NCBI GenBank assembly: GCA_963697385.1
Contig: CAVONU010000004.1
Coordinates: 963,915 to 1,027,914 of the forward strand
Source of the DNA: an uncultured Acidimicrobiales bacterium
Lineage (GTDB): Bacteria > Actinomycetota > Acidimicrobiia > Acidimicrobiales > CAWCAL01
Length of the DNA stretch: 64,000 nt
Direction: 5' to 3'
Every line of letters begins with the position of its first letter. Position 1 is the stretch's first letter. Shown piece by piece: positions 1-64,000 of this stretch. A program made the translations under genes and the position numbers. The notes under the pieces were generated by a model. The model searched no databases and was not told the DNA's origin. It saw only the letters and a list, made by a program, of their open reading frames with translations.

Positions 1-578
1 ATGAGCAGGTACGAGATCCCGCGATGCCGGGGGGCGTCGCGATCGGTCCGGCAGAGCACGAAGCACCAGTCGGAGATGTGGGCCAGCGAGGTCCAGACCT
101 TCTGGCCGTTGATCACCCACTGGTCGCCGTCCAGCTCGGCCCTGGTGGAGAGGTTGGCCAGGTCGCTGCCGGCGTCTGGTTCGCTGTAGCCCTGGCACCA
201 GATCTCGGTGCCGGCCAGGATGCCCGGCAGGAACCGCTGTTGCTGCTCGGGGGTGGCGAAGTGGACCAGCGTGGGGGCGACCAGGCCTTCACCCACGATG
301 CCCACCCGCCCGGGACCGCCGGCACGGGCGTACTCCTCGTGGAAGATCATCTGCTCGCTGAGGGTGAGGCCGCGCCCCCCGAGCTCGGTGGGGATGGCGA
401 TGCCGATCCAGCCGGCGTCGCCCAGGCAACGCTCCCAGACCTTGCGCTCGTCGATGAACATGTGCTCGTCGCCGGGCCCGCCCCGATGGCGGAGGTCGGC
501 GAATCTTCCGTTGAGCTGCTGGGCGAGCCAGGTGCGTAGCTCGGAACGGAACCCCTCGTCGGCGGGGGAGAAGCTCAT
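1..578 (-). CDS. acyl-CoA dehydrogenase family protein, 5' portion only (gene runs off the window start)
   Basis: Open at the window edge, so absent from the ORF track. Reverse complement from CAT 576-578 reads MSFSPADEGFRSELRTWLAQQLNGRFADLRH and later QRFLPGILAGTEIWCQGYSEPDAGSDLA, a FadE-type N-terminal/middle-domain pattern. The plus ORF 24-539 is its antisense shadow. Confidence 0.8.
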   Translation of the reverse strand, partial: MSFSPADEGFRSELRTWLAQQLNGRFADLRHRGGPGDEHMFIDERKVWERCLGDAGWIGIAIPTELGGRGLTLSEQMIFHEEYARAGGPGRVGIVGEGLVAPTLVHFATPEQQQRFLPGILAGTEIWCQGYSEPDAGSDLANLSTRAELDGDQWVINGQKVWTSLAHISDWCFVLCRTDRDAPRHRGISYLL

Positions 579-839
579 GTCCACGGCCGGTCACGGTAGC
601 TGACGACCCGTCAGATCCGGCAACGCCCGGCCGCTCGGCGGATGATTGCCGGGCCGGGGTGCGAGCAGGCCGAGTGCGACGCCGAACCGGCCGACAGCGT
701 GGCTGCCCGGCCGGTTCGACGCCGAAAGGTCCTGCGCCCGCCCGCTGGAAGCCACTCCGTCGGTCAACCGCCGCCGAACATGAGCCCGGCGGCCTCCTGG
801 TCGGACCACGACGTGGTGTGGGCATAGAGTTCGATCTCG

Positions 840-1643
840 ATGGACGAGCTTCCACTCACGGCCGAGGAGTGCCGCGTGCTGGGCAGCCTGATCGAGAAGG
901 CGGCCACGACGCCGGATCAGTATCCGCTGTCCTCCAACGGGCTCCGCACCGCGTGCAACCAGAAGACGGCCCGGGATCCGGTGGTCGCCTACGACGAGCG
1001 CCTGGTCGACGCCACCGTGCTCTCGCTGCGCGACAAGGGTCTGGCCCGCACCATTCGTGGCGCCGGCCAGCGGGTCTTCAAGCACAAGCACACGGCCGAC
1101 GAGGCGTGGGCGCTCGATCCCAGCCAGCTCGCGGTGCTGGCCGTGCTCATGTTGCGCGGGCCCCAGACCGCGGGCGAGCTCCGCACCCGCACCGAGCGGG
1201 CCCATGGATTCGCCACCACCGACGGGGTCGACGCGGTGCTCGACGATCTGTCTCGACGGGACCCGCCGCTGGTACGGATGGTCGGCCGCAGGCCGGGACA
1301 GAAGGACGATCGGTGGGAGACCACCGCCCTTCCCCGCGGATCCGGCGAGGTGGCCGGCACGACGGCGGGGCGCCCGGAGGCATCCGAGGCCGACGCGCAG
1401 GGGTTCGGGGCACACCGTCCCGGGGGACATCGCCCCGGGGGAGAAGGTCCCGCGGAGCAGGGTCGCGAACACCCCGATCGAGACGTACGGCGGGCGCCGA
1501 CCAGCGACGTCCGCCGGCCCGACACGGCCCGACCACCGCAGGCGGGCGTCGACGAACTGCGCCGCGAGGTGGCCGAGCTGCGCCGGCTGATCGAGCGGGT
1601 CTGTACCGAGCTGGGCATCTCGATCGACGAGGGTGCCGGGTAG
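840..1643 (+). CDS. YceH/DUF480 (UPF0502) family protein
   Basis: N-terminus LTAEECRVLGSLIEKAATTPDQYPLSSNGLRTACNQKTARDPV and second repeat LAVLAVLMLRGPQTAGELRTRTER match the E. coli YceH pattern. C-terminal coiled segment ELRREVAELRRLIERV. Confidence 0.85.
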   Translation: MDELPLTAEECRVLGSLIEKAATTPDQYPLSSNGLRTACNQKTARDPVVAYDERLVDATVLSLRDKGLARTIRGAGQRVFKHKHTADEAWALDPSQLAVLAVLMLRGPQTAGELRTRTERAHGFATTDGVDAVLDDLSRRDPPLVRMVGRRPGQKDDRWETTALPRGSGEVAGTTAGRPEASEADAQGFGAHRPGGHRPGGEGPAEQGREHPDRDVRRAPTSDVRRPDTARPPQAGVDELRREVAELRRLIERVCTELGISIDEGAG

Positions 1644-1653
1644 CGTCCAGAGC

Positions 1654-2799
1654 ATGCAGTTCACCGATGAGCACGACATGTTCCGCCGGACGGTGCGGGG
1701 CTTCGTCGAGAACGAGATGAATCCCCAGGTCGAGGCGTGGGAGGAGCAGGGAACCTTCCCCGCCCGCGAGGTGTTCACCCGGATGGGCGAGCTCGGGCTC
1801 CTCGGCCTCGAGTACGACCCGGCCTACGGCGGCCAGGGGGCCGATCACAGCTACACGGTGGTTCTCGGCGAGGAACTCGGTCGGATGCACTGCGGCGGCG
1901 TGCCGATGGCCATCAGCGTGCAGACCGACATGGCCACCCCGTCCCTCCACCGGTTCGGCACCGAGGAGCTCAAGCAGGAGTACCTGGTACCGGCCCTGAC
2001 CGGAGCCCACGTGGCCGCCATCGCCGTCACCGAACCCGACGCCGGATCCGACGTGGCCGCCATCCGCACCCGTGCCGTGCGCGACGGCGACGAGTGGGTC
2101 ATCAACGGCACCAAGCTCTACATCACCAACGGCACGCAGGCCGACTGGCTGTGCCTTCTCTGCCGCACCAGCGACGAGGGCGGCTACCGCGGGATGTCCC
2201 AGATCCTGGTCCCCACCGACGTCGACGGCTTCCGGGTCAGCAAGAAGCTGGACAAGCTGGGCCAACGCTCGTCCGACACCGCCGAGCTGGTGTTCGACGA
2301 CGCCCGCGTGCCCGCGGCCAACCTCATCGGGGCCGAGGGCAAGGGGTTCCAGCAGCAGATGATGCAGTTCCAGAACGAGCGCATGATCGCCAACTACCTC
2401 TCGGTCGGCTCCATGGAGGTCGCGCTCGAGCGCACCGTCGATTACCTGCGCGAGCGGCAGGTCTTCGACCAGCCGCTGGTCGACTTCCAGCACATCCAGT
2501 TCGAGCTCGCCGAGCTGTACGCCGATCTCGACATGGTCCGCCACTACAACTACGCGTGCTGCGACGCCTACCTGCGGGGCGAGGACACCACCTACTTCGC
2601 GACCGTCGCCAAGCTGAAGGCGGCCCGCGTCGCCCGCCGCGTCGCGGACACCTGTCTCCAGTTCCACGGTGGCGTCGGCTACATCGAGGAGACGTGGACG
2701 GCCCGCTATTTCCGCGACTCCCGGCTCTGGTCCATCGGCGGCGGCGCCGACGAGGTCATGTTGCGGACGATCGCCAAGATGAAGGGCATCGGTTCCTGA
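1654..2799 (+). CDS. acyl-CoA dehydrogenase
   Basis: ORF 1633-2799. ATG 1654 chosen because it lies after the upstream stop at 1641-1643. Motifs AIAVTEPDAGSDVAAIRT, WVINGTKLYITNG, QFHGGVGYIEE, IGGGADEVM. Confidence 0.9.
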   Translation: MQFTDEHDMFRRTVRGFVENEMNPQVEAWEEQGTFPAREVFTRMGELGLLGLEYDPAYGGQGADHSYTVVLGEELGRMHCGGVPMAISVQTDMATPSLHRFGTEELKQEYLVPALTGAHVAAIAVTEPDAGSDVAAIRTRAVRDGDEWVINGTKLYITNGTQADWLCLLCRTSDEGGYRGMSQILVPTDVDGFRVSKKLDKLGQRSSDTAELVFDDARVPAANLIGAEGKGFQQQMMQFQNERMIANYLSVGSMEVALERTVDYLRERQVFDQPLVDFQHIQFELAELYADLDMVRHYNYACCDAYLRGEDTTYFATVAKLKAARVARRVADTCLQFHGGVGYIEETWTARYFRDSRLWSIGGGADEVMLRTIAKMKGIGS

Positions 2800-2810
2800 A
2801 CCGGAGCGTC

Positions 2811-3491
2811 GTGATCTGGAGCGGGGGCGAGGCCCTCGATCCGGCGCGGCTGGCCGGTCTGGCCCGGCGCATCGAGGGGTCCCGGGCCGATGATGCGGCG
2901 GTCCACATCGCCGCCGACTCCGGGCTGGACCACGCGCGGGCCGCCGGGTGGACGGTGGACGTGGGGGTCGGCGATTTCGACTCGGTGTCCGCCGATGGGC
3001 TCCGCCGTGCCGAGCAGGACGGGGTCGAACTGATCCGACACGACGTCGACAAGGAGCAGACCGATCTCGAGCTGGCCCTCAGCCTTGCGGTGGAACGCGG
3101 CGCACGAACCGCGTTGGTCGTGGGGGGTTCGGGCGGCCGCATCGATCACTTCGCCGTCAATCTCGGGGTGGTGGCGTCGCCGACGTACGCGGATCTCCGG
3201 ATCGAGGCGTGGATGGGCGCGGCGACGGTGTGGGTCGTCCGGGGTGAGCGACGGTTCGAGCTCCCACGTGGTGGCCTGCTCTCGCTGGTGCCGATGCACG
3301 GTCCGGCCGACGACGTCGAGACCGAAGGCCTGCGCTGGCCGCTCCGGCGGGAGACCTTGCCCCCCGGTACCGGGCGCGGCCTGTCCAACGTCGTGGACGC
3401 CGGTCCGGTCCGCATCGTGGTCGGTCGCGGTGTGCTGTTGGCCGTCGCCCCGGGCGGCCCGGAGGGAGCGACGTCGTCGCCTTCCTGCTGA
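2811..3491 (+). CDS. thiamine pyrophosphokinase
   Basis: In-frame GTG 2811 within ORF 1737-3491. Motifs VGVGDFDSV and VVGGSGGRIDHFAVNL typical of TPK catalytic and B1-binding parts. Confidence 0.7.
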   Translation: MIWSGGEALDPARLAGLARRIEGSRADDAAVHIAADSGLDHARAAGWTVDVGVGDFDSVSADGLRRAEQDGVELIRHDVDKEQTDLELALSLAVERGARTALVVGGSGGRIDHFAVNLGVVASPTYADLRIEAWMGAATVWVVRGERRFELPRGGLLSLVPMHGPADDVETEGLRWPLRRETLPPGTGRGLSNVVDAGPVRIVVGRGVLLAVAPGGPEGATSSPSC

Positions 3492-3561
3492 GCGCGCCAC
3501 GAGGATACGCTGACGAATTCACGCGCCGTGCCTCAACCCCCACGCCGCGTGGTCGATTGGC

Positions 3562-4989
3562 TTGGTCAGCATGCAGATGAGAAGAAGAGCTCCGTGGGCG
3601 GTGCTCGGCGTCGCCGCGCTTGCGGCGGCGTCGATGTCGACGACCGCGGCCCAGGCCAAGGACGACGGCTGCCTGCCGCCGCGCGATCCCAACGCGCCCA
3701 CCACCACGACCACCACACTCGTGCCGCCCACGACGTTGCCGGGGACCACCACCACGCTCCCGCCGTGTCCCACCACGACCCTGCCGCGTCCCACCACCGT
3801 CCTCCCGCCGGTCACGGCCCCGCCGCCGCCTCCTCCGCCCGGTCAGCCGCTGCCGCCGCCCGCCCAGCCGAATCAGCCGGCCGCCGCGCCCACGACGGCG
3901 CCCACCACCACCGCCCCCGTCGAGGAACCCCCGATCCAGCGCGTCGGCTACTACGCCGATCAGCCCGAGTTCACCCGACGGACGACCGCCGACGCCGACG
4001 CACTGGGCAAGGCCCGGCGCCGTCGCAACGAGGCGGCGGTCGCCGTCGAGAACGCCAAGCAGGACATCGCCCGCACCGAAGCGGAGCTGGCCGTCGAGGA
4101 GCAGCAGCTCGGTGCGCTCGCGGCGGCCGAGCGGGCCAAGGCCGACGATCTGCTCCACGCCACCCGCAACTTCGAGACCCGCGTCGTCGACGCCTACGTG
4201 CGGGGGCGCCCGGTGCCGCTGGCCGTTCTCCAGGGTTCCGAAGAGATCGCCGATGTCGTCAGCAAGATCGTGATGCTCGAGCAGGTGCTCGAGGAGGATC
4301 ACGCGGTGGTCGCCGAGTACGAGGCGCTGCGCGATGAGGTCGGCGCGGTCGTGGCCGCCGCCGTCGCCCGGCTCGACGATCTCGAGGGCCGGCTGGAGAT
4401 CGCCAGGGACTGGCTGCGGTTCAGCGAGCTGACCTTGGCCGAGGCCGAGTTCGAGATCGACGTTTGGGCCGCCAACTCCGACACCTACGTGCCCGGCTTC
4501 GTCTTCCCGGTGGCGTCGGAGTACAGCTTCATCGACAGCTGGGGATTCCCCCGTGGCCCCGGCACCCCGTGGGAGCACTGGCACGAAGGGGCCGACATCT
4601 TCGCACCCACCGGCACGGAGTTGTTGGCCGTGGAGTCGGGCATCATCAGCCGGCTGGCCGACGGCGGGCGCGGCGGTCTGGCGCTGTACATCGAGGGGCA
4701 GAGCGGGTCGAAGCACTACTACGCCCACCTCGCCCGCTACGCCGACGGCATCGCCGAGGGCCGGCCGGTCACCGCCGGTCAGGTCGTCGGGTACGTCGGC
4801 GACTCCGGCAACGCCGCCGGTGGCCTCCCGCACCTGCACTACGAGATCCATCCCGGCGATCGGCCCGTCAACCCCTACCCGCTGCTCGCCACCTCGTCGC
4901 GCCGCCAGACGGCTCGACTGGCCTCGCTGACCGGGTCCGCGTCGCTGCTGGCCAGCGTGGCCCCGGACGGTGCCGGGTCGGGTGACTGA
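3562..4989 (+). CDS. secreted coiled-coil M23 (LytM-type) metallopeptidase
   Basis: Signal-like MRRRAPWAVLGVAALAAASMSTTAAQA, Thr/Pro-rich linker, long coiled coil. C-terminal M23 motifs HEGADIF and GYVGDSGNAAGGLPHLHYEIH. Start may be ATG 3571. Confidence 0.85.
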   Translation: MVSMQMRRRAPWAVLGVAALAAASMSTTAAQAKDDGCLPPRDPNAPTTTTTTLVPPTTLPGTTTTLPPCPTTTLPRPTTVLPPVTAPPPPPPPGQPLPPPAQPNQPAAAPTTAPTTTAPVEEPPIQRVGYYADQPEFTRRTTADADALGKARRRRNEAAVAVENAKQDIARTEAELAVEEQQLGALAAAERAKADDLLHATRNFETRVVDAYVRGRPVPLAVLQGSEEIADVVSKIVMLEQVLEEDHAVVAEYEALRDEVGAVVAAAVARLDDLEGRLEIARDWLRFSELTLAEAEFEIDVWAANSDTYVPGFVFPVASEYSFIDSWGFPRGPGTPWEHWHEGADIFAPTGTELLAVESGIISRLADGGRGGLALYIEGQSGSKHYYAHLARYADGIAEGRPVTAGQVVGYVGDSGNAAGGLPHLHYEIHPGDRPVNPYPLLATSSRRQTARLASLTGSASLLASVAPDGAGSGD

Positions 4990-5926
4990 CGACCCACGTG
5001 GCGGTACGGCACGGCGGGTGATCGCTCGGTTGCGTCCTCCGACCGTGGGTGATGGGCGCCAGCGCGTGCCGTCGCTCCCGCCAGCGGAGCTGATCGAGGT
5101 CCCCGGGCGGGGTGAGCTGGTGGTGCGGCGGCGGTCGCAGGCTCAGGACTCGGATCGGCCGACGGTCATGCTGGTGCACGGCGCCGGCAACACCGGCGAC
5201 GTCATGTGGTACCGGACCCACGAGCTGCTCGCAGACGTGGCCGACACGGTCTCGTTCGATCTGCGCGGCCACGGGCGCGGCTTCCGGTCCGACACCGCGC
5301 CGTCGCTGGATCAACTGGTCGACGACGTGGTCGCCGTCGCCGAGCGGCTCCAACTGGAGCGGCCCGCTCTGGTGGGGTACTCGCTCGGTGGGGTCGTCGC
5401 CGTCGCCGCGGCGGGAGCGCGACCCGAACGTTTCGGGGGGCTCGTCGCCGCCGGCACGCCGATCGCGGCCCCGGCCGGTCGATGGCTCCTGGGGCTCTTC
5501 TCGGCGCGGTCCGTGGCGGTCGGGGCGCTGGATCTGGGTACCGGGGTCGGGGGCTACGCCCGGTTCCTCCGTTCGGCCGCGGAGGCCGACCCGGTCCTGC
5601 GGCCCCATGCCGCGTGGCTGGCCGGCGAGGTCAGCCGCACCGATGGGGCTTACCTCCATCGCCTCTTCCGCAGCATGGCGGGATTCGATCTGACCGCGAC
5701 GGCCGCCCGGGTCACCTGTCCGGCGGCGGTCGTCGTGACCAGCCGCGACGAAACCGTCGATCCGGCCGGGCAGCGTCGCCTGGCCGATGCGCTGGCGGTG
5801 GGACGGGGGGCCGGTGATCCCGTCGCCGCGATGGAGGTGGATGCCGGTCACGGGGCTCCTCTCATCGAAGCCGACATCTTCGATCCGGCGCTGCGAGCCG
5901 CCGTGGTGGCGGTGCTGAGCCCCTGA
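4970..5926 (+). CDS. alpha/beta-fold hydrolase
   Basis: VMLVHGAGNTGDVMW, DLRGHGRG, nucleophile elbow GYSLGG, C-terminal DAGHGAPL. Start uncertain (GTG 4970 or 4982). Confidence 0.8.
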   Translation: MPGRVTDDPRGGTARRVIARLRPPTVGDGRQRVPSLPPAELIEVPGRGELVVRRRSQAQDSDRPTVMLVHGAGNTGDVMWYRTHELLADVADTVSFDLRGHGRGFRSDTAPSLDQLVDDVVAVAERLQLERPALVGYSLGGVVAVAAAGARPERFGGLVAAGTPIAAPAGRWLLGLFSARSVAVGALDLGTGVGGYARFLRSAAEADPVLRPHAAWLAGEVSRTDGAYLHRLFRSMAGFDLTATAARVTCPAAVVVTSRDETVDPAGQRRLADALAVGRGAGDPVAAMEVDAGHGAPLIEADIFDPALRAAVVAVLSP

Positions 5927-6164
5927 TGGGGGTCGACCAGTCGCTCCGGTGGTTCGGGGAGGTTGGTGCCGGGCTGCTGGCTGGTGAGCACTTCGTGTCC
6001 CTGGGGCCTTTGGGATTCCTAGGGCTAGATCGTGCCCCGGTCGGTTGGTTCGGGCTGCCCGTCAAGCGCTCATGGGGTGTCGTGCTTCGAGCACTGGTCC
6101 ATTGGGTCGCCGCTGGGATGCCCGCTGGCTCAGCCATTCGGATCAACCAGAGGAGCACCAGATC

Positions 6165-6761
6165 ATGACCGTGTTTGTGGGCGATGACTGGGCCGAGGCC
6201 CATCATGACGTCCATCTCATGACCGGGGCCGGCGACCGGCTCTCGGCTCGCCGCCTGCCCGAGGGGTTGGAGGGCATCGCGGCGTTCCACGCGATGGTCG
6301 CCGGGCATGCTGATGATCCCTCCGAGGTGGTGGTGGGGATCGAGACCGAGCGGGGCTTGTGGGTTCAGGCTCTGGTTGCGGCGGGGTATCGGGTGTATGC
6401 GATCAATCCGTTGTCGGTGTCGCGCTATCGGGACCGTCACCACGTGGCGGGCGCGAAGTCCGACCCGGGCGACGCGAAGGTGCTGGCCGATCTGGTCCGT
6501 ACCGATCGGCACAACCACCGCCCGATCGCCGGGGACAGCGACCAGGCCGGTGGGGTGAAGGTCCTGGCTCGGGCTCATCAGAACCTGATCTGGGACCGGA
6601 CCAGGCACACCAACCGCCTCGTCGGCTACCGCCTCGTCGGCTACCTCCACGGCTGCCTCCGCACCCGCACCCCCTACAACGAACCCACCGCCTGGGCCCA
6701 CCGACAACCGGAACAACATCCAAGATCGCTGCTTGACAACCTACGACCCTGGGGTGGCTAG
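6165..6761 (+). pseudogene. IS110-family transposase, internally deleted (N-terminal DEDD/RuvC-like domain fused to the last ~35 residues)
   Basis: ATG 6165: MTVFVGDDWAEAHHDVHL...VVGIETERGLW...YAINPLSVSRYRDRHHVAGAKSDPGDAKVLADLVRTDRH...NLIWDRTRHTNRL, then directly LVGYLHGCLRTRTPYNEPTAWAHR (typical C-terminal end). The Transposase_20 region is missing. The junction carries a 15-bp tandem duplication at 6614-6643. Confidence 0.75.
6614..6643 (+). repeat. 15-bp perfect tandem duplication (CCGCCTCGTCGGCTA x2) at the IS110 deletion junction
   Basis: Read directly: 6614-6628 equals 6629-6643. Translates LVGYRLVGY. Confidence 0.9.
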
Positions 6762-7630
6762 GACGAGCGGCGGACGGCGGGCGACCGCGTCGGGTCGTGG
6801 TCGGCGTGGCACCACCAGCGGCCACCGCCCGGTGGTGCACCGGGGTGCCGGCCCACGGCCAGGGCGAGCCCGAAACACGCGCTGAGGTGGTCGGCGGTGA
6901 GCACCTGCTCGACCGGGCCCGCCGCAACCACCGTGGCATGGCGCAGGAGGAGGGCGTGGGTGGCGGACTCGGGAACCTCCTCCAGATGATGCGTGACCAG
7001 GACCAGCGGCGGGGCGTCGGCGGCGACGCTCAGGCGATCCAGCGTGCCGATCAGGTCCTCGCGGCCGGCGGGATCCAGCCCGGCGGCGGGCTCGTCGAGC
7101 AGGAGCAGATCGGGTCGGCGGACGAGCGCCCGAGCCAGCAGGGCGCGTTGCCGCTCGCCACTGGAGAGCGTGCCGAAGGCTCGGTCGCGGTCGATGGCCA
7201 GCCCGACGCGGCCGCAGGCTTCGTCGGCGGCGGCGTGGGCCTCGTCGTCGTACGAGTGCCACCAGGGGGCGAGCGCGGCGTGCCACCCCGTGACGACCAC
7301 GTCGTGCAGCGTCAGGCCGGGCTCCAGCTGCTGGGCCAGCCCTTCGGCGCCGTACCCGATCCGCTCCCGCAGGCGCCGGACGTCGGTGGTGCCCAGACGC
7401 TCGCCGAGGACCGTGACCGACCCGGTCGACGGGTGGGTGCGCAGCGCGGCCATCGCCAGCAGGGTCGACTTCCCCGACCCGTTGGCGCCCAGGACCACCC
7501 AGCGTTGATCGGCATCGACCGACCAGTCGATCGGTCCGACCAGCGTGGTCGAGCCGCGGGTCACGGTGGCGCCGTCCAGGCTCAGCACGGTCGGGCGGTC
7601 CGGAGGGGTGGCGTCGGGGGTGCGGGGCAC
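6758..7630 (-). CDS. ABC transporter ATP-binding protein (stand-alone NBD, ModF/YlmA-like)
   Basis: Walker A GANGSGKST, signature LSSGERQR, Walker B LLLLDEPAAGLD, H-loop VTHH. In-frame GTG 7630 chosen; the longer ORF to 7753 has a non-protein-like N-terminus. Confidence 0.85.
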   Translation of the reverse strand: MPRTPDATPPDRPTVLSLDGATVTRGSTTLVGPIDWSVDADQRWVVLGANGSGKSTLLAMAALRTHPSTGSVTVLGERLGTTDVRRLRERIGYGAEGLAQQLEPGLTLHDVVVTGWHAALAPWWHSYDDEAHAAADEACGRVGLAIDRDRAFGTLSSGERQRALLARALVRRPDLLLLDEPAAGLDPAGREDLIGTLDRLSVAADAPPLVLVTHHLEEVPESATHALLLRHATVVAAGPVEQVLTADHLSACFGLALAVGRHPGAPPGGGRWWCHADHDPTRSPAVRRSS

Positions 7631-7824
7631 GGCGCCGAGCGTAGAAGACCGGCGGCATGGGGATTTCAACCCATACGCAAGGGGTCGGGCGGCCCATGTG
7701 ACCGGGGCGCCGTGGGAACAGACTGGTGGTCGAGCGCACAACCAGTGCTCCACTCCCTGTCATGCGGTTCGTCCACTACCCCCGGGCGGGCCGCATGCAG
7801 CGTTTTGGCCTCGATCTCACGAGT

Positions 7825-8541
7825 TCAGACCGCAGCGCGGACCAGGGCGGCGACGGCGGCGAGTGCCGACAGGGCGAGCACGGCGGATCTCGTGTACCCG
7901 CGGTCCAGGAACCGGGCCACCCTCCCCGAGAGCAGCAGGCCGATCACCGTCCCCGGGACCAGGGCCAGGCCCCGACCGACGTCGGCCGTGCCCATCTCGC
8001 CGAACAGCGCCAGCGCCACGAACGAGAACCCCACGCCGACGGCGAAGAAGCGGGCCAGCGTGCGGCGGACGACCGGACCCTCGGACGATTGCATGACCAG
8101 CGCCATGGGCGGACCGCCGACGGCGATCGACGTGGCCGTGAACCCCGACGCCAGGCCGCCACCGAACAGATTCGCCCGGGTGGGGCTGACGTGCACGCCC
8201 GAAGCCGAGATGGCGACCGCCACCAGGATCGCCGTGGCGAAGAACCAGGTCAGTGCGTCGGTGCTCAGCGCCGCGACCAGCGCCGCTCCCAGCAGTGAGC
8301 CGGGAACACGGCCGACGAGCGCGGGTACGACGCGGGGCCAGTCGCCTTCGCCCGGCTCGCGGACGATCATCATCAGGTTGAGGGCCAGCGCACCGATCAG
8401 GGCCGGGCCCGGGATCAGTTCCGGGTCGAGCAGGACCAGCACCGGCACGGCCAGCAGGTTGCCGCCGAATCCGATGCCGCCCTGCACGATCGACCCCACC
8501 AGCATCGCGGCGTTGGCCAGGACCCACTCGAGGAGACTCAC
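7825..8541 (-). CDS. TauE/SafE (DUF81) family anion exporter
   Basis: Multi-pass membrane protein. N-terminal IVQGGIGFGGNLLAVP and a second-half repeat GGGLASGFTATSIAVGGPP. Confidence 0.8.
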   Translation of the reverse strand: MSLLEWVLANAAMLVGSIVQGGIGFGGNLLAVPVLVLLDPELIPGPALIGALALNLMMIVREPGEGDWPRVVPALVGRVPGSLLGAALVAALSTDALTWFFATAILVAVAISASGVHVSPTRANLFGGGLASGFTATSIAVGGPPMALVMQSSEGPVVRRTLARFFAVGVGFSFVALALFGEMGTADVGRGLALVPGTVIGLLLSGRVARFLDRGYTRSAVLALSALAAVAALVRAAV

Positions 8542-10520
8542 GGAGTGGCACTGTCGGGTGGTTCCGGGACCTCGTCGCCGGCCGGGCCGGGCCGCCTGTT
8601 GCCCTGATGACCCTCGGCGTGGGCGGTCCAGGTGGCGAAGGACTCGGCGTAGCGCCCGCCCCGGGCCACCAGCTCCTCGTGGGTCCCCAGCTCGGCGACA
8701 CCGCCCTCGTCGATGACGGCGATGCGGTCGGCCCGCATGGCCGTGGCCAGGCGGTGGGCGATCACGATGGCGGTTCGGCCCTCGAGCAGGACGTCCAGGG
8801 CTCGCTCGACCTTGGTCTCGCTCTTCAGGTCCAGGTTCGACGTTGCCTCGTCCAGGATCAGCACCCGGGGTCGGGCCAAGAACGCTCGTGCCAGGGCCAG
8901 GAGCTGTCGTTCGCCGGCGGAGAAGGAGGCGCCCCGTTCGTGCGCCACGGAATCGACGCCGTCGGGCAGGCGGTCGAGCAGGTCGGTCAGGCCGGTCAGC
9001 TCACACGCCTCGGCGATCTCCCCGTCGGTCGCGTCGGGCCGGGCGAAGGTGAGGTTGTCGCGGATCGTGCCGGCGAAGAGGAACGGCTCCTGGGGGACGA
9101 TGCCCAGCTGCGATCGGAGCGACGCCTTCGTGACGTCGCGCAGGTCGTGGCCGTCGACCGTGATCCGCCCGCCCTGCGGGTCGTAGAAGCGTCCGACCAG
9201 CTTGGCCATCGTGCTCTTGCCGGCGCCGGTGGGTCCCACGAAGGCGAAGACCTCGCCCGGGGCGATCCGCAGCTCGGCGTCGGTGATGACCGGACGGTCG
9301 GGGTCGTAGCCGAAGGACACGTGCTCGAAGGCGATCTCGCCGCGCAGTTCGGGCAGCGCGACCGCATCGGCCCGCTCGACCACCGAGGGCACCTCGCCCA
9401 GCAGGCCGCGCAGCTTCGTGACCGCCGCCTGGCCCTGCTGGTACTGGTTGTGGAGCTGCACGAGCTGCTGGATCGGCGCGAAGAACGCGTTGAGGAAGAG
9501 GATGAAGGCCACCAGCTCGCCCAGGGTGAGGGTGTCGTTCAACACCATCGTCCCGCCGACCGCCAGCAGGATGCCTTGAGCGACGACGCCCAGGCCCTCG
9601 ACCGTCGGCCCGTAGATGGCGCCGATGCGGGCCGTCTCGGCATTGGCGTCGAAGTGTTCGCCCACCAGGTTGTCGTGAGTGATCTGGTTGTGGCGCCGCC
9701 GGTTGGTGGCGGTGATGACGCGGATGCCGGCCAGGTTCTCGCTGAGGTCGCTGAGGACGGCCGCAATACGATCGCGGACGTTGCCGTACGCACGATCCGA
9801 CGCGGTCCGGAACCAGAGCGTCATCAGCGTGGTGAAGGGGACGACCACGAGGAGCGTGATCGCCGCCAGGACGGGGCTGTAGAGGAACAGCACGACCGTG
9901 ACGGTCACCAGCGTCAGGGCCTGGACGGCCATGCTGACCAGGCCTTCCTGGAACAGCACCGCCAGCGAGTCGATGTCGCTGGTCATCCGCGTCATGATCA
10001 CGCCGGCCTTCTCGTCGGTGTAGTAGGACAGCGACAGCCGCTGGAGGTGGGAGAACACCCTGATGCGCAGGGCCTTCATCAGCCGCTCACCCAGCCGGGC
10101 GGTGAACGAGATCCGGGCCGCTCCGACGCCCGTGTTGAGGACCACGGTGCCCAGGTACAGGCCGGCGGCGATGGCGACCGCGGAGAAGTCCCCCGGGATC
10201 ACGCCGCGGTCGATTCCCAGTTGGGTGAGGATCGGCCCCGCCTGGAGGGACAGGGTCTCGATGACGACGAGGACCAGCGCCAGGGCCAGACCGCCCCGAT
10301 AGGGGCCGAGGAAGGAACGGAGCGTGAACGGCGGTTCCTCGGAGAGCGCCTGGCGGAAGGTGATGTCGGGCTCGGGATGATCGGGCTCGCGGTCCAGGAT
10401 CGTCTCGACGCGCGTCTGGAGTTCCTCGGGCACCCCTGCGAACGGCAGTCCGGCCGCGGCGCTGGTTGCGGCGCCGGTCGGCCCCGCCATCGGCGATCCC
10501 GCCGGCGGCCCGAAGCTCAT
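8538..10520 (-). CDS. ABC exporter, fused permease/ATPase (MdlB-type)
   Basis: 6-TM exporter domain, then Walker A GPTGAGKST, signature FSAGERQ, Walker B LILDEATSNLD. Confidence 0.9.
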   Translation of the reverse strand: MSFGPPAGSPMAGPTGAATSAAAGLPFAGVPEELQTRVETILDREPDHPEPDITFRQALSEEPPFTLRSFLGPYRGGLALALVLVVIETLSLQAGPILTQLGIDRGVIPGDFSAVAIAAGLYLGTVVLNTGVGAARISFTARLGERLMKALRIRVFSHLQRLSLSYYTDEKAGVIMTRMTSDIDSLAVLFQEGLVSMAVQALTLVTVTVVLFLYSPVLAAITLLVVVPFTTLMTLWFRTASDRAYGNVRDRIAAVLSDLSENLAGIRVITATNRRRHNQITHDNLVGEHFDANAETARIGAIYGPTVEGLGVVAQGILLAVGGTMVLNDTLTLGELVAFILFLNAFFAPIQQLVQLHNQYQQGQAAVTKLRGLLGEVPSVVERADAVALPELRGEIAFEHVSFGYDPDRPVITDAELRIAPGEVFAFVGPTGAGKSTMAKLVGRFYDPQGGRITVDGHDLRDVTKASLRSQLGIVPQEPFLFAGTIRDNLTFARPDATDGEIAEACELTGLTDLLDRLPDGVDSVAHERGASFSAGERQLLALARAFLARPRVLILDEATSNLDLKSETKVERALDVLLEGRTAIVIAHRLATAMRADRIAVIDEGGVAELGTHEELVARGGRYAESFATWTAHAEGHQGNRRPGPAGDEVPEPPDSATP

Positions 10521-10525
10521 CCTCT

Positions 10526-10620
10526 GCGTTCCCCGGCCACGCAGGCCGTGCCGTCTTTGCGTTCCCCGGCCCCGCAGGCCGTGCTGTCTTTGCGTTCCCC
10601 GGCCCCGCAGGCCGTGCGCC
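10526..10620. repeat. 33-bp tandem repeat x3 (third copy partial) in the spacer between the two ABC exporter genes
   Basis: GCGTTCCCCGGCC(A/C)CGCAGGCCGTGC(C/T)GTCTTT at 10526, 10559 and 10592. Each unit holds a CGGCC-N5-GGCCG stem-loop. Confidence 0.9.
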
Positions 10621-10638
10621 TCACGACGGTGGACGCGC

Positions 10639-12369
10639 TCACACCCATGCCTCTTCCTCTTCCTCTTCGGCCTCGTCCTCTTCGACGTGGGCCAGGACGT
10701 CCACGTAGCGCGGTTCGGTCGCCATCAGCTCGGCGTGCGTCCCGGTGGCGACGGCCCGACCGCCCTCCAGGAGGACGACCCGGTCCGCCAACGCGATCGT
10801 CGACAGTCGATGAGCGATCAGGATCGTGGTCCGATCGGCCAGCATGTCGTCGAGGGCGGTGTGGATCGCCTCCTCGACCTTGACGTCGATGGCGCTCGTG
10901 GCGTCGTCGAACACCAGGATCGGCGGATTGACCAGCAGGGTCCGGGCGATGGCCAGACGCTGGCGCTGGCCACCCGACAGCGTGTAGCCCCGCTCACCGA
11001 TGACCGTGTCGTAGCCGTCCTCCAGGTCACGGATGAAGTCGTCCGCCTGAGCGGCCAGAGCCGCCGCCTCGATCTCGGCTCGGGAGGCGTCCGGACGCCC
11101 GTAGGCGATGTTGTCGGCCACCGAGACCGAGAACAGGAACGGCTCGTCCAGCACCATGCCGACGTTGTAGCGCAGACTGGGCAGGGTCAGATCCCGGACG
11201 TCGTGGCCGTCGATGATGATGGCACCCCGGGTCACGTCGTAGAAGCGGTCCAACAGCCGCGTCACCGTGGTCTTGCCCGAACCCGAGCGGCCCACCAGGG
11301 CCACGGTCTCGCCGGGGGAGATGTCCAGGTCCAGCCCGTCCAGGATCGGCTCGTGGCCGGCGTAGGCGAACCCGACGTGATCGAAGCGGACGTGCCCCTC
11401 CGGCCGATCGAGCGAGACGGCGTCCGGTCGGTCGACGATCTCGACGGGTTCGTCCAGGATCTCGTAGATGCGGTCGGCCGACGCCGCCGCCCGCTGCGCC
11501 AGCATCAGGAAGAAGCCCAGCAGTCGAAACGGGGTCTGGAGCAACAGGATGTAGGCGTTGAAGGCGACGAGTGTGCCGACCGTGAGCTGCCCATCGATGA
11601 CGAGCCATCCCCCGTACAGCAGCACCAGCGCCAGGCCCACCCGCGGCAGGTTCTCCATCACCGGGGCGTATCGGGCCCGGGCCTTTGCGGTCTCGACCGT
11701 GCTCCATCGCAGCTTCTCGGCCGCTCGGGCCAGGGTCGAGATCTGCCGTTCCTCGGCGGCGAACGACTTCACCACCCGCACGCCGCTGACGTTCTCGTCG
11801 ACGATGGTGGCGACGTCGGCCATCCGTGCCTGGGTGATCCACGACAGCGGGAACACCTCGTTGCGCAACTTCACGCCGACGACGTAGACGATCGGCAGCG
11901 TGGCCACGGCGACGATCGTGAGCCCGACGTCGATGCTCAGCATGTAGATCAGCGCAACGGCGAAGCTCAGGATGCTCAGGGCCATCAGGGGAGCGAACGC
12001 GAGGATCATCTGCACCGACCGGATGTCGGAGTTGGCGCGCGAGATCAGCTGACCGGACTGGACGCGGTCGTAGAACGAGAACGACAGCCGCGACATGTGA
12101 CCGAACAGGATGGAGCGGAGATCGGCCTCGATGTGGTACGCCAGCCGGAACAGGCCGTTGCGGTAGAAGAACGACAGGATCGCCCGGGTCAGGCCCAGTC
12201 CGACCAGCATCCACACGTAGGGCGCCAACGCATCGGTCTGGGCCTCGAGGGCCTTGTCGATGGCGGCCCGGACCACGGCGGGCGCCACGACCGAGGTTCC
12301 CATCGCCACGAGCGCCGCCAGGATCGAGAACAGCGCCAACCACGGGCGAGCCAGCGCGACCGGCAGCAC
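10639..12369 (-). CDS. ABC exporter, fused permease/ATPase (MdlA-type partner)
   Basis: Walker A GRSGSGKTT, signature LSGGQRQR, Walker B LVFDDATSAID. The ORF extends to 13383, but the upstream part is antisense to the CNNM gene. GTG 12369 (VLPVALARPWLALFSIL) is the first plausible start, and it is uncertain. Confidence 0.8.
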   Translation of the reverse strand: MLPVALARPWLALFSILAALVAMGTSVVAPAVVRAAIDKALEAQTDALAPYVWMLVGLGLTRAILSFFYRNGLFRLAYHIEADLRSILFGHMSRLSFSFYDRVQSGQLISRANSDIRSVQMILAFAPLMALSILSFAVALIYMLSIDVGLTIVAVATLPIVYVVGVKLRNEVFPLSWITQARMADVATIVDENVSGVRVVKSFAAEERQISTLARAAEKLRWSTVETAKARARYAPVMENLPRVGLALVLLYGGWLVIDGQLTVGTLVAFNAYILLLQTPFRLLGFFLMLAQRAAASADRIYEILDEPVEIVDRPDAVSLDRPEGHVRFDHVGFAYAGHEPILDGLDLDISPGETVALVGRSGSGKTTVTRLLDRFYDVTRGAIIIDGHDVRDLTLPSLRYNVGMVLDEPFLFSVSVADNIAYGRPDASRAEIEAAALAAQADDFIRDLEDGYDTVIGERGYTLSGGQRQRLAIARTLLVNPPILVFDDATSAIDVKVEEAIHTALDDMLADRTTILIAHRLSTIALADRVVLLEGGRAVATGTHAELMATEPRYVDVLAHVEEDEAEEEEEEAWV

Positions 12370-12615
12370 CCGGCGGATCCAGCCCTTGCTCGTGTCGGCG
12401 TCGATCGTGCGGCGCGGGGGCGGATACTCACGACCGACCGCGACCGGCTCGAAGCGGTGGGCCGGGGATTCTCGGGGGTGGGTGGGGGAGTCGGTCGTGA
12501 TGGCAAGAGGTTGGCAGCGGTCGGATCGTTCCGGCGAATACCGTCCGGCCGGGGCTACGATCGGATGGTCCGTCTCAGCCCCCGGTAGGTCTCCATCGGT
12601 ACTGCCCTCGGCCTC

Positions 12616-13911
12616 TTGGCCGTTCTCCTGCTCGTCGGGCTGAACGCGTTCTTCGTCGCCAGCGAGTTCGCGCTCGTCGCCGTCGACCGGGGTCGGGTCG
12701 AGCAGCGGGCCCGGGCCGGGAACCGCACGGCCCGGGTGGTCAGCTCGTTGCTCAAGGAGCTCTCGTTCCACCTCTCGGGCGCCCAGCTGGGGATCTCCCT
12801 GTCCTCGCTGGTCCTGGGTTTCGTGGCCGGACCGGCGGTCGCCGGGCTGCTCGAAGCACCCCTGGACGCGCTCGGACTGAGCGGCACCGGCCTCTCGGTG
12901 GCCCTGGCGCTCGTGCTCGCCACCGGGTTCCAGATGGTGCTGGGCGAGCTGGTGCCGAAGACCGTCGCCATCGCTCACCCTTTCGCCACCGGAGCGGTCC
13001 TGGCCCGTCCGACCCACTGGTTCGGGGTGGTCTTCGGGCCCCTGACGCGTGCGCTGAACGGCTTGGCCAACTGGACCGTTCGCAAGCTGGGGGTCGAGCC
13101 GGTCGAGGAGCTCGCCTCGGTGCGATCGATCGAGGACCTCGAGTTCCTCATCCGCTCGTCGGGCGAGGGTGGGGGCATCGACCTGAGCGACGTCCAGCTG
13201 CTGACCCGCTCGATCCGTTTCGCCGAGAAGGACGCGGCCGAGGTCCTCGTCCCCCGGGTCGATGTCACGGCGGTGCTGGCCGACGACACGGTGGCCGATC
13301 TGGTCGCCAGAGCGGGGGAGACGGGGTACAGCCGCTTCCCCGTGGTGGTGACGGATCTGGACGATGTCGTCGGTGTCGCCCATGTGAAGGCCGCCTACGA
13401 CGTCCCGCGAGACGCCTGGGCCCGGACCCCCGTCGAGACGATCATGTACCAGGTCCGGGCCGTACCCGAGAGCCGCGGGCTCGAGTCGCTGCTCACCGAT
13501 CTCCGCTCACGCGACGGGCAGCTCGCGGTGGTCGTCGACGAACACGGCGGGACGTCGGGCATCGTCACGCTCGAGGACGTGCTCGAGGAGATCGTCGGCG
13601 AGATCGACGACGAGCACGACCCGTTGACCGATCAGGCGCTCACGCCCGTGCGACCACCCGGGGTGCACGAGCTCGAAGGCTCGCTGCATCGGGACGAGGT
13701 CGATGAGGCCACCGGGTTCGCCTACCCCGATGGCGACTACGAGACCATCGCCGGATTCCTCCTCGATCGCCTCGGTCACATCCCCGTGGTGGGGGAGCGC
13801 GTCGAACAGGACGGGTGGATCGTCGAGGTTGCGGGCATGGATCGACTGCGGATCGCGACCGTCCGGCTGACCGAACCCAGAGTGCGTCGCAACGAGGACG
13901 ACGCGGGATGA
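12616..13911 (+). CDS. CNNM/DUF21-CBS-CorC_HlyC family protein (hemolysin-like, putative divalent cation efflux)
   Basis: NAFFVASEFALVAVDR (DUF21), CBS pair, C-terminal GFLLDRLGHIPVVGERVEQDGWIVEVAGMDRLRIATVRL. TTG 12616 is the only start-like codon after the in-frame stop at 12586. Confidence 0.8.
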   Translation: MAVLLLVGLNAFFVASEFALVAVDRGRVEQRARAGNRTARVVSSLLKELSFHLSGAQLGISLSSLVLGFVAGPAVAGLLEAPLDALGLSGTGLSVALALVLATGFQMVLGELVPKTVAIAHPFATGAVLARPTHWFGVVFGPLTRALNGLANWTVRKLGVEPVEELASVRSIEDLEFLIRSSGEGGGIDLSDVQLLTRSIRFAEKDAAEVLVPRVDVTAVLADDTVADLVARAGETGYSRFPVVVTDLDDVVGVAHVKAAYDVPRDAWARTPVETIMYQVRAVPESRGLESLLTDLRSRDGQLAVVVDEHGGTSGIVTLEDVLEEIVGEIDDEHDPLTDQALTPVRPPGVHELEGSLHRDEVDEATGFAYPDGDYETIAGFLLDRLGHIPVVGERVEQDGWIVEVAGMDRLRIATVRLTEPRVRRNEDDAG

Positions 13912-15011
13912 GTGTCGTCGCGTCATCCGGCCTGCCGGTCGCTCTCGCTCTGGTGATCGCCGTGGTGCTGCTCGCCGCCAACGCGTTCTTCGTCGCGGTC
14001 GAGTTCGCCCTCATCGCCGCGCGTCGCGGCACCCTCGAGGCGCGCGCCGCCGAGGGGAATCGTCGAGCCCGCGCCGCGCTTGCCGCCGTCCGCGACGTCA
14101 ACCTCCAGCTGGCGGGCGCCCAGCTGGGCATCACCATGGCCAGCCTGGGCCTGGGGTTCGTGGCCGAGCCTGCGATCGAGTCGTGGATCGAGCCGCTGCT
14201 CGACGGGATCGGGCTACCGCACGGGGCGGTGCCGGGCATCGCGTTGGCCATCACGCTCTTCCTGGTGACGACGCTGCACATCGTGCTGGGCGAGATGGTG
14301 CCCAAGAATCTGGCCATCGCCGGCCCTGAACGCACGCTGCTCGCACTGGCGGGCCCGTACCGGCTGTACGTCATGATCGCCCGGCCGTTGATCGCGGTGA
14401 CCAACGGCGCGGCGCGGGCCGTGCTCTGGGTCATCCGGGTCGAACCGCGGGACGAGCTCAGCGAGGTGCACACCGCTGATGAGATCGCGTCGATGGTCGG
14501 ATTGTCCCGCGACGAGGGGATCATCGAGGACTTCGCCCACTCCCTGATGGCCGGAGCACTCGATCTGGGCCGGCGCCCCGTGAGCTCGGTGATGATCCCG
14601 TACACCGAGGTCGTGACGGTGCACCGCTGGCAATCGGTCGAGGAGGTCGAGCGGGTCATCGTCACCAGTGGTCACAGCCGCCTCCCGGTCATCGGGCACT
14701 CGATCGACGACGTCGACGGGTTCCTCCACGCCAAGGACATGCTGCAGCTGCCCGAGGTGGCGCGTCAGCATCCCGTTCCGCTCTCGATCGTCCGCCGGAT
14801 GCCGGTGGTGCCGGTCGACGCCGCGCTCGAGGACGCCCTCCGCACGATGCGCCGGTCGCGGCGCCATCTGGCCGTCGTGCGGGATACCGAGGGTGCCACG
14901 GTGGGGTTGCTCTCGCTCGAGGACGTGCTCGAAGCCCTGGTCGGCGACATCCAGGACGAGTCCGATCGTCCCCGGGTCCGCCGCCTCGGCTTGGCGGCCA
15001 ACCGACCCTGA
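13908..15011 (+). CDS. CNNM/DUF21-CBS domain protein (paralog, no obvious CorC_HlyC tail)
   Basis: ATGA overlap with the upstream stop. [16 protein letters not shown], then CBS pair ([26 protein letters not shown]). Confidence 0.85.
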
Positions 15012-15051
15012 CAGGCGCGATCGGGCGCAGGCTCGATACCCTTACCGCCCC

Positions 15052-16185
15052 GTGGCCCGTCTCCTGCGCGTCGCCCTGTGCGCGATCGTGTTGGTGCCTC
15101 TGATGCAGGCGCCCGTTGCGGCTCAGTCAGAGCTGGAATCGGCACGCGCCCGCGCGGCCGAGGCGGTCGACGACTTCCACGAGTCCGAGGAGCGTTTGTA
15201 CGACCTCGATCAGGAGATCTCGCAGCTCGAGACCGAGGTCGCCGAGGCCGAGACCGCCCAGGCCGAGCTCAATGCGGTCGTACAGGAGCTGGCGCTGCGT
15301 CGCTACACCGGCGAGCGGCGACTCGACCTGGGGACGGTCGCCGACGCCAACGACCAGGCGGTCGCCGATGCCCTGGTGGCGGCCGTGCTCAAGACCGACA
15401 ACGACGTCCTCGACGACTTTCGCACCATGAACGAGGACCTCGCCGACGCACAGTCCGCCCTGGACGATCGGCGCGCCGAAGCCGCCGCCGTCCGGGAGGA
15501 GCTGGCCGGCCGGGTCGAGGCGCTCAACGAGGACGTCGCCCGACTCGAGGAGCTCGAACGGATCCGCCTCGAACAGGAGCGCAAGCGACGCGAGGAGGAA
15601 GCCCGCCGGAAGGCAGAGGAGGAGGCGGCCGCCGCTCGAGCCGCGGCCAATCGTGCGTCCTCCGCCGGTGCGTCGTCGTCCAGCGCATCCGGTTCGGGCT
15701 CCTCGGGCTCCTCGGGCTCGTCGGGCTCATCGGGATCGTCCGGCTCCGGAGGTTCGCCGACTCGATCCGCGGCCCCGGTCGCAGCCCCCGCCCCTTCGGG
15801 TGGCGGCTTCGTCTGTCCGGTTCCGGGATCCAGCTTCAGCGACACGTGGGGGGCGTCCCGATCGGGCGGGCGCAGCCACAAGGGCGTCGACATGATGGCG
15901 CCGTCGGGAACGCCGGTCTACGCGCCGGTCGGGGGCACGGTGAGCCACCGCTCCAATCGGCTCGGCGGGCTCTCGTTCCATCTCAACGGCGACGACGGCC
16001 ACTACTACTACGGCACCCACCTGTCGGCCTACGGCAACGGTGGACGGGTCAGCGCCGGCACGGTCGTCGGCTACGTGGGCAACAGTGGCAATGCCCGCTA
16101 CACCGCGGCCCACCTTCACTTCGAGGTGCACCCCAACCATGGCGGGCCGGTCAACCCGTACCCGTACGTGCGACCGGTCTGCTGA
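15052..16185 (+). CDS. secreted coiled-coil M23 metallopeptidase (paralog of 3562-4989)
   Basis: GTG 15052. Signal-like [26 protein letters not shown], coiled coil, Ser/Gly linker. M23 motifs HKGVDM and [21 protein letters not shown]. Confidence 0.85.
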
Positions 16186-16192
16186 TCCGCTC

Positions 16193-17164
16193 GTGGGGAC
16201 CGCGGAACTCGCCGACCTCCTCGCCGATCGCCTGAACGCCGAGATCCGGGATCTCCGCCGGTTGTCCGGGGGTGCGTCGCGCCAGACCTGGTCCTTCGAC
16301 GCCGTCGACGACGAGGGCTCGGTGCGGGAGCTGGTCCTCCAGCAGGAACGGCCCGGCGCCCTACCGGTGGGGGGCGGTATGGCCACCGAGGTGGCCGTGG
16401 TGCAGGCGGCTGGCCGCGCCGGGGTCCCGGTCCCCACGGTGGTCGCCGACGCGACCGGCGACGGTTCGTTGGGCGCGGCCGGGATGGTGGTCGAGCGGCT
16501 GGCGGGGGAGGCCATCCCACGTCGGATCCTTCGTGACGACGCGTTCGCCGAGGCCCGGGCCGCACTCGTCGGCCAGTGCGGAGCCGCCCTGGCGGCCGTC
16601 CATCGCATCCCGCTGGACGACGTGCCGCCGCTCACCGATGTGGACCAGTTGGAGTTCTACCGAGGGGTGATGGACGCCCTCGGTGACCCGCATCCGACGC
16701 TGGAGCTGGGCTTCGCGTGGTTGGAGGAGCATCGACCGGTCTCGGGGGAGCGGGCCGTCGTGCACGGCGACTTCCGGCTGGGCAACCTGCTGGTCGGGCC
16801 GACGGGGCTGGTCGCGGCGCTCGACTGGGAGCTCGTCCATCTGGGCGACCCGATGGAGGATCTGGCCTGGTTGGCGGTGCGCGCGTGGCGATTCGGCGCG
16901 CCGAGCGCGGTGGCGGGCATGGGGACCCGCGACGAGCTGGCGACGGCCTACGAGGCGGCGGGAGGGCCGCCGGTGGACCTCGACGCCATGCGGTGGTGGG
17001 AGATCCTGGGCACCGTGAAGTGGGGCGTGATCTGCATGATGCAGACGTCGAGCCATCTCTCGGGTGCCAACCGGTCGGTCGAGTTGGCGGCCATCGGCCG
17101 GCGGACCTGTGAGGCCGAGTACGACCTCATGCTGCTCCTGCGAGAGATGGGAGTCGGGGGATGA
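16193..17164 (+). CDS. phosphotransferase family protein (APH/choline-kinase fold)
   Basis: GTG 16193 in ORF 16040-17164. HGDFRLGNLLV and DWELVHLGDPMEDLAW catalytic-loop motifs. Confidence 0.8.
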   Translation: MGTAELADLLADRLNAEIRDLRRLSGGASRQTWSFDAVDDEGSVRELVLQQERPGALPVGGGMATEVAVVQAAGRAGVPVPTVVADATGDGSLGAAGMVVERLAGEAIPRRILRDDAFAEARAALVGQCGAALAAVHRIPLDDVPPLTDVDQLEFYRGVMDALGDPHPTLELGFAWLEEHRPVSGERAVVHGDFRLGNLLVGPTGLVAALDWELVHLGDPMEDLAWLAVRAWRFGAPSAVAGMGTRDELATAYEAAGGPPVDLDAMRWWEILGTVKWGVICMMQTSSHLSGANRSVELAAIGRRTCEAEYDLMLLLREMGVGG

Positions 17165-17520
17165 CCGAACCGCACGATGCGCCCAGCGCCGTTCAGCTGG
17201 TCGAGGCGGTGCGCGAGTTCCTGGAACACGACGTCCGTGACGCAACCGATGGCCGGGTCCGGTTCCACGCCCGGGTCGCGGCCAACGTGCTGGCGATGGT
17301 CGGGCGCGAGCTGGCGGAAGGCGACGAGCAGCGCTCGCAGCATCACGACCGGCTGGCCTCGCTGGGCGTGGGCGACGACGCCGAGCTTGCAGCCGCCATC
17401 CGGTCGGGTGCCATCGACGTCGAGTCGGCCGCGCTGGTCGACGCCCTGTGGCTGGCGACCCTGGCCAAGGTGCGCGTCGCCAACCCCGACTACCTCGAGC
17501 CCGCCGACCGCCTCGAGTGA
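17161..17520 (+). CDS. DUF6285-like small protein commonly paired with the APH-like kinase
   Basis: 4-bp overlap with the upstream gene. PSAVQLVEAVREFLEHDV...RFHARVAANVLAMVGRELA pattern. Confidence 0.6.
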   Translation: MTEPHDAPSAVQLVEAVREFLEHDVRDATDGRVRFHARVAANVLAMVGRELAEGDEQRSQHHDRLASLGVGDDAELAAAIRSGAIDVESAALVDALWLATLAKVRVANPDYLEPADRLE

Positions 17521-17542
17521 TGTCCCGCCGGCCGCCCCACAC

Positions 17543-17595
17543 CCGAAATTCCGTCCGAACGCGTCGGAAACCGACGCGAATGGACGGAATTTCGG
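17543..17595. terminator. nested perfect hairpin between convergent genes (bidirectional terminator candidate)
   Basis: CCGAAATTCCGTCC (17543-17556) pairs with GGACGGAATTTCGG (17582-17595). Inner stem CGCGTCGG-AAA-CCGACGCG. No U-tract. Confidence 0.6.
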
Positions 17596-17616
17596 TCGGG
17601 TCGGTCGGGTCGGGGG

Positions 17617-18384
17617 TCAGGCGCCGATGGCGTGGTAGCCGCCGTCCACGTGGACCATCGAGCCGGTGGTCATGGGGAACCAGTCCGACAGCAGCGCGAC
17701 GCACGCCTTGGCCACCGCCGACGAGTCGGTGACGTCCCAGCCCAACGGGGCCCGCTCGCCCCAGGCGTCCTCGAACTGGGCGAACCCGGGGATCGACTTG
17801 GCCGCCATCGTCTTCACCGGCCCGGCGGCGACGAGGTTGCAGCGGATCTGCCGAGGACCCAGCTCGCGGGCCAGATAGCGGTTGGTCGACTCCAGCGCCG
17901 CCTTGGCCACACCCATCCAGTCGTACGCCGGCCACGCCACGGTGGCGTCGAAGTCCAGACCGACCAGCGACCCACCGTCGGTCATCAACGGCGCGGTCAG
18001 CTCGGCCAGCGTCTTCAGCGAGTACGCCGAGATCTCCAGCGCCACCGACACGTCGGACCAGCCGGCGTCGAGGAATCCGCCGCCCAGGCAGGCCTCGGGG
18101 GCGAACCCGATGGCGTGCAGCGCTCCGTCCACGCCTCCCCACGAGTCGGCGAGGTGGTCGCGGACCGATGCCACGTGCTCGGGCTCGGTGACGTCCAGCT
18201 CCAGCACCTCGGGTTCGGTGGGGAGCTTGCGGGCGGTGCGTTGCGTCAACCGGAGGCCGCGGCCCGCTCCGGTAAGGACGATCTCGGCGCCCTCCACCTG
18301 AGCCAGCTTCGCGACCCCGAAGGCCAGTGAGGCGTCGGTCAGCACGCCCGTGATCAAGATGCGCTTGCCGTCCAGCAGTCCCAT
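17617..18384 (-). CDS. fabI: enoyl-[acyl-carrier-protein] reductase (NADH), InhA/FabI type
   Basis: MGLLDGKRILITGV..., PAYDWMGVAKAALESTNRYLARELG (compare InhA [25 protein letters not shown]), NLVAAGPVKTMAA. Confidence 0.9.
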   Translation of the reverse strand: MGLLDGKRILITGVLTDASLAFGVAKLAQVEGAEIVLTGAGRGLRLTQRTARKLPTEPEVLELDVTEPEHVASVRDHLADSWGGVDGALHAIGFAPEACLGGGFLDAGWSDVSVALEISAYSLKTLAELTAPLMTDGGSLVGLDFDATVAWPAYDWMGVAKAALESTNRYLARELGPRQIRCNLVAAGPVKTMAAKSIPGFAQFEDAWGERAPLGWDVTDSSAVAKACVALLSDWFPMTTGSMVHVDGGYHAIGA

Positions 18385-18503
18385 GTCCAGCTCCCGAGGT
18401 CGTCGATGCAGCGTGGCAGACCCGCACCGCCTGGGTGACGTTACGCAGCCGCCGGTGCCCGTGCGGCTGGGAAGCGTCGCGAGCGGGTCGGTACGGTAGC
18501 CCT

Positions 18504-19163
18504 ATGCATATTGGAGTCTTGGGAGGAACCGGTCCCGCCGGAAGTGGCCTCGCCGCTCGGCTGGCGTCCGTCGGATTCGAGGTCGTGATCGGCTCGCGGT
18601 CGAAGTACCGGGCCATGGAGAAGGTCGACACGCTCCACGCCAAGTGGGAGGGGCGTGAGCTCCCTCTCGTCGGGGGTGACAACGAGCACGCCGCCGCCTG
18701 CGACGTGGTCGTCATCGCCACCCCGTGGGATTCCGCCGCCTCGACCGCGCTCGGGCTCGAGCGCAGTCTTCGGGGCAAGGTCGTCATCTCGATGGCCAAC
18801 GCTCTGGCCAAGGTGGGCGACGAGTTCCAGCCGCTGGTCCCGCCGCGGGGATCGGTGGCCGGCAACGTCCAGGCCGCGGTTCCCCGCTCGAGGGTGGCGG
18901 CAGCGTTCCACCACGTGCCGGCCCGTGAGCTGGGCAAGATCGACGAACCGGTGGAGAGCGACGTGCTCGTGTGCTCCGATCACCCGTCCGCCACCGAGGC
19001 GACGGCCGAGATCGTGGGCAAGATCCCCAACATGCGCCCGCTCGACTCGGGTGGCCTGTCCAACGCCGCGCCGATCGAGGCGTTCGCCGCGGTCCTCCTG
19101 CAGCTCAACGTGCGGTACAAGACGCGCGCCGCGGTCAAGTTCACCGGTCTCGACGACATCTGA
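18504..19163 (+). CDS. npdG: NADPH-dependent F420 reductase
   Basis: ATG 18504. MHIGVLGGTGPAGSGLAARLASVGFEVVIGSR Rossmann start and overall NpdG/FNO-like layout. Confidence 0.75.
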   Translation: MHIGVLGGTGPAGSGLAARLASVGFEVVIGSRSKYRAMEKVDTLHAKWEGRELPLVGGDNEHAAACDVVVIATPWDSAASTALGLERSLRGKVVISMANALAKVGDEFQPLVPPRGSVAGNVQAAVPRSRVAAAFHHVPARELGKIDEPVESDVLVCSDHPSATEATAEIVGKIPNMRPLDSGGLSNAAPIEAFAAVLLQLNVRYKTRAAVKFTGLDDI

Positions 19164-19203
19164 CCGACCGGCCCCTTCCGGCGCACCGATAGGGTCGGTT
19201 CCC

Positions 19204-20322
19204 ATGCGTCTGTTCGACACGGCACGTCAAGCCGTCGTCCCGTTCGAGCCGGGGCCCATCGTCACGATCTACACGTGCGGCATCACCCCGTACGACGCCA
19301 CCCACATGGGCCACGCCGCGGTCTACCTCACCTACGACGTGCTCCAGCGACGCCTGCGCGATCTCGGCCACGAGACGCGGTGCGTCCGCAACGTCACCGA
19401 CGTCGACGACGACCTGCTCCGCAAGGCCCGGGAGCTCGGGGTCCACTATCTCGATCTGGCCGCCGCCGAGACGGCCCGATTCGACGACGACATGGCCGCC
19501 CTCGACATGCTGCCGTCGTGGAGCGAGCCGCGGGCCACCTCGGCCATCAGCGACATCCGCGGCTTCATCGGCATGGTCCTCGACCGGGGCCATGCCTACG
19601 AGTCCGGCGGTGCCGTCTACTTCGACGTCGGCAGCTTCGACTCGTTCGGCACGGTCAGCCATCTGGACCGTGCGACCATGCTGACCCTGGCGGCCGAGCG
19701 CGGCGGCCACCCCGACGATCCGAACAAGCGGGATCCCCTGGACTTCGTGCTCTGGCAGCCGTCGGCGCCCGACGAGCCGTCGTGGGACTCGCTCTGGGGA
19801 CCGGGGCGGCCGGGGTGGCACATCGAGTGCTCCGCCCTGGCCATGCGGGAGCTGGACACGACGATCGACCTCCACGGCGGCGGGGCCGACCTGATCTTCC
19901 CCCACCACGAGTGTGAGCGAGCCCAGAGCGAGGCGGCGACCGGCGAGCCCTTCGTCCGGCACTGGATGCACCAGGCCATGGTCCGGATGGACGGCGAGAA
20001 GATGTCCAAGTCGTTGGGCAACCTGGTCTTCGTCTCCGACCTGCGGCTGGAGCACGATCCCCGGGCGATCAGGCTGACGGCGGTGGCGAACCACTACCGC
20101 TCCGAGTGGGAATGGACCGACGATGCCATGCCCCGAGCCGAGGCCCGGCTGCGGGCCTGGACCGAGACGGGAGCCGGCGACGCCGCGCTCGAGGATGTGC
20201 GCGCCGCGCTCGACGACGACCTCGACACGCCGACTGCGGTCGCCGCCGTCGACGCTGCCGCCGCGGCCGGTCACGGTGTGGCCGCGGCCGCGGCACTGCT
20301 CGGCGTCGATACCCTGAGCTGA
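19204..20322 (+). CDS. mshC: cysteine:1D-myo-inosityl 2-amino-2-deoxy-alpha-D-glucopyranoside ligase (CysRS paralog)
   Basis: ATG 19204. CGITPYDATHMGHAA, NVTDVDD, ERGGHPDDPNKRDPLDFVLW, GPGRPGWHIECSA, GGGADLIFPHHE, KMSKSLGNLV. 372 aa, lacking the CysRS anticodon-binding tail, as in MshC. Confidence 0.75.
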   Translation: MRLFDTARQAVVPFEPGPIVTIYTCGITPYDATHMGHAAVYLTYDVLQRRLRDLGHETRCVRNVTDVDDDLLRKARELGVHYLDLAAAETARFDDDMAALDMLPSWSEPRATSAISDIRGFIGMVLDRGHAYESGGAVYFDVGSFDSFGTVSHLDRATMLTLAAERGGHPDDPNKRDPLDFVLWQPSAPDEPSWDSLWGPGRPGWHIECSALAMRELDTTIDLHGGGADLIFPHHECERAQSEAATGEPFVRHWMHQAMVRMDGEKMSKSLGNLVFVSDLRLEHDPRAIRLTAVANHYRSEWEWTDDAMPRAEARLRAWTETGAGDAALEDVRAALDDDLDTPTAVAAVDAAAAAGHGVAAAAALLGVDTLS

Positions 20323-20426
20323 CTCCGCCGCAAAGAATTCGCTCGAAGCACTCCCGAAGATCGCCCCGGTCGTGCACAATGAGCGGTGACGGGGGAGACA
20401 GGGACACAAGGGGAGAGGGGGACAAC

Positions 20427-21242
20427 GTGGGTCGACAGTACGGACAGCTCTACGGCGTGGCGATGAGCACGCTGAGGCCGGTGTTCAACTTCTTCTGGCG
20501 GTTCCGCGTCGAGGGTCTCGAGAACGTCCCGACGTCGGGTCCGGCCATCATGGCGCCCAATCACACGTCGGTCCTCGACTCGTTCTTCCTGCCAGCCGTG
20601 CTGCCTCGACGGATCACCTACGTCGGGAAGGCCGAGTACATGGACGACTGGAAGACCAAGCACCTCTTTCCGGCGCTCGGCATGATCCCGATCGATCGCG
20701 GCGGCGGTGACGCGGCCGAGCGGGCGCTGTCGGCGGCCCAGGGCGTCCTCGAGGACGGCGAGTTGTTCGGCATCTACCCGGAGGGCACCCGATCCCGCTC
20801 CGGTGACCTCCACCGCGGCCACACCGGCCCGGCCCGACTGGCCCTGCGCACCGGCGCGCCGATCGTGCCGGTCGGGCTGAGCGGCATGGTCGACATCCAA
20901 CCACCCGACGCCAAGGTGCCCCGCCCGTTCCGTACCGCCCACATCAAGATCGGCAAACCCATCGACGTCGAGCGGTACCGCGACCGGGCCGACGACCGCC
21001 TCGTCCTGCGGCAGATCATCGACGAGGTGATGTTCTCGATCCGTGACCTCTCCGGGCAGACCTACGTCGACAGCTACGCGACCAAGAAGGCCGAGCCGGT
21101 GCCCACGCCGGTCGCGGCGACGGCCGGCACGAACGGCGACGGCGAACCGGCGCCCACCGAGATCGTGATCGAGCCCGACCTCGCGGCCGAGGATTCGTCC
21201 GCCTCGGTGCTCGTCATGCGGCCGCTGGAGCTGGCGGTCTAG
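20427..21242 (+). CDS. 1-acyl-sn-glycerol-3-phosphate acyltransferase family protein
   Basis: GTG 20427 preceded by a GGGGAGAGGGGGA RBS-like run. HX4D motif NHTSVLD and YPEGTRS. Confidence 0.85.
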   Translation: MGRQYGQLYGVAMSTLRPVFNFFWRFRVEGLENVPTSGPAIMAPNHTSVLDSFFLPAVLPRRITYVGKAEYMDDWKTKHLFPALGMIPIDRGGGDAAERALSAAQGVLEDGELFGIYPEGTRSRSGDLHRGHTGPARLALRTGAPIVPVGLSGMVDIQPPDAKVPRPFRTAHIKIGKPIDVERYRDRADDRLVLRQIIDEVMFSIRDLSGQTYVDSYATKKAEPVPTPVAATAGTNGDGEPAPTEIVIEPDLAAEDSSASVLVMRPLELAV

Positions 21243-21308
21243 CCCTCGGACCTCCTCGCGGGTAATGCCACCGGGCCGGTGGTCCCGCCCCGGTACGCTC
21301 GTCGGCCT

Positions 21309-23252
21309 ATGGCCGACATCACCGTGACGCTGCCCGACGGATCCGAGCGCTCCCTCCCCGACGGCTCCACCGCGGGAGACCTGGCGGCCGAGATCGGGCC
21401 GGGCCTGGCCAAGGCGGCACTGATCGCCGTGGTCGACGATGAGCAGGTCGACCTGGACCGACCGCTGCCCGGCGGCGCCACGGTCGAACTGGTCACCGAT
21501 CGCACCGATCTGGGCGTCGAGACCCTGCGACACTCCACGGCCCACGTGTTGGCCCAGGCGGTGCTCGACCTGTGGCCGGGGGCCACCTTCGCCATCGGAC
21601 CGCCGATCGAGAACGGCTTCTACTACGACTTCGATCTGCCCGACGGGGCCACGTTCTCCGATGGCGATCTGGAGCGCATCGACGCTCGCATGCGAGAGAT
21701 CATCGATGCCGACCAGGCGTTCGAGCGGGGCGAGGCGACGGCGGCCGAAGGGCTGGAGCTGTTCGCCGACCACCCCTACAAGCGCGAGATCATCGAGAAG
21801 GTGGACGACTCCGAGGTGGGCGGCGACGGATCGGTCTCCTACTACCGCAACGGCGAGGGATTCGTCGATCTGTGTCGGGGACCCCACGTCCCATCGACCG
21901 GCCGGCTGGGTCACTTCGCGCTCCAACACGTGGCGGGCGCCTACTGGCGAGGCGACGAGAAGCGCCCCATGCTCCAGCGCATCTACGGCACGGCCTGGGC
22001 CACCAAGAAGGACCTGAAGGGCCACCTCCACCGGCTGGCCGAGGCCGAGAAGCGGGACCATCGGCGCCTCGTGGCCGAGCTGGACCTGCTGTCGTGGCCC
22101 GAGGAGCTGGGTCCCGGGCTGGCGGTGTGGCATCCCAAGGGGGCCACCGTCCGCCGCATCATCGAGGATTACGCCCGCGACCGGCACGAGCGTGGCGGGT
22201 ACGACTTCGTCTTCAGCCCCCACATCGCCAAGTCGGTCCTGTGGGAGACCAGCGGGCACCTCGACTTCTACGCCGACGGCATGTACCCGCCCATGGAGAT
22301 GGACGGCGCCACCTACTACCCGAAACCCATGAACTGCCCGTTCCACGTGATGGTCTACCGCAGCCGGCAGCGGTCCTATCGCGACCTGCCCCTGCGCATG
22401 TTCGAGCTGGGCACGGTCTACCGGTACGAGCTGTCCGGAGCGGTGCACGGGTTGCTGCGGGCGCGTGGGTTCACCCAGGACGACAGCCACATCTTCTGCA
22501 CCCGCGAGCAGATCGCCGACGAGCTGGCGTCGCTGCTCGAGTTCGTCCTGTCGGTCCTGCGGGCGTTCGGGTTCGACGAGTTCTACGCCCGGCTGGCCAC
22601 CAAGCCTCCCGAGAAGTCCGTCGGTGACGACTCCCAGTGGGACGAGGCCATCGCCGGGCTCCGCCACGCGCTCGATGTGGCCGGACTCGACTTCGAGCTG
22701 GACGAGGGCGGGGGCGCGTTCTACGGACCCAAGATCGACGTCGACGTGACCGACGCCATCGGGCGACGCTGGCAGCTGTCCACCCTCCAACTCGACTTCA
22801 ACCTGCCCGAGCGGTTCGGGATCGACTACGTCGGCGCCGACGGTGAGCACCACCGCCCCGTCATGATCCACCGCGCCCTGCTGGGTTCGCTCGAACGGTT
22901 CTTCGGCGTGCTGATCGAGCACTACGCCGGCGCCCTGCCGACGTGGTTGGCCCCGGTCCAGGCCCGCGTCCTGCCCGTGGCGGCCGACCACCAGGACTAC
23001 GCCGACGAGGTGGTGGCGCGACTCCGGTCCGCCGGCGTTCGGGCGGACGCCGTGGTGGCCACCGAGCCGCTGGGCAAGCGGATCCGCAACGCCAAGATCG
23101 AGAAGCTCCCGTACGTGCTGGTCGTCGGCGACGACGATGTCGCTGCCACGACCCTCGGGGTGAATCCCCGTGGCGGCCAGGTCGAGCGCGACGTACCGCT
23201 GGAGACCTTCGTCGAGCAGATCGTGGCCGAGTCGCAACCCGACCGGGGCTGA
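21309..23252 (+). CDS. thrS: threonine--tRNA ligase
   Basis: TGS-domain start MADITVTLPDGSER. RHSTAHVLAQA, class II motifs (FRDYPLRM-like YRDLPLRMFELGTVYRYE; QDDSHIF), anticodon-binding tail. Confidence 0.95.
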   Translation: MADITVTLPDGSERSLPDGSTAGDLAAEIGPGLAKAALIAVVDDEQVDLDRPLPGGATVELVTDRTDLGVETLRHSTAHVLAQAVLDLWPGATFAIGPPIENGFYYDFDLPDGATFSDGDLERIDARMREIIDADQAFERGEATAAEGLELFADHPYKREIIEKVDDSEVGGDGSVSYYRNGEGFVDLCRGPHVPSTGRLGHFALQHVAGAYWRGDEKRPMLQRIYGTAWATKKDLKGHLHRLAEAEKRDHRRLVAELDLLSWPEELGPGLAVWHPKGATVRRIIEDYARDRHERGGYDFVFSPHIAKSVLWETSGHLDFYADGMYPPMEMDGATYYPKPMNCPFHVMVYRSRQRSYRDLPLRMFELGTVYRYELSGAVHGLLRARGFTQDDSHIFCTREQIADELASLLEFVLSVLRAFGFDEFYARLATKPPEKSVGDDSQWDEAIAGLRHALDVAGLDFELDEGGGAFYGPKIDVDVTDAIGRRWQLSTLQLDFNLPERFGIDYVGADGEHHRPVMIHRALLGSLERFFGVLIEHYAGALPTWLAPVQARVLPVAADHQDYADEVVARLRSAGVRADAVVATEPLGKRIRNAKIEKLPYVLVVGDDDVAATTLGVNPRGGQVERDVPLETFVEQIVAESQPDRG

Positions 23253-23253
23253 C

Positions 23254-23796
23254 ATGGCCGACGCCTCGTCCCCGTCCGCCGGCGCCGGCATCCAGCGGCT
23301 CTGGGCCGGCTGGCGCATTCCCTACATCGAAGACGGGGGCGCACCGGCCATCGATCGACCCGACGGCATGACGCTGTTCGAGTCGATCCTCCACTCGGGG
23401 TTGCCCGACGAGGAGACCTACGTCGTCTGGCGGGGTCGGTCCTGCTTCGCGCTGCTCAACGCCTTCCCCTACACCAATGGCCACATGATGGTGCTGCCCC
23501 AACGCGGTGTCGCTCGGCTCGACGACCTGACCGCCGACGAGTTCGACGAGCTCTGGGCCGGTGTGCGCGACGGGGTGGCAGCGCTCGAGCGTGCCTATGC
23601 CCCGGACGGGGTCAATGTCGGGCTGAACCTGGGCGAGGGCTCGGGTGCGGGGGTGCCCGATCACCTGCACGTGCACGTGCTTCCCCGCTGGCAGGGCGAC
23701 ACGAACTTCACGGTGACCGTGGCCGAGACCAAGGTGCTGCCCGAAGCGCTCGACGCCAGCTGGTCCCGGGTGTCCGGAGCCTGGCCGGCGCAGTGA
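23254..23796 (+). CDS. HIT family protein (Ap4A phosphorylase/GalT-like, Rv2613c-like)
   Basis: ATG 23254. NAFPYTNGHMMVLP and histidine triad HLHVHVLPRW. Position directly after thrS, as in mycobacteria. Confidence 0.85.
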   Translation: MADASSPSAGAGIQRLWAGWRIPYIEDGGAPAIDRPDGMTLFESILHSGLPDEETYVVWRGRSCFALLNAFPYTNGHMMVLPQRGVARLDDLTADEFDELWAGVRDGVAALERAYAPDGVNVGLNLGEGSGAGVPDHLHVHVLPRWQGDTNFTVTVAETKVLPEALDASWSRVSGAWPAQ

Positions 23797-23835
23797 GGTC
23801 GGCGGGAGCGTGGTCCCGGAAGTAGCCTCGGCGCC

Positions 23836-24420
23836 GTGAGTCCCGAGCCCTTCTTCACCGACGACGCCGACGATGACGCCGGCGAGACCGTCGATGACGG
23901 GGCCGCGGCGGTCGACGAGTCCACCGTCGAGGAGGGTGACGTCCTTCCTGCCGAGCTCGATCCGCGGCAGGTCACCGGTCCGTACGAGTTCCCCGACAAC
24001 AGCCGGCGGCGCATCCCCGGCCTGATCTACCTCGTCATGGCGGGGATCTGCGCCATTCTCTGGCTGCTGGCCGACGGCGATTCGCCACTCGTCAACGACG
24101 GGATCCTGTGGGCGGCCGGCGTGCTCACGGTGGTCGGCCTGTACCACCTGATCGCCGGCTGGAAGCTGGGGGTGGACGAGGGGGAGGCGCTCGTCGCGGC
24201 CACGCGCCGGGTCGGGTTCCCCGTGGGGCATGCGTCGGCGCAGATGGGGTGGCGGGGCTATCTGTCCAAGCCCACCTGGCGGATCCTGCTCTACTCGGCC
24301 GACGAGCCACCCTCGCAGCGGGGGCTGGTCCTCGTCGACGGGCAGGACGGCGACATCATCGACTGGATCGTCGAGGACAACCCCGAGGACTGGAGTGAAT
24401 TCGTCTCGTCTGCCGACTGA
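23836..24420 (+). CDS. hypothetical membrane protein (acidic N-terminus, two predicted TM helices)
   Basis: ORF with protein-like composition. GLIYLVMAGICAILWLL and ILWAAGVLTVVGLYHLIAGW hydrophobic helices. No recognisable family. Confidence 0.55.
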   Translation: MSPEPFFTDDADDDAGETVDDGAAAVDESTVEEGDVLPAELDPRQVTGPYEFPDNSRRRIPGLIYLVMAGICAILWLLADGDSPLVNDGILWAAGVLTVVGLYHLIAGWKLGVDEGEALVAATRRVGFPVGHASAQMGWRGYLSKPTWRILLYSADEPPSQRGLVLVDGQDGDIIDWIVEDNPEDWSEFVSSAD

Positions 24421-24434
24421 CGAGATCCCGGTGG

Positions 24435-24956
24435 TCAGCCGATCGAGCGCAGCCGGTCCACCGCCGACCGGACCGCTTCGCTGACGAGGGTGACGGCGCT
24501 GATCGAGCCGCCGCCGGCGACCGGGCCGGACTTGGCCCACTCCCGGGCGTCGGCCGACTCGACGAGTGCGGCGTAGGCGGTGGCCTCCTGCTCCAAGAGC
24601 GTGACCGCGTCGTCCACGGTCAGTCCGGGCGGCACGTCCCATTCCCGGGATCGGCGGTCGAGCACGCCCGGATGCAGCGGCGTGGACGCCCCGCTGAGGA
24701 CGGCCGTCGTCGCCTGGTGGAACAACGTCAGTTCGGCGGTCGTCGCCGCCACCTGCTCGAGCGGACTGGTGCCGTCGGGCCCCACGTGGTCGGCTCGGGC
24801 CTCGATCGCATCCGTCGGCGCCGCCGCGTCGTCGGCGTCGGCACCATCGTGCGCGCCCGGGCCGGCGGCGCGGGCGATGGCCTCACCGAAGCGACGGGGG
24901 AGGGAGCGAAGCGCCACGGCGGCGTCCGCCGGGGCGAGGTCGGGCTGATCGGTCAT
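24435..24956 (-). CDS. hypothetical protein
   Basis: ATG 24956 (MTDQPDL...). Non-repetitive composition, and the only coherent frame in this interval. Family not recognised. Confidence 0.45.
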   Translation of the reverse strand: MTDQPDLAPADAAVALRSLPRRFGEAIARAAGPGAHDGADADDAAAPTDAIEARADHVGPDGTSPLEQVAATTAELTLFHQATTAVLSGASTPLHPGVLDRRSREWDVPPGLTVDDAVTLLEQEATAYAALVESADAREWAKSGPVAGGGSISAVTLVSEAVRSAVDRLRSIG

Positions 24957-25106
24957 GGTCGGCCACGCTATCCGGCTCCCCAATGGGCGTGCCCAGGTCG
25001 GTCCGACCGCGTGCCGAGCGGTCCGTGTCCCTACACTGGGGGCCGCACTGCGCTATGCTCGCGAGAGTTAGCAATTGATCGCGACACATTCTCACCTGGA
25101 GACGAC

Positions 25107-25796
25107 ATGCTCGACGGCCGCTGGAAGACCAACATCGAAGCCGGCCTCAAGCCGGTTGGTCGAAGCATCCGTCGCGCCGGGATCCGGGCCGACCACCTGA
25201 CCGCGCTGGGCATCGTGATGGCCACGGCCGCAGCGGTGGTCATCGGCAACGGGTGGCTGACGCTCGGGTTCGTGCTCCTGGTCGCCACCGGGATCCCCGA
25301 CGCACTCGACGGCGCGGTCGCCAAGGCCTCGGGCACCACCGGGCCGCGCGGCGCGTTCTTCGATTCGGTCTCGGACCGCCTCACCGACGCCCTGCTCTTC
25401 GGCGGGGTGTCCTGGTACCTCCTCAGCAACTTCGACGGCCGCATCGGCCTGCTGCCCATGGCGGTGTACGCGGCGGCCAGCCTCGTCTCCTACCAGCGGG
25501 CCAAGGCCGAGGCGCTCGGGTTCGAGGCCAAGGGCGGCATCATGGAGCGGGCCGAACGGTTCGTCTTCCTGGGGTTCGGGCTGCTGTTCAATCACCTGCT
25601 CATCGCGACGCTCTGGGTGATGTTCGTCCTCACGGCGTTCACGGCCGTGCAACGCTTCGTCAAGGTGTGGCGTCAGGCCGAACGGCCCCAGGCGCCGACC
25701 CGCCCGGCCCGGCCCCGACGTCGCGAGCGCGTGCCGCGTACGACCCGCCGATGGACCGGTCGGCAGAGCCAGCAGCGTTCCTCCCAGGGCAACTGA
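25107..25796 (+). CDS. pgsA: CDP-alcohol phosphatidyltransferase (phosphatidylinositol-phosphate synthase type)
   Basis: ATG 25107. CDP-OH transferase motif DALDGAVAK-x8-GAFFDSVSDRLTD. Multi-TM. Synteny with Rv2612c. Confidence 0.85.
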   Translation: MLDGRWKTNIEAGLKPVGRSIRRAGIRADHLTALGIVMATAAAVVIGNGWLTLGFVLLVATGIPDALDGAVAKASGTTGPRGAFFDSVSDRLTDALLFGGVSWYLLSNFDGRIGLLPMAVYAAASLVSYQRAKAEALGFEAKGGIMERAERFVFLGFGLLFNHLLIATLWVMFVLTAFTAVQRFVKVWRQAERPQAPTRPARPRRRERVPRTTRRWTGRQSQQRSSQGN

Positions 25797-25805
25797 CCGC
25801 GGGCC

Positions 25806-26702
25806 ATGGCCCCGCCGGTGTACTGGGCGTACCGGGGTGGGGCCGCCGTCATCCGACGGCTCCCCCCGCCCGTCACCCAGGTTCTGGCCCGGGGCGCAGC
25901 AACGGGCGCCAAGTACGCATCCCCTGAACGGCGTCGGATCGTCGCGCGGAACCTTCAACGCGTGTACGGGCCCGACTACGGCGGCGCCGAGCTCGAGCGG
26001 TCGGTCCAGCAGACCTTCGAGTCCTACGCCCGTTACTGGGCCGAGTCGTTCCGGCTGCCGTCGCTCTCCAAGGCCCAGCTCGAGGCGGGCTTCACGTTCA
26101 CGGGCTACGAGCACATCGCCGAGTGTCGCGACCGCGGGCTGGGCCCCATCCTCGCCCTGCCCCACCTGGGCGGGTGGGAGTGGGCCGCGTTCTACGTGAC
26201 CGAGGTGCTCGGCATCCCCTGCACCGCCGTGGTCGAGCGGCTCGATCCGCCCGAGCTGTTCGAGTGGTTCGCCGACTACCGCCGCTCGATCGGCCTCAAC
26301 GTGGTCCCGGTGGGACCCACTGCGGCCGCCGAGGTCGCCCGGGCCGTGAAGGACCGCCACGTCGTGTGCCTGCTCAGCGACCGCGACATCACCGAGCACG
26401 GCGTCGAGGTGGACTTCTTCGGCGAGCGGACGACCCTGCCGGCCGGTCCGGCGCTGCTGGCGCTCCGCACCGGAACCAGCCTGATGCCCGCCGCGATCTA
26501 CTTCCGTGGCGCACTGCGCCACGCCGAGTTGTGCGCCCCTCTCGAGGTGGAACGCCGGGGCCGTTTGCGGGACGACGTGGCTCGGGTCACCCAGGACATG
26601 GCGCACGCGCTCGAGGAGCTGATCCGAGCCGAGCCCGAGCAGTGGCACCTCATGCAGCCCAACTGGCCGTCCGATCATCGGGCCGTCGGATCGGAACGGT
26701 AG
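25806..26702 (+). CDS. phosphatidylinositol mannoside acyltransferase (LpxL/HtrB family, PatA-like)
   Basis: LALPHLGGWEWAA (HX4E/D motif), LLSDRD, TLPAGPALLALRTG. Position between pgsA and pimA, as for Rv2611c. Confidence 0.8.
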   Translation: MAPPVYWAYRGGAAVIRRLPPPVTQVLARGAATGAKYASPERRRIVARNLQRVYGPDYGGAELERSVQQTFESYARYWAESFRLPSLSKAQLEAGFTFTGYEHIAECRDRGLGPILALPHLGGWEWAAFYVTEVLGIPCTAVVERLDPPELFEWFADYRRSIGLNVVPVGPTAAAEVARAVKDRHVVCLLSDRDITEHGVEVDFFGERTTLPAGPALLALRTGTSLMPAAIYFRGALRHAELCAPLEVERRGRLRDDVARVTQDMAHALEELIRAEPEQWHLMQPNWPSDHRAVGSER

Positions 26703-26736
26703 GGCCTCGACCGCTCGACATCGGTAGTCTGTGCTC

Positions 26737-27804
26737 ATGCGCATCGGGCTCGTCTGTCCCTACAGCCTGACCATTCCCGGCGGCGTCCAGGGGCAGGTGC
26801 TGGGCATGGCGCGCGCCATGCGCGGCCTCGGGAACGACGTGCGGGTGCTCGCGCCGTGCGACGGCCCGCCGCCCGAGTCGGGCATCACCCCGCTGGGCAA
26901 TTCCATTCCCACCGCCGCCAACGGCTCGGTGGCCCCGCTCGCTCCCGACCCGGCCGCCCAGCTGCGGGTCATCAGGGCCTTGAACGACGAGCAGTTCGAC
27001 GTCGTGCACGTCCATGAGCCGATGGCACCCGGTCCCGGCATGACCTCGCTGTTCGTCAAGACGGCCCCGATCGTCGCCACGTTCCATGCCGCCGGCCGCA
27101 TCGACCTCTACGACCGCGCCCGTTCCGTGTTGCGCCGGATCGCCCGCGGGATCGACGTGCGGTGCGCGGTGTCGCCCGAGGCCGAGGACATGGCCAAGAG
27201 TGTGGTGGGCGGTGAGTTCCGGCTCGTCTTCAACGGTGTCGAGGTGGATCGCTACGCCAAGGCCACCCCCGCACCGACCGACGGACGGACGATCTTCTTC
27301 ATCGGCCGGCACGAGCCGCGCAAGGGGCTCCAGGTGCTCCTCGAGGCGATGACGCACCTGCCGGGCGACGTCCGCCTCTGGGTGGCCGGATCGGGTCCCG
27401 ACACCGCGACCCTGCAGCGCCGGTGGAGCCACGAGCCGCGCATCGAATGGCTGGGTCAGATCTCCGATGCCGAGAAGCGGGCCCGCCTGGCCGGCGCCGA
27501 TGTCTTCTGCGCCCCGTCGTTGGGGGGCGAATCGTTCGGTGTCGTGTTGTTGGAGGGGATGGCGGCCCACACGCCGGTGGTCGCCAGCGATCTCGCCGGC
27601 TACCGCAACGTGGCCACGGACGGCACCGACGCCATCCTGGTCCCACCCTCGGATCCCGAGGCGCTGGCGGCGGCGATCGGCTCGGTCTTGGAGGATGCAT
27701 CGGTGGCGGCGTCGCTGATCGCCGGAGGCGAGCTGCGGGCCGCCGAGCTGTCCATGGAGAACCTGGCTCGGCTCTACCTCGACATCTACGCCGATCTGGC
27801 CTGA
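26737..27804 (+). CDS. pimA: GDP-mannose-dependent phosphatidylinositol alpha-mannosyltransferase (GT4)
   Basis: MRIGLVCPYSLTIPGGVQGQV, FDVVHVHEP, FIGRHEPRKG, FCAPSLGGESFGVVLLEGMAA closely track M. tuberculosis PimA as I recall it. Confidence 0.85.
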   Translation: MRIGLVCPYSLTIPGGVQGQVLGMARAMRGLGNDVRVLAPCDGPPPESGITPLGNSIPTAANGSVAPLAPDPAAQLRVIRALNDEQFDVVHVHEPMAPGPGMTSLFVKTAPIVATFHAAGRIDLYDRARSVLRRIARGIDVRCAVSPEAEDMAKSVVGGEFRLVFNGVEVDRYAKATPAPTDGRTIFFIGRHEPRKGLQVLLEAMTHLPGDVRLWVAGSGPDTATLQRRWSHEPRIEWLGQISDAEKRARLAGADVFCAPSLGGESFGVVLLEGMAAHTPVVASDLAGYRNVATDGTDAILVPPSDPEALAAAIGSVLEDASVAASLIAGGELRAAELSMENLARLYLDIYADLA

Positions 27805-27849
27805 CCCGCCGCCAGGCGTCCACCGGCGGGGTCCCATAGACTCGCCCGC

Positions 27850-28401
27850 ATGTGGATCTTCATCATCCTCCTGCTCGTCGTCGTCCTGGTGGTCGGCGGC
27901 GGCATCCTGCTCTACAACGGTCTGGTCAGCCAGCGCAACAAGATCGAGGGCGCATGGGCGCAGATCGACGTGCAGCTGAAGCGGCGCTACGACCTGATTC
28001 CCAACCTGGTCGAGACGGTCAAGGGCTATGCCTCACACGAGAAGGAGACCCTCGACGCCGTCATCACCGCCCGCAACGCGGGGATGACCGCCGATGGGGC
28101 CCACGATCAGGCCGAGGCCGAGAACATGCTGACCGGTGCGCTCAAGTCGGTGTTCGCCCTCAGCGAGGCCTACCCGGATCTCAAGGCCAACCAGAACTTC
28201 CTCAATCTCCAGGAAGAGCTGACCGGCACCGAGGGTCGGATCGCCTACGCCCGCCAGTTCTACAACGACGCCGTCCGGACCTACAACACCCGGATCGAGA
28301 CCTTTCCGGGCAACCTCGTCGCCGGGAGCTTCAACTTCGGGCCCCGGGAGTACTTCGAGGTCGACGGCGACGCTCGCGGTCCCGTGAACGTCGAGTTCTA
28401 G
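27850..28401 (+). CDS. LemA family protein
   Basis: N-terminal TM, then YNGLVSQRNKIEGAWAQIDVQLKRRYDLIPNLVETVKGYASHEKETL and YNTRIETFPGNLVA. Confidence 0.9.
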   Translation: MWIFIILLLVVVLVVGGGILLYNGLVSQRNKIEGAWAQIDVQLKRRYDLIPNLVETVKGYASHEKETLDAVITARNAGMTADGAHDQAEAENMLTGALKSVFALSEAYPDLKANQNFLNLQEELTGTEGRIAYARQFYNDAVRTYNTRIETFPGNLVAGSFNFGPREYFEVDGDARGPVNVEF

Positions 28402-28454
28402 GCCCACCGCGCGTCACACACCCCCCCCGGATTCCTCAGCCTCAGGAGGCTCCT

Positions 28455-29360
28455 CTGTATCCCCAGGTCGCCCAGAACAAGCGACGATCGATGCTGCTCG
28501 TCGTCGGGTTCTTCATCTTCACCCTCTTCGTGCTCCTGGTCGCGGTGTCGTTCGTCGCCACGGGTCCGAGCATCATCGTCATCGCGGTCGTCCTCGCGGT
28601 GGGGACCACCTGGATCAGCTACTGGAAGTCCGATGCGGTCGCGCTGCGGATGAGCCGGGCCAAGCCGGCATCGATCGAGGCGTATCCCCGCTACCACAAC
28701 CTGATCGAGGGGCTCTGCATCGCCTCGGGTCTGCCCAAGCCGCGGCTCTACGTCATCGACGACCCGGCGCCCAACGCCTTCGCCACGGGCCGGAACCCCA
28801 AGAACAGTGCCATCGCGGTCACGACCGGCCTGCTCGAGAAGATGAACCGCATCGAGCTCGAGGGAGTGCTCGCTCACGAGCTCTCACACGTCCAGAACTA
28901 CGACATCCTGATCAGCACCATCGCCGTCACGATGGTCGGGATCCTGACGCTCGTGGCCGATCTGACCTTCCGGACCATGTGGCTCAGCGGCCACCGTCGT
29001 CGGGGCAGCAGCGACGCCCCCGGTGTCGGCGCCATCCTCGCCATCCTGGGCATCGTCATGCTGGTGCTGGCGCCACTCATCGGCCGTCTCATGCAGGCCA
29101 CGGTGGGGCGCAGACGCGAACAGCTGGCCGACTTCTCCGCCGTCGAGATGACCCGCTACCCGCCGGGGCTCATCGGTGCGCTGGAGAAGCTGCAGGAGGA
29201 CACCACCATCGTGCAGTCGGGGTCCCGGGCGACCGCTCACTTGTGGATCGAAGAGCCGATGGCCCAGCATGCCCAGGACGGCAACCTGTCCCGGGTGAAC
29301 CGCATGTTCGCCACCCACCCGCCGCTCGAAGAACGCATCGCCGCCCTCCGGGAGCTCTGA
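28455..29360 (+). CDS. htpX: M48 family zinc metalloprotease, HtpX-like
   Basis: HELSHV zinc motif, NAFATGRNP, FATHPPLEERI. The N-terminal QNKRRSMLLVVG aligns with the HtpX N-terminus (ANRLKTFLLLVG in M. tuberculosis as I recall it), which lies upstream of the first ATG (28491). CTG 28455 sits 5 nt after AGGAGG (28444-28449). Start uncertain. Confidence 0.8.
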   Translation: MYPQVAQNKRRSMLLVVGFFIFTLFVLLVAVSFVATGPSIIVIAVVLAVGTTWISYWKSDAVALRMSRAKPASIEAYPRYHNLIEGLCIASGLPKPRLYVIDDPAPNAFATGRNPKNSAIAVTTGLLEKMNRIELEGVLAHELSHVQNYDILISTIAVTMVGILTLVADLTFRTMWLSGHRRRGSSDAPGVGAILAILGIVMLVLAPLIGRLMQATVGRRREQLADFSAVEMTRYPPGLIGALEKLQEDTTIVQSGSRATAHLWIEEPMAQHAQDGNLSRVNRMFATHPPLEERIAALREL

Positions 29361-29364
29361 CACC

Positions 29365-30474
29365 GTGACCCTCCGACGCACCCGGCCGCTCCTGAGAGCG
29401 GCCGCTCTCCTCATCATCGCGGCGCTCGTCGCGGTGGCCTGCGGCAACGACGACGATGCGGCTCCGGTCACCACGACCACCACGACGACGTCGACGTCCA
29501 CGTCCACCACCAGCACGACCGTGGCCCTGGGACCGATCGCCCCGCTGACCGGAGCGCCCACGCTGGCCGAATTCGCCGACAATCTCGACCGACCGGCCAT
29601 GGCGGTGAAGATCCACAACCAGGACGGTGCCTTCCCCCAGGCCGGACTGGAATTCACCGACCTGGTCTACGAGGAGCTCATCGCCAGCAGCGCCACCCGG
29701 CTCATCGCCATCTTCCACTCGCTCGACGCACCGACCGTCGGCCCGATCCGTTCGGCTCGCACGTCGGATCCGCCCATCCTGGCCAACCTCAACACGCCCG
29801 GGTTCGCGTACTCGGGTGCCAACCCGGGAACGTTGTCGCGGGTGCGCAACGCCGACCTGATCGGCATCATCGACACCCGACCCCAGATCTACCGCGATCC
29901 CAATCGCCCGCCGGCGCCAGACAACCTCATGAGCAGCACCGAGGGTCTCTACGAGCTGCTGGGGGACCGCGGTGGGGTTCCCACGGCCATCCTCCCGTAC
30001 GTCGAGGAAGGCGCCGCTGCCGGCGACCCGGTCGACGGTGCCGAGGTGCAGATCAGCAACAGCTACCGCGTCCAGGTCGCCTGGGACGAGGAGCGGGGCG
30101 AGTGGCTCCGCTGGCAGCTGGGCGGCCCGCACACCGAGGTGGTCGACGGAGGCGAATTCGGTGGCCCGGTCCAGCAGGTCGGCACCGCCAACGTGGTCGT
30201 CGCCGACATCCCCTACGGCACCAGCACCGTCGACGAGCGCACGCCCGAGGCCGATCCCATCGGTGAGGGTCCGGTCTGGATCCTGTCCGAGGGCAAGGTG
30301 GTCTCCGGACTCTGGCGCCGCCCCACCGAGAGCGACCCCTGGGAGTTCGTCGACGGGAACGGGGCGCCGCTCGGCGTTACCCCCGGACGCACCTGGTTCG
30401 TCCTGGCCCGGTCGGGTGAGGTCACCCCCCTGAGCGCCGAGGAGATCGCCGACCTCCCGCCCCTCGAGTCATGA
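29365..30474 (+). CDS. DUF3048 domain lipoprotein (YerB-like)
   Basis: Lipobox LVAVACG, Thr/Ser linker, APLTG...RPAMAVKIHN...PQAGLEFTDLVYEE...TRLIAIFHS...GPIRSARTSD. Confidence 0.75.
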   Translation: MTLRRTRPLLRAAALLIIAALVAVACGNDDDAAPVTTTTTTTSTSTSTTSTTVALGPIAPLTGAPTLAEFADNLDRPAMAVKIHNQDGAFPQAGLEFTDLVYEELIASSATRLIAIFHSLDAPTVGPIRSARTSDPPILANLNTPGFAYSGANPGTLSRVRNADLIGIIDTRPQIYRDPNRPPAPDNLMSSTEGLYELLGDRGGVPTAILPYVEEGAAAGDPVDGAEVQISNSYRVQVAWDEERGEWLRWQLGGPHTEVVDGGEFGGPVQQVGTANVVVADIPYGTSTVDERTPEADPIGEGPVWILSEGKVVSGLWRRPTESDPWEFVDGNGAPLGVTPGRTWFVLARSGEVTPLSAEEIADLPPLES

Positions 30475-30541
30475 GCGTCGCAACGCCGGTTCGGTGGACA
30501 AAGTTCGTCGGTCGCACCGGCGACGCTCGTAGAATCCCGGT

Positions 30542-31447
30542 ATGAGCGACCCCAACCCCGCCGTGCCCGGTCGGACCACCGGCTCGGACCTCGTCAAGCG
30601 AGGCCTGGCCGAGATGTTGAAGGGCGGCGTCATCATGGACGTCGTCGACGCCGAGCAGGCCAAGATCGCCGAAGACGCCGGTGCGGTGGCCGTGATGGCA
30701 CTCGAACGCGTCCCTTCCGACATCCGCAGCCAGGGCGGGGTCGCCCGCATGAGCGACCCCGAGATGATCGAGGGCATCCAGGCCGTCGTGACCATCCCGG
30801 TCATGGCCAAGGCCCGCATCGGCCACTTCGCCGAGGCGCAGGTGCTGGAAGCGCTCGCGGTGGACTACATCGACGAGAGCGAAGTGCTCACCCCGGCCGA
30901 CGAGGCCCACCACATCGACAAGTGGGCGTTCACCGTCCCGTTCGTGTGCGGGGCCACCAACCTGGGCGAGGCGCTCCGGCGCATCAGCGAGGGTGCGGCC
31001 ATGATCCGCTCGAAGGGCGAGGCCGGCACCGGCAACATCGTCGAGGCGGTGCGTCACCTGCGCTCGATCATCGGGGACATGCGCAAGGTCACCCAGGCCG
31101 ACTCGGCCGAGATCTACGACTGGGCCAAGCAGCTCCAGGCGCCGGTGCCGCTGGTGAAGGAGATCGCCGAGACCGGCCGTCTGCCCGTGCCCATGTTCTG
31201 CGCCGGCGGGATCGCCACCCCGGCCGACGCCGCCCTGGTCATGCAGCTCGGCGCCGATGCGGTGTTCGTCGGCTCGGGCATCTTCAAGAGCAGCGAGCCC
31301 ACCACCATGGCCAAGGCCATCGTCGAGGCCACGCTCAACTACACCGATCCCGCCATCCTGGCCAAGGTCAGCCGCGGGCTCGGCTCGGCCATGCCCGGAC
31401 TCGAGATCTCGCAGCTCGAGCAGACCTACGCCGATCGGGGCTGGTGA
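30542..31447 (+). CDS. pdxS: pyridoxal 5'-phosphate synthase lyase subunit
   Basis: [77 protein letters not shown]. Confidence 0.95.
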
Positions 31448-31480
31448 TGCGTGCCACCGCCCAACCCCCAGGATCCCGGG

Positions 31481-32062
31481 ATGAAGATCGGCATCCTCGC
31501 GGTCCAGGGAGCGGTCCAGCTCCACGCTGACACGCTCGATCGGTGCGGCCTCGCCCCGGTCGAGGTGCGCACCCCGGCCCAGCTGGCCGACGTCGACGGG
31601 TTGATCATGCCCGGGGGCGAGTCCACCACCATGTCCATGCTCCTGGAGCGCAGTGGGCTCTTCGACCCGCTGGCCCAACGGATCCACGACGGGCTGCCCG
31701 TCTTCGGGACCTGCGCCGGGATGATCCTGCTGGCCGGCGGAGTCCAGGGTGGCCGCGACGATCAGCGATCGTTCGGTGCCATCGACATCGACGTCGAGCG
31801 CAACGGGTACGGACGCCAGCGCGAGTCGTTCGAGGCGCCCATCGACCTCGGCGACGGGTCGACCCCGTTCCCGGGCGTCTTCATTCGGGCGCCGCGGGTG
31901 CTCCGAGCCGGACCATCCGTCGACGTCCTGGCCCGCCTCGACGACACGCCGGTGCTGGCCCGATCGGGGTCGGTGCTGGTCAGCTCGTTCCACCCCGAGC
32001 TGTCGGGTGATCTCCGCCTGCACCAGCGCTTCCTGGCGCTGGCCGAGGACCACCACCGCTGA
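31481..32062 (+). CDS. pdxT: pyridoxal 5'-phosphate synthase glutaminase subunit
   Basis: ATG 31481. MKIGILAVQGAV, PGGESTTM, GTCAGMILL, FHPEL. Confidence 0.9.
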   Translation: MKIGILAVQGAVQLHADTLDRCGLAPVEVRTPAQLADVDGLIMPGGESTTMSMLLERSGLFDPLAQRIHDGLPVFGTCAGMILLAGGVQGGRDDQRSFGAIDIDVERNGYGRQRESFEAPIDLGDGSTPFPGVFIRAPRVLRAGPSVDVLARLDDTPVLARSGSVLVSSFHPELSGDLRLHQRFLALAEDHHR

Positions 32063-32084
32063 GCATCAACGAAGGAGAGGCTGC

Positions 32085-32834
32085 ATGTCAGGTCATTCCA
32101 AATGGGCGACGATCAAGCACAAGAAGGGCGCGGCCGACGCCAAGCGCGGGAAACTCTTCGCCAAGCTGATCAAGCAGGTCGAGGTGGCGGCGCGTCAGGG
32201 CGGCGGCGATCCCGACTCGAACCCCACGCTGCGGACCATGTTCCAGAAGGCCCGCGACAGCTCGGTGCCGTTGGACACGATCGAGCGAGCGGTCAAGCGG
32301 GGGACCGGTGAGCTCGAAGGCGTCGAGTACGAGCAGGTCACCTACGAGGGCTACGCACCCAACGGTGTCGCGCTGTACGTCGAGGTGCTGACCGACAACC
32401 GCAATCGCTCGGGTTCGGAGATCCGCACCCTGCTGACCAAGAACGGCGGTTCCCTGGCCGAGCCCGGCGCCGTGGCGTGGCAGTTCGAGCGCAAGGGGGT
32501 CGTGATCGTGCCCCGGTCCGTCGACGAGGACGAGCTGATGATGGTCGCGCTCGACGCGGGGGCCGAGGATCTGGCCGACGAGGGCGACACCTGGCGGGTC
32601 ACGACCGGTCCGTCGGATCTCCCGACGGTCCGCGAGGCGCTCGAGGCGGGTGAGGTGCCGTTCGAGAGCGCCGACCTGACCATGCTGCCCAGCAGCACCG
32701 TCGAGCTCGCTTCGGCCGAGGACGCCAAGGCTGTGCTGCGGCTGATCGACCTGCTCGACGACCACGACGACGTGCAGGACGTCTACGCCAACTTCGACAT
32801 CCCCGACGACGTGCTCCAAGCGGTCAGCGTGTGA
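32085..32834 (+). CDS. yebC: YebC/PmpR family DNA-binding transcriptional regulator
   Basis: MSGHSKWATIKHKKGAADAKRGKLFAKLIKQVEVAAR. RBS GAAGGAGAGG upstream of ATG 32085. Confidence 0.95.
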   Translation: MSGHSKWATIKHKKGAADAKRGKLFAKLIKQVEVAARQGGGDPDSNPTLRTMFQKARDSSVPLDTIERAVKRGTGELEGVEYEQVTYEGYAPNGVALYVEVLTDNRNRSGSEIRTLLTKNGGSLAEPGAVAWQFERKGVVIVPRSVDEDELMMVALDAGAEDLADEGDTWRVTTGPSDLPTVREALEAGEVPFESADLTMLPSSTVELASAEDAKAVLRLIDLLDDHDDVQDVYANFDIPDDVLQAVSV

Positions 32835-33738
32835 CCGCGGACCTGAACGACCTGACCGCGCTCCGATCGCTCGGAACGGGCGGACCGCTGGTTTCGCCGC
32901 TCGGTCTCGGCACCATGACCTTCGGGGCGGAGACGCCGGCCGACGAGGCGCATCGCCAGCTCGATCGGTACGTCGAGGCGGGAGGAACGTTCATCGACAC
33001 GGCCGACGTCTACTCGGCGGGTGAGTCGGAGCGGATCGTCGGCGAATGGCTGGCCAGCCGCGGCATCACCGACGAGGTGGTGGTGGCCACCAAGGCCCGC
33101 TTCCTGCCGCCTCGAGGATCCCACGGTGCCTCGCGTCGGGCGCTGCAGCGATGTGTCGACGGGTCGCTTGACCGGCTCGGGGTCGATCGCATCGACATGT
33201 TCTGGGTGCACGGGTGGGACGAGTTCACGCCCGTCGAGGAGACGCTCGACACCCTGTCGTCGATCGTCCGGACGGGGAAGATCTCCCACATCGGGTGGTC
33301 CAACGTGACGGCCTGGCAGCTCCAACACATCGTGACCACCGCTCGACTCCGCGGCCACGTCGTTCCCCAGCGCTGCAGCCGCAATGGAACCTGCTCGACC
33401 GCTCGGTCGAGATCGAGGTCGTGCCCTGCTGCCTGTCCGAGGGCCTGGGGATCGCCCCGGTCGCCGTTGGGTGGAGGGTGGCTGACGGGCAAGTACCAAC
33501 GGAACCGACCGCCGACGGAGCGACGAGGCTGGGACGTCCGAGGTCGTCGCCACTGGGTCGAGGCGTGACGACGGGCGCGCACCGACCGGCAGCCGGCGAG
33601 GTGAACAGGCGGTCCTCGACGCCAGAACGGGTGGCCGGCCGTCATGGCGTCCCGATGCGACCACGTGGCCATCGTTGGTCCCGGCGCGCGACCGGGTGCG
33701 CGACGGGCTGTTCGGCGCCCGAGGTCGGCACGGTCTAG
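32831..33738 (+). pseudogene. aldo/keto reductase, disrupted by at least two frameshifts
   Basis: Frame of ORF 32831-33568 is AKR-like to ...ARLRGHVVP (about 33367). The motif ALQPQWNLLDRSVEIEVVPCCLSEGLGIAP continues in the frame of ORF 33214-33738, and SPLGGGWLTGKYQRNRPPT returns to the first frame. Shifts lie at the C-run 33365-33368 and at about 33460, where a Trp codon appears truncated. Confidence 0.75.
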
Positions 33739-33921
33739 CTGGATGAGACCCGAGTCGACGGCTTCGCTGCGGCTGACCCGGTTCCAGTGCTCGAACGTCG
33801 ATCCCACCGAGGTGTAGGCGCTGGCGCGCATCCCGTTCTGAGCACTCGTGCTGCGGCGAACGGCGCCCCGGTCGTGCCGAGGGACCCAGGCGGGAGCTCG
33901 AACGCCGCCAGGTGCTGTCGC

Positions 33922-34071
33922 GACGAGGCGGACCTCGACGCGCTGGCGACGGCCTCCGATCCCCACCTGCCCGAGTATCCCTACGGGATGATCCGGCGGA
34001 TCATGGACGTGACCGTGTGGGACGACCTTGGCCTCCGTCTGGAGCGGGAGTACCGCGGCCTCGGCCGGTGA
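33922..34071 (+). pseudogene. orphan AKR C-terminal-like fragment
   Basis: DEADLDALATASDPHLPEYPYGM resembles the AKR C-terminal LxxEExxxLDxxSxPxxxYPYG pattern. No intact upstream body in this frame. Confidence 0.35.
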
Positions 34072-34220
34072 CGAGCGCGCCGCACGACACTGCCACCCCA
34101 GCCCGAACTCGGGGGAACGTGCTTCGGGGGTGAAGCGAATCCCCCGAAGCTCGGGCGTGAGTTCGGTCGCGGTGGGTCGCGAAATGGCCGAGACTCCCGT
34201 GACCGTGTATCCCTGAGTCC

Positions 34221-35012
34221 GTGAAATCCGAGCCGATGAACAAGGCCGAGCTGCGCCGCCGAGTCGACGAGATCGACTGGTTCCACAAGTACGAGATCGT
34301 GCCCGGCGTGATCTCGCCGGGCGTCTATGAGCCGCAGATCCACCTGGAGCGCGGCTGCCTGCCCGAGGACCTGACCGGTCGGTCGGTGCTCGACATCGGA
34401 GCGTGGGACGGGTTCTTCAGCTTCGAGGCCGAACGGCGTGGCGCGTCACGGGTCCTGGCCAGCGACTCGTGGGCGTGGCAGGGTCGCAGCCCGCTGCCGC
34501 CGAAGCCGGGCTCGTCCGAGCCGGCGTTCGGGTCCAAGCGGGGGTTCGAGCTGGTCCACGAGATTCGCGACTCGAAGGTGGAGAGCACCGAGGTCGACGT
34601 CATGGATCTGGACCCGGCCGACGTCGGCACGTTCGACGTCGTGCTCTTCCTCGGGGTTCTCTACCACCTGCCCCACCCGTTGCTGGCCCTGGAGAAGGTG
34701 GCCAGCGTGGTCGCCGACGGTGGGATGGTGATCATGGAGACGGTGATCGATCAGATGTTCACCCGCCGGCCGGCGGCCGCCTTCTATCCGGATGACGCGC
34801 TCGCGGGGGACGACACCAACTACTGGGGAACCAACCTGGCTTGCAACATCGGCATGATGCGCGCCGCCGGCTTCTCGAGCGCAGAGACCCGCTGGTACAC
34901 CAACTTCCCGACCCGGGTGGGTCACTACGTCAAGCAGTTCGCCAAGGGCAACCGGTTGCCGTTCGTGCAGGCGATGAACACCGGTCGCGGCGTCTTCTAC
35001 GGCTACAAGTAG
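34221..35012 (+). CDS. class I SAM-dependent methyltransferase (DUF1698/CmoB-like)
   Basis: WFHKYEIVPGVISPG, SAM motif I VLDIGAWDGFFSFEAERRGA, DVVLFLGVLYHLPHPLLAL. Confidence 0.8.
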   Translation: MKSEPMNKAELRRRVDEIDWFHKYEIVPGVISPGVYEPQIHLERGCLPEDLTGRSVLDIGAWDGFFSFEAERRGASRVLASDSWAWQGRSPLPPKPGSSEPAFGSKRGFELVHEIRDSKVESTEVDVMDLDPADVGTFDVVLFLGVLYHLPHPLLALEKVASVVADGGMVIMETVIDQMFTRRPAAAFYPDDALAGDDTNYWGTNLACNIGMMRAAGFSSAETRWYTNFPTRVGHYVKQFAKGNRLPFVQAMNTGRGVFYGYK

Positions 35013-35199
35013 AGGAACGCTGCGGAGCCGCCAGGTGGAGCAGCGGTGGGGGTGGGACCCGGATGGCGAAGCCGGCGCAGCGGATTATCGCTGCGCCAGG
35101 GAGGACCGTTAGGAACGCTGCGGAGCCGCCAGGTGGAGCAGCGGTGGGGGTGGGACCCGGATGGCGAAGCCGGCGCAGCGGATTATCGCTGCGCCAGGG
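35013..35199. repeat. 98-bp-period tandem duplication: two identical 89-bp copies separated by 9 bp, each with a 9-bp-stem hairpin
   Basis: 35013-35101 equals 35111-35199 (89/89). GGCGCAGCG-GATTAT-CGCTGCGCC at 35074-35097 and 35172-35195. Fills the whole spacer between convergent stops at 35012 and 35203. Confidence 0.95.
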
Positions 35200-35202
35200 C
35201 AC

Positions 35203-36027
35203 TCAGACCTCGTTGGCGACGCCGAGGAGGCGGCCGCGGCGGACCGAGCGGACGCCGCGGCTGAGCGAGATGCCGGCGATCACCCAGGCGATGGCGCCGA
35301 TCACGAGCGGCGACGTCGACCCGCCGAAGAGGGCGCCCGACGACTGGCCGTAGGCCACCAGGATCAGCGGCAGGCTGATCAGGCCCGATGCCTGCTGCGC
35401 GGCGGCAGTGGAACGCACCCGGGCCGACAGGCGGAGCACGAGCGAGAGGGTCAACGCCAGGAATGGCGGGACGACCCACAACATCAGCATCCACCACTCG
35501 GCGGTGGGGAAGAACCACCCGCCCACCTCGGGTCCGACGATCAGGTTCACCATCAGGGAGTACGCACCGAACCCGACGATGGTGGTGAAGTAGCCCGGCG
35601 TCAGGCTGGCGATGAGCTTGCCGACGTAGATCTCACGGGTGGAGGCGGGGGAGTGGGCCAGGAACTCGCCCGTGCCCCGCTCGCGCTCGCCGACGATGGT
35701 GGCGGCACCCACCGCGGTCGAGATGGTGAGCGGCACCACCACGGCGATGGGGGCGAACAGATACACCGCAAGGGCGTAGGCCGAACGGGCGGACGGGGTG
35801 TCGCCCTGGATGCGCTCCTGTGCGGTCTCGGGCAGCACCTCGAGGGCGTCGCTCACGTTCTGCACGGCTTCGACGTCGCCCAGCGCCGTGATGCTGAGCA
35901 GCAGGATCGTCGGGATGATGAGGAAGAACAGCCCGCCCAGGATGCTCATGGGGATCCAGAAGTCCTTGGCCCCGATCAGCTGCTTCAGATCGGTCTTCGC
36001 GACGGTCCAGGTGCGGTGCCAGTTCAT
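35203..36027 (-). CDS. ABC-2 type transporter permease
   Basis: Six hydrophobic segments. 4-bp overlap with the upstream ATPase gene. Confidence 0.8.
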   Translation of the reverse strand: MNWHRTWTVAKTDLKQLIGAKDFWIPMSILGGLFFLIIPTILLLSITALGDVEAVQNVSDALEVLPETAQERIQGDTPSARSAYALAVYLFAPIAVVVPLTISTAVGAATIVGERERGTGEFLAHSPASTREIYVGKLIASLTPGYFTTIVGFGAYSLMVNLIVGPEVGGWFFPTAEWWMLMLWVVPPFLALTLSLVLRLSARVRSTAAAQQASGLISLPLILVAYGQSSGALFGGSTSPLVIGAIAWVIAGISLSRGVRSVRRGRLLGVANEV

Positions 36028-37085
36028 CGGGCCTCCGTTCCGCCGATGCTCGGAGCGGTGACGCCCCGTTGGTCTCCTCGTACGGCGAAGTACAGGTCCT
36101 CCAGCGTCGGTTCGTGCGGATCGACACGCGTCACCCGGACACCGCGGGCGACGAGCAGCTCGACCAGTTCGGCGACCGAGCCAGAGTCGCGGAGGGTGAC
36201 GGTGGCCCGGTTCGATGCCGGGTCGTCACCGCGGTGGTAGGTGGACACCCCGGGGAGTCCGGCCAGGTAGTCCAACTCGGCCGGCTTCTCGGCCGCGAAG
36301 TGGACCACCGGCTCGGGCCAGTAGTGGCGGGTGAGGTCGTCGGGTGCGCCCTCGACGAGGGCGTGGCCCTGGTCCAGGACGACCACGTGGTCGGCCAACC
36401 CCTCGGCCTCGGCCAGCAAGTGGGTACACATCACGACCGTGTGGCCCTCGTCGGTCATGTGCCGGATCATCTCCAGCACGGCGACCGAGCTCTCGGGGTC
36501 CAGGCCCGAGGTGGGCTCGTCGAAGAGCAGCAGCTCCGGCTCGTGGAGGATCGACCGGGCCAGGGCCAGTCGGGTCTTCATGCCGGTCGAGTAGCCGCCC
36601 ACGTGGTGGTCGAGGGCGTGGGCGATCCCGAATCGGCCGGCGGCCTCGGCGATACGGGCGTCGAGGTCGCCCTGCACCTCGTACAGCTCGCCGGAGTACC
36701 GGAGGTTGTCCCATCCCGACAGCCGGTCGTACAGGGCCGGCTTGGCCGAGACGACACCACACCGACGGCGGACGTTTTCGCCGTCGGCGCTGGGGTCCCG
36801 GTCGAAGGTGACGACGCGGCCCTCGGTCGGCTTGAGCGCACCGGTGACCACCCGGATCGCCGTGGTCTTGCCGGCGCCGTTCGGGCCGAGCAGGACCGTG
36901 ATCCGGCCCGTGGGGACCTGGAACGTGAGGTCGCGCAGGGCCTGGACGTCGCCGAAGCGGTGCCCGACCGCGCTGAGAGCGACCGTGGTGGGGCCGGCGA
37001 CGGTCGGGGCGGGGGGCGCGACGATCGCCGGGGCGGTCGGGAGGGCTGCTGGCGCGCCGGGAGGAAGGGTGGCGGGAGTGGTCAC
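36024..37085 (-). CDS. ABC transporter ATP-binding protein (with extra C-terminal domain)
   Basis: Walker A GPNGAGKTT, signature YSTGMKTR, Walker B LLLFDEPTSGLD, H-loop MCTH. Confidence 0.9.
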   Translation of the reverse strand: MTTPATLPPGAPAALPTAPAIVAPPAPTVAGPTTVALSAVGHRFGDVQALRDLTFQVPTGRITVLLGPNGAGKTTAIRVVTGALKPTEGRVVTFDRDPSADGENVRRRCGVVSAKPALYDRLSGWDNLRYSGELYEVQGDLDARIAEAAGRFGIAHALDHHVGGYSTGMKTRLALARSILHEPELLLFDEPTSGLDPESSVAVLEMIRHMTDEGHTVVMCTHLLAEAEGLADHVVVLDQGHALVEGAPDDLTRHYWPEPVVHFAAEKPAELDYLAGLPGVSTYHRGDDPASNRATVTLRDSGSVAELVELLVARGVRVTRVDPHEPTLEDLYFAVRGDQRGVTAPSIGGTEAR

Positions 37086-37192
37086 GCATCTCCATCGGGC
37101 GCGGGTGGGGCCGACTTGAACCCGCCTGCGACGATCGTCGGGCCCGACGGTGGTGTCTGGCGGGGCCGCCGCCTCCGACTAAGGTCGTACAC

Positions 37193-37693
37193 ATGTTCGT
37201 TCTCGGGATCGATCCCGGTCTGTCGCGCTGCGGCTACGCCGTCGTCGCTCCGGGCCGACCACGCCCCACGCCCCACGCGGTGGGCGTCCTGCGGACCTCC
37301 ACCTCCGACGAGCGGGCCGTCCGATTGGCCGAGCTCCAGACCGAGATCCGCGCCCTGGTGGCGGAGTTCTCACCGTCGGTCGTGGCGGTCGAGCGGGTCC
37401 TGTTCCAGGTCAATGCCCGGACCGCGATGAGCGTGGCCCAGGCGGTCGGGGTGATCATGGCCGAAGCCGCGTCCGCCGGGCTCGCCGTGGCCGAGTACTC
37501 ACCCAACGAGGTCAAACAGGTCGTGGCCGGCTGGGGCGGCGCGTCCAAGCTCGAGGTGCAGCGAATGGTGCAGACCCAGCTCGGGCTCGCAGCCCTTCCC
37601 GAACCGCCCGACGCGGCCGACGCCGCGGCCGTGGCGCTGTGCCACCTGGCCCACGCACCCATGGTGGCCCGGCTGGCGCGGAGCCGTCGATGA
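37193..37693 (+). CDS. ruvC: crossover junction endodeoxyribonuclease
   Basis: MFVLGIDPGLSRCGYAVV, VAVERVLFQVN, AVALCH. Confidence 0.9.
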   Translation: MFVLGIDPGLSRCGYAVVAPGRPRPTPHAVGVLRTSTSDERAVRLAELQTEIRALVAEFSPSVVAVERVLFQVNARTAMSVAQAVGVIMAEAASAGLAVAEYSPNEVKQVVAGWGGASKLEVQRMVQTQLGLAALPEPPDAADAAAVALCHLAHAPMVARLARSRR

Positions 37694-38307
37694 TCGGGTC
37701 GCTGCGAGGTTCGGTGGTCGATCGCGACCCGGCCGGGGAGCTCCTGGTCGACGTCGGCGGCGTCGGCTACCGGGTTGCGGTCACGCCCACCACGCTGACC
37801 GACCTGGGTGCGCCGGGCACCGAGGTGTTCCTGTGGATCCACCACCACATCCGCGAAGACGCACAGGTGCTCTACGGATTCGCCGAGCGGGACGAGCGGG
37901 TCGTGTTCTCCACGCTGCTCCAAGCGCACGGGGTGGGCCCGTCCCTGGCCCTCAACATCCTGGCCGTGCACGACCCGGGCGGACTGCGTCGGATCGTCGC
38001 CGAGGAGGATGTCGGCGCTCTCTGCCTGGTCCCCGGCGTGGGCAAGAAGACCGCTACCCGCCTGCTCATCGAGCTGAAGGGCGCGCTGGACATGCCCGAT
38101 CTCGATCTCACGGCCACCAACGTCGGTCGGTCGCAGGACGGCGGCGACGTCGAGCCGCGCTCCCGCGCCACCGCCGAGGTGCGCGAGGCCCTGCTCGGCT
38201 TGGGCTACGGCGGCGACGAGGTGGTGGCCGTCCTGCGCGAGGTGCCGGCCGACCAGGAAGCGGCCGAGATGCTCAAAGACGCCCTCCAGCGCCTGGCCAC
38301 GTGGTAG
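37690..38307 (+). CDS. ruvA: Holliday junction branch migration complex subunit RuvA
   Basis: ATGA overlap with ruvC. MIGSLRGSVV...VDVGGVGYRV, HhH region LQAHGVGPSLALNIL...LVPGVGKKTATRL. Confidence 0.9.
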   Translation: MIGSLRGSVVDRDPAGELLVDVGGVGYRVAVTPTTLTDLGAPGTEVFLWIHHHIREDAQVLYGFAERDERVVFSTLLQAHGVGPSLALNILAVHDPGGLRRIVAEEDVGALCLVPGVGKKTATRLLIELKGALDMPDLDLTATNVGRSQDGGDVEPRSRATAEVREALLGLGYGGDEVVAVLREVPADQEAAEMLKDALQRLATW

Positions 38308-38316
38308 GCCGGCACC

Positions 38317-39369
38317 ATGCGTGACGAGATCCTGTCGGCCGAGCCCGTGGTCGAGGAGGAGATCGACGCCGGCGATCCGCTGTCCGCCGAGGGTGGGTTG
38401 CGGCCGCGGTCGCTGGCCGACTTCGTGGGTCAGCCCGAGCTGAAGAACCACCTGCGCATCGTGCTCGAGGCGGCCCGGCAGCGCAGCCAGGCGGTGGACC
38501 ACCTGCTGTTCGCCGGTCCTCCCGGCCTGGGCAAGACCACGCTGGCGGGCATCGTCGCGGCCGAGATGGGCGTGGTCCTCCACGTCACCTCGGGTCCGGC
38601 GCTGGAGCGGGCCGGCGACCTGGCCGCCATCCTCAGCAAGCTCGAGGACGGCGACGTGCTGTTCATCGACGAGATCCACCGGCTGTCCCGGGCCGTCGAG
38701 GAGGTGCTGTATCCGGCGATGGAGGACTTCGAGCTGGACATCCTGGTGGGCAAGGGACCCGCCGCCAGTTCGATCCGGATGTCGCTGGCGCGCTTCACCC
38801 TGGTCGGCGCCACGACCCGCACGGGGCTCATCACCGGACCGCTCCGGGACCGGTTCGGCCTGGTGGCCCGCCTCGAGTACTACGACGCCGTCGACCTGGA
38901 GTCCATCGTCATCCGTGCCGCCGGCATCCTCGGCGTCCCGGTCGACCCCGACGGGGCGCGCGAGATCGCCCGTCGGGCCCGGGGCACGCCACGCATCGCC
39001 AATCGGCTCCTGCGTCGGGTTCAGGACTACGCCGAGGTCGATGGGAGCGGCACCGTCGACCAGGCCACCGCGCAGGAGGGACTCGCCATCTTCGGTGTCG
39101 ACGACCTGGGCCTGGACAAGGTCGACCGGGCCATCATCGGTGCGCTCTGCCGCCGCTTCGGGGGCGGACCGGTGGGTCTGTCCACGCTGGCGATCAGCGT
39201 CAGCGAACCCACCGAGACCGTCGAGGACGTCTACGAGCCGTTCCTGATCCAGCAGGGACTGTTGATGCGCACCCCGCGGGGCCGCGTCGCCACCGAGGCG
39301 GCCTGGTCGCATCTGGGGCTCAACGCACCGGTGCGGGCACCCGGCTCGGATCCGTCGCTGTTCGAGTGA
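38317..39369 (+). CDS. ruvB: Holliday junction DNA helicase RuvB
   Basis: [12 protein letters not shown], Walker [12 protein letters not shown], Walker [24 protein letters not shown]. Confidence 0.95.
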
Positions 39370-40379
39370 TGCGGACCGACCGGTTCGACTACCACCTGCC
39401 GCCCGACCGCATCGCACAGGAACCGGCGGCGGTGCGGGACCAGGCGCTTCTGCTGGTCGACCGTGGGCCCGACCTCGCCCCCCTGCATCGGCGAGTCACC
39501 GACCTTCCCGGTCATCTGGCCGCCGGCGACCTCGTGGTGGTCAACGACACCCGGGTGCGCCACGCCCGGCTCGCCCTGCGCAAGCCCTCGGGCGGCGCGG
39601 CCGAGGTGCTGTTGCTGCGCCCGCTCGGTGACGGACGGTGGGAAGCCCTGATCGGGGCCAACCGTCGGGTCGAGCCCGGTGTCCACCTGACCAGCGACGA
39701 CGACCCCACCCTGATCGTCGAAGCCCTCGACGATCTGGGCGAGGGACGCCGGCTGGTGCGGGTCGAGGGGCTCGGATCCGACCCCGAGGCCCGACTCGAG
39801 CACGTGGGCCGGCTGCCCCTGCCCCCGTACATCACGGTGCCGGTGGCCGACGACCAGCGCTACCAGACGGTCTACGCCCGGCAGCCCGGATCGGCGGCGG
39901 CGCCGACGGCCGGACTGCACCTCACCCCTGATCTCCTCGACCGCATCGAGGATGCCGGTGCATCGGTGGCGGCGATCCAGCTCGATGTCGGGCTGGCGAC
40001 GTTCCGTCCCATCGCCAGCGACGACATCGCCGATCACACGATGCACACCGAGCGGTACCGGATCGCGTCGGACGTGTGGGACCGGGTCGGCGCGGCCCGG
40101 CGGGTCGTGGCCATCGGGACCACGACGGTGCGCGCCCTCGAGTCGGCGGCGGTCACCGGGGTGCTCGACGGCAAGAGCTCGCTGTTCATCACTCCGGGGT
40201 TCGACTGGCGGGTGGTCGACGTGCTGATGACCAACTTCCACCTGCCGCGGTCGTCTCTCCTGGTGCTGGTCGAGGCGTTCGTCGGGTCCCGCTGGCGAGC
40301 GCTGTACACCGAGGCGTTGGCCCGCGACTACCGGTTCCTGTCGTTCGGCGACACGATGCTCCTGGAGCGCAGCCCGTGA
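39366..40379 (+). CDS. queA: tRNA preQ1(34) S-adenosylmethionine ribosyltransferase-isomerase
   Basis: [58 protein letters not shown]. Confidence 0.9.
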
Positions 40380-41494
40380 CGCTCTCGCTCCGGTTGGGCG
40401 CCTCCGACGGCGCGGCTCGCGCCGGGGTCATCACCACGGCGCACAACGAGATCCCGACCCCCATGTTCATGCCGGTCGGGACCAGGGGGTCGGTGCGCAC
40501 GGTGGACTCGGCCGATCTCGAGGGACTCGACGCCCCGATCATCCTGGGGAACACCTATCACCTGATGCTGCGGCCGGGCGCTGATGTCGTCGCCGACCTC
40601 GGTGGCCTGCACGGCTTCATGGATTGGCATGGCTCGGTGCTCACCGATTCGGGCGGCTATCAGATCTTCTCGCTCGAGCCGAAGATCACCGACGAAGGGG
40701 CCACGTTCCGGTCGACCTACGACGGCACCACCCACCTGCTCACCCCCGAGTCGGCCGTGGACATCCAGGTAGCGCTCGGCAGCGACATCCAGATGGTGCT
40801 CGACGTCTGCTCACCGCTCCCGGCGCCACGAGCCGTGCTGGCCGACGCCGTCGATCAGACCGCTCGGTGGGCCGAACGGGCCCGGCGTCGGTTCCTGCAC
40901 CATCGGGCCGAGGGATTCGTGCACGGGGTCCCGCTCAACCAGTTCGGGATCGTCCAGGGCGGCGTCGATCCCGACCTGCGTCGCGACAGTGCCCGCCGGA
41001 CCGTCGAGATCGGCTTCGAGGGCTACGCCGTCGGCGGGCTCTCGGTGGGGGAGGAGCGCAACCTGCTGTTCGACGCGCTCGATGCCGTCATCGACCAGCT
41101 GCCGGCCGACCGGCCCCGCTACCTGATGGGCGTCGGCGACCCGATCGGCATCATCGAGTCCGTCGCCCGTGGCATCGACATCTTCGACTGTGTCCTTCCC
41201 ACCCGCCTGGCCCGTCACGGGACGGCGCTGACCGACCGCGGTCGGCTCAATGTGAGCCGAGCCGAGTACCTCCGTAGCGACGAGGCGCTGGCCGACGGCG
41301 GCCCGGCGGCTCGCTACTCGCTGGGGTATCTCCGGCACCTGTTCAAGGTCGGAGAGGCCAGCGCGTCCCGGCTGTTGACCCTGCACAATCTCTGGTGGCT
41401 GCTCGGTCTGGTCCGACGGGCGCGGTCGGCCATCGAGGACGGCACGTTCGAGACATTGCGGGGGGACATCCACCAGGTGTGGGATGCCGACTAA
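40376..41494 (+). CDS. tgt: queuine/preQ1 tRNA-ribosyltransferase
   Basis: GTGA overlap with queA. TPMFMPVGTRGSV, LGNTYHL, TDSGGYQIFSL, QGG, YLMGVGDP, FDCVLPTR. Confidence 0.9.
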   Translation: MTLSLRLGASDGAARAGVITTAHNEIPTPMFMPVGTRGSVRTVDSADLEGLDAPIILGNTYHLMLRPGADVVADLGGLHGFMDWHGSVLTDSGGYQIFSLEPKITDEGATFRSTYDGTTHLLTPESAVDIQVALGSDIQMVLDVCSPLPAPRAVLADAVDQTARWAERARRRFLHHRAEGFVHGVPLNQFGIVQGGVDPDLRRDSARRTVEIGFEGYAVGGLSVGEERNLLFDALDAVIDQLPADRPRYLMGVGDPIGIIESVARGIDIFDCVLPTRLARHGTALTDRGRLNVSRAEYLRSDEALADGGPAARYSLGYLRHLFKVGEASASRLLTLHNLWWLLGLVRRARSAIEDGTFETLRGDIHQVWDAD

Positions 41495-41529
41495 CCTTCC
41501 CAGGTCCCACACCCGACCCCCCGCCCGGA

Positions 41530-41826
41530 ATGACGCAACTCATCGTCTTCGCCGCATTGATCGGCCTCATGTACGTGATGCTGATCCTGCCGCAGCAGCG
41601 GCGGGTCAAGCGGCATCAGGAATTGATCGCGTCGCTGGAACCCGGTGACGAGGTGATGACCACGGCCGGCGTCTACGGCACGCTCACCTCGATCGAGGGG
41701 GACACGGCCACGCTGCTGGTCTCTCCGTCGATCGAGATGAAGATCGCCATCGGGTCGGTCGGCCAGTTGGTCGGCGACGAGTCCGACGACGAGGACGGCG
41801 CCGCCGACGAGGACGACATCGCGTGA
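41530..41826 (+). CDS. yajC: preprotein translocase subunit YajC
   Basis: ATG 41530. TM start, then LPQQRRVKRHQELIASLEPGDEVMTTAGVYG. Confidence 0.85.
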   Translation: MTQLIVFAALIGLMYVMLILPQQRRVKRHQELIASLEPGDEVMTTAGVYGTLTSIEGDTATLLVSPSIEMKIAIGSVGQLVGDESDDEDGAADEDDIA

Positions 41827-43568
41827 GCGCCGGACAGTCAGATCACGGGCGCAAGCGCCTGATCTTCATCGTCGGCGCCACCATCGTCGGCATCGTCGTC
41901 ACCCTCGTGGCGGGCTGGACGCCGCTGTTGGGCCTCGACCTCCAGGGTGGGGCCTCGGTCGTGCTGGAACCGGTCGTGCGTGAGGGCGAGGACGCCGAGA
42001 TCACCGACGAGGCGCTGGACCAGACCATCGAGATCATCCGCAACCGGGTCGACGGGTTGGGCGTGGCCGAACCCGAGATCCGCCGCCAGGGCGACGCCGT
42101 CCAGATTCAGCTTCCCGGCGTCGAGAACCAGGCCCGTGCGCTGGAGCTGGTCGGCACCACCGCAGAGTTGCGTTTCCGGCCCGTGCTGTCGGTGACCCAG
42201 ACCGCCGGATTGGGTGAGCCGGTCCTGCTGGCCGATCTGTTCCCCGAGGACGGCACGCCCACCGGCTCCACCACCAGCTCGACCACGTCGACCACCACGA
42301 CCTCGACGACCACCACGTCGGTCCCCGCATCGGAGACCACCGTGGCCCCCACCACCACGACCCTGCCCGACGGCAACGAGCTGACCGAGGCCGAGCTGCG
42401 CGAACTGGACGACCAGCAGCTGTTCCAGCTGTCGCTGGAGCAGGCCGAGACGCTGAGCGACGACCAGTCCGCGTTGATCGAGAACATCCTCGAGGAACGG
42501 GCCCAGGAGCAGATCGACGCCATCCTCGACGAGGTCACCCGGCCCGAGGACGACCAGGCCGACCAGGTCGTGCTCCTGCCCGAGGTGGTCGACGGCGAGG
42601 TCGTCGCGCTCTACACCCTCGGTCCCACCGTCCTCACCGGTGAGGCGCTGGAGACGGCCAGCTTCTCCCAGCAAGCGATCGGTTCATGGCAGGTGAACCC
42701 GGTCTTCAAGGGCGGCGACGACGGCATCGGCCTGTTCAACGCTGCCTCGGCCACCTGCTTCGGCGGGGCCAACCCCGAGTGCCCGGCCCAGCCCGGCGGG
42801 ACCAACGGGCAGCTCGCCATCGTGCTCGACTCGGTCGTGGTCTCCGCCCCGGAGATCAACGCCGGAAGCTTCGATCGCGATCAGATCCAGATCTCGGGCA
42901 GTTTCGGCCGGGACGAAGCCGACGACCTGTCGCTCCAGCTCCGGTACGGCGCCCTGCCCATCGAGCTGGCGCCCCAGAGCGTCGACTCGGTGTCGGCCTC
43001 GCTCGGCAACGACGCGCTGCGTGCCGGGATCATCGCCGGCATCGTCGGTCTGATCCTGGTGGCGACCTACATGATCGCCTACTACCGCCTGTTGGGCGTC
43101 GTGGCCGTGCTCAGCCTCATCATCTCCAGCACGCTGCTCTGGGTCATCATCTCCTTCCTGGGCAGTACGCAGGGGCTGGCGCTCACGCTGGCCGGCGTGA
43201 CCGGCATCATCGTGTCGATCGGTGTCTCGCTGGACTCCAATGTGGTCTATTTCGAGCATCTCAAGGAAGACGTCCGCAACGGCCGGACCCTGCGGACCTC
43301 GGTCGAGCGCAGCTTCACGTCGGCGTTCAGCACGATCGTGAAGGCCGACGTCGCGTCCCTGATCGCGGCCGGTGTGCTCTGGTTCCTGACCGTTGGTGCG
43401 GTGAGGGGTTTCGCGTTCTACCTGGGTCTCGCCACGCTGCTCGACCTGCTGGTCTCGTACTTCTTCATGGGGCCGGCGGTGCAGATCCTGGGCACCAATC
43501 CGAAGTACTTCGACCGCCCCAAGGTGTTCGGCATGCCCGAGCCCCGATCCGATGAGGCGGTGGCCTGA
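41823..43568 (+). CDS. secD: protein translocase subunit SecD
   Basis: LGLDLQGGASVVLE, IIRNRVDGLGVAEPEI, C-terminal 5-TM RND-like half. Contains a Thr/Ser-rich insertion (GSTTSSTTSTTTTSTTTTS). Confidence 0.9.
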   Translation: MSAGQSDHGRKRLIFIVGATIVGIVVTLVAGWTPLLGLDLQGGASVVLEPVVREGEDAEITDEALDQTIEIIRNRVDGLGVAEPEIRRQGDAVQIQLPGVENQARALELVGTTAELRFRPVLSVTQTAGLGEPVLLADLFPEDGTPTGSTTSSTTSTTTTSTTTTSVPASETTVAPTTTTLPDGNELTEAELRELDDQQLFQLSLEQAETLSDDQSALIENILEERAQEQIDAILDEVTRPEDDQADQVVLLPEVVDGEVVALYTLGPTVLTGEALETASFSQQAIGSWQVNPVFKGGDDGIGLFNAASATCFGGANPECPAQPGGTNGQLAIVLDSVVVSAPEINAGSFDRDQIQISGSFGRDEADDLSLQLRYGALPIELAPQSVDSVSASLGNDALRAGIIAGIVGLILVATYMIAYYRLLGVVAVLSLIISSTLLWVIISFLGSTQGLALTLAGVTGIIVSIGVSLDSNVVYFEHLKEDVRNGRTLRTSVERSFTSAFSTIVKADVASLIAAGVLWFLTVGAVRGFAFYLGLATLLDLLVSYFFMGPAVQILGTNPKYFDRPKVFGMPEPRSDEAVA

Positions 43569-44632
43569 TGTTCTCCAAGTACTACCGCGGCGACGCCAAC
43601 ATCGACTTCAAGAAGCTGTGGCCGAAGGCCCTCGCTCTCTCGCTGTTGCTGGTGACACTCAGCGTCGGTTCGTTCTTCGTGCGCGGTCTCAACCTGGGGA
43701 TCGACTTCGAGGGCGGCGGTGTCTGGGAGGTCCCCGACGAGACCAGCTCCGTGTCCGATGTCCGCGACGCCCTGCCCAGCGGAAAGCAGGACGCCAAGAT
43801 CCAGGTCGTGACCGGCACCGAGGGCCGGCGCATCCGCGTGCAGTCCGACCTCGAGGAACTGGGACCCGAGTCCGAGTCCGTCACTCTGGCGCTGGCCGAT
43901 CAGGCCGGCGTCGACCCCGGCGAAGTGAGTGTCAGCCTGGTGGGTCCGTCGTGGGGCGAGGAGATCACCAGACGGACCTTCGAGTCGCTGGTGGCGTTCT
44001 TCGTGCTGGTGGCGATCTACATCGCATGGCGCCTGGAATGGAAGATGGCCGTCGGCGCGCTGGTCGCAGTGGCCCACGACATCATCATCTCGGTGGGCGT
44101 CTACTCGATCTTCCAGCTCGAGGTCACGCCGGCCACCGCCATTGCCTTCCTGACCATCATGGGCTACTCGCTCTACGACACGATCGTCGTCTACGACAAG
44201 GTCCGGGTGAACGAGGCTCGGGTGGGCCACAAGGGCCGTCACACCTACGCCGACCTGATGAGCTTGTCGATGAACCAGGTCATGATGCGCTCGATCAACA
44301 CGACGTTCACGTCGGTGATCCCGGTCCTGTCGATGCTGCTGGTGGGGTCGCTCCTGCTGGGCGCCGCAACCCTCCAGGAGTTCTCGGTGGCGCTGCTGAT
44401 CGGCTTGTTGGTCGGTGGCTACTCGTCGATCTTCGTCGCGGCACCGGTCGTCGTCGCCCTCAAGGAGCGCGAGCCCCGCTACCGCGAGGCGAAAGCCAAG
44501 GCCAAGGCCACCGGCGAGGCCGAGTCCATCGTGACCTCCACCTCGGACGGCGACGACCGCACCGCACCGAGCCCTGCGGCCGGAGGGACGCTCATCCAGC
44601 CCAAGGCCCGCAAGAAGGGCCGGCGGCGCTAG
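43568..44632 (+). CDS. secF: protein translocase subunit SecF
   Basis: NLGIDFEGG, RLEWKMAVGALVAVAHDIIISVG, YSLYDTIVVYDKVRE-like segment, SINTTFTS. Confidence 0.9.
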   Translation: MFSKYYRGDANIDFKKLWPKALALSLLLVTLSVGSFFVRGLNLGIDFEGGGVWEVPDETSSVSDVRDALPSGKQDAKIQVVTGTEGRRIRVQSDLEELGPESESVTLALADQAGVDPGEVSVSLVGPSWGEEITRRTFESLVAFFVLVAIYIAWRLEWKMAVGALVAVAHDIIISVGVYSIFQLEVTPATAIAFLTIMGYSLYDTIVVYDKVRVNEARVGHKGRHTYADLMSLSMNQVMMRSINTTFTSVIPVLSMLLVGSLLLGAATLQEFSVALLIGLLVGGYSSIFVAAPVVVALKEREPRYREAKAKAKATGEAESIVTSTSDGDDRTAPSPAAGGTLIQPKARKKGRRR

Positions 44633-44723
44633 GGCGGGGAGCCGTGGATCGGTGTCGGATCCGCCTGGGTACGCTGATCGGAGCATGATGGTCGAGACCT
44701 CCCTCCTGGACGAGCGCTGAACG

Positions 44724-46949
44724 GTGGCCACCGTCACCCGCGTCCTGCCGTGGCGCCGCAACGCCGACCCCGCCGCCGTTCAGGTTGCTCCGCTGGTGGC
44801 GGCGTTCCGCGCCCATCACGGGCACAAGCCCGACGACCGGATCGAGCGGGCCTATCGGTTGGCGTCGGAGGCGCACGAAGGCCAGTTCCGCAAGTCGGGT
44901 GAGCCGTACGTGCATCATCCGCTGGCGGTGGCCCACATCGTCGCCCAGCTGGGTCTGGACGAGACCACCATCGCTGCGGCGCTGCTCCACGACTCGGTCG
45001 AGGACACCGGCATCGAGCTCGACGACCTGCGCCAGCAGTTCGGTGACGACCTGGCCGAAATCGTCGACGGAGTCACCAAGCTCGAGCGGGTCAAGTTCGA
45101 CACCAAGGAGGCGCAGCAGGCCGCCACCATGCGAAAGATGCTGGTGGCGATGGCCAAGGACCTGCGGGTCATCATCATCAAGTTGGCCGACCGACTCCAC
45201 AACCTGCGGACCATCGCCGCCCTGCCCGACTGGAAGCAGACCCGTACCGCCCACGAGACCCTTGATGTCTATGCGCCGCTGGCCCACCGGCTGGGCATGC
45301 AGGAGATGAAGACCCAGCTCGAGGATCTGTCGTTCGCGGCCCTGCACCCCAAGCGATACGCCGAGATCGATCACATGATCCAGACCCGGTCACCGGAGCG
45401 CGACCTCTACGTCGAGCAGGTCGTGGGCATCGTGCAGGAGCGGCTGGCGCAGAGCAACGTCGATGCCGAGGTGACCGGTCGGCCCAAACACCTCTGGAGC
45501 ATCTACGAGAAGATGGTCGTGAAGGGTCGGGCCTTCGACGACATCTTCGATCTCGTCGGGATCCGGATCATCGTCTCGAACCTGCACGGCTGCTACGGGG
45601 CGCTCGGCGCCATCCACGGCCTCTGGAAGCCGGTTCAGGGCCGGTTCAAGGACTACATCGCCCACCCCAAGTTCAATCTGTACCAGTCCCTGCACACGAC
45701 GGTGATGGGGCCGCAGGGCAAGCCGCTCGAGGTGCAGATCCGCACCTCCGAGATGCACGGCCGGGCCGAGTTCGGGGTCGCGTCGCACTACGCCTACAAG
45801 GACAGCGACGTCACCGCCGACGGCACCTGGTTCGACCGCATCCTCGAGTGGGAGTCAGAGACCGAGGACCCCGGCCACTTCATGGCGAACCTCAAGCTGG
45901 ATCTGGACCAGGACGAGGTCTTCGTCTTCACCCCCAAGGGCGAGGTCGTGACCCTTCCCGTCGGGTCCACGCCCATCGACTTCGCCTACACGATCCATAC
46001 CGAGGTGGGTCACGCCTGTATCGGCGCCCGGGTGAACGGTCGGCTGGTCCCCCTGGAGACACAGCTGGTGTCGGGTGACACCGTCGAGATCTTCACGGCC
46101 AAGGGGCACGCCGGCGGGGGACCGTCGAGGGACTGGCTGGACATGGTGGCCACCCACCGGGCGGCCAACAAGATCAAGCAGTGGTTCTCGCGGGAGCGTC
46201 GTGAGGACATGGTGGCCGCAGGCCGCGACGACGTGATCAAGGCGATCCGTCGCGAAGGACTGCCGGTCCAGCGGATCACCAAGGGTCCGATGATGGCGGA
46301 CCTGGCCGAAGGCCTGAACTACGCCGATGTCGAGGCGCTGTTCGCCGCCGTCGGTGAGCGTCATGTGTCGGCCAACTCGGTCGCCGCCCGCGCGGCGAAG
46401 GCGCTTCGGGGCGGTGAGGACGGGAGCGAGGAACAGATCCCCACGACCGCCCGATCTCCCCGGAAGGGCCGACGGACCCGAGCCACCACCCACGGGGTGC
46501 ACGTCGAGGGCCTCGACGACCTTCTGGTGCGGCTCTCCAAGTGCTGCACGCCGGTGCCGGGGGACGAGATCATCGGTTTCGTCACCCGCGGACGGGGTGT
46601 CTCGGTGCACCGGGCGGACTGCGCCAACGCCGTCTCGCTCAGCGACGGGCAGGCCGATCGGGTCATCGACGTCGAGTGGGACGACGACAGCGAGGGAACG
46701 TTCGTGGCGTCGATCGAGATCAAGGCGCTTGACCGCTCCGGCCTCTTGGGTGACGTCACCACCACGCTGACCGATCATCACGTCAACATCGTGGCCGCCA
46801 ACACCGCCACCGGCGGCGACCGGGTGTCGACGATGCGGTTCGAATTCGAGCTGGGCGACCCCGGCCATCTCGACTCGCTGATCGCCGCGGTCAAGGGCAT
46901 CGAGAGCGTCTACGACGCGTACCGGGTGGTGCCGGGCAAGGGCGGGTGA
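44724..46949 (+). CDS. relA: bifunctional (p)ppGpp synthetase/hydrolase (long RSH)
   Basis: HD domain HHPLAVAHIVAQLGLDETTIAAALLHDSVEDT, synthetase RPKHLWSIYEKM...DLVGIRII...YQSLHTTV, TGS (VFVFTPKGEVVTLP), C-terminal ACT-like domain ending YDAYRVVPGKGG. Confidence 0.95.
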   Translation: MATVTRVLPWRRNADPAAVQVAPLVAAFRAHHGHKPDDRIERAYRLASEAHEGQFRKSGEPYVHHPLAVAHIVAQLGLDETTIAAALLHDSVEDTGIELDDLRQQFGDDLAEIVDGVTKLERVKFDTKEAQQAATMRKMLVAMAKDLRVIIIKLADRLHNLRTIAALPDWKQTRTAHETLDVYAPLAHRLGMQEMKTQLEDLSFAALHPKRYAEIDHMIQTRSPERDLYVEQVVGIVQERLAQSNVDAEVTGRPKHLWSIYEKMVVKGRAFDDIFDLVGIRIIVSNLHGCYGALGAIHGLWKPVQGRFKDYIAHPKFNLYQSLHTTVMGPQGKPLEVQIRTSEMHGRAEFGVASHYAYKDSDVTADGTWFDRILEWESETEDPGHFMANLKLDLDQDEVFVFTPKGEVVTLPVGSTPIDFAYTIHTEVGHACIGARVNGRLVPLETQLVSGDTVEIFTAKGHAGGGPSRDWLDMVATHRAANKIKQWFSRERREDMVAAGRDDVIKAIRREGLPVQRITKGPMMADLAEGLNYADVEALFAAVGERHVSANSVAARAAKALRGGEDGSEEQIPTTARSPRKGRRTRATTHGVHVEGLDDLLVRLSKCCTPVPGDEIIGFVTRGRGVSVHRADCANAVSLSDGQADRVIDVEWDDDSEGTFVASIEIKALDRSGLLGDVTTTLTDHHVNIVAANTATGGDRVSTMRFEFELGDPGHLDSLIAAVKGIESVYDAYRVVPGKGG

Positions 46950-47104
46950 GCTACGACCAGGTCACCGTGGCCCGCCCCACCGACGCCCTGGAGGCCGCGA
47001 TCGACGGCAATCTTCCTGGCCGAGGCCGCCTGTCGAGTTCGGCCGAGCCTGCCTTTGCCCCGGTGCTAGCTTGGCTCGCGGTCCGCTAGTGGGGGTATGG
47101 GATA

Positions 47105-47635
47105 GTGCGAGTTCGGGTCTCTGTTGTGTTGCTGGCCGCCGCTGTGGTCCTCGTCGGTGCGTGTTCGGACGATGACGACGACACCGACGGGGCGGCAACG
47201 ACCACGACCACGACCAAGACCGAGGCCACCACTGCCAGCGGTGACGACGGTGGTGGCGGATCGGTCAGCGTCGTGCTGGCGGACCCCTTCGCCGGGCGGG
47301 TGGAGTTCGCCGTGGAACCGGATCCGTCGTCGGCCGTGGCTGGCAAGGTCGAGCTCGTGGCCGAGAACGTGGGCGGGGACGTTCACGAGTTGGTGATCGT
47401 GAAGGGTGACGATCCTGCGTCGCTTCCGGTTGACGGAAACGGCGTGGTGATCGAGGACGATCTCCCCGCGGGCGACTTTGTTGGCGTGATCCCACTGGTC
47501 GATCCCGGTGCCGAAGCGTCGGCGTCGTTCGATCTCGATGCCGGGAGTTACATCCTCTTCTGCAACATCTTTACGCTCGGAACCGGCGACAGCCACTTCC
47601 AGGAAGGCATGGTGAGCACTTTCACCGTGACCTAA
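47105..47635 (+). CDS. lipoprotein with cupredoxin_1-like domain (cassette 1)
   Basis: GTG 47105. Lipobox VLVGACS, acidic/Thr linker. Candidate type-1 Cu ligands DVHELV ... SYILFCNIFTLGTGDSHFQEGM. Confidence 0.6.
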   Translation: MRVRVSVVLLAAAVVLVGACSDDDDDTDGAATTTTTTKTEATTASGDDGGGGSVSVVLADPFAGRVEFAVEPDPSSAVAGKVELVAENVGGDVHELVIVKGDDPASLPVDGNGVVIEDDLPAGDFVGVIPLVDPGAEASASFDLDAGSYILFCNIFTLGTGDSHFQEGMVSTFTVT

Positions 47636-47718
47636 CCGATCCTGGACGGGCTCGGCGAACTGCTCGGCTCCACCAGCCCGCGGAGAGATCCGAATCGCCA
47701 TGGCCATCCAGTAGGGAC

Positions 47719-47872
47719 GCGTTGACCGGGACTCGCCCCGGGCGTCGAGAGGATAACTGTGGGCACAGCGCTCTCCTCGCCACCGCGCCACGCCTGGGAT
47801 GTCCGGGATGAGCACAGCGCATACCCCCAGATAGACGACGCGTATCGGGTGGTGCCGGGCAAGGGCGGGTGA
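47719..47872 (+). repeat. relA-3'-end repeat unit A (arm plus 36-nt core 47837-47872)
   Basis: Core GACGCGTATCGGGTGGTGCCGGGCAAGGGCGGGTGA is 35/36 identical to relA 46914-46949. Arm ATAACTGTGGGCACAGCGCT...GAGCACAGCGCATACCC is shared with units B and C. Confidence 0.9.
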
Positions 47873-48003
47873 GCGCAAGCCCTGACCTCCCTTAGGGTTC
47901 TCGCCGGGTTGCTCGTCGGCAGGATCGAGCACAGCGCTCGTCGAGGTGATACTTGCGGGAACAGGCACCTAGCCGATCGTCTTGCGGGTCAAGTGGAGCG
48001 CGA

Positions 48004-48537
48004 TCAAACCAATGTCCCGTCGGCGGCTGCCAGCCTCGATGAGTTCCAGGTAGTCCAGCTAGCCGGGGGTGGTGACGTATGAAGGACCTGGATCTCGAGC
48101 AGCTCGCTTTCCGGGGCGTGAACTGCGGCCTGACGGGCGTCGAGCTCCGCCCGGACGCGGATGATGAGCTCGTCGAGCGTCGCCTGGGCGATCACGGGAT
48201 CGCGGTCGGACACCTCGACCAGCATCAGAGGGTCCTTGTCGTCGACGGTGATGGTGTAGTCGGGGGAGAAGCCGGCGGCCTCGAGCTCGGCGCGGACCTC
48301 CGCGGTGCCGACGATGAGCGCGAGGTTGGCGAGGGTCGCCTGGCGCGGGACGGTCGGCCCGTCAGCCGACCCGCTCTGGAAGAGGACGCCGTCGCTGGCG
48401 GCGATCACCATCGACGCGCTGGCCCGATAGTCGCGGTCGCCGCGACCTGCGACGAACATCGCGGCGAGCGCGAAGCCGGCCAGGACGGGTACGACGATGT
48501 ACCAGCGCCGCCCGAGCGCCTTCGCCGACTCGCTCAT
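48004..48537 (-). CDS. hypothetical membrane-anchored protein, possibly a truncated Wzz/chain-length-determinant-like N-terminal half (cassette 2)
   Basis: ATG 48537. MSESAKALGRRWYIVVPVLAGFALAAMFVAG (N-terminal TM), then a soluble alpha/beta-looking region. No second TM, and the C-terminal ~25 residues look like junk. Confidence 0.45.
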   Translation of the reverse strand: MSESAKALGRRWYIVVPVLAGFALAAMFVAGRGDRDYRASASMVIAASDGVLFQSGSADGPTVPRQATLANLALIVGTAEVRAELEAAGFSPDYTITVDDKDPLMLVEVSDRDPVIAQATLDELIIRVRAELDARQAAVHAPESELLEIQVLHTSPPPASWTTWNSSRLAAADGTLV

Positions 48538-48646
48538 GTCCACTGTGATCCCGTCGCTCAGAGTGGTGTGACTACTCGTACCTAAGGCAGATCGCCGGGG
48601 CACCCGCAAACCTGCCGGTGCCCCGAGGGTACCCGCAGGGGTGAAG

Positions 48647-48869
48647 GGTGGGCCCTCGCCCCCGGCCAACCGGGACTAGCGAGTGGCACCGCAACTGGTC
48701 AGCGTCGTCTGCCTGCGGGCTTTCGCTGCACAACCACCTAGTTCGGCAGGGGCCTGAATGGCGGGCCCGCCGACGCGTTCATGTCGCCATGTCGCTCGGC
48801 GGGTCCCGCCTCAGGTCGGTGGTGGCTCCCAGTGGTGCCCCTCGCCCCCGGCCACCCGGGACCAGCGAG
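48647..48869. repeat. pair of ~36-bp direct repeats 187 bp apart inside a 460-bp non-coding stretch
   Basis: GGTGGGCCCTCGCCCCCGGCCAACCGGGACTAGCGAG (48647-48683) versus GGTGCCCCTCGCCCCCGGCCACCCGGGACCAGCGAG (48834-48869). Confidence 0.8.
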
Positions 48870-48928
48870 CCGTCGGCCGGTCCAAGAGGCCACGGCTGTC
48901 ACGCGATGAGGTCAACGTGCCGTCAGGG

Positions 48929-49120
48929 GCGTTGACCACCGTCTCCTGCTCGTCCTCGCCGACACGATGAGCACGCTCGCCCGGACCGGGCGTCGAGCGC
49001 ATAACTGTGGGCACAGCGCTCGCGCGGAAACCCGCTCAGGTAAGGCAAGTCGGTGGTGGGCACAGCGCACACCCTCAGATAGACGACGCATACCGAGTCG
49101 TGCCCGGCAAGGGCGGGTGA
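48929..49120 (+). repeat. relA-3'-end repeat unit B (arm plus 36-nt core 49085-49120)
   Basis: Core GACGCATACCGAGTCGTGCCCGGCAAGGGCGGGTGA is 32/36 identical to relA, and all 4 differences are synonymous third positions. The arm is as in unit A, with a ~45-nt insertion after GCGTTGACC. Confidence 0.9.
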
Positions 49121-49332
49121 CCAGCCACCAGCTGTCGCTGGAGAGCCGGTACGATTCCCGCCCGAATCACCGGCGACCGCCGGTCCCACCACCGACTCGG
49201 GAGCTCGCCCTCGGGATCGTCCCCCTCCTCCCCCCGTGACCGCCGGGCTCATCGACCGACGAAGCCGCTCCCCGAATCCCGACCGATCGGCTGACCCACT
49301 AAGTCTCGGAGAGCTCTCATGACTCGTACAGG

Positions 49333-49854
49333 ATGATGACCGAGGACTTCGATACCTGGTATGCCGACCTCCGCCCCGCGATGGGTGTCGCGTTGGCCGC
49401 GTGGTGCGGCGACGCGTCGGTCGCCGCGGACGCGCTCGACGAGAGCTTCGCCAGGGCGATCGAACGGTGGGACCGGGTGCGTCGCCTCGATTCGCCGGCC
49501 GGTTGGGTCTGGCGGACGGCCACCAACATCGTGCGTCGCCGTGAGCGTCGCCATGCGATGGAAGCACGTCTCCTTCGACGCCAGTCGTCACCGGACGCGG
49601 GTGCACCCGATCGTGTCGAAGACGATCTCGACCTGCGCCAAGCCCTTCGCGCCCTGACCGAGCGGCAGCGTACGGCCGTTGTCCTGTACTACGTGGCTGA
49701 TCTTCCGGTCGCCGAGGTCGCGCTCGCCATGGGTGTGGCCGACGGCACGGTGACCGCCACCCTGCACCAGGCGCGCCAGCGCCTGAACGACGCACTCGTT
49801 CCCGCTCCATCCGGCGCACCAGTCACCGTCACCTCCGAGGGAATGGACCCATGA
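49333..49854 (+). CDS. ECF (group IV) RNA polymerase sigma factor (cassette 3)
   Basis: Region 2-like DALDESFARAIERWDRV...AGWVWRTATNIVRRR and region 4 LTERQRTAVVLYYVADLPVAEVALAMGVADGTVTATLHQARQRL. Confidence 0.85.
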   Translation: MMTEDFDTWYADLRPAMGVALAAWCGDASVAADALDESFARAIERWDRVRRLDSPAGWVWRTATNIVRRRERRHAMEARLLRRQSSPDAGAPDRVEDDLDLRQALRALTERQRTAVVLYYVADLPVAEVALAMGVADGTVTATLHQARQRLNDALVPAPSGAPVTVTSEGMDP

Positions 49855-51137
49855 CAAACCTCGAAGAACGTCTCCGCTCGTTGCGGACCACCACGGTCCC
49901 GCCCGGCCCGGAGCCCCACGTCCTCCAGGCGACAGCCGATGGCCGGCGCCGCCGCCGACGGCTCGCCGCAGCCGGCTGGGTCGGCGCGATCCTGATCGCA
50001 ACGGTCGCAATACTCGGATCGCTCGATGCTGACGACAAGGTGCGGGTGGTCGGCGACCAGCCTCCGACCTCGGACGAACCGTCGCCTGGCGAAACGCCGG
50101 CGGTGCGGACCCTCGGCGGACTCGAAGGCGTCACGGTCGAAGTCGATCCGACCCGTGATCTCCTCGATGGCGCGACGCTGGACATTCGGATGTACGGCCT
50201 CGACCGGCTGACGGATCCGACCATCGTGCTGTGCGCGGGCGACGTCCGGGAGGACACCGTCTCGGACCGGTGCGAACTCCGACCGCTCGACCGCCTGTCG
50301 ACCAGCGACAGCTACGTCGAGGTCGCAGCTCGTCGAACGGTCGAGGCGCGACGCGTGATCCACCTCGCCGAGCCGTTCGACTGTGCGACTGAACCGGCGG
50401 GCTGCGTCCTGGCGGTCGGCAACAATGACCTCCCGGCCCGGGCCGTGCTGACACCGCTGACCTTCCGCCCGGTCCCAATGCCCGAGCCGGTGGTCTGGGT
50501 GGAGCCCGACAGCGGGCTGCACGATCTCGATCCAATCACGGTCCGCGCCACGGGTCTCCGGGCCGCCAGCTCGTACTCGATCCAGATCTGCACTGCGGGC
50601 GAGGACAGCGTGTGTGACCACGTCACCGATTCCGCCAGGTTCGACGAGCAGGGAAACGTGGAGACCGACACGTTCGTCCGCGCCGCCCTGTACACCGAGA
50701 AGGGCCGAATCGACTGCACCGCCAGGCCTTGCGTGGTCGCCCTGAGAGAGGACTTCGACCGTCCGGCAGTCGCGACGCCGATCACCTTCGCCGAAGATGC
50801 GGTCGCGCCCGTTCCTGCCCTCGAGCTCGATCCCCCCGGGCCCTACGTCGACGGCCAGACGATCACGGTGCGGGGTTCGGGCTTTCTCCCCGGGTTCGAC
50901 CTCACCGCGAAGATCGGACAATGCCCGGCCGACAAGGACACCGCGGTCGAGCTGAGGTGCGAGCCCATTCTCGAGAAGATCATCGTGGACGCCGACGGTC
51001 GCTTCACGACCCAACACACCCTGTCGGAGACCTTGATGGTCACCGACTCGTGCACCGATGAGCCGGGTTGCGTCCTCGGCTGGGTCCTCCACCACGGTCC
51101 CATCGTCGCGATCGCCGAGCTCACGTTCGAGGACTGA
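49851..51137 (+). CDS. single-pass membrane protein (anti-sigma position) with three extracytoplasmic 4-Cys, neocarzinostatin-like domains
   Basis: ATGA overlap with the sigma gene. RRRRRRLAAAGWVGAILIATVAILGSL TM. Three ~100-aa repeats, each with two Cys pairs (for example C..GEDSVC ... DCTARPC; QC...LRC ... SCTDEPGC). Confidence 0.6.
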   Translation: MTNLEERLRSLRTTTVPPGPEPHVLQATADGRRRRRRLAAAGWVGAILIATVAILGSLDADDKVRVVGDQPPTSDEPSPGETPAVRTLGGLEGVTVEVDPTRDLLDGATLDIRMYGLDRLTDPTIVLCAGDVREDTVSDRCELRPLDRLSTSDSYVEVAARRTVEARRVIHLAEPFDCATEPAGCVLAVGNNDLPARAVLTPLTFRPVPMPEPVVWVEPDSGLHDLDPITVRATGLRAASSYSIQICTAGEDSVCDHVTDSARFDEQGNVETDTFVRAALYTEKGRIDCTARPCVVALREDFDRPAVATPITFAEDAVAPVPALELDPPGPYVDGQTITVRGSGFLPGFDLTAKIGQCPADKDTAVELRCEPILEKIIVDADGRFTTQHTLSETLMVTDSCTDEPGCVLGWVLHHGPIVAIAELTFED

Positions 51138-51369
51138 CCGGGGCGGTCTCCTTCGGGGTCCGCCGGCAGAGTTGACCGGCCATCGTCGAGGCGATCTGCG
51201 TGATTCGATGGCGGTGATCAGGGGTGAGTCGGGTCCGCGGCGTGTGCGACCTCTCCGGGGCTGATGGAGGGAGGCGTGGGGTGTGGCGCGGCTCGGGTAC
51301 CCTGCTCTCGGAACGAGGCGGATCGGATCGCGAGGAGCGCACGTTGGCGGCGACAGTGGATTCGCCTGC

Positions 51370-52266
51370 ATGGCGATAGGGACTCGATTCAACGACGTCC
51401 AGTCGTTCGACGGAACGAGCCTGGCCTGGACCTCCTCCGGTGACGGCGACCTCGCCGTGGTCCTGGCCAACGGAATCGCCTGCACCGACACGTACTGGAC
51501 CTTCCTCTACCCCTACCTCGCGGAGCGCGGGCACAAGGTCGTCTTCTGGGACTACCGGGCGCACGGGCGCTCGGGGCTTCCGGTGAACCCCAACGAGATC
51601 ACGCTCAGCTCCCACGCCCGCGATCTCCTGGCCGTCGCCGGCGCCGCCGGAGTGGAGCGCGCGGTCCTCGTCGGTCACTCGATGGGAGTGCAGACAATCC
51701 TCGAGGCGTATCGCATGTCCCCTTCACTCGTCGCCGGCCTCATTCCGGTCGCGGGCCCCTACGAGCACCCGGCGAAGACGCTCTACGGACAGCCGATCTG
51801 GCAGTATCTCTTCCCGTTCATGGAGCTGTCGGTGATGCCGGTCCCGTGGCTGACCAGGGCGGCGTGGCGTTCGCTCACCGAGCAGGGCGACCTCATGTAC
51901 TGGTCGGGACGCATGGGACGGCTGATCGGTGGAAGAGCCTCCAGGGAGCTGATGGCCGAGTATTTCGCTCACCTCTCGGAGCTCGACCCGCTGATCTCGT
52001 TCCGGATGGCCAAGGCGATGGGGGATCACTCAGCGAAGGACCTCCTTCCCGAGATTGAGGCGCCGACGCTCGTCCTGGCCGGGGCCAAGGACGTGATGAC
52101 GCCCCCGATGGTGGCCGAGGAGATGGCGGAGAGCATCCCGAACGCCCGCCTCGAGATCCTCTCGAAGGGGTCGCACACCCTGCCCATCGATGAGCCGAAC
52201 CGCGTCAACCGCCTCGTCGAGGAGTTCGTCACCGAGGTCGAACAGGCCGAACGCGCGCGCATGTGA
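51370..52266 (+). CDS. alpha/beta-fold hydrolase (cassette 3)
   Basis: ATG 51370. WDYRAHGRSG, nucleophile elbow GHSMG, C-terminal GSHTLPIDEP. Confidence 0.8.
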   Translation: MAIGTRFNDVQSFDGTSLAWTSSGDGDLAVVLANGIACTDTYWTFLYPYLAERGHKVVFWDYRAHGRSGLPVNPNEITLSSHARDLLAVAGAAGVERAVLVGHSMGVQTILEAYRMSPSLVAGLIPVAGPYEHPAKTLYGQPIWQYLFPFMELSVMPVPWLTRAAWRSLTEQGDLMYWSGRMGRLIGGRASRELMAEYFAHLSELDPLISFRMAKAMGDHSAKDLLPEIEAPTLVLAGAKDVMTPPMVAEEMAESIPNARLEILSKGSHTLPIDEPNRVNRLVEEFVTEVEQAERARM

Positions 52267-52398
52267 GCGGAGACTGCCCCCTCGCAGCGCCCCGCAGCGG
52301 CGCGATCAGCCAAGTCCCGTCGGAGCCGTTGAGCGGCTTCCTCGCATGTGGCCGCAGCCGGGGTGGCTGGCGAGATCTCGACCGATCCTCGCGCCGAC

Positions 52399-52516
52399 AA
52401 CTGTGGGCACAGCGCTTGGGCGGAACCCCGATCTGGCAAGGGGAGTCGGGGGTGTGCAGAGCGCACACCCCGGGATGGGCGACGCGTACCGGGTGGTGCC
52501 GGGCAAGGGCGGGTGA
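52399..52516 (+). repeat. relA-3'-end repeat unit C (arm plus 36-nt core 52481-52516)
   Basis: Core is 36/36 identical to relA 46914-46949. Arm AACTGTGGGCACAGCGCT...GTGCAGAGCGCACACCCC. Perfect hairpin GGGGTGTGC-AGAGC-GCACACCCC at 52449-52471. Confidence 0.9.
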
Positions 52517-52649
52517 CCGCGATCCATTGCCCTGCCTCGGGAATGGCCTGGCTGCCTCGCGCCGTCGGGACGCGGACCTTTGCCCCTGGGAGTGAACGCC
52601 TACCTGCGGGAAGATGGTGGGTGCCACCGATCATGGGAGGGGGTCGAGG

Positions 52650-53255
52650 GTGCGTTGGGTTGCCATCGTCCTCGCTGTGGTGCTCGTTGCCGCCTCGTGT
52701 GGAGACGACGACGATGAGGCGAACACCTCCACGACGACGACCGAAGCCGCTGCCACCGACTCGACGAGTCCGACAGAGCCGCTCGAGACGACCGCGACCG
52801 GAACGATCAACCTCTCGGTGCAGGACTGGGCGGGCGTGAGTGGGTATCGGCTACTGGCCGGGGTCCGGACCGGGGGCGATGCGGGTGAGATCGTCGGCGG
52901 GGCGTTCTGGACGATCATCGACAGCGACCCATTCTCCGGCGAAGACGTCGTGCACCCGGCGTACCACGGCGACGTGGAGCCAGAAGGCGCCGAGACCTGG
53001 GCGGAGGGCGACTACCTCTGGGACGAAACGGCGCTTCTCGAGCCCGGCACCTACGTGATCGATTTCTGGGCGAACCCCGGAGAGCTTGCGCCCTACGGGA
53101 GCCACCTCCCCGCCGAACCCATCGAGCGTCGGTGCTGGGTGGAGGTCCGGGTCGAAGCCGGCGAAGCGTCGACCGTCATTCTCTCGGAGATCCCCGCGCC
53201 AGCGACGAGCTCAGGAGCCCCTGAATTCGAGCGATGCCCGATGGTGGACTCGTAG
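52650..53255 (+). CDS. hypothetical lipoprotein
   Basis: GTG 52650 after a GGGAGGGGG RBS-like run. Lipobox LVAASCG, acidic/Thr linker. No recognised domain. Confidence 0.55.
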   Translation: MRWVAIVLAVVLVAASCGDDDDEANTSTTTTEAAATDSTSPTEPLETTATGTINLSVQDWAGVSGYRLLAGVRTGGDAGEIVGGAFWTIIDSDPFSGEDVVHPAYHGDVEPEGAETWAEGDYLWDETALLEPGTYVIDFWANPGELAPYGSHLPAEPIERRCWVEVRVEAGEASTVILSEIPAPATSSGAPEFERCPMVDS

Positions 53256-53404
53256 AGGCGTCGGCGACATCGTTGGGCAGTGGAGGTTGGGGGAGTGATG
53301 GGGCTTCTGGCTCGGGACGTACCCCTGGAGGCGATGTCCTGCCGGACGGGGAGTGATAGGGGAGCGTCGTCGTGCCCGGCACGGGTGGCCGAGCCGGATC
53401 CCGC

Positions 53405-54442
53405 CTACTTACCGCGGTAGGGAGCCGGGCCGCGGTAGTTGTTGAACGCGTCGCCGGCCAGGACGACGGTCTTCTCGGCGGGGTCGTCCGGGTCGTAGGA
53501 CACGATCTCGTTGCCGCCTACGTTGGTCCGCGCCACGACGATCTGGTCATCGGTGACCCACGACGGCTCCGAGTAGCCGGCACCCGGCAGGCCGGAGCCG
53601 TCGGCGGTTCGCGCCGAGTTGGCGCCGTCGAGATCGCCGACCGCGTTGTCCCAGTCCAGAACGCCGACCATGCGGAGCGCCGCCAGGCGCATCCCGTTCG
53701 GGCTCACGTACGGATCCCAGTCGCCTTGTTCGGGCCGGCCCTGGGCCGAGTCGTCGGAGAGCTGGGTTTGGCCCGAGCCGTCGCTGTTCATGATCCACGG
53801 CTCCTGGCTCGCAAAGCCGATGCCGTCGTCGATGCGAATGAAGACGATCCGACCATCCGGGTGCCACGAGGGGTCGATGCTGTACTGCGTGCCGTCGGTG
53901 AGGCGAGTGTGGCCGGTGCCGTCGATGCGACACTTGTGGATCGAGAAGCTCGCCTCGCCGGTCACCCGCGCCGCGAAGACGAACTCCGTTCCGTCGGGGC
54001 TCCACTCGAGGTGGCCCCAGTCCACGTAGTCGAGCTCCTTGTTCTGCTCATCGCCCGGCGTCAGCGACAGAATTCGGGATGGGTTCGATCCGTCGATGTC
54101 TGCGATCCAGAACTCGTCCACGAGGTTGCCGGTGTGGCCCTTCACGTCCGACGCGTAGAGGATCTGCGACCCGTCCGGAGATGGCCGGGGCCAGTGATAC
54201 CGACGCTCTCCGAACGACTGAAGCGCCACGGGAGGCGACGAGCCATCGATGGGGGCGACGCCGATCACCGATCCGTCGCCTGCCGCGTCGTTCGTGAACC
54301 ACTCGAACGCGATCATGTCCGCGGCCCGAGCCGGCGGTGCCGACGTCGTGCAGGATGTCGCCACGATCGCCAGAGCGCCGAGCACTGCCATCGCCAGCGA
54401 CAGCAGCGGCCTCCGACCGACCGTCCGTACCAGGATCCCCAT
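53405..54442 (-). CDS. TolB-like (PD40/WD40-like) beta-propeller lipoprotein
   Basis: ATG 54442. Signal/lipobox LGALAIVATSCT. Repeated PSPDGSQILY, WSPDGTEFVF, PSWHPDGRIVF, VSPNGMRLA blades. Confidence 0.75.
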   Translation of the reverse strand: MGILVRTVGRRPLLSLAMAVLGALAIVATSCTTSAPPARAADMIAFEWFTNDAAGDGSVIGVAPIDGSSPPVALQSFGERRYHWPRPSPDGSQILYASDVKGHTGNLVDEFWIADIDGSNPSRILSLTPGDEQNKELDYVDWGHLEWSPDGTEFVFAARVTGEASFSIHKCRIDGTGHTRLTDGTQYSIDPSWHPDGRIVFIRIDDGIGFASQEPWIMNSDGSGQTQLSDDSAQGRPEQGDWDPYVSPNGMRLAALRMVGVLDWDNAVGDLDGANSARTADGSGLPGAGYSEPSWVTDDQIVVARTNVGGNEIVSYDPDDPAEKTVVLAGDAFNNYRGPAPYRGK

Positions 54443-54549
54443 CACTCCGACCTCCGACCGCGCACGCTGCTCCGAACCCACAGCGTCGGACGTTCCTCGC
54501 TCTCGTTGAGGAGACATGGATCGATTCCTCCTCCGGGTGGACGGTGCCG

Positions 54550-55464
54550 TTACCGGTCGAGGGCAGCGAAGAAGACCATCAGGGTCGTGCCGAGCTTGTG
54601 GGTCTCGGCAAAGGTGAGGTCGTAGTACTGGCTGAGCCAGTCGAGGGCGTGCCGCTCGTCGGTGGTCCACACCGAGGTGTAGCTGACCGGACCGGACACG
54701 TCGGGCCGAGGCCGCAGCGGATCGGATCCCGTGGTCCCGGCGATGCCGTGGATGAACCGCAGGGCCATGATCCCTGTCTTCTGGAGCTGGTCCCGGGGGA
54801 TGCCCCAGTGCCGGGCAGCGAAGATCAGGTTGGCGTGCTCGGCCTGCGTGTACGCGGTCGTCACCTCCGACATGGGAGGAATGGCAACCGGCAGCGAGGA
54901 CACGGTGCGTCGGGTCCGCTGATCGGTGATGACCACGTTGATCCGGGCAGGGGCGGCATGCCCGATGGGCTCGATGAACGAGAGATCGCGCAGGCCCTCG
55001 GGCGTGCCGATGGCACAGAACTGACCGCCGCGGAGCCGACGTCCGGTGTCCGCGTCGTAGAGTTGTACCCGGGTCCGAAGTTCTCTGCAGACACCGAGGT
55101 TCTTCCACCGGGCGAACAACTCGGGGTCGTACGACTCCCAGTTGGACACATCGAACTCGTGGCGGACGTACCAGCCGCTTGGCGTGGAGTAGGCCTTCCG
55201 TCCGGTGAACGTGACCGTGGGGGCAGGCAGGGCAGGGGGACGGGCTCGTCCGGGGTCGACCTTGCCCGGGGGCAGCTCCTCCGCCCCGCAGGTCACGATG
55301 TTCAGGCACGGCTCGGGGCGTGGGATCGGCGTCGATTCCGCGGCGCTGGCCGCCGGGATCGCCGTGGCGATCACTGCGACGACCATGCCCAGACCGACGA
55401 GGGCTCGCCTGAGCACCCCTCCGGTCCGGGTCGTCTCCTGCTCGGCTGCGCTGGTCGTCGACAT
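54550..55464 (-). CDS. hypothetical secreted protein (Tat-like RR signal)
   Basis: LRRALVGLGMVVAVIATAIPAASA signal. Cys-containing mature part. No family recognised. Confidence 0.5.
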   Translation of the reverse strand: MSTTSAAEQETTRTGGVLRRALVGLGMVVAVIATAIPAASAAESTPIPRPEPCLNIVTCGAEELPPGKVDPGRARPPALPAPTVTFTGRKAYSTPSGWYVRHEFDVSNWESYDPELFARWKNLGVCRELRTRVQLYDADTGRRLRGGQFCAIGTPEGLRDLSFIEPIGHAAPARINVVITDQRTRRTVSSLPVAIPPMSEVTTAYTQAEHANLIFAARHWGIPRDQLQKTGIMALRFIHGIAGTTGSDPLRPRPDVSGPVSYTSVWTTDERHALDWLSQYYDLTFAETHKLGTTLMVFFAALDR

Positions 55465-55659
55465 CGTGGTTCCTCTCGAAGGGCGTGATCGCCGGTCTCG
55501 GCGGGCTCACCACCTTTGATGCGGGGAGGGGCGGTCGAGTTCGCGGAGACTCTCGATCCCTGTCCGGTGGCTGATCACCTGCGGCCCGGCATCCGGACGG
55601 GTCGCCGGCCCCGTACACCTGATGGAGCCCGTCCATCGGCGTCTCGAAGGAGCCCGAGA

Positions 55660-56070
55660 ATGTTCAGCCGAACACACCCCATCCTCAAGATCCCCTCCCC
55701 CTCGTTTGCCGGCCTCCCGGCCGCCGAGCTGGAGATCCTCGACCACAACTCCACGATGCTGTCGATGGGGACCGGTCGGGTGGTGCTCCGGCAGGGAGAA
55801 TGGGGCCGCGAGGTCTTCGTGGTCTTGAACGGCGAAGTGCAGGTGGAGCGCGACGGTGCGCCGGTCGCCCGCCTGGGCGCTGGAGCGGTCGTGGGAGAGC
55901 TGGCACTGCTGCACAACACACCTCGGAACGCCACCATCCGCACCACGACGGAGACGGCGGTGCTGGTGCTCAACCGACGAGAGCTCGCCACCGTGATGGG
56001 CCGCTGTCCCACGTTCGCAACCCGGATGACGACCGAAGCCGACTCGAGGATGCTGGACGTCGCCGCCTAG
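55660..56070 (+). CDS. stand-alone cyclic nucleotide-binding (CAP_ED) domain protein
   Basis: ATG 55660. VVLRQGEWGREVFVVLNGEVQVERDG...LGAGAVVGELALLHNTPRNATIRT, the cNMP phosphate-binding cassette pattern. No output domain. Confidence 0.75.
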   Translation: MFSRTHPILKIPSPSFAGLPAAELEILDHNSTMLSMGTGRVVLRQGEWGREVFVVLNGEVQVERDGAPVARLGAGAVVGELALLHNTPRNATIRTTTETAVLVLNRRELATVMGRCPTFATRMTTEADSRMLDVAA

Positions 56071-56822
56071 CGGTATGCCGCCGCGTCGGCTGAACGGAGT
56101 TCGGTCGCCTCATCGAGGAGCGTGACCATCCGCTCGCGAACCCTTGCGGTATCGGCCGCCGGGTCGCCGTCGGTGGCGGTCAGGTGGTCATCGCCCAGCA
56201 CCAGCACGTGATGGCGCCGACGAGGGTTGATCCCGAATCGTGGATACCGCTTGCCTTGGGGCCACACGAGATCCGTTCCAACCAGTGCGAGCGGCCAGAT
56301 CCCCACGTTGCAGTGGTCCGCCAGGCGGGCGGCGCCAGTCTTGAATCGACCGAGGCTCGTCGGATCTCCTCGGTCGCCCGACAGGACACCTTCGGGCATC
56401 ACGAGGATCGGAATGCCGGCGCCGAGCACGCGGCGGGCGCCTTCGAGATGGACGGCGGCGTCGTTTCGGTCCATCGGGATCGCTCCCGCCGAGCGGAGCA
56501 GCATGCCGATGAAGCGACGATCGAACCAATGCGCGGCCACGATGACCCGCGGATATCGGCCCAGCCGGTGAAAGACGACGAGGCCGACGATCGCGTCGAA
56601 GAAGCTTCGGTGATTGGCGACCACCACGGCGGTGCGGTGTCGTTCGGCGATCTGGAGATGACGCGCATCGATGTGAACGAACGGCTTCACCAGCAGCGTC
56701 ACGAGCATGGCCACGATGCGATAGGCCCACGGGCCTTCTCGCGGAGCTCGCTGCTCGGCCGCTTCTCCGTGCTCGTCGCCGGCCCGGCGAGCCCACGGAA
56801 CTCGTCCGTGCTGAGCACCCAT
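56067..56822 (-). CDS. lysophospholipid acyltransferase family protein (PlsC-like)
   Basis: HX4D motif NHRSFFD and MPEGVLS. The stop shares the CTAG at 56067-56070 with the convergent gene. Confidence 0.75.
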   Translation of the reverse strand: MGAQHGRVPWARRAGDEHGEAAEQRAPREGPWAYRIVAMLVTLLVKPFVHIDARHLQIAERHRTAVVVANHRSFFDAIVGLVVFHRLGRYPRVIVAAHWFDRRFIGMLLRSAGAIPMDRNDAAVHLEGARRVLGAGIPILVMPEGVLSGDRGDPTSLGRFKTGAARLADHCNVGIWPLALVGTDLVWPQGKRYPRFGINPRRRHHVLVLGDDHLTATDGDPAADTARVRERMVTLLDEATELRSADAAAYR

Positions 56823-56973
56823 TGCGCCGACGCTACACCTCGCGCTTCGCTGCCCCGCTCCGCATCGGGTGGGAGGCGTTCGAACCGGTCGACGTCCTTC
56901 CCTTCGATGACGAGCCGGACCTCGAGGACGCCCTCCGAGGGGTCGTCGCCGTCCGGGCTGACTCAGGCCGTGG

Positions 56974-57468
56974 TCAGTGCGAGGCCAACCAGGAGTCGCC
57001 GAGGGCGAATTCCTGGATCAGTTGCTTCTCCACGATCCCCTTCGAGAAGTCGGCGAGCTTCCCGCCGACCAGGGGCACCTTCACCTCGATCTCGACGGTG
57101 ACCTCGTAGTGGGTGTCGTCGCCGTCTGGGGTGAGCAGCGTGGTGCCGGCGATCTCCACGGGCGCACCTTTGGTGTCGAGGACGAACTCGCCTCCGTAGG
57201 TGCCGTCGCCCCGGTCCTGCCAGCGGTCGGTGGACACCACGGTGTTGCGGGGCTTGACGAACTTCTTGGCGAAGCCGGGGATGCCGTCGACGTCGACCTC
57301 CCGGGTGACCACGATCCGCAGCTCGTCGTCGGTCCGTTCCTCCTCGAGCACGGTGACATCGTGGTGCCCCATCCCCTCGAACTTGGCTACGTGGCTGGCC
57401 GGGTCGTGGAACATCTCCCAGCACTGGGCGGGGGATGCTTCGAACGTGTGGTGCATGACGGTGCGCAT
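56974..57468 (-). CDS. SRPBCC/DUF2505-like ligand-binding protein
   Basis: ~160-aa START-like pattern (FEASPAQCWEMFHDP...GIPGFAKKFVKPRN...GGKLADFSKGIVEKQL). Confidence 0.55.
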   Translation of the reverse strand: MRTVMHHTFEASPAQCWEMFHDPASHVAKFEGMGHHDVTVLEEERTDDELRIVVTREVDVDGIPGFAKKFVKPRNTVVSTDRWQDRGDGTYGGEFVLDTKGAPVEIAGTTLLTPDGDDTHYEVTVEIEVKVPLVGGKLADFSKGIVEKQLIQEFALGDSWLASH

Positions 57469-57553
57469 GGGCGCATTCTTGTCGAAGTCGGGCGGATCGG
57501 GCCTCGTCTACCATCGACGTGGATCAGCGCCTCGACGGATCGGGAGCGGTGCG

Positions 57554-58342
57554 ATGGAACTGACCCGGACCCAACTGGCGGAGTGGCGGCGCGACGGATG
57601 GCTCCGGTTGCCGGATGCGATTCCGCTCGAGCAGCGCCGGGACGTGGCGGCATGGGTCGACGAGCTCGAGGGGTGGGCGACAGCCCGAGGGCCGGCGCTG
57701 CACCACTTCGAGCAGACCGAGCGCGGCCCGGCGCTGGCGAGGACCGAGCGTTTCGCCGACGATCATCGGCAGCTCGGCGACTTCGTTCGCGGCGGGGTGA
57801 TCACCGACGTGCTCCGACCGCTGCTGGGCGAGCCGGCCGTGCTGTTCAAGGAGAAGGTGAACTACAAGCAGCCCGGCGGCGCCGGGTTCGCCCCACACCA
57901 GGACGCGACGGCGTATCGGTTCGTCGACCACCACATCTCGGTCATGATGCCGCTCGATCCCGGAACCGTCGCCAGTGGATGCCTGTACTTCGCTCCCGGT
58001 CACCAGCAAGGGCAGATGGAGACCGACGACCGGGGTCGCGTGGCCGAAGCGGTCGTCAGGACGCTCGATTGGCGACCCGTCGAGGTCGACGTCGGCGATC
58101 TCGTCTTCTTCGACTCGTATGCGCCCCACCACAGCGGGACCAACACGACCGACCGGGCTCGTCGGGCCCTCTATCTCACCTACAACGCGATCTCGGCGGG
58201 CGATTTCCGCGAGGCGTACTACCGCGACAAGGAAGGGGAGTTCGAACGGGGTGACGGAACCTTCGGCGGCGAACGGGTGCGCATCTCGATCAGCGACGAC
58301 TTCCTCGGGCGACCCGTCGAGGTGATCCCCGATGGCCGCTGA
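57554..58342 (+). CDS. phytanoyl-CoA dioxygenase (PhyH) family Fe(II)/2-oxoglutarate oxygenase
   Basis: ATG 57554. LAEWRRDGWLRL, facial triad context FAPHQDAT...FFDSYAPHHSGTN, RRALYLTY. Confidence 0.8.
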   Translation: MELTRTQLAEWRRDGWLRLPDAIPLEQRRDVAAWVDELEGWATARGPALHHFEQTERGPALARTERFADDHRQLGDFVRGGVITDVLRPLLGEPAVLFKEKVNYKQPGGAGFAPHQDATAYRFVDHHISVMMPLDPGTVASGCLYFAPGHQQGQMETDDRGRVAEAVVRTLDWRPVEVDVGDLVFFDSYAPHHSGTNTTDRARRALYLTYNAISAGDFREAYYRDKEGEFERGDGTFGGERVRISISDDFLGRPVEVIPDGR

Positions 58343-58880
58343 ATCCGTCGACGACGTGCTTGCGCTCTACGCCGGCGAAGAGGCCCAGGTGTGGTACGAC
58401 GAGGCGGTCACCGAGCTCGATCACGCACTCCAGGGCGCCGCCCTGGCCAGAGCCGAAGGTGCCACCCCCGAGTTGATCGCGGCCGCACTGCTCCACGATG
58501 TCGGTCACCTCGTGATCCACGACAACGTGCCGATCGACCACGAGGTGCGGTTCGACCACCATCACGAACGGGCGGGAGCGGTGTTCCTTGCACCGCTGTT
58601 CGGTCCTGAGGTCACCGACCCGATCCGGCTCCACGTCGCGGCGAAGCGCTACCTGTGCGCGGTCGATTCCGCCTACGGCCCGACGCTGTCGCCCTCGTCG
58701 GTGCGGAGCCTGGCCGTCCAGGGCGGCCCGATGTCGGCGGAGGAGATCGAGGCGTTCGAAGATGCGCCCCACTTCCGTGCTGCCGTCCTGGTCCGCCGGT
58801 GGGACGACCGGGCCAAGGTCGCCGGTGCCGAGGTCCCCCGGATGGAGACCTACCGGGAGCTGCTCGAGTCGTTGGTGTAG
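58332..58880 (+). CDS. HD-domain protein of the COG4341/PhnZ-like class
   Basis: 11-bp overlap with the PhyH gene. LDHALQGAALARAEGATPELIAAALLHDVGH, then further His/Asp (DHHHERAG, LHVAAKRY, RRWDD), as in PhnZ-type diiron oxygenases. Confidence 0.65.
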   Translation: MAAESVDDVLALYAGEEAQVWYDEAVTELDHALQGAALARAEGATPELIAAALLHDVGHLVIHDNVPIDHEVRFDHHHERAGAVFLAPLFGPEVTDPIRLHVAAKRYLCAVDSAYGPTLSPSSVRSLAVQGGPMSAEEIEAFEDAPHFRAAVLVRRWDDRAKVAGAEVPRMETYRELLESLV

Positions 58881-58905
58881 ATGCCCTCTGCGCCTCGCAC
58901 GAGGC

Positions 58906-59250
58906 TCACCCGGTTCTGAGGTTGCCGGTGATCCCGGTCCGGTACAGCTCGTCGAAGTGGATCCACTCGGGTTCCCCGTCGACGAGCGCGCGGAGCTTCC
59001 CGGCCCAGCGCTCCGTCTCGATGCGTTGGTTGTTCCGTTCGGCCTCCTGTGCCGGCGTGAGATCACCGTCCACCTCGGCGAACTCGGCCAGGATCATGTA
59101 CCGCCCCGGATCGTCGCGATCGGCCAGCAACCGGGTGCCGATGTAGCCCATCACGTCGGTCGTCGACTGTCCCTCGTCCCACTCGGCGAGCAACTCGCTG
59201 AGGCCGTCCGGATCACTGCACCGAACGCTGATTCCCTGTGCGAACCTCAT
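58906..59250 (-). CDS. hypothetical small protein (ABM/dimeric alpha-beta-barrel-like)
   Basis: ATG 59250. 114 aa. YMILAEFAEVDG...ERNNQRIETERWAGKLRALVDGEPEWIHFDELY. Confidence 0.4.
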   Translation of the reverse strand: MRFAQGISVRCSDPDGLSELLAEWDEGQSTTDVMGYIGTRLLADRDDPGRYMILAEFAEVDGDLTPAQEAERNNQRIETERWAGKLRALVDGEPEWIHFDELYRTGITGNLRTG

Positions 59251-59281
59251 GTGTTCTCGGTTCCTTCCGTGTCGACCACGG

Positions 59282-60418
59282 TCAGCTCGACGAGCCGAGC
59301 GACGCGGCGAATTCCTTCTGAACGTGTGACATGCCCGCAACGTCGAACGCCCCGGGGGAGCCCGCCCTGACGGCGCGATCCGACTTCGGGTCGAATCCCA
59401 ACTCCGCTCGGACCTCATCGACGGGGCGGTCGGCGAACGCGTGGTAGTCGACCTCGAGGAGGTCGTTCCCCAGTCGATCGCACAGGACCCGGCCGCGCCT
59501 CAGAGCGTCAGCGATCCGGATGTGCATGTCGGGGCTGTCGAGTCGACGCTCCTGGAGGTCACCGGTGAAGAACCCCGCATCGGCCACGTACCCCGTCTCG
59601 AACAGGCCGACGAGGGTGGCGAGCCATGCGAAGCCCTTCGGGTCGGGGTCAGCCCTTCCGATGAGCGCAAAGACCTCGAACTCGCCATTCAGATTGGTTC
59701 CATAGTCGGCCAACACATGCACGAAGTCATGCTGGGCGAGATAGGCCGACGCCCCGCCGATGGATCCCGGGAGGCCGAAGCCCCGACTCCGGTACATCTC
59801 CCACACCGACCGGCCGAGCGTTTCGCGAGGCAACTCGGCGAAGGCGAGCCACCGCTCGGCCAGCGGCGCATCCTCGACGCCGGCCGACAGCTGGTGTTCG
59901 AGCCGGACGCTCGTCTTGAGCTGGTCCATCCGGGCCATTTCCCAGTGCTCGGCGAACCCGCTGTGATGCAGATCGAGCCAGGCGAGGCCGAACCCTCCCT
60001 GCGCGTAGCGTCGTGCGACTCGGACGAACTGGTCGTCGACCCCCATGGCCCGCGCGTAGGCGGCGACCCGGCGAGCGACGACCGGCGGGATCGGGCGAAG
60101 GATCAGCTCGCCCAACACCATGAGATGGGCAACCCGCCGGCGGAAGTCTTCAGGACGGTCGGTGAGGGCATCGGCGAGCGACTCGGCGGACAGCGGATCG
60201 AGGGAGCCGAGGTCGGCGGAGACATCCACGAGCGCCTCCAAGACCGCCTGCAGGAGGCTGATCTGCACGGGCTCCAGTCCACCCTCGGGTTCGACTGCGG
60301 TCGCGACACCGCGTGCGATGAGTGTCCCTTCGTCGACCGGGACGGTCCCGCCCGGTGAACCTGCTGCACCCACGTCGCCCCCCGTCAGCGGTGGAATCTC
60401 CTGTTCCATCACGAGCAT
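59282..60418 (-). CDS. hypothetical protein with Coq4-like HDxxH-x11-E motif
   Basis: ATG 60418. AQHDFVHVLADYGTNLNGEFE matches the Coq4 family zinc-ligand motif HDxxH(x)11E. Confidence 0.5.
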   Translation of the reverse strand: MLVMEQEIPPLTGGDVGAAGSPGGTVPVDEGTLIARGVATAVEPEGGLEPVQISLLQAVLEALVDVSADLGSLDPLSAESLADALTDRPEDFRRRVAHLMVLGELILRPIPPVVARRVAAYARAMGVDDQFVRVARRYAQGGFGLAWLDLHHSGFAEHWEMARMDQLKTSVRLEHQLSAGVEDAPLAERWLAFAELPRETLGRSVWEMYRSRGFGLPGSIGGASAYLAQHDFVHVLADYGTNLNGEFEVFALIGRADPDPKGFAWLATLVGLFETGYVADAGFFTGDLQERRLDSPDMHIRIADALRRGRVLCDRLGNDLLEVDYHAFADRPVDEVRAELGFDPKSDRAVRAGSPGAFDVAGMSHVQKEFAASLGSSS

Positions 60419-60518
60419 AGGACTTCCCGCCGGTCGCTCGGTTCGCTCGTCTCTGCCCGCCGGGAACGGCCCGACCGCGCCAGCGCCGGATCGTCGCAGG
60501 CCTGGCAGAATCGGGTCC

Positions 60519-63380
60519 CTGAAGTACCAAGCCTTCATCTCCTACAGTCACGCCGCCGACGATGACCTGGCTCCTGCGCTCCAGCAGGCCCTCCATCGCT
60601 TTGCGAAGCCCTGGTATCGCATGCGCGCCCTGCGCGTGTTCCGTGACAAGACCGGGCTTTCGGCCTCGCCCGAGCTGTGGCCCAGCATCGAAGCCGCGCT
60701 CCGCGAGTCGGAACACCTGATCCTGCTCGCGTCCCCGCGAGCCGCAGGGTCGGAGTGGGTGGAGAGGGAGATCGACTGGTGGCTCGAGCACCGCTCTCCG
60801 TCCACGCTGTTGATCGCGGTGACCGAGGGCGACATCGCCTGGGGCGAGCAGGGCGATGGGTTCGACCCGACGCAGAGCAGCGCCGTGCCCGTGGTGTTGC
60901 TCGACGCGTTCCCCGCCGAGCCGCTGTGGGTCGACTTCCGATGGGCGGACGCGAACGCGCGGCTGTCGACCGACGACCCGGCCTTCGCCGATGCGGTCGC
61001 CGACCTGGCGGCACCGTTGCATGGTCGTTCCAAGGACGAGATGATCGGCGAGGATGTCCGGCAATGGCGCCGGACCCGTCGGGCCGTCACCGGGGCGGTC
61101 GCCGGGTTGGCGTTGCTCGCGATCGCAGCGACCGCCGCAGCGGTGTTCGCGTTCGACCGTCAACGGGAGGCCGAACGACAGCGCAACGTGGCGGTCGTGG
61201 CCCGGGAAGCCGAGGCCGAGCAGCGCGTCGAGGCCGAGACCCAGGCGTCGCTGGCGCGGTCCCGGCAGTTGGCGGCCGAGGCGCAATCCTTGGCTGACGA
61301 CGAGCTGGACCTGGCGCTCCTCCTTGCCGTCGAGAGCTACGAGGCGTCGCCGACGTCCGAGGCCAGGGCTGTGCTGTTGGACACGACCCGTGCGGCCCCC
61401 TCGTTGGTGCGATTCCTGGCAGGCCACGAGCATCCTGTGCGCGCCATGGCGTCCGAGACCGGTTCCGGATCGCTCATGTCGGTCGATTGGGAAGGGGAGG
61501 TCTGGGTCACCGATCTTCAACACGGAACCTCGGAGCGACACGAGGTGCCCGGGTTCGACACCGATCGGGCGCCGACGCCGCGACCGGGCGGCGACGGTGT
61601 GGGGTTCATCGACTCAGACGGCCAACTCCGGCTCTGGACAATCGGTGCGGACCGAAGCGAGGCCGTGGGCTGGGCGCCGGTCCTGCCGCCCGACTCCACC
61701 TTGGGATTCAGCTCGGACGGTCGGTACATCGCCGCCGTCAGCACCGTCGACCCGTGGTCGACCTATGTGATGGAGATCGAGACCGAGTCGGTGTCGATCC
61801 TCGCCGGGCCCGGCCACGGACCGCAGGGCGTCAGTCTCCAGACCTTCCTGGGACCGGCCCGCGTCGCCTTCAGTCCGGACGGCCGGTGGCTCGCCGTGGT
61901 CGACGAGCTCGGGGGGCTCGAGGTCCGGGACCTCACCACCGGTCAGCTGTTCGAGGTTGGCCAGGCCACGTCCATTGCATTCAGTCCCGACTCGACGGCG
62001 ATCGTGGTTGCCTCCGTGGGTACCGAGGTGTACGTGCTGGCTCTCCCCAGCATGGAGAGGACCGCCATCAGAGAGCCGGTCGACCCGGGGTCCACGCTCG
62101 ACCTGCAGCCGTTGGCGTTCCGGTCGGACGGCGCCGCCTTCCTGCTCGGCTCCTCCGACGGGTCGGTGCGAGCGTGGGCGTGGCCTCTGGACGCAGCAGA
62201 GCCGGACGTGATCGGTCGCACGAACGGCGGGGGTCGGGTGATGACCCTCGCGTTCGCCGACGACACGACGGTGCTGGTCGCCGACGAAGGTGGCTCGATC
62301 GAGCAGTGGGACCTCGAACGGCCCGCCACGTCGGGTCACGCCATGAGCGGCGAGGTTGCCCGGGTGGGCGCGGTAGCGGTCTCGCCCGACGGCGGTCTCG
62401 TCGCGGCAGGTGGCTGCGAGTCTCCGGCTCCCGAGCTCCCACCCAACCAATACGAAACATGTGTCGGTGCCGTGTGGATCGAAGCGACGGCCGGTGGTCC
62501 GGGCACCCTGCTGTTCCCCGGAGGCGGCGAGGTGATCGCCGCGGCGTTCACGCCGGACGGTCGCATGCTGGTGACCGGAAGCTGGGACACACCGGTGGTC
62601 GCCACCGATCTCGCCACCGGAATCAGCGAGGTGATCTCCGATCGCCCTGCGGTGGATCTGGCGGTCAATCCGGTGAGCAGCGACGTCGCGTTCGTGGGAC
62701 TCGATGGCTCGTTGCAGGTGACTTCGATCTCCGGAACCGGCGTCGAGCTCCGTGCGCCACCGGACGACCTGGGCGCCGAACTGCGCGGAGGCTTGGCATT
62801 TTCGCCTGACGGGAAGGAGCTCTACGTGGCCTTGGGTCGGGGGACGGTGTCGAGATGGGATCTCGACACCGTCACCGAGACGACGGTGATCGAGCTCGGC
62901 GAGGAGGACCTCGTGGACATGATGGACCTCGCCGTCAGTCCCGACGGCAACACCCTTGCTGTGACGTGGTCCGATGCTGGCGGGGACCCCATGATCCAGC
63001 GGTACGAAATCGAGAGTGCGACCGAGTCGTTGCCGGCGATCACCGATCGCCGATTCCTGGGCGGCATGGGGTTCACCCCGGACGGGGCGAGTCTGGCGTA
63101 CTCCTCCAACCGAGGTCTCGTGTTGTGGGACGTCGATCGCCACAATCCGATCGGTCTGCCGCTCGAGCCGGGCTCAGCGGCCCGCCACGCCGTCGCCGTG
63201 GGCGGACCTCCGGAGGCGCCGATCGCGGTGCAAGCCGACGTGAACGGGGCCACGTGGTGGCGCTTGGCGGACGACCACCTCATCGAGGTCGCGTGTGCTC
63301 GGGCCAACCGGACGATCGAGGACAGCGAATGGAGTCGATTCGCCACGTCGGCCGACGAGCCCAGTGTGGCCTGCACCTAG
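60519..63380 (+). CDS. TIR domain - single TM - coiled coil - multi-blade beta-propeller protein
   Basis: KYQAFISYSH...SEWVEREIDWW (TIR). RQWRRTRR plus AVTGAVAGLALLAIAATAAAVFAF (TM, about 61084-61152). At least 10 FSPDG-type blades. No in-frame ATG/GTG/TTG between 60420 and the TIR core, so the start is set provisionally at CTG 60519. Confidence 0.75.
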   Translation: MKYQAFISYSHAADDDLAPALQQALHRFAKPWYRMRALRVFRDKTGLSASPELWPSIEAALRESEHLILLASPRAAGSEWVEREIDWWLEHRSPSTLLIAVTEGDIAWGEQGDGFDPTQSSAVPVVLLDAFPAEPLWVDFRWADANARLSTDDPAFADAVADLAAPLHGRSKDEMIGEDVRQWRRTRRAVTGAVAGLALLAIAATAAAVFAFDRQREAERQRNVAVVAREAEAEQRVEAETQASLARSRQLAAEAQSLADDELDLALLLAVESYEASPTSEARAVLLDTTRAAPSLVRFLAGHEHPVRAMASETGSGSLMSVDWEGEVWVTDLQHGTSERHEVPGFDTDRAPTPRPGGDGVGFIDSDGQLRLWTIGADRSEAVGWAPVLPPDSTLGFSSDGRYIAAVSTVDPWSTYVMEIETESVSILAGPGHGPQGVSLQTFLGPARVAFSPDGRWLAVVDELGGLEVRDLTTGQLFEVGQATSIAFSPDSTAIVVASVGTEVYVLALPSMERTAIREPVDPGSTLDLQPLAFRSDGAAFLLGSSDGSVRAWAWPLDAAEPDVIGRTNGGGRVMTLAFADDTTVLVADEGGSIEQWDLERPATSGHAMSGEVARVGAVAVSPDGGLVAAGGCESPAPELPPNQYETCVGAVWIEATAGGPGTLLFPGGGEVIAAAFTPDGRMLVTGSWDTPVVATDLATGISEVISDRPAVDLAVNPVSSDVAFVGLDGSLQVTSISGTGVELRAPPDDLGAELRGGLAFSPDGKELYVALGRGTVSRWDLDTVTETTVIELGEEDLVDMMDLAVSPDGNTLAVTWSDAGGDPMIQRYEIESATESLPAITDRRFLGGMGFTPDGASLAYSSNRGLVLWDVDRHNPIGLPLEPGSAARHAVAVGGPPEAPIAVQADVNGATWWRLADDHLIEVACARANRTIEDSEWSRFATSADEPSVACT

Positions 63381-63433
63381 CCCGCTCCTCGCGCCTGTGG
63401 AGCGGCGGGGTTGACGGGTGCATACTCGAAGGT

Positions 63434-63919
63434 GTGTCAAGCGAACGTTTCGAGCTGACCAGCTCGACCGTCCGGGCCGACCATCTGGCCCGGCTCGACC
63501 AGCTCGCTGCTCGAAAGGGCGTGGGGCGCTCTGACCTGTTGGGCAGGGCCATCGACGCTCTGCTCGCATGCGACGACCTGTCCGGCGGATACGTCGGGGT
63601 CCGGAACGGCCTGTCGGTCGAGGGGCTCGTCACCGAGGAGATCACCGCCCCTATTCGCTCGGACCACCTCCGCCGGCTGGACCTGATGGCCCAGCGACGC
63701 AGCGTCGACCGGTCCGAGCTGATCGGCCGGGCCATCGACGCCTTCCTGGCGAAGGAGGCGATGATCGGAGCGTTCGGGGTTCCCGGGACGGCGGCGTGGT
63801 TCGCCCCACCGAACGACTCGTCGATCTGGGCCACCCTCCGATCGACGGTCGGAAGCCGCAAGCGATCGGACCGGCCCGGGCGCTCCGCTCGCGCTCGCTC
63901 TGGGGATGCGGCACGGTGA
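63434..63919 (+). CDS. tandem ribbon-helix-helix (CopG-like) DNA-binding protein
   Basis: GTG 63434. Two RHH units: VRADHLARLDQLAARKGVGRSDLLGRAIDALLA and IRSDHLRRLDLMAQRRSVDRSELIGRAIDAFLA. Basic tail. Confidence 0.6.
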   Translation: MSSERFELTSSTVRADHLARLDQLAARKGVGRSDLLGRAIDALLACDDLSGGYVGVRNGLSVEGLVTEEITAPIRSDHLRRLDLMAQRRSVDRSELIGRAIDAFLAKEAMIGAFGVPGTAAWFAPPNDSSIWATLRSTVGSRKRSDRPGRSARARSGDAAR

Positions 63920-64000
63920 CCCCACCGGGGGTCTGATCTCCGGTTCAAGATTGTTCGGATTCGGGGTTGCGCGGGTCAGGGTGTGGGGGTAGTGTCGAAC

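Follow-up and report, generated by a model that had tools for sequence, protein, structure and literature searches.

The window, i.e., the whole 64-kb stretch of DNA from an uncultured Acidimicrobiales bacterium analysed here, harbors a relA gene preceded by secDF, yajC, tgt, queA, and ruvCAB and followed by a series of small gene blocks (Table 1). The last 12 codons of relA, encoding the tail DAYRVVPGKGG kept across Acidimicrobiales RelA, represent the putative core of an attachment (att) site. As claimed in an earlier sequence-only reading of this DNA, the 36-nt relA end recurs three times downstream in direct orientation, with one, four, and zero mismatches in units A, B, and C, respectively; shuffled sequence yielded 0 matches. 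The spacings of 923, 1248, and 3396 nt between successive copies, given in the same reading, were reproduced from the repeat-family coordinates. With relA's own end and a decayed copy farther downstream (28/33 matches at 53369–53401, whereas none of 100 simulated windows exceeded 25), the copies total five, and the direct repeats bound each block. One more decayed unit suspected at 51184–51290 was dropped (z ≤ 1.6). The array is not an assembly artefact, since the independent assembly L001 displays the identical layout, differing by 1-nt indels.

The gene content of the blocks agrees with its earlier description, except that the label “cupredoxin-like” obtained no support from Pfam. The anti-sigma-like protein of block 3 features neocarzinostatin-type domains (Pfam), and the lipoproteins of blocks 1 and 4 are not paralogues. 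The cargo genes are not phage-like, and the small genes beside the right arm (see below) encode a secreted protein, not an excisionase. Exact protein look-ups of the hydrolase and of the DUF2505 protein returned no record, and a tRNA scan of the window found none. The statement that no recombinase is in sight proved right for all ~56 ORFs of the window (Pfam), and the Pfam search of the window and array ORFs retrieved no integration or transfer genes.

Table 1. Features of the relA locus (positions within the window)
Feature	Position	Strand	Details
relA, target gene, 741 aa	44724..46949	+	Pfam HD_4, RelA_SpoT, TGS, ACT; last 12 codons (putative att core) 46914-46949
Block 1 cargo	46950..47735	+	176-aa lipoprotein gene 47105-47635
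Unit A: left arm + displaced relA core	47736..47872	+	motif 1 47755-47772; motif 2 47810-47820; core 47837-47872 (TAC>TAT)
Right arm (P') after unit A	47873..47951	+	third motif GAGCACAGCGCTCGTCGAGGTGATA at 47927-47951
Block 2 cargo: membrane-anchored 177-aa protein	48004..48537	-	
Unit B: left arm + displaced core	48984..49120	+	motif 1 49003-49020; motif 2 49058-49068; core 49085-49120, four synonymous variants
Block 3 cargo	49333..52266	+	ECF sigma 49333-49854; anti-sigma-like protein 49851-51137; alpha/beta hydrolase 51283-52266 (Pfam)
Unit C: left arm + displaced core	52380..52516	+	motif 1 52399-52416; motif 2 variant 52454-52464; core 52481-52516, identical to relA
Block 4 cargo: 213-aa lipoprotein	52614..53255	+	
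Fifth, decayed core + start of right arm	53357..53401	+	deletion, K>T change, lost stop

The repeat extends beyond the relA end: similarity among the three downstream copies continues for another ~100 nt to the left, giving units 47736–47874, 48984–49122, and 52380–52518. In each intact downstream copy, this left arm precedes the core and carries two GCACAGCGC motifs, namely the invariant 18-mer AACTGTGGGCACAGCGCT and a second element, GCA(C/G)AGCGCA, exactly 40 nt later. A third motif lies ~55 nt past the stop codon after some copies only; in the window, it is 117 nt away from motif 2. The mean pairwise identity across units is 0.93 in motif 1, 0.85 in motif 2, and 0.86 in the core, compared with 0.58 in the spacer. 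The right (P') arm after unit A is homologous to the sequence directly 3' of relA in the related loci L098, L103, L017, and L102 and decayed in L016; no right arm is present at the left ends of blocks 1 and 3. Local alignment of the right and left arms gave no significant similarity, their likeness residing in an exact 13-mer at an orthologous position. By its sequence, the relA-end repeat has the anatomy of an att junction, i.e., a core formed by the relA end, conserved arm motifs, and diverged spacers.

A dispersed repeat of the REP/MITE type, with many copies at unrelated loci, was ruled out. Within the window, the 18-mer is confined to the three units; a scan of 185,579 species genomes gave 13 matches, which is the chance level, all lacking the second motif. 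The left arm was also absent from 80 other relA loci. Scans of viral contigs with the two-motif pattern and a degenerate relA tail returned no match (a looser pattern hit an unrelated phage gene), and phage and plasmid collections likewise contained no blastn match to the unit. Concatenated out-of-frame translations of the units, used as a protein query, also found nothing.

A role of the unit as a functional RNA or as a regulatory element (a terminator, a small RNA, or an ECF promoter) that was duplicated along with the relA end seems extremely improbable, and this idea would leave the copying of a coding tail unexplained. A GGAAC-N17/18-GTC stretch, noticed by eye in units B and C upstream of an ECF sigma operon, might speak for it, as might the only structure found at the unit, a local 8-pair dyad at motif 2 with one covarying pair. 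Still, there was no Rfam match at gathering thresholds or at E ≤ 1, promoter-like or terminator-like sites were not found, the folds did not exceed shuffles in stability (z between −1.5 and +0.5), and the consensus structure shifted as sequences were added. An attC-like hairpin was rejected as well, as the folds were no better than shuffles and the consensus structure was unstable across alignments.

The displaced cores retain traces of their origin. The five differences between the window copies and relA are all third-position and synonymous, as noted earlier; this pattern is not general because half of the displaced cores in a larger sample have missense substitutions or indels or have lost the stop codon. 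Of the four variants of unit B, which the earlier reading proposed to compare with the relA of other lineages, three are alleles of real relA genes in relatives (GCA, GTC, and CCC in L098, L016, and L103). In L015, relA has CGG and the displaced copy AGG, the latter being the majority relA allele; such a distribution would be expected from a crossover 5' of codon 4 and fits an exchange within the core. The crossover itself probably falls within the first ~10 nt of the core. A diversity-generating retroelement was ruled out: there is no RT, and the substitutions among the window core copies (C>T, G>A, and G>C) are not adenine-specific.

Six close relatives (RelA 89–99% identical) were compared with the window. 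Downstream of relA, they exhibit differing blocks and block orders, an inversion, and decayed copies, so that relatives with another cassette content at this site, the existence of which would agree with the sequence-only reading, were indeed found. Block 1 occurs only in the window, L001, and L015. In L103, L098, L017, and L102, which lack it, relA, a single core, and the right arm are contiguous; in the window and L015, block 1 and a second core are inserted between the relA core and the right arm. Compared with these four loci, block 1 is a precise core-to-core insertion with duplication of the core. L015 departs from the window at 48025, where it carries a different block of 8.7 kb; L098 harbors other cargo together with half of a unit and another unit in inverted orientation; and in L099 the only block contains DUF3303 and ends in a wrecked unit. 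The unit A copies of two sister strains differ only inside the core, and three short-read contigs end 3–208 nt past relA.

Some of the variation is of another kind. In L103, the hydrolase (90% nt identity) directly follows a unit without the sigma pair; the block 4 lipoprotein and unit C are missing, and the hydrolase abuts a PD40 gene with no core left behind; therefore, processes beyond site-specific recombination also reshape the array. L016 possesses one core only, different genes, and no further units, and conserved gene order returns at DUF2505 in the window, L016, and L098. Together with the inversion in L098, these observations would suit the view that the strain differences result mostly from homologous recombination and deletion in a hotspot, the units being only homology patches from one or two ancient integrations. 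This view is nevertheless regarded as highly improbable: the unit arms are only 73–82% identical to each other and the cores carry alleles of different relA lineages, a combination fitting several independent arrivals rather than copies of one, and block 1 is a clean core-to-core insertion.

A candidate source of the junctions was encountered in two more distant Acidimicrobiia contigs, L037 and L070, where a tyrosine integrase (PF00589 with a SAM-like N-terminal domain) is encoded 50–110 nt past the relA stop. Their hosts are distant (the RelA C-terminal region is 54–56% identical), and the contigs, 3 kb long, end before any second att site. The IMG/VR relatives of these integrases, chosen by protein similarity and not by motif, adjoin tRNA genes or tRNA 3' halves, and among them is a phage, L120, that carries TerL and portal genes. 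Four such relatives carry GCACA[AG]CG[CT][TC] 38–111 nt before the integrase, and in L121 and L128 the motif occurs a second time on the other side of the core, 106 and 118 nt to the left. A possible relation of the relA repeats to autonomous elements would lie in the position of the L037/L070 integrases beside relA and in the arm motif and spacing of their phage relatives, the shared motif being short (12–13 of 13–14 nt). In addition, the P' arm after unit A and the integrase-proximal arm of the phage relatives have (A)GCACAGCGCTCGT in common. About 30 nt past the right arm, L098 and L103 contain ATGGAGCC or ATGGACCC; the integrase of L121 starts with ATGGAGCC, and this sequence possibly corresponds to the first codons of a lost integrase gene.

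Collectively, the region after relA is best explained, with a probability of about 0.7, as a stack of degenerate, integrase-deleted (CIME-like) elements using the relA 3' end as attB, and not as an array of self-standing cassettes. Under this explanation, the attB of elements with a phage-type tyrosine integrase would be formed by the final ~38 nt of relA, and their attP would comprise, in order, the left arm with two GCACAGCGC motifs, the core equal to the relA end, the right arm with the third motif, and the integrase gene. Integration would fuse relA with the last 12 codons as carried by the element, which would become the working RelA tail, and the former tail would come to lie at the opposite end of the element, past the left arm. 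With each further arrival, older elements would be pushed downstream, and deletions would remove the integrase and most of each element, leaving 0.9–3.4-kb cargo pieces, each closed by a left arm and an old relA tail. Serial site-specific insertion at the relA 3' end, each time with a new gene end, as proposed earlier, is consistent with the precise insertion of block 1 and the variation of the arrays. The integron-like or unnamed capture mechanism invoked alongside it is not needed, given the relA-adjacent tyrosine integrase in L037/L070, the arm motif and spacing in its phage homologues, and the putative integrase start in L098/L103.

The blocks presumably are remnants that lost their integrases by deletion, because a relA-adjacent integrase exists elsewhere and its phage relatives possess the same motif and spacing; their small size would also be due to deletion. 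It was likely the integrase family of L037/L070 that made these particular junctions. Neither an integrase nor a remnant of one was found in any of the six arrays: tblastn with 10 integrases over ~45 kb of arrays gave nothing below E = 0.1, and the explanation therefore requires a minimum of three or four clean losses, each independent of the others. An element combining the exact left arm/core/right arm site with an integrase was likewise not found in the genome, viral-contig, and phage/plasmid searches.

The same absence from six arrays lends something to the idea that the integrase-less blocks function as cassettes, which a dedicated recombinase from another locus of the genome would capture and shuffle at the relA end, as in an integron-like platform. 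So do the small size of the blocks, the preservation of motifs and cores next to diverged spacers, the sister-strain difference within the core of unit A, hinting at a recent exchange there, and the contig breaks shortly past relA, expected if co-occurring strains differ at this point. Nonetheless, such a platform is unlikely. The motif conservation may date from the active life of the elements, half of the displaced cores are damaged, genes lie on both strands with three of them in one block, and no conserved attC-like hairpin was found. Moreover, the resemblance of the right arm to an integrase-proximal arm and the possible integrase start codon point to lost integrases, not to cassettes that never had one. 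It is also quite unlikely that the blocks are still mobile, with a recombinase from elsewhere, either resident or delivered when a phage of this integrase family infects the cell, excising and reinserting them at the relA end. If true, the locus would serve as a platform for exchangeable cassettes, entered through the coding end of an essential stress gene. Integrons resemble the relA locus in that small gene blocks, each with a recombination site at its end, are arrayed next to a fixed point of entry. Unlike integrons, the relA locus has no adjacent IntI (and no recombinase in 64 kb), repeats identical to the entry site over 38 nt rather than a 7-nt box, and a mixed orientation, with the block 2 gene on the minus strand and three genes in block 3.

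Closer parallels to stacked integrase-deleted elements are available. CIMEs, ICESt1-type elements at fda of Streptococcus thermophilus that have lost integration and transfer genes, are stacked via further site-specific integrations into an att site including the gene end (PMC5704250). The relA blocks are similarly bounded by target-gene-end repeats and lack integration and transfer genes, and the relatives devoid of block 1 keep one core at the empty site. The differences include the host (uncultured Acidimicrobiales) and the target (relA), the lack of an integrase in all blocks, their very small size (0.8–3.4 kb, one of 8.7 kb), and the phage-type rather than ICE-type appearance of the related integrases. 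In the tycheposon islands of Prochlorococcus, newer arrivals push older ones inward, and these hypervariable islands contain degenerate remnants and extra partial target copies scattered throughout; their targets are tRNA genes, and many elements still have integrases (bioRxiv 10.1101/2020.12.28.424599). At the relA locus, by contrast, the target is protein-coding, its last 12 codons are replaced per event, and no integrase remains. The phage tyrosine integrases with attP over a tRNA 3' half (IMG/VR L121, L123, L128, and L122) are 45–52% identical to the relA-adjacent ones, and their loci share GCACARCGYT on both sides of the core, 106–118 nt apart (117 nt in the window), with the integrase gene beginning 30–40 nt past the proximal motif, but their core consists of a piece of a tRNA gene instead of the relA end, and the elements are intact and carry phage genes.

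Overall, the relA locus reveals no new recombination mechanism; it represents a known route to variable gene islands at a new target gene in uncultured Acidimicrobiales. The relA 3' end is identified as an attachment site for integrating elements in this order, and a full-text literature search found no paper describing it as such. Incoming elements must bring a working copy of the last 12 codons, and the displaced tails constitute a record of earlier RelA C-termini. The locus illustrates the assembly of a small hypervariable gene islet in an uncultured lineage; it is also a marker of strain-level variation and a source of contig breaks in short-read assemblies.

The last 12 codons of relA (36 nt, hereafter the core) recur downstream of the gene in direct orientation as copies A, B, and C (see the table), spaced by 923, 1248, and 3396 nt, and shuffled sequence yielded 0 matches. 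These repeats, noticed in the sequence-only reading, are real, since the independent assembly L001 contains an array that is nearly the same. Overlooked in that reading were a fifth, decayed copy behind a further lipoprotein gene and the organization of the repeats: each downstream copy constitutes the right end of a ~139-nt unit, whose left ~100 nt (the left arm) have no relationship to relA. The left arm, harboring motifs 1 and 2, displays an invariant 18-mer, AACTGTGGGCACAGCGCT, and exactly 40 nt later a second GCA(C/G)AGCGCA; base composition is flat over the array. The unit was also considered as an RNA fold and rejected as such: its stability was no better than that of shuffles, the consensus structure shifted with the alignment, and only one covarying pair was recorded, in a small dyad at motif 2. 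Rfam, promoter, and terminator scans gave no matches. By eye only, stretches resembling an ECF-sigma promoter were spotted in the unit B and unit C spacers, where they precede the ECF sigma operon and the 213-aa lipoprotein gene; unit A has none. Between the block 2 gene and unit B, a ~700-nt stretch with no evident gene contains a 31-nt direct repeat.

The host gene encodes a RelA that shares 72% identity with its Actinomarinicola tropica counterpart, which places the organism in the Acidimicrobiales; the RelA tail, DAYRV[VL]PG[KQR]GG, is conserved throughout the order. The gene order upstream (thrS ... ruvCAB, queA, tgt, yajC, secDF, relA) is as initially described, and the reported lack of a recombinase was borne out by Pfam scans of ~56 ORFs over 64 kb, which revealed no integrase, resolvase, transposase, or relaxase. 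Elsewhere in the window lies a gene whose product, a TIR domain (TIR_2/ThsB_TIR) followed by many WD40/PD40 repeats, resembles a defence or NLR-type protein; the end of the gene is overlapped by an RHH-domain ORF. The anti-sigma-like protein beside the ECF sigma has an unusual extracytoplasmic part with neocarzinostatin-family domains (PF00960, two stretches).

All five differences among the window copies are indeed third-position and synonymous; the differences among the real relA alleles of the clade are likewise synonymous only (GCG/GCA, CGG/AGG/CGC, GTG/GTC, CCG/CCC). Three of the four copy B variants are alleles of real relA, and so is the one in copy A of L015 (a close relative), which supports the notion that these cores were once read as RelA tails. 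The earlier generalization from this pattern did not hold in a larger set: 6 of 10 displaced copies have lost the stop, shifted in frame, suffered a deletion, or undergone missense changes. Hence, copies decay once displaced, and purely synonymous differences characterize the youngest. For L015, the codon is CGG in relA and AGG, the majority allele, in the displaced copy, which fits a putative crossover within the ~10 nt at the start of the core.

Six further close loci, drawn from members of RelA clusters, differ in the content of the region (see the table); synteny picks up again at DUF2505 in the window, L016, and L098. In L103, L098, L017, and L102, the right arm directly follows relA, with the third motif, G(A/G)GCACAGCGCTCGTCGAG..GATA, ~55 nt past the stop; in the window and L015, it comes behind unit A. 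L103 has a single core, which aligns to both the relA end and copy A; the flank on its left aligns with relA and that on its right with the stretch behind copy A. Therefore, block 1 represents an insertion with core duplication. The left arm/core/right arm junctions of unit A in the window and of the last L098 unit are the expected product of same-family elements in tandem. Three short-read contigs (L017, L102, L119) stop 208, 65, and 3 nt past the relA stop and the L001 contig ends inside block 3; these ends fit strain heterogeneity or repeats breaking assemblies. In the L098 inversion, one breakpoint falls exactly after motif 1, and at the other lies ACCGCTGTCCCACCC, similar to motif 1 but inverted. 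The same A>G change in motifs 1 and 2 of the L103 unit suggests that they evolve in concert, via one binding protein or conversion.

Coordinates and traits of features at the relA array and related loci
Locus	Position	Feature	Traits
Window	46914-46949	relA core	
Window	47837	Copy A	1 mismatch
Window	49085	Copy B	4 mismatches
Window	52481	Copy C	0 mismatches
Window	53369-53401	Fifth copy	28/33 match vs. maximum 25 in 100 simulated windows
Window	48653-48683; 48839-48869	31-nt direct repeat	94% identical, 186 nt apart
Window	49025-49060; 52421-52456	Promoter-like stretches, units B and C	GGAA(A/C)C-N17/18-GTC
Window	49851-51137 (+)	Anti-sigma-like protein	
Window	60120-63380 (+)	TIR-WD40/PD40 protein	1086 aa; TIR at residues 139-234
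Units		Arm motif, putative binding site	GCACAGCGC
L001	~51182 (window)	Contig end	
L015		Array	RelA 99%; block 1 and unit A in common; diverges at window 48025; different 8.7-kb block ending in decayed unit (Y>C, stop lost)
L016		Array	RelA 89%; one core only; different genes
L098		Array	nt 87%; other cargo; half unit; inverted unit (1-nt core insertion); full unit with P>L, K>T; then DUF3303
L098	14925-15836	Inversion	~870 bp
L098	14925-14967	Half unit	
L098	15836-15723	Remainder of unit	Inverted
L099-L101		Array	One DUF3303 block; wrecked unit at its end
L103		Array	Another block; unit (K>R, G>S); hydrolase as in window block 3, abutting PD40 gene; no unit C, no lipoprotein
L103	3360-3430	Unit	GCACGGCGC twice
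L120	1-125	Left end of contig	GCTCTCTGACCTGGG...
L037; L070	2223-2310; 1811-1860	Sequence past relA stop, resembled by L120 left end	TCTGAACTGG

The left arm was found in none of 80 relA loci of more distant Acidimicrobiia, a second core in none of the 33 of these with a placeable stop, and the 18-mer gave chance matches only in 185,579 species genomes. Of the more distant loci, 66 extend for 1.2 kb or more beyond relA, and in 20 of these the first large ORF past the gene was inspected. Two of the 20 (L037, L070) encode, on the same strand and 50-110 nt past the relA stop, a tyrosine recombinase that combines PF00589 with a SAM-like N-terminal domain; the two proteins are 58% identical. Relatives of these integrases (45-52% identical) were detected in ten IMG/VR contigs, mostly at contig ends, beside tRNA genes or tRNA 3' halves; one contig, L120, additionally possesses HNH, large terminase, and portal genes. 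Judging by the likeness of its left end to the sequence past relA in L037 and L070, this phage may also reside at relA, its contig being cut at the junction.

In four of the viral contigs (L121, L122, L123, L128), GCACA[AG]CG[CT][TC] occurs 38-111 nt ahead of the integrase; the arm proximal to the integrase has (A)GCACAGCGCTCGT in common with the right arm in the window, matching at 12-13 of 13-14 positions. A second motif copy is located 106 and 118 nt further left in L121 and L128, respectively, across the tRNA-fragment core; in the window, the relA core is flanked by motif 2 and the third motif, which lie 117 nt from each other. The arm-motif match represents an independent link, since the integrase loci were chosen by protein similarity alone. 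In L098 and L103, ATGGAGCC or ATGGACCC appears ~30 nt after the right arm, where it resembles the L121 integrase start, ATGGAGCC, and the sequence then enters cargo. No longer integrase remnant was detected by tblastn with the ten integrases in ~45 kb of arrays.

Overall, it is probable (about 70%) that the array represents stacked, integrase-deleted remnants of phage-type integrative elements using the relA 3' end as attB; in a full-text literature search, no account of relA serving as an attachment site turned up. Continued mobility of the blocks through an integrase acting in trans seems unlikely. The stronger conservation of motif 1 (0.93 vs. 0.58 in the spacer) is no arbiter of present mobility, since it may be a relic of the period when the elements were active. 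Taken as a stack of remnants, the relA array reflects the same process as CIMEs and tandem accretion, which have already been described (PMC5704250), and as tycheposon islands, where newer arrivals displace older elements inward, leaving partial target copies (bioRxiv 10.1101/2020.12.28.424599).

Follow-up and report, generated by a model that had tools for sequence, protein, structure and literature searches.

Displaced copies of the relA 3' end as probable attR-type junctions of small gene cassettes in an uncultured Acidimicrobiales bacterium

We analyzed a 64,000-nucleotide stretch of DNA from an uncultured Acidimicrobiales bacterium (here called the window) in which the end of relA recurs downstream of the gene. 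A repeat search of the window found the relA 3' end in four copies (family D5; Table 1), and alignment showed that each of the three displaced ends is preceded by a segment without counterpart in relA. We consider it probable that the resulting units are attR-type junctions, each composed of an element arm and a core, of small cassettes inserted site-specifically into the last 38 bp of relA. The evidence comes from the fixed anatomy of the units, from the position of breakpoints between strains, from the turnover of the cassettes, and from the pattern of substitutions in the arm and in the carried gene ends.

The units of the window constitute a gap-free repeat family of three 139-nt copies with 77 to 81% identity. 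Each unit carries two GGGCACAGCGC-like motifs, here named X1 and X2, and the geometry given for them in the initial annotation was exact on recounting: in each unit, 49 nt separate the starts of the two motifs, and the second motif starts 27 nt before the core, counted to GACGCGTA, in 3/3. The 9-mer GCACAGCGC occurs seven times in the window versus 1.38 ± 1.22 times in shuffled sequences, with 0/100 shuffles reaching seven, and six of the seven copies are within the array, every one on the + strand.

Table 1. Features of the relA array, with positions counted from the first nucleotide of the window
Feature	Position	Strand	Remarks
relA, bifunctional (p)ppGpp synthetase/hydrolase, intact, target gene	44724..46949	+	Pfam HD_4, RelA_SpoT, TGS, ACT_4
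Core at relA itself, attL-like, ACGACGCGTACCGGGTGGTGCCGGGCAAGGGCGGGTGA	46912..46949	+	Reference copy of family D5
139-nt repeat family, three copies	47736-47874, 48984-49122, 52380-52518		
Cassette A, 923 bp	46950..47872	+	99.4% identical to L016
Cassette A cargo: lipoprotein-like ORF, 176 aa	47105-47635		90.6% identical to L017 1736-2149
3' remnant of sulfatase gene in cassette A	47689-47713		
Unit A arm (P arm, short form)	47719..47834	+	
Unit A arm: GCGTTGACC	47719-47727		
Unit A arm: Y CGTCGAGAGGATA	47743-47755		
Unit A arm: X1 GGGCACAGCGC	47761-47771		
Unit A arm: X2 GAGCACAGCGC	47810-47820		Followed by AGATAGAC
Displaced relA end, copy 1	47835..47872	+	TAT for TAC, synonymous
Cassette B, 1248 bp	47873..49120	+	
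P' arm of cassette B	47873..48005	+	~75% homology to sequence after the L016 unit and after relA in L015 and L014; includes a degenerate X
Cassette B P' arm: X3 GAGCACAGCGC	47927-47937		
Cassette B P' arm: Y CGTCGAGGTGATA	47939-47951		
Cassette B cargo: membrane-anchored ORF	~48004-48537	-	No Pfam family
Unit B arm (long form)	48900..49082	+	
Unit B arm: far-5' hairpin block	48900-48937		GGTCAACG..CGTTGACC
Unit B arm: degenerate X	near 48959-48971		
Unit B arm: Y	48991-49003		
Unit B arm: X1	49009-49019		
Unit B arm: X2	49058-49068		
Displaced relA end, copy 2	49083..49120	+	Four substitutions, all synonymous
Cassette C, 3396 bp	49121..52516	+	Pfam
Cassette C: ECF sigma factor	49333-49854		Pfam
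Cassette C: putative anti-sigma/neocarzinostatin-like protein	49851-51137		Pfam
Cassette C: alpha/beta hydrolase	51283-52266		Pfam
Unit C arm (long form)	52299..52478	+	
Unit C arm: far-5' block	52299-52334		
Unit C arm: X1	52405-52415		
Unit C arm: X2 GTGCAGAGCGC	52454-52464		Within perfect 9-bp dyad 52449-52471
Displaced relA end, copy 3	52479..52516	+	Last 36 nt as in the gene copy; first base G for A
Variable region past the last unit	52517..56966		Lipoprotein-like ORF, PD40 beta-propeller protein, cNMP-binding protein; ends at DUF2505 gene, where synteny with L014 resumes (56966)

Upstream of the array lies a conserved block, ruvCAB-queA-tgt-yajC-secDF-relA. A phosphoribosyltransferase gene, apt, is located between secF and relA in the related sequence L014 (9468-10001) and is absent from the window (44633-44723), L015, and L016. 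The closest RelA proteins are those of uncultured Acidimicrobiales, and the nearest cultured organism is Actinomarinicola tropica (72%). In relatives with 72% relA identity, relA is followed by one to three genes and hisS, with no repeats; L014 (relA 89% identity) has no units, and the contig L015 (relA 94%) ends 208 nt after relA.

A few other features of the window deserve mention. The stretch between the anti-sigma and hydrolase genes of cassette C (51171-51290; GTTGACCGG..CGTCGAGGCGAT..GAGTCGGG) resembles a decayed unit, and cassette C may be a fusion of two cassettes; as a fourth unit this stretch was rejected, its alignment being only ~2.6 sd above shuffles and not significant. A 1086-aa ORF (60120-63380), located in the variable region that separates relA from the expected hisS, combines an N-terminal TIR domain with WD40/beta-propeller repeats and has a defence-like look. 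A perfect tandem duplication at 35013-35199 (period 98, 1.9 copies, 100% identity), situated between a methyltransferase gene and an ABC-transporter operon, is single copy in the close relative L016. Two adjacent paralogous CNNM/CBS transporter genes (12616-13911 and 13815-15011) give several direct-repeat families.

We then looked for the units outside the window. The motif is not a common word: the 16-mer of motif 1 gave chance matches only in 185,579 reference genomes and IMG/VR, as did the arm/core junction pattern in reference genomes and viral contigs. A metagenome scan with motif 1 plus the relA end returned three matches, of which L011 and L012 are true units of identical length, while the third, L013, was rejected as a chance match within a glycine/lysine-rich coding region. 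A protein search with a unit translated in the relA frame led to a called 46-aa ORF (P0121) and from it to the contig L017 (10 kb), which has four full units and a partial, terminal one; a minus-frame chimeric protein query of the unit and exact-protein look-ups of two window cargo proteins gave no match. This amounts to nine independent full units (A, B, and C of the window, L011, L012, and four of L017), the L016 copy of unit A being extra. The family is known from one narrow lineage and five contigs, so that the statistics given here are those of 9 to 10 units.

The 49/27-nt phasing turned out to be kept in the six further units (L011, L012, and four in L017). When the nine units and the L016 copy were stacked on the stop codon, zero indels were found from about -135 to +10, which bears out beyond the window the earlier claim of indel-free units. 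Among the nine units, the blocks of X1 and X2 had mean pairwise identities of 0.91 and 0.83, compared with only 0.66 for the 36 nt between the motifs and 0.96 for the first ten core bases. The 83 to 91% identity of X1 and X2 versus 66% between them, together with the lack of indels over 145 nt in nine units, points to selection on both sequence and spacing.

All X and Y copies are in direct orientation, the full site reading Y-X1-(37 nt)-X2-core-(~55 nt)-X3-Y and spanning 220 to 320 bp. The X1 consensus is TGTGGGCACAGCGCT, and the X2 region, exactly 49 bp after X1, has the consensus GnGCACAGCGCAyACCCC and is followed by AGATAGAC. The 5' part of the arm contains the Y motif CGTCGAGnnGATAAC, to which the long form adds a hairpin block (GCGCGATCAG..GGCGTTGACC) reaching to about -235. 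The 5' extension of the units had therefore been recognized correctly but drawn too short, and the comparison of units found indels of ~37 nt in this far-5' part. On the other side, ~15 bp are conserved after the stop codon in the P' arm, and an X3-Y module, GCACAGCGCT-CGTCGAGGnGATA, lies ~57 nt past the stop, with the companion motif CGTCGAGnnGATA beside the third motif copy. The module is present in the window (47927-47951), after relA in L015, and after units 1, 2, and 4 of L017; it is degenerate after the L016 unit and missing from about half of the P' ends, including those of cassettes A and C. The motif at 47927-47937, initially listed as an extra flanking copy, is real but belongs to this recurring module beyond the core, at about +57, and hence both arms carry sites.

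Dyads of the core type were weak only, namely GCACACCCC/GGGTGGTGC, ~20 nt apart, plus an ACGCGT palindrome, and no convincing inverted core-type sites around a 6- to 8-bp overlap could be defined in the units. An imperfect inverted repeat extends across the relA stop (46936-46964), with GGCAAGGG at -14..-7 and CCnTTGCC at +8..+15; it is also seen at the matching positions of other junctions, the match being 7/8 in unit C and L012. In the alignment, one or two changes that look compensatory link the two bases at the center of the X1 palindrome (GG, AC, or GC) to the two bases right after TGA (columns 30/31 versus 142/141); as these positions fall in different cassettes under the crossover model described below, this may be due to chance.

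The same anatomy could be thought to describe a regulatory module, in which the arm would be a 3' element shared by the cassettes, a factor-independent terminator hairpin plus operators, that insulates or regulates the cassette genes and relA read-through, the motifs having no role in recombination. Indeed, the far-5' block forms a hairpin just past the cargo stop codons (GGTCAACG-N12-CGTTGACC in unit B), and both X1 (CTGTG-GG-CACAG) and the X2 region have the dyad form common in operators. However, promoter and terminator scans of 46800-53400 gave no match, the distance of the motifs is fixed to the crossover and not to any gene, the cargo orientation varies (minus strand in B, opposite to its unit in L011), and the displaced relA ends are left unexplained, all of which makes a regulatory role of this kind decidedly improbable.

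It had also been suggested that the unit is always open in the relA frame and could encode a micropeptide of ~37 aa, and that a hairpin is centered on the second motif; the unit would then be a small or antisense RNA to the relA 3' end or the gene of a peptide ending in DDAYRVVPGKGG. The frame is open in 7/9 units, and a pipeline called one 46-aa ORF over a unit (P0121), but L011 and unit 1 of L017 read CCC TAG ATA, and because of this in-frame TAG in 2/9 units the micropeptide reading fails. The variable sites of the arm are distributed 19/20/19 over codon positions 1/2/3, an even spread which argues that the arm is not selected as coding sequence. The hairpin fared little better: the dyad of a G-run and a C-run can form in 89% of the cells and is perfect in unit C, but it has zero double changes, hence no compensatory ones, and shuffled sequences do equally well. 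The covariation expected of a structured RNA did not appear, the RNAalifold covariation term being unfavorable on both strands (+0.5 and +1.27), and folding of whole units as single-stranded DNA gave z-scores of -1.55 to +0.73 on the two strands, no better than shuffles. Rfam gave no relevant match (E<=1), either for window positions 44000-56000 or for L011, L012, and L017, and a tRNA search found none. For the minus-strand transcripts suggested in the initial annotation, the promoter and terminator scans gave no match. A structured RNA or a coding role is thus largely refuted, and we assign it a very slight probability.

The folding results also bear on the idea that the units are attC sites, i.e., folded single-strand recombination sites of an integron-like system. 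The array is indeed made up of short cassettes that lack recombinase genes and close with a conserved site of ~140 bp. Yet the repeats are direct and do not follow the inverted R''/L''-L'/R' layout, which, together with single-strand folding no better than that of shuffled DNA, argues against an integron attC; moreover, no intI-like gene is adjacent, and the cassettes are of mixed orientation, some being multigene with their own regulator. The attC reading thus fails the defining features tested, having neither intI nor a folded inverted repeat, and we find it exceedingly unlikely.

The comparison of close strains was more informative. Cassette A is common to the window and L016 (RelA 99% identical in amino acids), and at 99.4% identity (99 to 100% along the cassette) it is more conserved than relA itself (~96%), which implies recent spread. 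Past cassette A the identity drops to 87% and then to 71% in the next two 100-nt bins, and the first differences between window and L016 are inside the core, right after GACGCGTA (TATCGG versus TACAGG). In the terminal unit of L017, X1 and X2 are kept, but the homology stops after ...CGCGT, with unrelated DNA beyond. These two observations, i.e., one strain pair with two differences in 4 nt and one terminal junction, locate the crossover to the first ~10 nt of the core.

The content of the array differs between close strains (window, L016, and L014). Cassette A is followed in the window by cassettes B and C, and in L016 by 8.7 kb of unrelated cargo that closes with a decayed unit. The cargo of cassette A recurs as the third cassette of L017 (90.6% identity), where it has a different arm and P' (left) end. 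The sulfatase 3' end found just upstream of unit A (47689-47713) belongs to a gene that is intact in L017, where the corresponding stretch is at 8445-8470; the arm of cassette A was therefore once in a sulfatase cassette whose cargo has since been replaced.

The carried gene ends behave differently from the arm. Among 13 copies of the last nine relA codons, there are eight variable sites, all of them synonymous (seven at position 3, plus CGG/AGG), and every copy translates to RVVPGKGG followed by the stop. This purely synonymous variation indicates that the carried ends have been selected as real relA termini.

One may ask whether the units are only relics, that is, passive scars in an array that changes solely by homologous recombination, with motifs devoid of present function. 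Homologous exchange could operate between repeats of 140 bp with ~80% identity, no recombinase was found, and some units have decayed (L016 21836-21923, the terminal unit of L017, and possibly window 51171-51290). Against this stand the contrast between the X1/X2 blocks and the sequence between them, the indel-free alignment of nine units over 145 nt, and a cassette A more conserved than relA between strains, and we therefore hold the relic reading to be improbable.

We thus favor the insertion of cassettes, which would proceed as follows. A small circular gene cassette would recombine site-specifically with the last 38 bp of relA through an attP-like site of ~220 to 320 bp, consisting of a P arm (in order, the optional far-5' hairpin block, Y, X1, X2, and AGATAGAC), a core with the same sequence as the relA end, and a P' arm. 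Strand exchange would take place within the first ~10 bp of the core, ACGACGCGTA, and with the crossover at that point the incoming cassette would supply fresh copies of the last nine relA codons and the stop. The old relA end would be pushed downstream, where it would now stand behind the P arm of the incoming cassette. Repeated insertion, excision, and exchange at any core copy would build and reshuffle the array, and may be doing so at present. The X and Y repeats, at their fixed distances from the crossover, would be binding sites on which the recombination complex is assembled; most likely, they are predicted sites for the arm-binding domain of the recombinase and/or for an accessory bending or directionality protein. 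The recombinase would be supplied in trans, since no gene for it was found among the scanned ORFs of the cassettes and the window. Our guess is that it is a heterobivalent tyrosine integrase, to which we would give a little less than an even chance. Counted against cassette insertion is the fact that neither an excised circle nor an empty-site junction was observed.

The search for the recombinase covered ~55 ORFs of the window and the scanned array ORFs of L011, L012, L016, and L017, and in neither set was there a Pfam match to a tyrosine or serine recombinase (Phage_integrase, resolvase). Likewise, no recombinase is on record among the called genes of L016 and L017, and an integration module is present in 0/11 cassettes (eight complete and three partial). 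The arm-type attP/attR reading proposed in the initial annotation is favored by the position of the arm, by the breakpoints at the left edge of the core, and by the motif on the other arm; the enzyme itself and its binding to the motifs we infer, as no recombinase gene was found in the window ORFs or the arrays.

The only recombinase genes that were found belong to the IS110 family, in L012 and in the window. L012 contains a complete IS110-family insertion sequence (~500-1860, with tnp at 791-1837 and a 5' leader of ~300 nt) between a cassette cargo gene and the arm. Its transposase (PF01548, 5.7e-19; PF02371, 7e-22) is on the same strand as the unit, ~340 nt upstream, and is the only recombinase gene physically linked to any unit. 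The window has a truncated IS110-family gene at 6045-6761 (ATG at 6166), in which DEDD_Tnp_IS110 (E 7e-33) is the only domain. At its 3' end, AAGATCGCTGCTTGACAA, it agrees with the end of the L012 gene, although the proteins are only ~25% identical.

According to the 2024 bridge-RNA and seekRNA papers, IS110-type enzymes reportedly use a two-loop guide RNA encoded beside the gene. Because of this use of guide RNAs, we considered whether the arm might encode such a bridge or seek RNA of an IS110/IS1111 (DEDD) element, the repeated motif making up the two loops and the cassettes being nonautonomous derivatives. The transposase linked to the L012 unit and the truncated gene of the window (6166-6761) speak for it. 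But the L012 gene and the window remnant both end in GCTTGACAA, which we take to fit a short right end with a -35 box, and the homology of L012 to other arms begins only at ~2091, ~250 nt past the gene, so that the insertion sequence appears self-contained, ~230 nt from the arm. In addition, the other cassettes have no homologue of it, the transposase being present in 1/11 only, the arm has neither covariation nor an Rfam match, and a duplicated gene end of 38 bp is not an IS110 insertion product. We accordingly set the guide RNA aside as very unlikely; the insertion sequence of L012 is most likely a passenger.

If the insertion model is true, uncultured marine or sediment Actinobacteria build an array of flexible genes with an integron-like outcome, in which a lambda-like site replaces attC. 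The cargo seen so far includes lipoproteins, an ECF sigma/anti-sigma pair, hydrolases, a sulfatase, and a STAND NTPase. As the site is in the coding end of relA, a stringent-response gene, every cassette must carry a correct spare end, in which selection acting on a recombination site can be read cleanly in nature. To find more cassettes and the missing recombinase in metagenomes, the conserved arm is a ready probe. A bolder proposal, possible but in our judgment rather unlikely, is that in this Acidimicrobiales lineage the relA 3' end is where cassettes dock in a platform that resembles integrons but arose independently of them; systematically nonautonomous cassettes, each with a double-stranded attP-like site of ~250 bp with arms and a spare relA terminus, would there be captured, stacked, and reshuffled by one unlinked recombinase, whose family might be an unexpected one.

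In the literature searched, relA is not described as an integration site, nor is a cassette array at the relA end. The nearest counterparts among known systems are the attP arms of lambda-type elements and the islands found in tandem at ssrA of Dehalococcoides. Lambda and mycobacteriophage L5 exemplify the heterobivalent tyrosine integrases, a type that includes integrases directed at the 3' end of a gene. Judged by its sequence, the layout at relA matches a lambda-type attP/attR in every testable feature except an adjacent int gene. As in lambda-type sites, a long core common to the target runs from the crossover to the gene end and restores the gene, here as a 38-nt block in the four window copies and all outside units; repeated arm motifs distinct from the core stand at fixed distances on both sides (X twice in the P arm, Y on both); and the site spans 220 to 320 bp. 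Williams 2002, on sublocations in tRNA and tmRNA genes, reportedly gives the general rule that, with integrases acting at gene 3' ends, the block of identity extends from the crossover as far as the gene end, and exchange in the first ~10 nt of the core fits it. Unlike lambda-type elements, the 11 relA cassettes have no adjacent int or xis and are cargo only (0.9 to 8.8 kb); the motif sequences at relA are new, core-type inverted repeats could not be defined, and the arm sites are predicted ones.

In Dehalococcoides, tandem islands at ssrA have repeats of the 3' end of that gene at their boundaries, and just upstream of each repeat there is a conserved motif that does not align with the gene (PMC3146451). 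Sixteen of these islands carry a serine-recombinase integration module, with a repeat of 20 bp and tmRNA as the target, and 15 have no integration module and were proposed to be cis-mobilizable (PMC3146451). The relA cassettes are similarly stacked downstream of a single-copy housekeeping gene and bounded by direct repeats of its 3' end, with a motif upstream of each repeat that is absent from the target gene. They differ in that all lack a recombinase, with no helper among the 11, in that the repeat is 38 bp long and is a protein-coding end kept synonymous, and in that the arm exceeds 135 bp and has phased repeats. Cis-mobilizable elements and accretion at ICE sites (PMC3146451) are likewise att-bounded, encode neither integration nor transfer, and lie in tandem at a gene 3' end, but in contrast to them no autonomous helper was seen in or beside the relA arrays.

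Integrons share with the relA array the recombinase-free short cassettes, each ending in a conserved site and stacked at one chromosomal locus. The relA array, on the other hand, has no adjacent intI or attI, its site is not a folded imperfect palindrome, the cassettes are of mixed orientation and have their own regulators, and insertion is inside the coding end of a gene. With a recombinase in 0/11 cassettes, the array is integron-like in organization and not in mechanism. In the Prochlorococcus tycheposons (bioRxiv 10.1101/2020.12.28.424599), successive integrations at the same site also push older elements inward and scatter partial target copies, but tycheposons carry tyrosine recombinases and target tRNA and tmRNA genes. 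What sets the relA system apart from the known ones is, then, its target in the coding end of relA, its long arm with phased repeats, and its recombinase-free cassettes.

What the first reader, a model, noticed from the sequence alone, without database searches (positions are those of the whole stretch)
60419..63380. TIR domain tethered by one transmembrane helix to a large extracytoplasmic beta-propeller: receptor-like topology, no partner NTPase, no canonical start codon
Domain order, from 60519:
- A bacterial TIR domain, (L)KYQAFISYSHAADDDL...LILLASPRAAGSEWVEREIDWW. It has the FISYSH first strand, and its SxWVxxE motif places a Glu where NAD-cleaving TIRs have their catalytic Glu.
- RQWRRTRR, then a 23-residue hydrophobic helix (about 61084-61152).
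- A charged coiled segment.
- About 650 aa with at least ten FSPDG/WD-like blades, which is enough for two propellers.

The positive-inside rule puts the TIR domain in the cytoplasm and the propellers outside. That is TLR-like logic (external repeat sensor, internal TIR) with inverted polarity.

The window contains no STAND NTPase, ThsA-like, CBASS-like or other known TIR-partner gene. The neighbours are a Coq4-like gene (divergent) and a tandem RHH gene 54 bp downstream.

The frame has no ATG, GTG or TTG between the upstream divergent gene and the TIR core. Only CTG 60453, ATC 60510 and CTG 60519 are available. This implies non-canonical initiation or a sequence error.
Basis: partly seen in the sequence, partly recalled or inferred. 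Interest (0 to 1): 0.7.

Follow-up and report, generated by a model that had tools for sequence, protein, structure and literature searches.

The report
Membrane-tethered TIR protein with WD40 propellers
This gene encodes a single-pass membrane protein with an enzyme-type TIR "immune" domain inside the cell and two WD40 propellers predicted outside it; it belongs to a very large, widespread and apparently unstudied bacterial family that looks like a one-protein transmembrane sensor-effector.

Summary
Window 60519-63380 (+) encodes 953 aa. The parts are a TIR domain with the invariant S-x-W-x-x-x-E catalytic signature, one 24-residue hydrophobic helix, a three-helix stalk, about 14 WD40 blades (two propellers), and a C-terminal cap with two conserved cysteines.

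It is not unique. At least 565 species-representative genomes across about 10 phyla carry the same TIR-plus-helix module, with the helix always 183-193 residues after the TIR start. Flank charges favour a TIR-in, propeller-out topology in about 80-90% of members. This topology is inferred, not shown.

No neighbouring gene is conserved, so the protein acts as a single-gene unit. The window holds no STAND, ThsA or CBASS partner.

The start-codon anomaly is real. CTG 60519 sits exactly where 39 of 81 relatives have ATG, TTG or GTG. It is conserved in a close relative from another dataset. The 34 codons upstream of the annotated ATG 60621 show only synonymous changes. This points to near-cognate initiation, not a sequence error or a pseudogene.

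The same helix-stalk-WD40-cap module is fused elsewhere to nSTAND1 NTPases. This family is the version without an NTPase.

The most likely function is a stand-alone transmembrane sensor whose clustering activates a cytoplasmic NAD-cleaving TIR. That function is untested.

The parts
60419..60518 (+). 5' intergenic region between the divergent gene (called start 60418) and the TIR coding sequence. It has no canonical start codon in the TIR reading frame, no Rfam match and no unusual RNA fold.
60510..60512 (+). ATC, an alternative near-cognate start candidate. It is also conserved in the close relative L086.
60519..60521 (+). CTG, the most likely initiation codon. It occupies the position where 39 of 81 family loci have ATG (30), TTG (6) or GTG (3). 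It is conserved in L086 at position 611.
60519..63380 (+). Proposed coding sequence: 953 codons plus the TAG stop.
60621..60623 (+). ATG used by public gene calls (P0001, 919 aa). Starting here removes TIR strand βA and helix αA.
60318..60320 (+). Nearest upstream in-frame canonical ATG, 67 codons before the CTG. It lies inside the divergent gene, where the + frame has non-coding composition. The extension it would add is not conserved in L086.
60519..61082 (+). Cytoplasmic TIR domain (βA-βE, about residues 1-146) plus a conserved extension and juxtamembrane helix ending in RQWRRTRR (residues 1-188).
60750..60770 (+). S78-E-W80-V-E-R-E84, the SxWxxxE (WxxxE) catalytic-type motif.
61083..61154 (+). 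Hydrophobic helix AVTGAVAGLALLAIAATAAAVFAF (residues 189-212), the predicted single membrane span.
61155..61403 (+). Charged three-helix stalk or linker (residues 213-295), containing the family motif SRQLAA...LDLALLLAVE.
61404..63263 (+). About 14 WD40/PD40-like blades forming two seven-bladed propellers (residues 296-915). Includes the Cys633/Cys648 pair at 62415 and 62460.
63264..63377 (+). C-terminal cap helix with conserved Cys926 and Cys952 (AC-ARANR-T..-EW...AC). This is the family signature 'AC..ANRNLT..EW....PYR.TC'.

Best explanation
The gene encodes a type II (N-in, C-out) single-pass membrane protein from a large, uncharacterised bacterial family. An enzyme-type TIR domain sits in the cytoplasm and is joined by a basic juxtamembrane helix to one membrane span. 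Outside the membrane are a three-helix stalk, two seven-bladed WD40 propellers and a two-cysteine cap.

The proposed mechanism is as follows. The propellers bind an extracytoplasmic ligand, which could be a phage particle or protein, an envelope fragment, or a competitor or kin molecule. Ligand-driven clustering brings the cytoplasmic TIR domains together. That self-association assembles their composite NAD+ site, as in other TIR NADases. NAD+ is then cleaved, giving NAD+ depletion and/or a cADPR-type signal. The outcome is growth arrest or death of the cell, or activation of an unlinked effector.

No NTPase or partner gene is needed. Translation most likely starts at the near-cognate CTG 60519, which would keep expression low.

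Shown here: the domain anatomy, family-wide conservation of the helix and the SxWxxxE motif, purifying selection, the absence of a conserved neighbour, and occasional SLATT or defence-gene contexts.

Inferred: the topology, NADase activity, activation by clustering, and a role in defence or conflict.
For: **Anatomy.**

**Catalytic signature.** S78 and W80 are invariant. E84 is at least 90% conserved, invariant in A2, and aligned to the L6 and AtTIR Glu.

**Helix position.** The helix lies 182-196 residues after the TIR start in 112 homologues and 183-193 in 80 of 85 genome loci from about 10 phyla, with no sequence conservation.

**Orientation.** The N flank is more basic than the C flank in 81% of members and less basic in 4%. 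There are FHA-TIR-helix-WD40 variants. The cytoplasmic part has no Cys in 74 of 112 members, while conserved Cys pairs lie after the helix. P0006 and P0012 carry an extra Cys-rich C-terminal domain.

**Modularity.** TIR plus helix is combined with WD40, TPR or HEAT-like C-terminal regions.

**Selection.** Against the close relative L086, dN/dS is 0.19 for TIR, 0.15 for helix plus stalk, and 0.47-0.50 for the propellers. This is the pattern of a conserved effector with a fast-evolving sensor.

**Single-gene unit.** No neighbour is conserved in about 88 loci.

**Defence-type neighbours in some loci.** SLATT is found in 8 of about 88 loci and lies directly upstream in L073, L082 and L083. L087 has an LSDAT plus SLATT pair. 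L004 has DUF4062 8 bp upstream.

**Start codon.**
Against: - No experiment exists on any member that I could find.
- Topology rests on sequence rules only. The C-terminal flank of the helix is itself Arg-rich, with about 2.7 K/R in 10 residues.
- AF2 gives low confidence across residues 185-219.
- The WD40 array is homologous to arrays normally regarded as intracellular sensors of STAND proteins.
- The window locus is a housekeeping neighbourhood (HisRS, AspRS, MgsA, PhyH, HD) with no defence genes.
- PADLOC gives only a marginal PDC-S66 hit for the protein.
- The TIR HMM scores are just above threshold.
- A CTG start implies weak expression, or possibly none.
Confidence: 0.55

Rival explanations
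1. The hydrophobic segment does not place the propellers outside the cell. The protein would then be a membrane-associated intracellular sensor. Its WD40 array would detect a cytoplasmic ligand such as a phage protein, as STAND and Apaf-1-type sensors do. The helix would only anchor or oligomerise the protein.
For: The WD40 array is closest in fold to Apaf-1-type and other cytosolic tandem propellers. The same module follows nSTAND1 NTPases, whose classical logic has the repeats contact the NTPase. The C flank of the helix carries about 2.7 K/R per 10 residues. AF2 does not model residues 197-215 as a helix.
Against: A 21-25 residue uncharged helix (Kyte-Doolittle 2.0-3.3) sits at a fixed position in all members with no sequence conservation, which is the signature of a true membrane span. 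One span forces the two halves onto opposite sides. The TIR side has no signal peptide, has the more basic flank (81% against 4%), and sometimes carries FHA. The conserved Cys pairs are confined to the C-terminal side, and the cap co-occurs with the helix in at least 64 of 72 cases.
Confidence: 0.15
2. The protein is a membrane receptor, but not an immune or suicide device. The TIR domain would act as a protein-interaction or regulatory module in envelope, developmental or environmental signalling, like the Ser/Thr kinase-TM-WD40 receptors.
For: The window context is housekeeping. The gene lies near AspRS and MgsA in Nonomuraea too, which suggests long chromosomal residence. Most sampled loci have no defence neighbours. 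STK-TM-WD40 receptors with a periplasmic WD40 are described as signalling proteins (PMC11032199).
Against: Invariance of the S-x-W-x-x-x-E catalytic signature across phyla is expected for an enzyme, not a scaffold. SLATT, SLOG, TIR and DUF4062 neighbours recur in a minority of loci, with SLATT directly upstream in three. The ectodomain evolves fast, as expected for a conflict sensor.
Confidence: 0.2
3. The gene is a recently inactivated pseudogene or is effectively untranslated because its start codon was lost (ATG or TTG changed to CTG). Alternatively, only the truncated product from ATG 60621 is made, which lacks a complete TIR fold.
For: There is no canonical start between 60419 and 60620. 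No clear Shine-Dalgarno sequence lies upstream of the CTG in the window. Gene callers choose ATG 60621.
Against: The 953-codon frame is intact and retains all family-invariant residues. The CTG is conserved in L086, which comes from a different sequencing run. Similarity collapses just upstream of it, with indels that are not multiples of three. Codons 1-34 show 2 synonymous and 0 non-synonymous changes, and dN/dS for the TIR part is 0.19.
Confidence: 0.1

Closest known systems
Bacterial NAD-cleaving TIR proteins (AbTir/BtTir, Thoeris ThsB, SPARTA TIR-APAZ) and plant TIR domains (L6, RUN1)
   Same: It shares the TIR fold: the 45 best Foldseek hits are all TIR domains, nearly all at probability 0.96-1.00. 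Pfam TIR_2 and ThsB_TIR score above their gathering cut-offs. The WxxxE motif has its Glu aligned to the L6 and AtTIR Glu.
   Different: Sequence similarity is only remote, with profile E-values of 0.003-1 against PDB. The domain carries a conserved 90-residue extension and is covalently tethered to a membrane helix and WD40 propellers. There is no ThsA, Argonaute or other partner.
nSTAND1 NTPase-helix-WD40 proteins of multicellular bacteria (Pfam PF20703; Kaur et al. 2021, PMC8195603)
   Same: It has the same hydrophobic helix, 'SRQLAA...LALLL' stalk, WD40 array and Cys..Cys cap module. The N-terminal effector repertoire is similar and includes TIR, FHA and trypsin.
   Different: There is no NTPase domain at all. 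The TIR is joined directly to the helix, so any switch must work without nucleotide-dependent oligomerisation.
Ser/Thr kinase-TM-WD40/TPR receptors (Planctomycetota, Myxobacteria; PMC11032199). From my own knowledge, also M. tuberculosis PknD (kinase-TM-β-propeller).
   Same: The predicted topology is the same: a cytoplasmic enzyme, one membrane span, and an extracytoplasmic repeat or propeller sensor.
   Different: The cytoplasmic module is a TIR domain rather than a kinase. The output would be NAD+ cleavage rather than phosphorylation.
Metazoan Toll-like and IL-1 receptors
   Same: Both are single-pass proteins with a repeat ectodomain and a cytoplasmic TIR, and in both the TIR is expected to be activated by receptor clustering.
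   Different: The polarity is opposite (type II, with the TIR N-terminal). The ectodomain is WD40 rather than LRR or Ig. The TIR keeps the catalytic Glu, whereas TLR TIRs act as scaffolds. Nothing suggests common descent of the architecture, so this is an analogy only.
SLATT-TIR and SLATT-SLOG two-gene conflict systems (Burroughs et al. 2015, cited in PMC7159879)
   Same: In L073, L082 and L083 a SLATT gene lies directly upstream on the same strand, in the position a TIR partner usually holds. SLATT pairs lie near other family members.
   Different: The window has no SLATT. The association covers only about 9% of loci.

Membership tests
TIR domain superfamily (Pfam TIR_2 PF13676 / ThsB_TIR PF08937) | Profile score above the curated gathering threshold | tested here: met
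   TIR_2 scores 29.9 bits (cut-off 28). ThsB_TIR scores 27.6 bits (cut-off 21.2). The margin is narrow.
TIR domain superfamily (Pfam TIR_2 PF13676 / ThsB_TIR PF08937) | Flavodoxin-like βαβ TIR fold | tested here: met
   The AF2 model has pLDDT 85 and pTM 0.82. The 45 best Foldseek PDB hits are all TIR domains, nearly all at probability 0.96-1.00.
Catalytic (NAD-cleaving) TIR subclass | Conserved Glu in the WxxxE motif after βC, aligned with the catalytic Glu of known NADase TIRs | tested here: met
   The motif is W80-x-x-x-E84. E84 aligns with the Glu of L6 'SKWCLMEL' and AtTIR 'SSWCLDEL'. It is invariant in A2 and at least 90% conserved in A1.
Catalytic (NAD-cleaving) TIR subclass | Measured NAD+ hydrolase or cyclase activity | not testable with these tools
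   This needs an enzyme assay of residues 1-188 with and without E84A.
Thoeris | A ThsB-type TIR gene next to a ThsA (SIR2/Macro/SLOG) effector gene | tested here: not met
   PADLOC and Pfam found no ThsA-like gene among 61 window ORFs or within 10 kb downstream. No neighbour is conserved in about 88 family loci.
STAND/NLR-type (nSTAND1-helix-WD40) conflict proteins | A central P-loop STAND NTPase domain | tested here: not met
   The protein has no NTPase Pfam hit. Only 188 residues precede the helix, and the TIR domain accounts for them. The helix-stalk-WD40-cap module is shared.
WD40 β-propeller proteins | WD40 repeat profile above threshold and a propeller fold | tested here: met
   WD40 scores 56.4 bits (cut-off 27) and PD40 51.7 bits (cut-off 20.9). 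AF2 predicts about 14 blades. The top Foldseek hit is 2ymu at E = 1.9e-28.
Single-pass transmembrane receptors (N-in, C-out) | One hydrophobic membrane-spanning helix | tested here: met
   There are 24 uncharged residues with Kyte-Doolittle mean 2.37. The position is conserved in all relatives.
Single-pass transmembrane receptors (N-in, C-out) | Cytoplasmic N-terminus and exported C-terminal domain | tested here: inconclusive
   The positive-inside bias has N greater than C in 81% of members and the reverse in 4%. There is no signal peptide. FHA fusions and Cys pairs on the C side are consistent. No dedicated topology predictor or experiment was available.
Toll-like receptors | N-terminal LRR ectodomain, type I orientation, C-terminal scaffold TIR | tested here: not met
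   The ectodomain is WD40. The TIR is N-terminal and of catalytic type. This is a functional analogy only.

The most novel reading that the evidence does not exclude
This family may be a bacterial counterpart of Toll-like receptors in logic. It would be a stand-alone transmembrane immune receptor that senses a threat outside the cytoplasm, such as an adsorbing phage, envelope damage or a competitor. It would then fire a cytoplasmic TIR NADase directly, with no NTPase switch and no partner gene. That would be outside-in sensing before any foreign nucleic acid or protein enters the cell, which is not an established mode for bacterial TIR systems. Conserved near-cognate CTG initiation would keep the dangerous enzyme at very low copy number.
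Probability: 0.3. Interest if true: 0.85.

Novelty: new variant of a known kind. Interest (0 to 1): 0.6.

Why it matters
As far as I know, bacterial TIR systems characterised so far (Thoeris, SPARTA, CBASS and Pycsar effectors, Avs-like) sense cytoplasmic events. A TIR wired directly to an extracytoplasmic sensor would add an outside-in route to NAD-based immunity or regulated cell death. It would also give a minimal model, without an NTPase, for how TIR activation by clustering works across a membrane.

The family is large, with at least 565 species representatives in Actinomycetota, Acidobacteriota, Pseudomonadota, Nitrospirota, Planctomycetota and other phyla. I found no paper describing it. 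One experimental characterisation would therefore annotate thousands of genes now labelled 'WD40 repeat protein' or 'TIR domain-containing protein'.

The shared helix-WD40 module also raises the same topology question for the nSTAND1 proteins.

There is a practical annotation point too. Gene callers truncate this gene at ATG 60621 and cut into the TIR fold. The conserved CTG shows that near-cognate starts can hide complete effector domains.

Tried and rejected
- **phmmer of the TIR region against PDB.** It gave no hit at E ≤ 10. A family profile was needed.
- **The search for related loci with the 29-sequence alignment.** A 5-sequence alignment worked.
- **Foldseek against afdb50.** The library was not available.
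- **Homologue search with the stalk alone (96 aa).** It found nothing at E ≤ 0.001. The exhaustive representative search with the helix-to-end query answered the modularity question instead.
- **ATG 60318 as the start.** Rejected. The + frame there has the composition of the antisense of the divergent gene. The extension is not conserved in L086, whose own upstream ATG gives an unrelated 22-aa peptide.
- **Sequence error at the start.** Rejected, because the CTG is present in an independent run.
- **Pycsar-like system in the window.** Rejected. The PycTIR, Effector and PycC hits are all the cNMP-binding domain of one small ORF.
- **A lysozyme-like ectodomain in the L080 variant, suspected by eye.** Pfam gave no support.
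- **Promoter and terminator scan, Rfam and RNA folding of the 5' region.** Nothing was found, and the fold z-score was +1.26.
- **Literature searches for TIR-TM-WD40.** No direct description was found. Absence from this library does not prove absence from the literature.
Full report
**What is in the sequence**

The + frame is open from 60120 to the TAG at 63378-63380. Counting from CTG 60519, the product is 953 aa.

Pfam finds TIR_2 at 29.9 bits (cut-off 28), ThsB_TIR at 27.6 (cut-off 21.2), WD40 at 56 bits, PD40 at 52 bits, and many propeller models. PADLOC gives only a marginal PDC-S66 hit at E = 0.0016, and NCBIfam only a weak TolB hit.

An AF2 model of residues 1-192 has pLDDT 85 and pTM 0.82. 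Its 45 best Foldseek PDB hits are all TIR domains: L7, L6, TRIF, SPARTA, RUN1, EcThsB, TLR1, AbTir and others, nearly all at probability 0.96-1.00. A family profile finds TIR chains in the PDB almost exclusively, weakly at E = 0.003-1; the only other hits are weaker tautomerase chains at E ≈ 0.4-0.5. It aligns E84 of SEWVERE (60750-60770) with the Glu of L6 'SKWCLMEL' and AtTIR 'SSWCLDEL'.

The full-length model has pLDDT 85.2. It shows these parts:

- the TIR domain;
- a helix at 172-196 running into the hydrophobic segment, with low confidence over residues 185-219;
- three confident helices at 216-291;
- about 52 β-strands between 296 and 915, which is about 14 blades;
- a terminal helix at 918-929.

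The best structural match is the Nostoc 14-WD40 tandem propeller 2ymu, followed by other double propellers including Apaf-1.

The hydrophobic segment AVTGAVAGLALLAIAATAAAVFAF (residues 189-212, 61083-61154) has a 19-residue Kyte-Doolittle mean of 2.37. All four cysteines lie after it, as two pairs: C633/C648 and C926/C952.

**It is a member of a large family**

The full-length search returned 1638 proteins at E ≤ 1e-5 among 8000 scored candidates. The best 120 were mostly 900-1000 aa and covered about 92% of the query. They were annotated only as 'WD40 repeat protein' or 'TIR domain-containing protein', and the closest non-self hit is 37% identical.

In an alignment of 120 sequences, S78 and W80 are invariant. 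E84, C926 and C952 are at least 90% conserved.

The hydrophobic helix sits 182-196 residues after the Y-x-A-F-I-S-Y-S-H start in every member.

They come from Actinomycetota, Acidobacteriota, Pseudomonadota, Nitrospira, Gemmatimonadota, Planctomycetota, Verrucomicrobiota, Bacteroidota and Desulfobacterota. In 80 of 85 loci the helix is again at +183 to +193.

Most C-terminal parts are WD40 arrays with the Cys..Cys cap. Some are TPR (L068), TPR-like (L037), HEAT-like (L060) or unassigned (L080). Some members add an N-terminal FHA domain.

**Topology (inferred)**

- Within 10 residues of the helix, K+R averages 3.98 on the N side and 2.72 on the C side. N exceeds C in 81% of members and the reverse holds in 4%. 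Net charge is +3.4 against +1.3.
- The N-terminus starts directly with TIR strand βA and has no signal peptide.
- FHA fusions, and the use of NAD+ as substrate, both fit a cytoplasmic N-terminal half.
- The cytoplasmic part has no cysteine in 74 of 112 members. Conserved cysteine pairs lie on the C side.
- P0006 and P0012 carry an extra C-terminal domain of about 170 aa with 6-8 cysteines.

Weaknesses remain. The C flank is itself Arg-rich. AF2 is not confident across the span. No dedicated topology predictor was available.

**Single-gene unit and context**

All-against-all clustering of ORFs within ±8 kb in 85 loci found no conserved neighbour. The largest non-self clusters are generic: ABC ATPase in 11 loci, histidine kinase in 8 and SDR in 7.

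In the window and 10 kb beyond it, the neighbours are:

- PhyH;
- HD;
- an ABM-like ORF;
- the divergent 378-aa gene, whose Coq4 match is only E = 0.013;
- a tandem RHH gene at 63434-63919;
- DUF222, HisRS, AspRS and MgsA.

PADLOC and Pfam scans of 61 window ORFs show a housekeeping region with SecDF, RuvB, Tgt, QueA, YebC and PdxS/T. The only defence-profile hits of note are PycTIR at 3.5e-16 and PycC at 1.6e-10. Both come from the cNMP-binding domain of one small ORF at 55516-56067.

Elsewhere the family gene sometimes sits beside predicted nucleotide-signalling conflict genes:

- SLATT lies within 8 kb in 8 of about 88 distinct loci.
- SLATT lies directly upstream on the same strand in L073, L082 and L083.
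- An LSDAT plus SLATT pair lies 68 bp downstream in L087.
- A SLATT plus ThsB_TIR pair lies 1.5 kb upstream in Streptomyces phaeochromogenes (L005).
- A DUF4062 gene lies 8 bp upstream in L004.

The window has no SLATT.

**Start codon**

No in-frame ATG, GTG or TTG exists between 60419 and 60620. The divergent gene is called from 60418. GC1/GC2 composition shows the minus strand is the coding strand up to about 60418. ATG 60318 is therefore unlikely to be the start.

Public calls start at ATG 60621 (P0001), which deletes βA and αA.

In 39 of 81 family loci, the nearest canonical start is exactly two codons before the motif: ATG in 30, TTG in 6 and GTG in 3. That is the position of CTG 60519.

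L086 is a close relative from a different run (Logan SRR26538806). It has the same CTG and the ATC just upstream. DNA identity is about 98% from the CTG onward. It collapses upstream, with indels that are not multiples of three.

Codons 1-34 differ by 2 synonymous and 0 non-synonymous changes. dN/dS is 0.19 for the TIR part, 0.15 for helix plus stalk, and 0.47-0.50 for the propellers.

The N-terminal strand is therefore translated and under constraint. Near-cognate initiation, at CTG 60519 or less likely ATC 60510, is the best reading. A sequencing error or a dead gene are both unlikely.

**Relation to known systems**

An exhaustive search with the helix-to-end part found 60,910 proteins at E ≤ 0.001. 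Among the best 144, 110 have a hydrophobic helix just before the repeats. The Cys..Cys cap co-occurs with the helix in at least 64 of 72 cases.

The N-terminal parts of these relatives include nSTAND1 NTPase (P0163), Trypsin_2-nSTAND1 (P0205), BTAD-nSTAND1 (P0214) and a second, canonical TIR_2 class (P0156, 94 bits).

nSTAND1 was defined by Kaur et al. 2021 with TIR, FHA, trypsin, caspase and kinase effectors (PMC8195603). I found no discussion of the membrane helix in that paper.

Kinase-TM-WD40 proteins with a predicted periplasmic WD40 are described in Planctomycetota (PMC11032199).

No paper in the searchable library describes TIR-TM-WD40.

The window protein is thus the NTPase-less, TIR-direct variant of a modular helix-WD40 sensor class. 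It is only an analogue of TLRs, with opposite polarity, different repeats and a catalytic-type TIR.

**Mechanism and verdict**

The most likely function is a stand-alone transmembrane sensor-effector. Ligand binding outside would cluster the cytoplasmic TIR domains, and they would then cleave NAD+. My confidence in this full statement is about 0.55.

Confidence in the component claims:

| Claim | Confidence |
|---|---|
| Domain anatomy | about 0.9 |
| N-in, C-out topology | about 0.75 |
| NADase-based conflict role | about 0.45 |

The rivals are:

- an intracellular membrane-anchored sensor (0.15);
- a non-immune signalling receptor (0.2);
- an untranslated or truncated gene (0.1).

Its interest comes from the family, which is large, widespread and uncharacterised with a receptor-like topology, and from the conserved near-cognate start. 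It does not come from anything unique to this locus.

Noticed in passing
window 55516-56067 (+), likely start 55659: A stand-alone cNMP-binding protein. It alone produces the PADLOC hits to PycTIR (3.5e-16), CBASS/Pycsar 'Effector TIR' and PycC (1.6e-10). The match is to the cNMP-binding part of those profiles. It has neither a TIR nor a cyclase domain. It lies 4.5 kb upstream of the TIR gene, with five genes between them.
   Followed up: yes
L073 6854-7846, L083 6853-7869, L082 7449-7979; L087 8873-10143; L005 2973-4522; L004 4893-5993: SLATT (DUF4231) genes lie directly upstream of, and co-oriented with, the family gene in three loci. An LSDAT(SLOG) plus SLATT pair, a SLATT plus ThsB_TIR pair, and a DUF4062 gene (a TIR-like NADase family) flank other members. 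Overall, SLATT lies within 8 kb in 8 of about 88 loci. None is present in the window.
   Followed up: partly
window 60519-63377 compared with L086 611-3471: Synonymous divergence is about four times lower in the TIR part (dS 0.126) than in the helix, stalk and propellers (dS 0.5-0.6). Upstream non-coding DNA is strongly diverged. This could reflect recombination or gene conversion of the 5' part, or nucleotide-level constraint. It is unexplained.
   Followed up: partly
P0163, P0205, P0214, P0156; 144 proteins: nSTAND1 NTPases, alone or with trypsin or BTAD domains, carry the same hydrophobic helix, stalk, WD40 array and Cys..Cys cap. Read literally, a STAND NTPase and its repeat 'sensor' would sit on opposite sides of the membrane. 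I did not find this discussed in the papers read.
   Followed up: partly
L016, L040, L075 (family gene at about 8001): Three other family loci also have no in-frame ATG, GTG or TTG between the upstream stop and the TIR start. Near-cognate starts or assembly errors may recur in this family.
   Followed up: no
L086 2098-2113: The close relative's gene is split into two overlapping ORFs of 522 and 457 aa by a frameshift. This may be real or an assembly artefact of the 3.6-kb Logan contig.
   Followed up: no
L011 1-1146, L013 2756-4063; L001 15546-19348: AspRS and MgsA/RarA genes lie near the family gene in two Nonomuraea genomes, as on the window's contig. This hints at old chromosomal residence in Actinomycetota rather than recent mobile acquisition.
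   Followed up: no
window 63434-63919 (+) and L001 12924-14162: A tandem RHH (CopG-like) gene lies 54 bp downstream, with two RHH stretches and RHH_1 at E = 1e-7. A DUF222 gene follows just beyond the window end. Neither is conserved next to family members elsewhere.
   Followed up: partly
window 53408-54442 (-): A separate 345-aa gene has faint PD40/Tricorn propeller hits in the precomputed annotation and no PADLOC hit. Its coordinates differ by 1 nt between the ENA contig (L001) and the window.
   Followed up: no
window 59285-60418 (-): The divergent neighbour matches Coq4 only below threshold (E = 0.013, 15.3 bits against 22.9). The match covers only the 22-residue stretch 228-249. NCBIfam and PADLOC give no hit.
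   Followed up: partly
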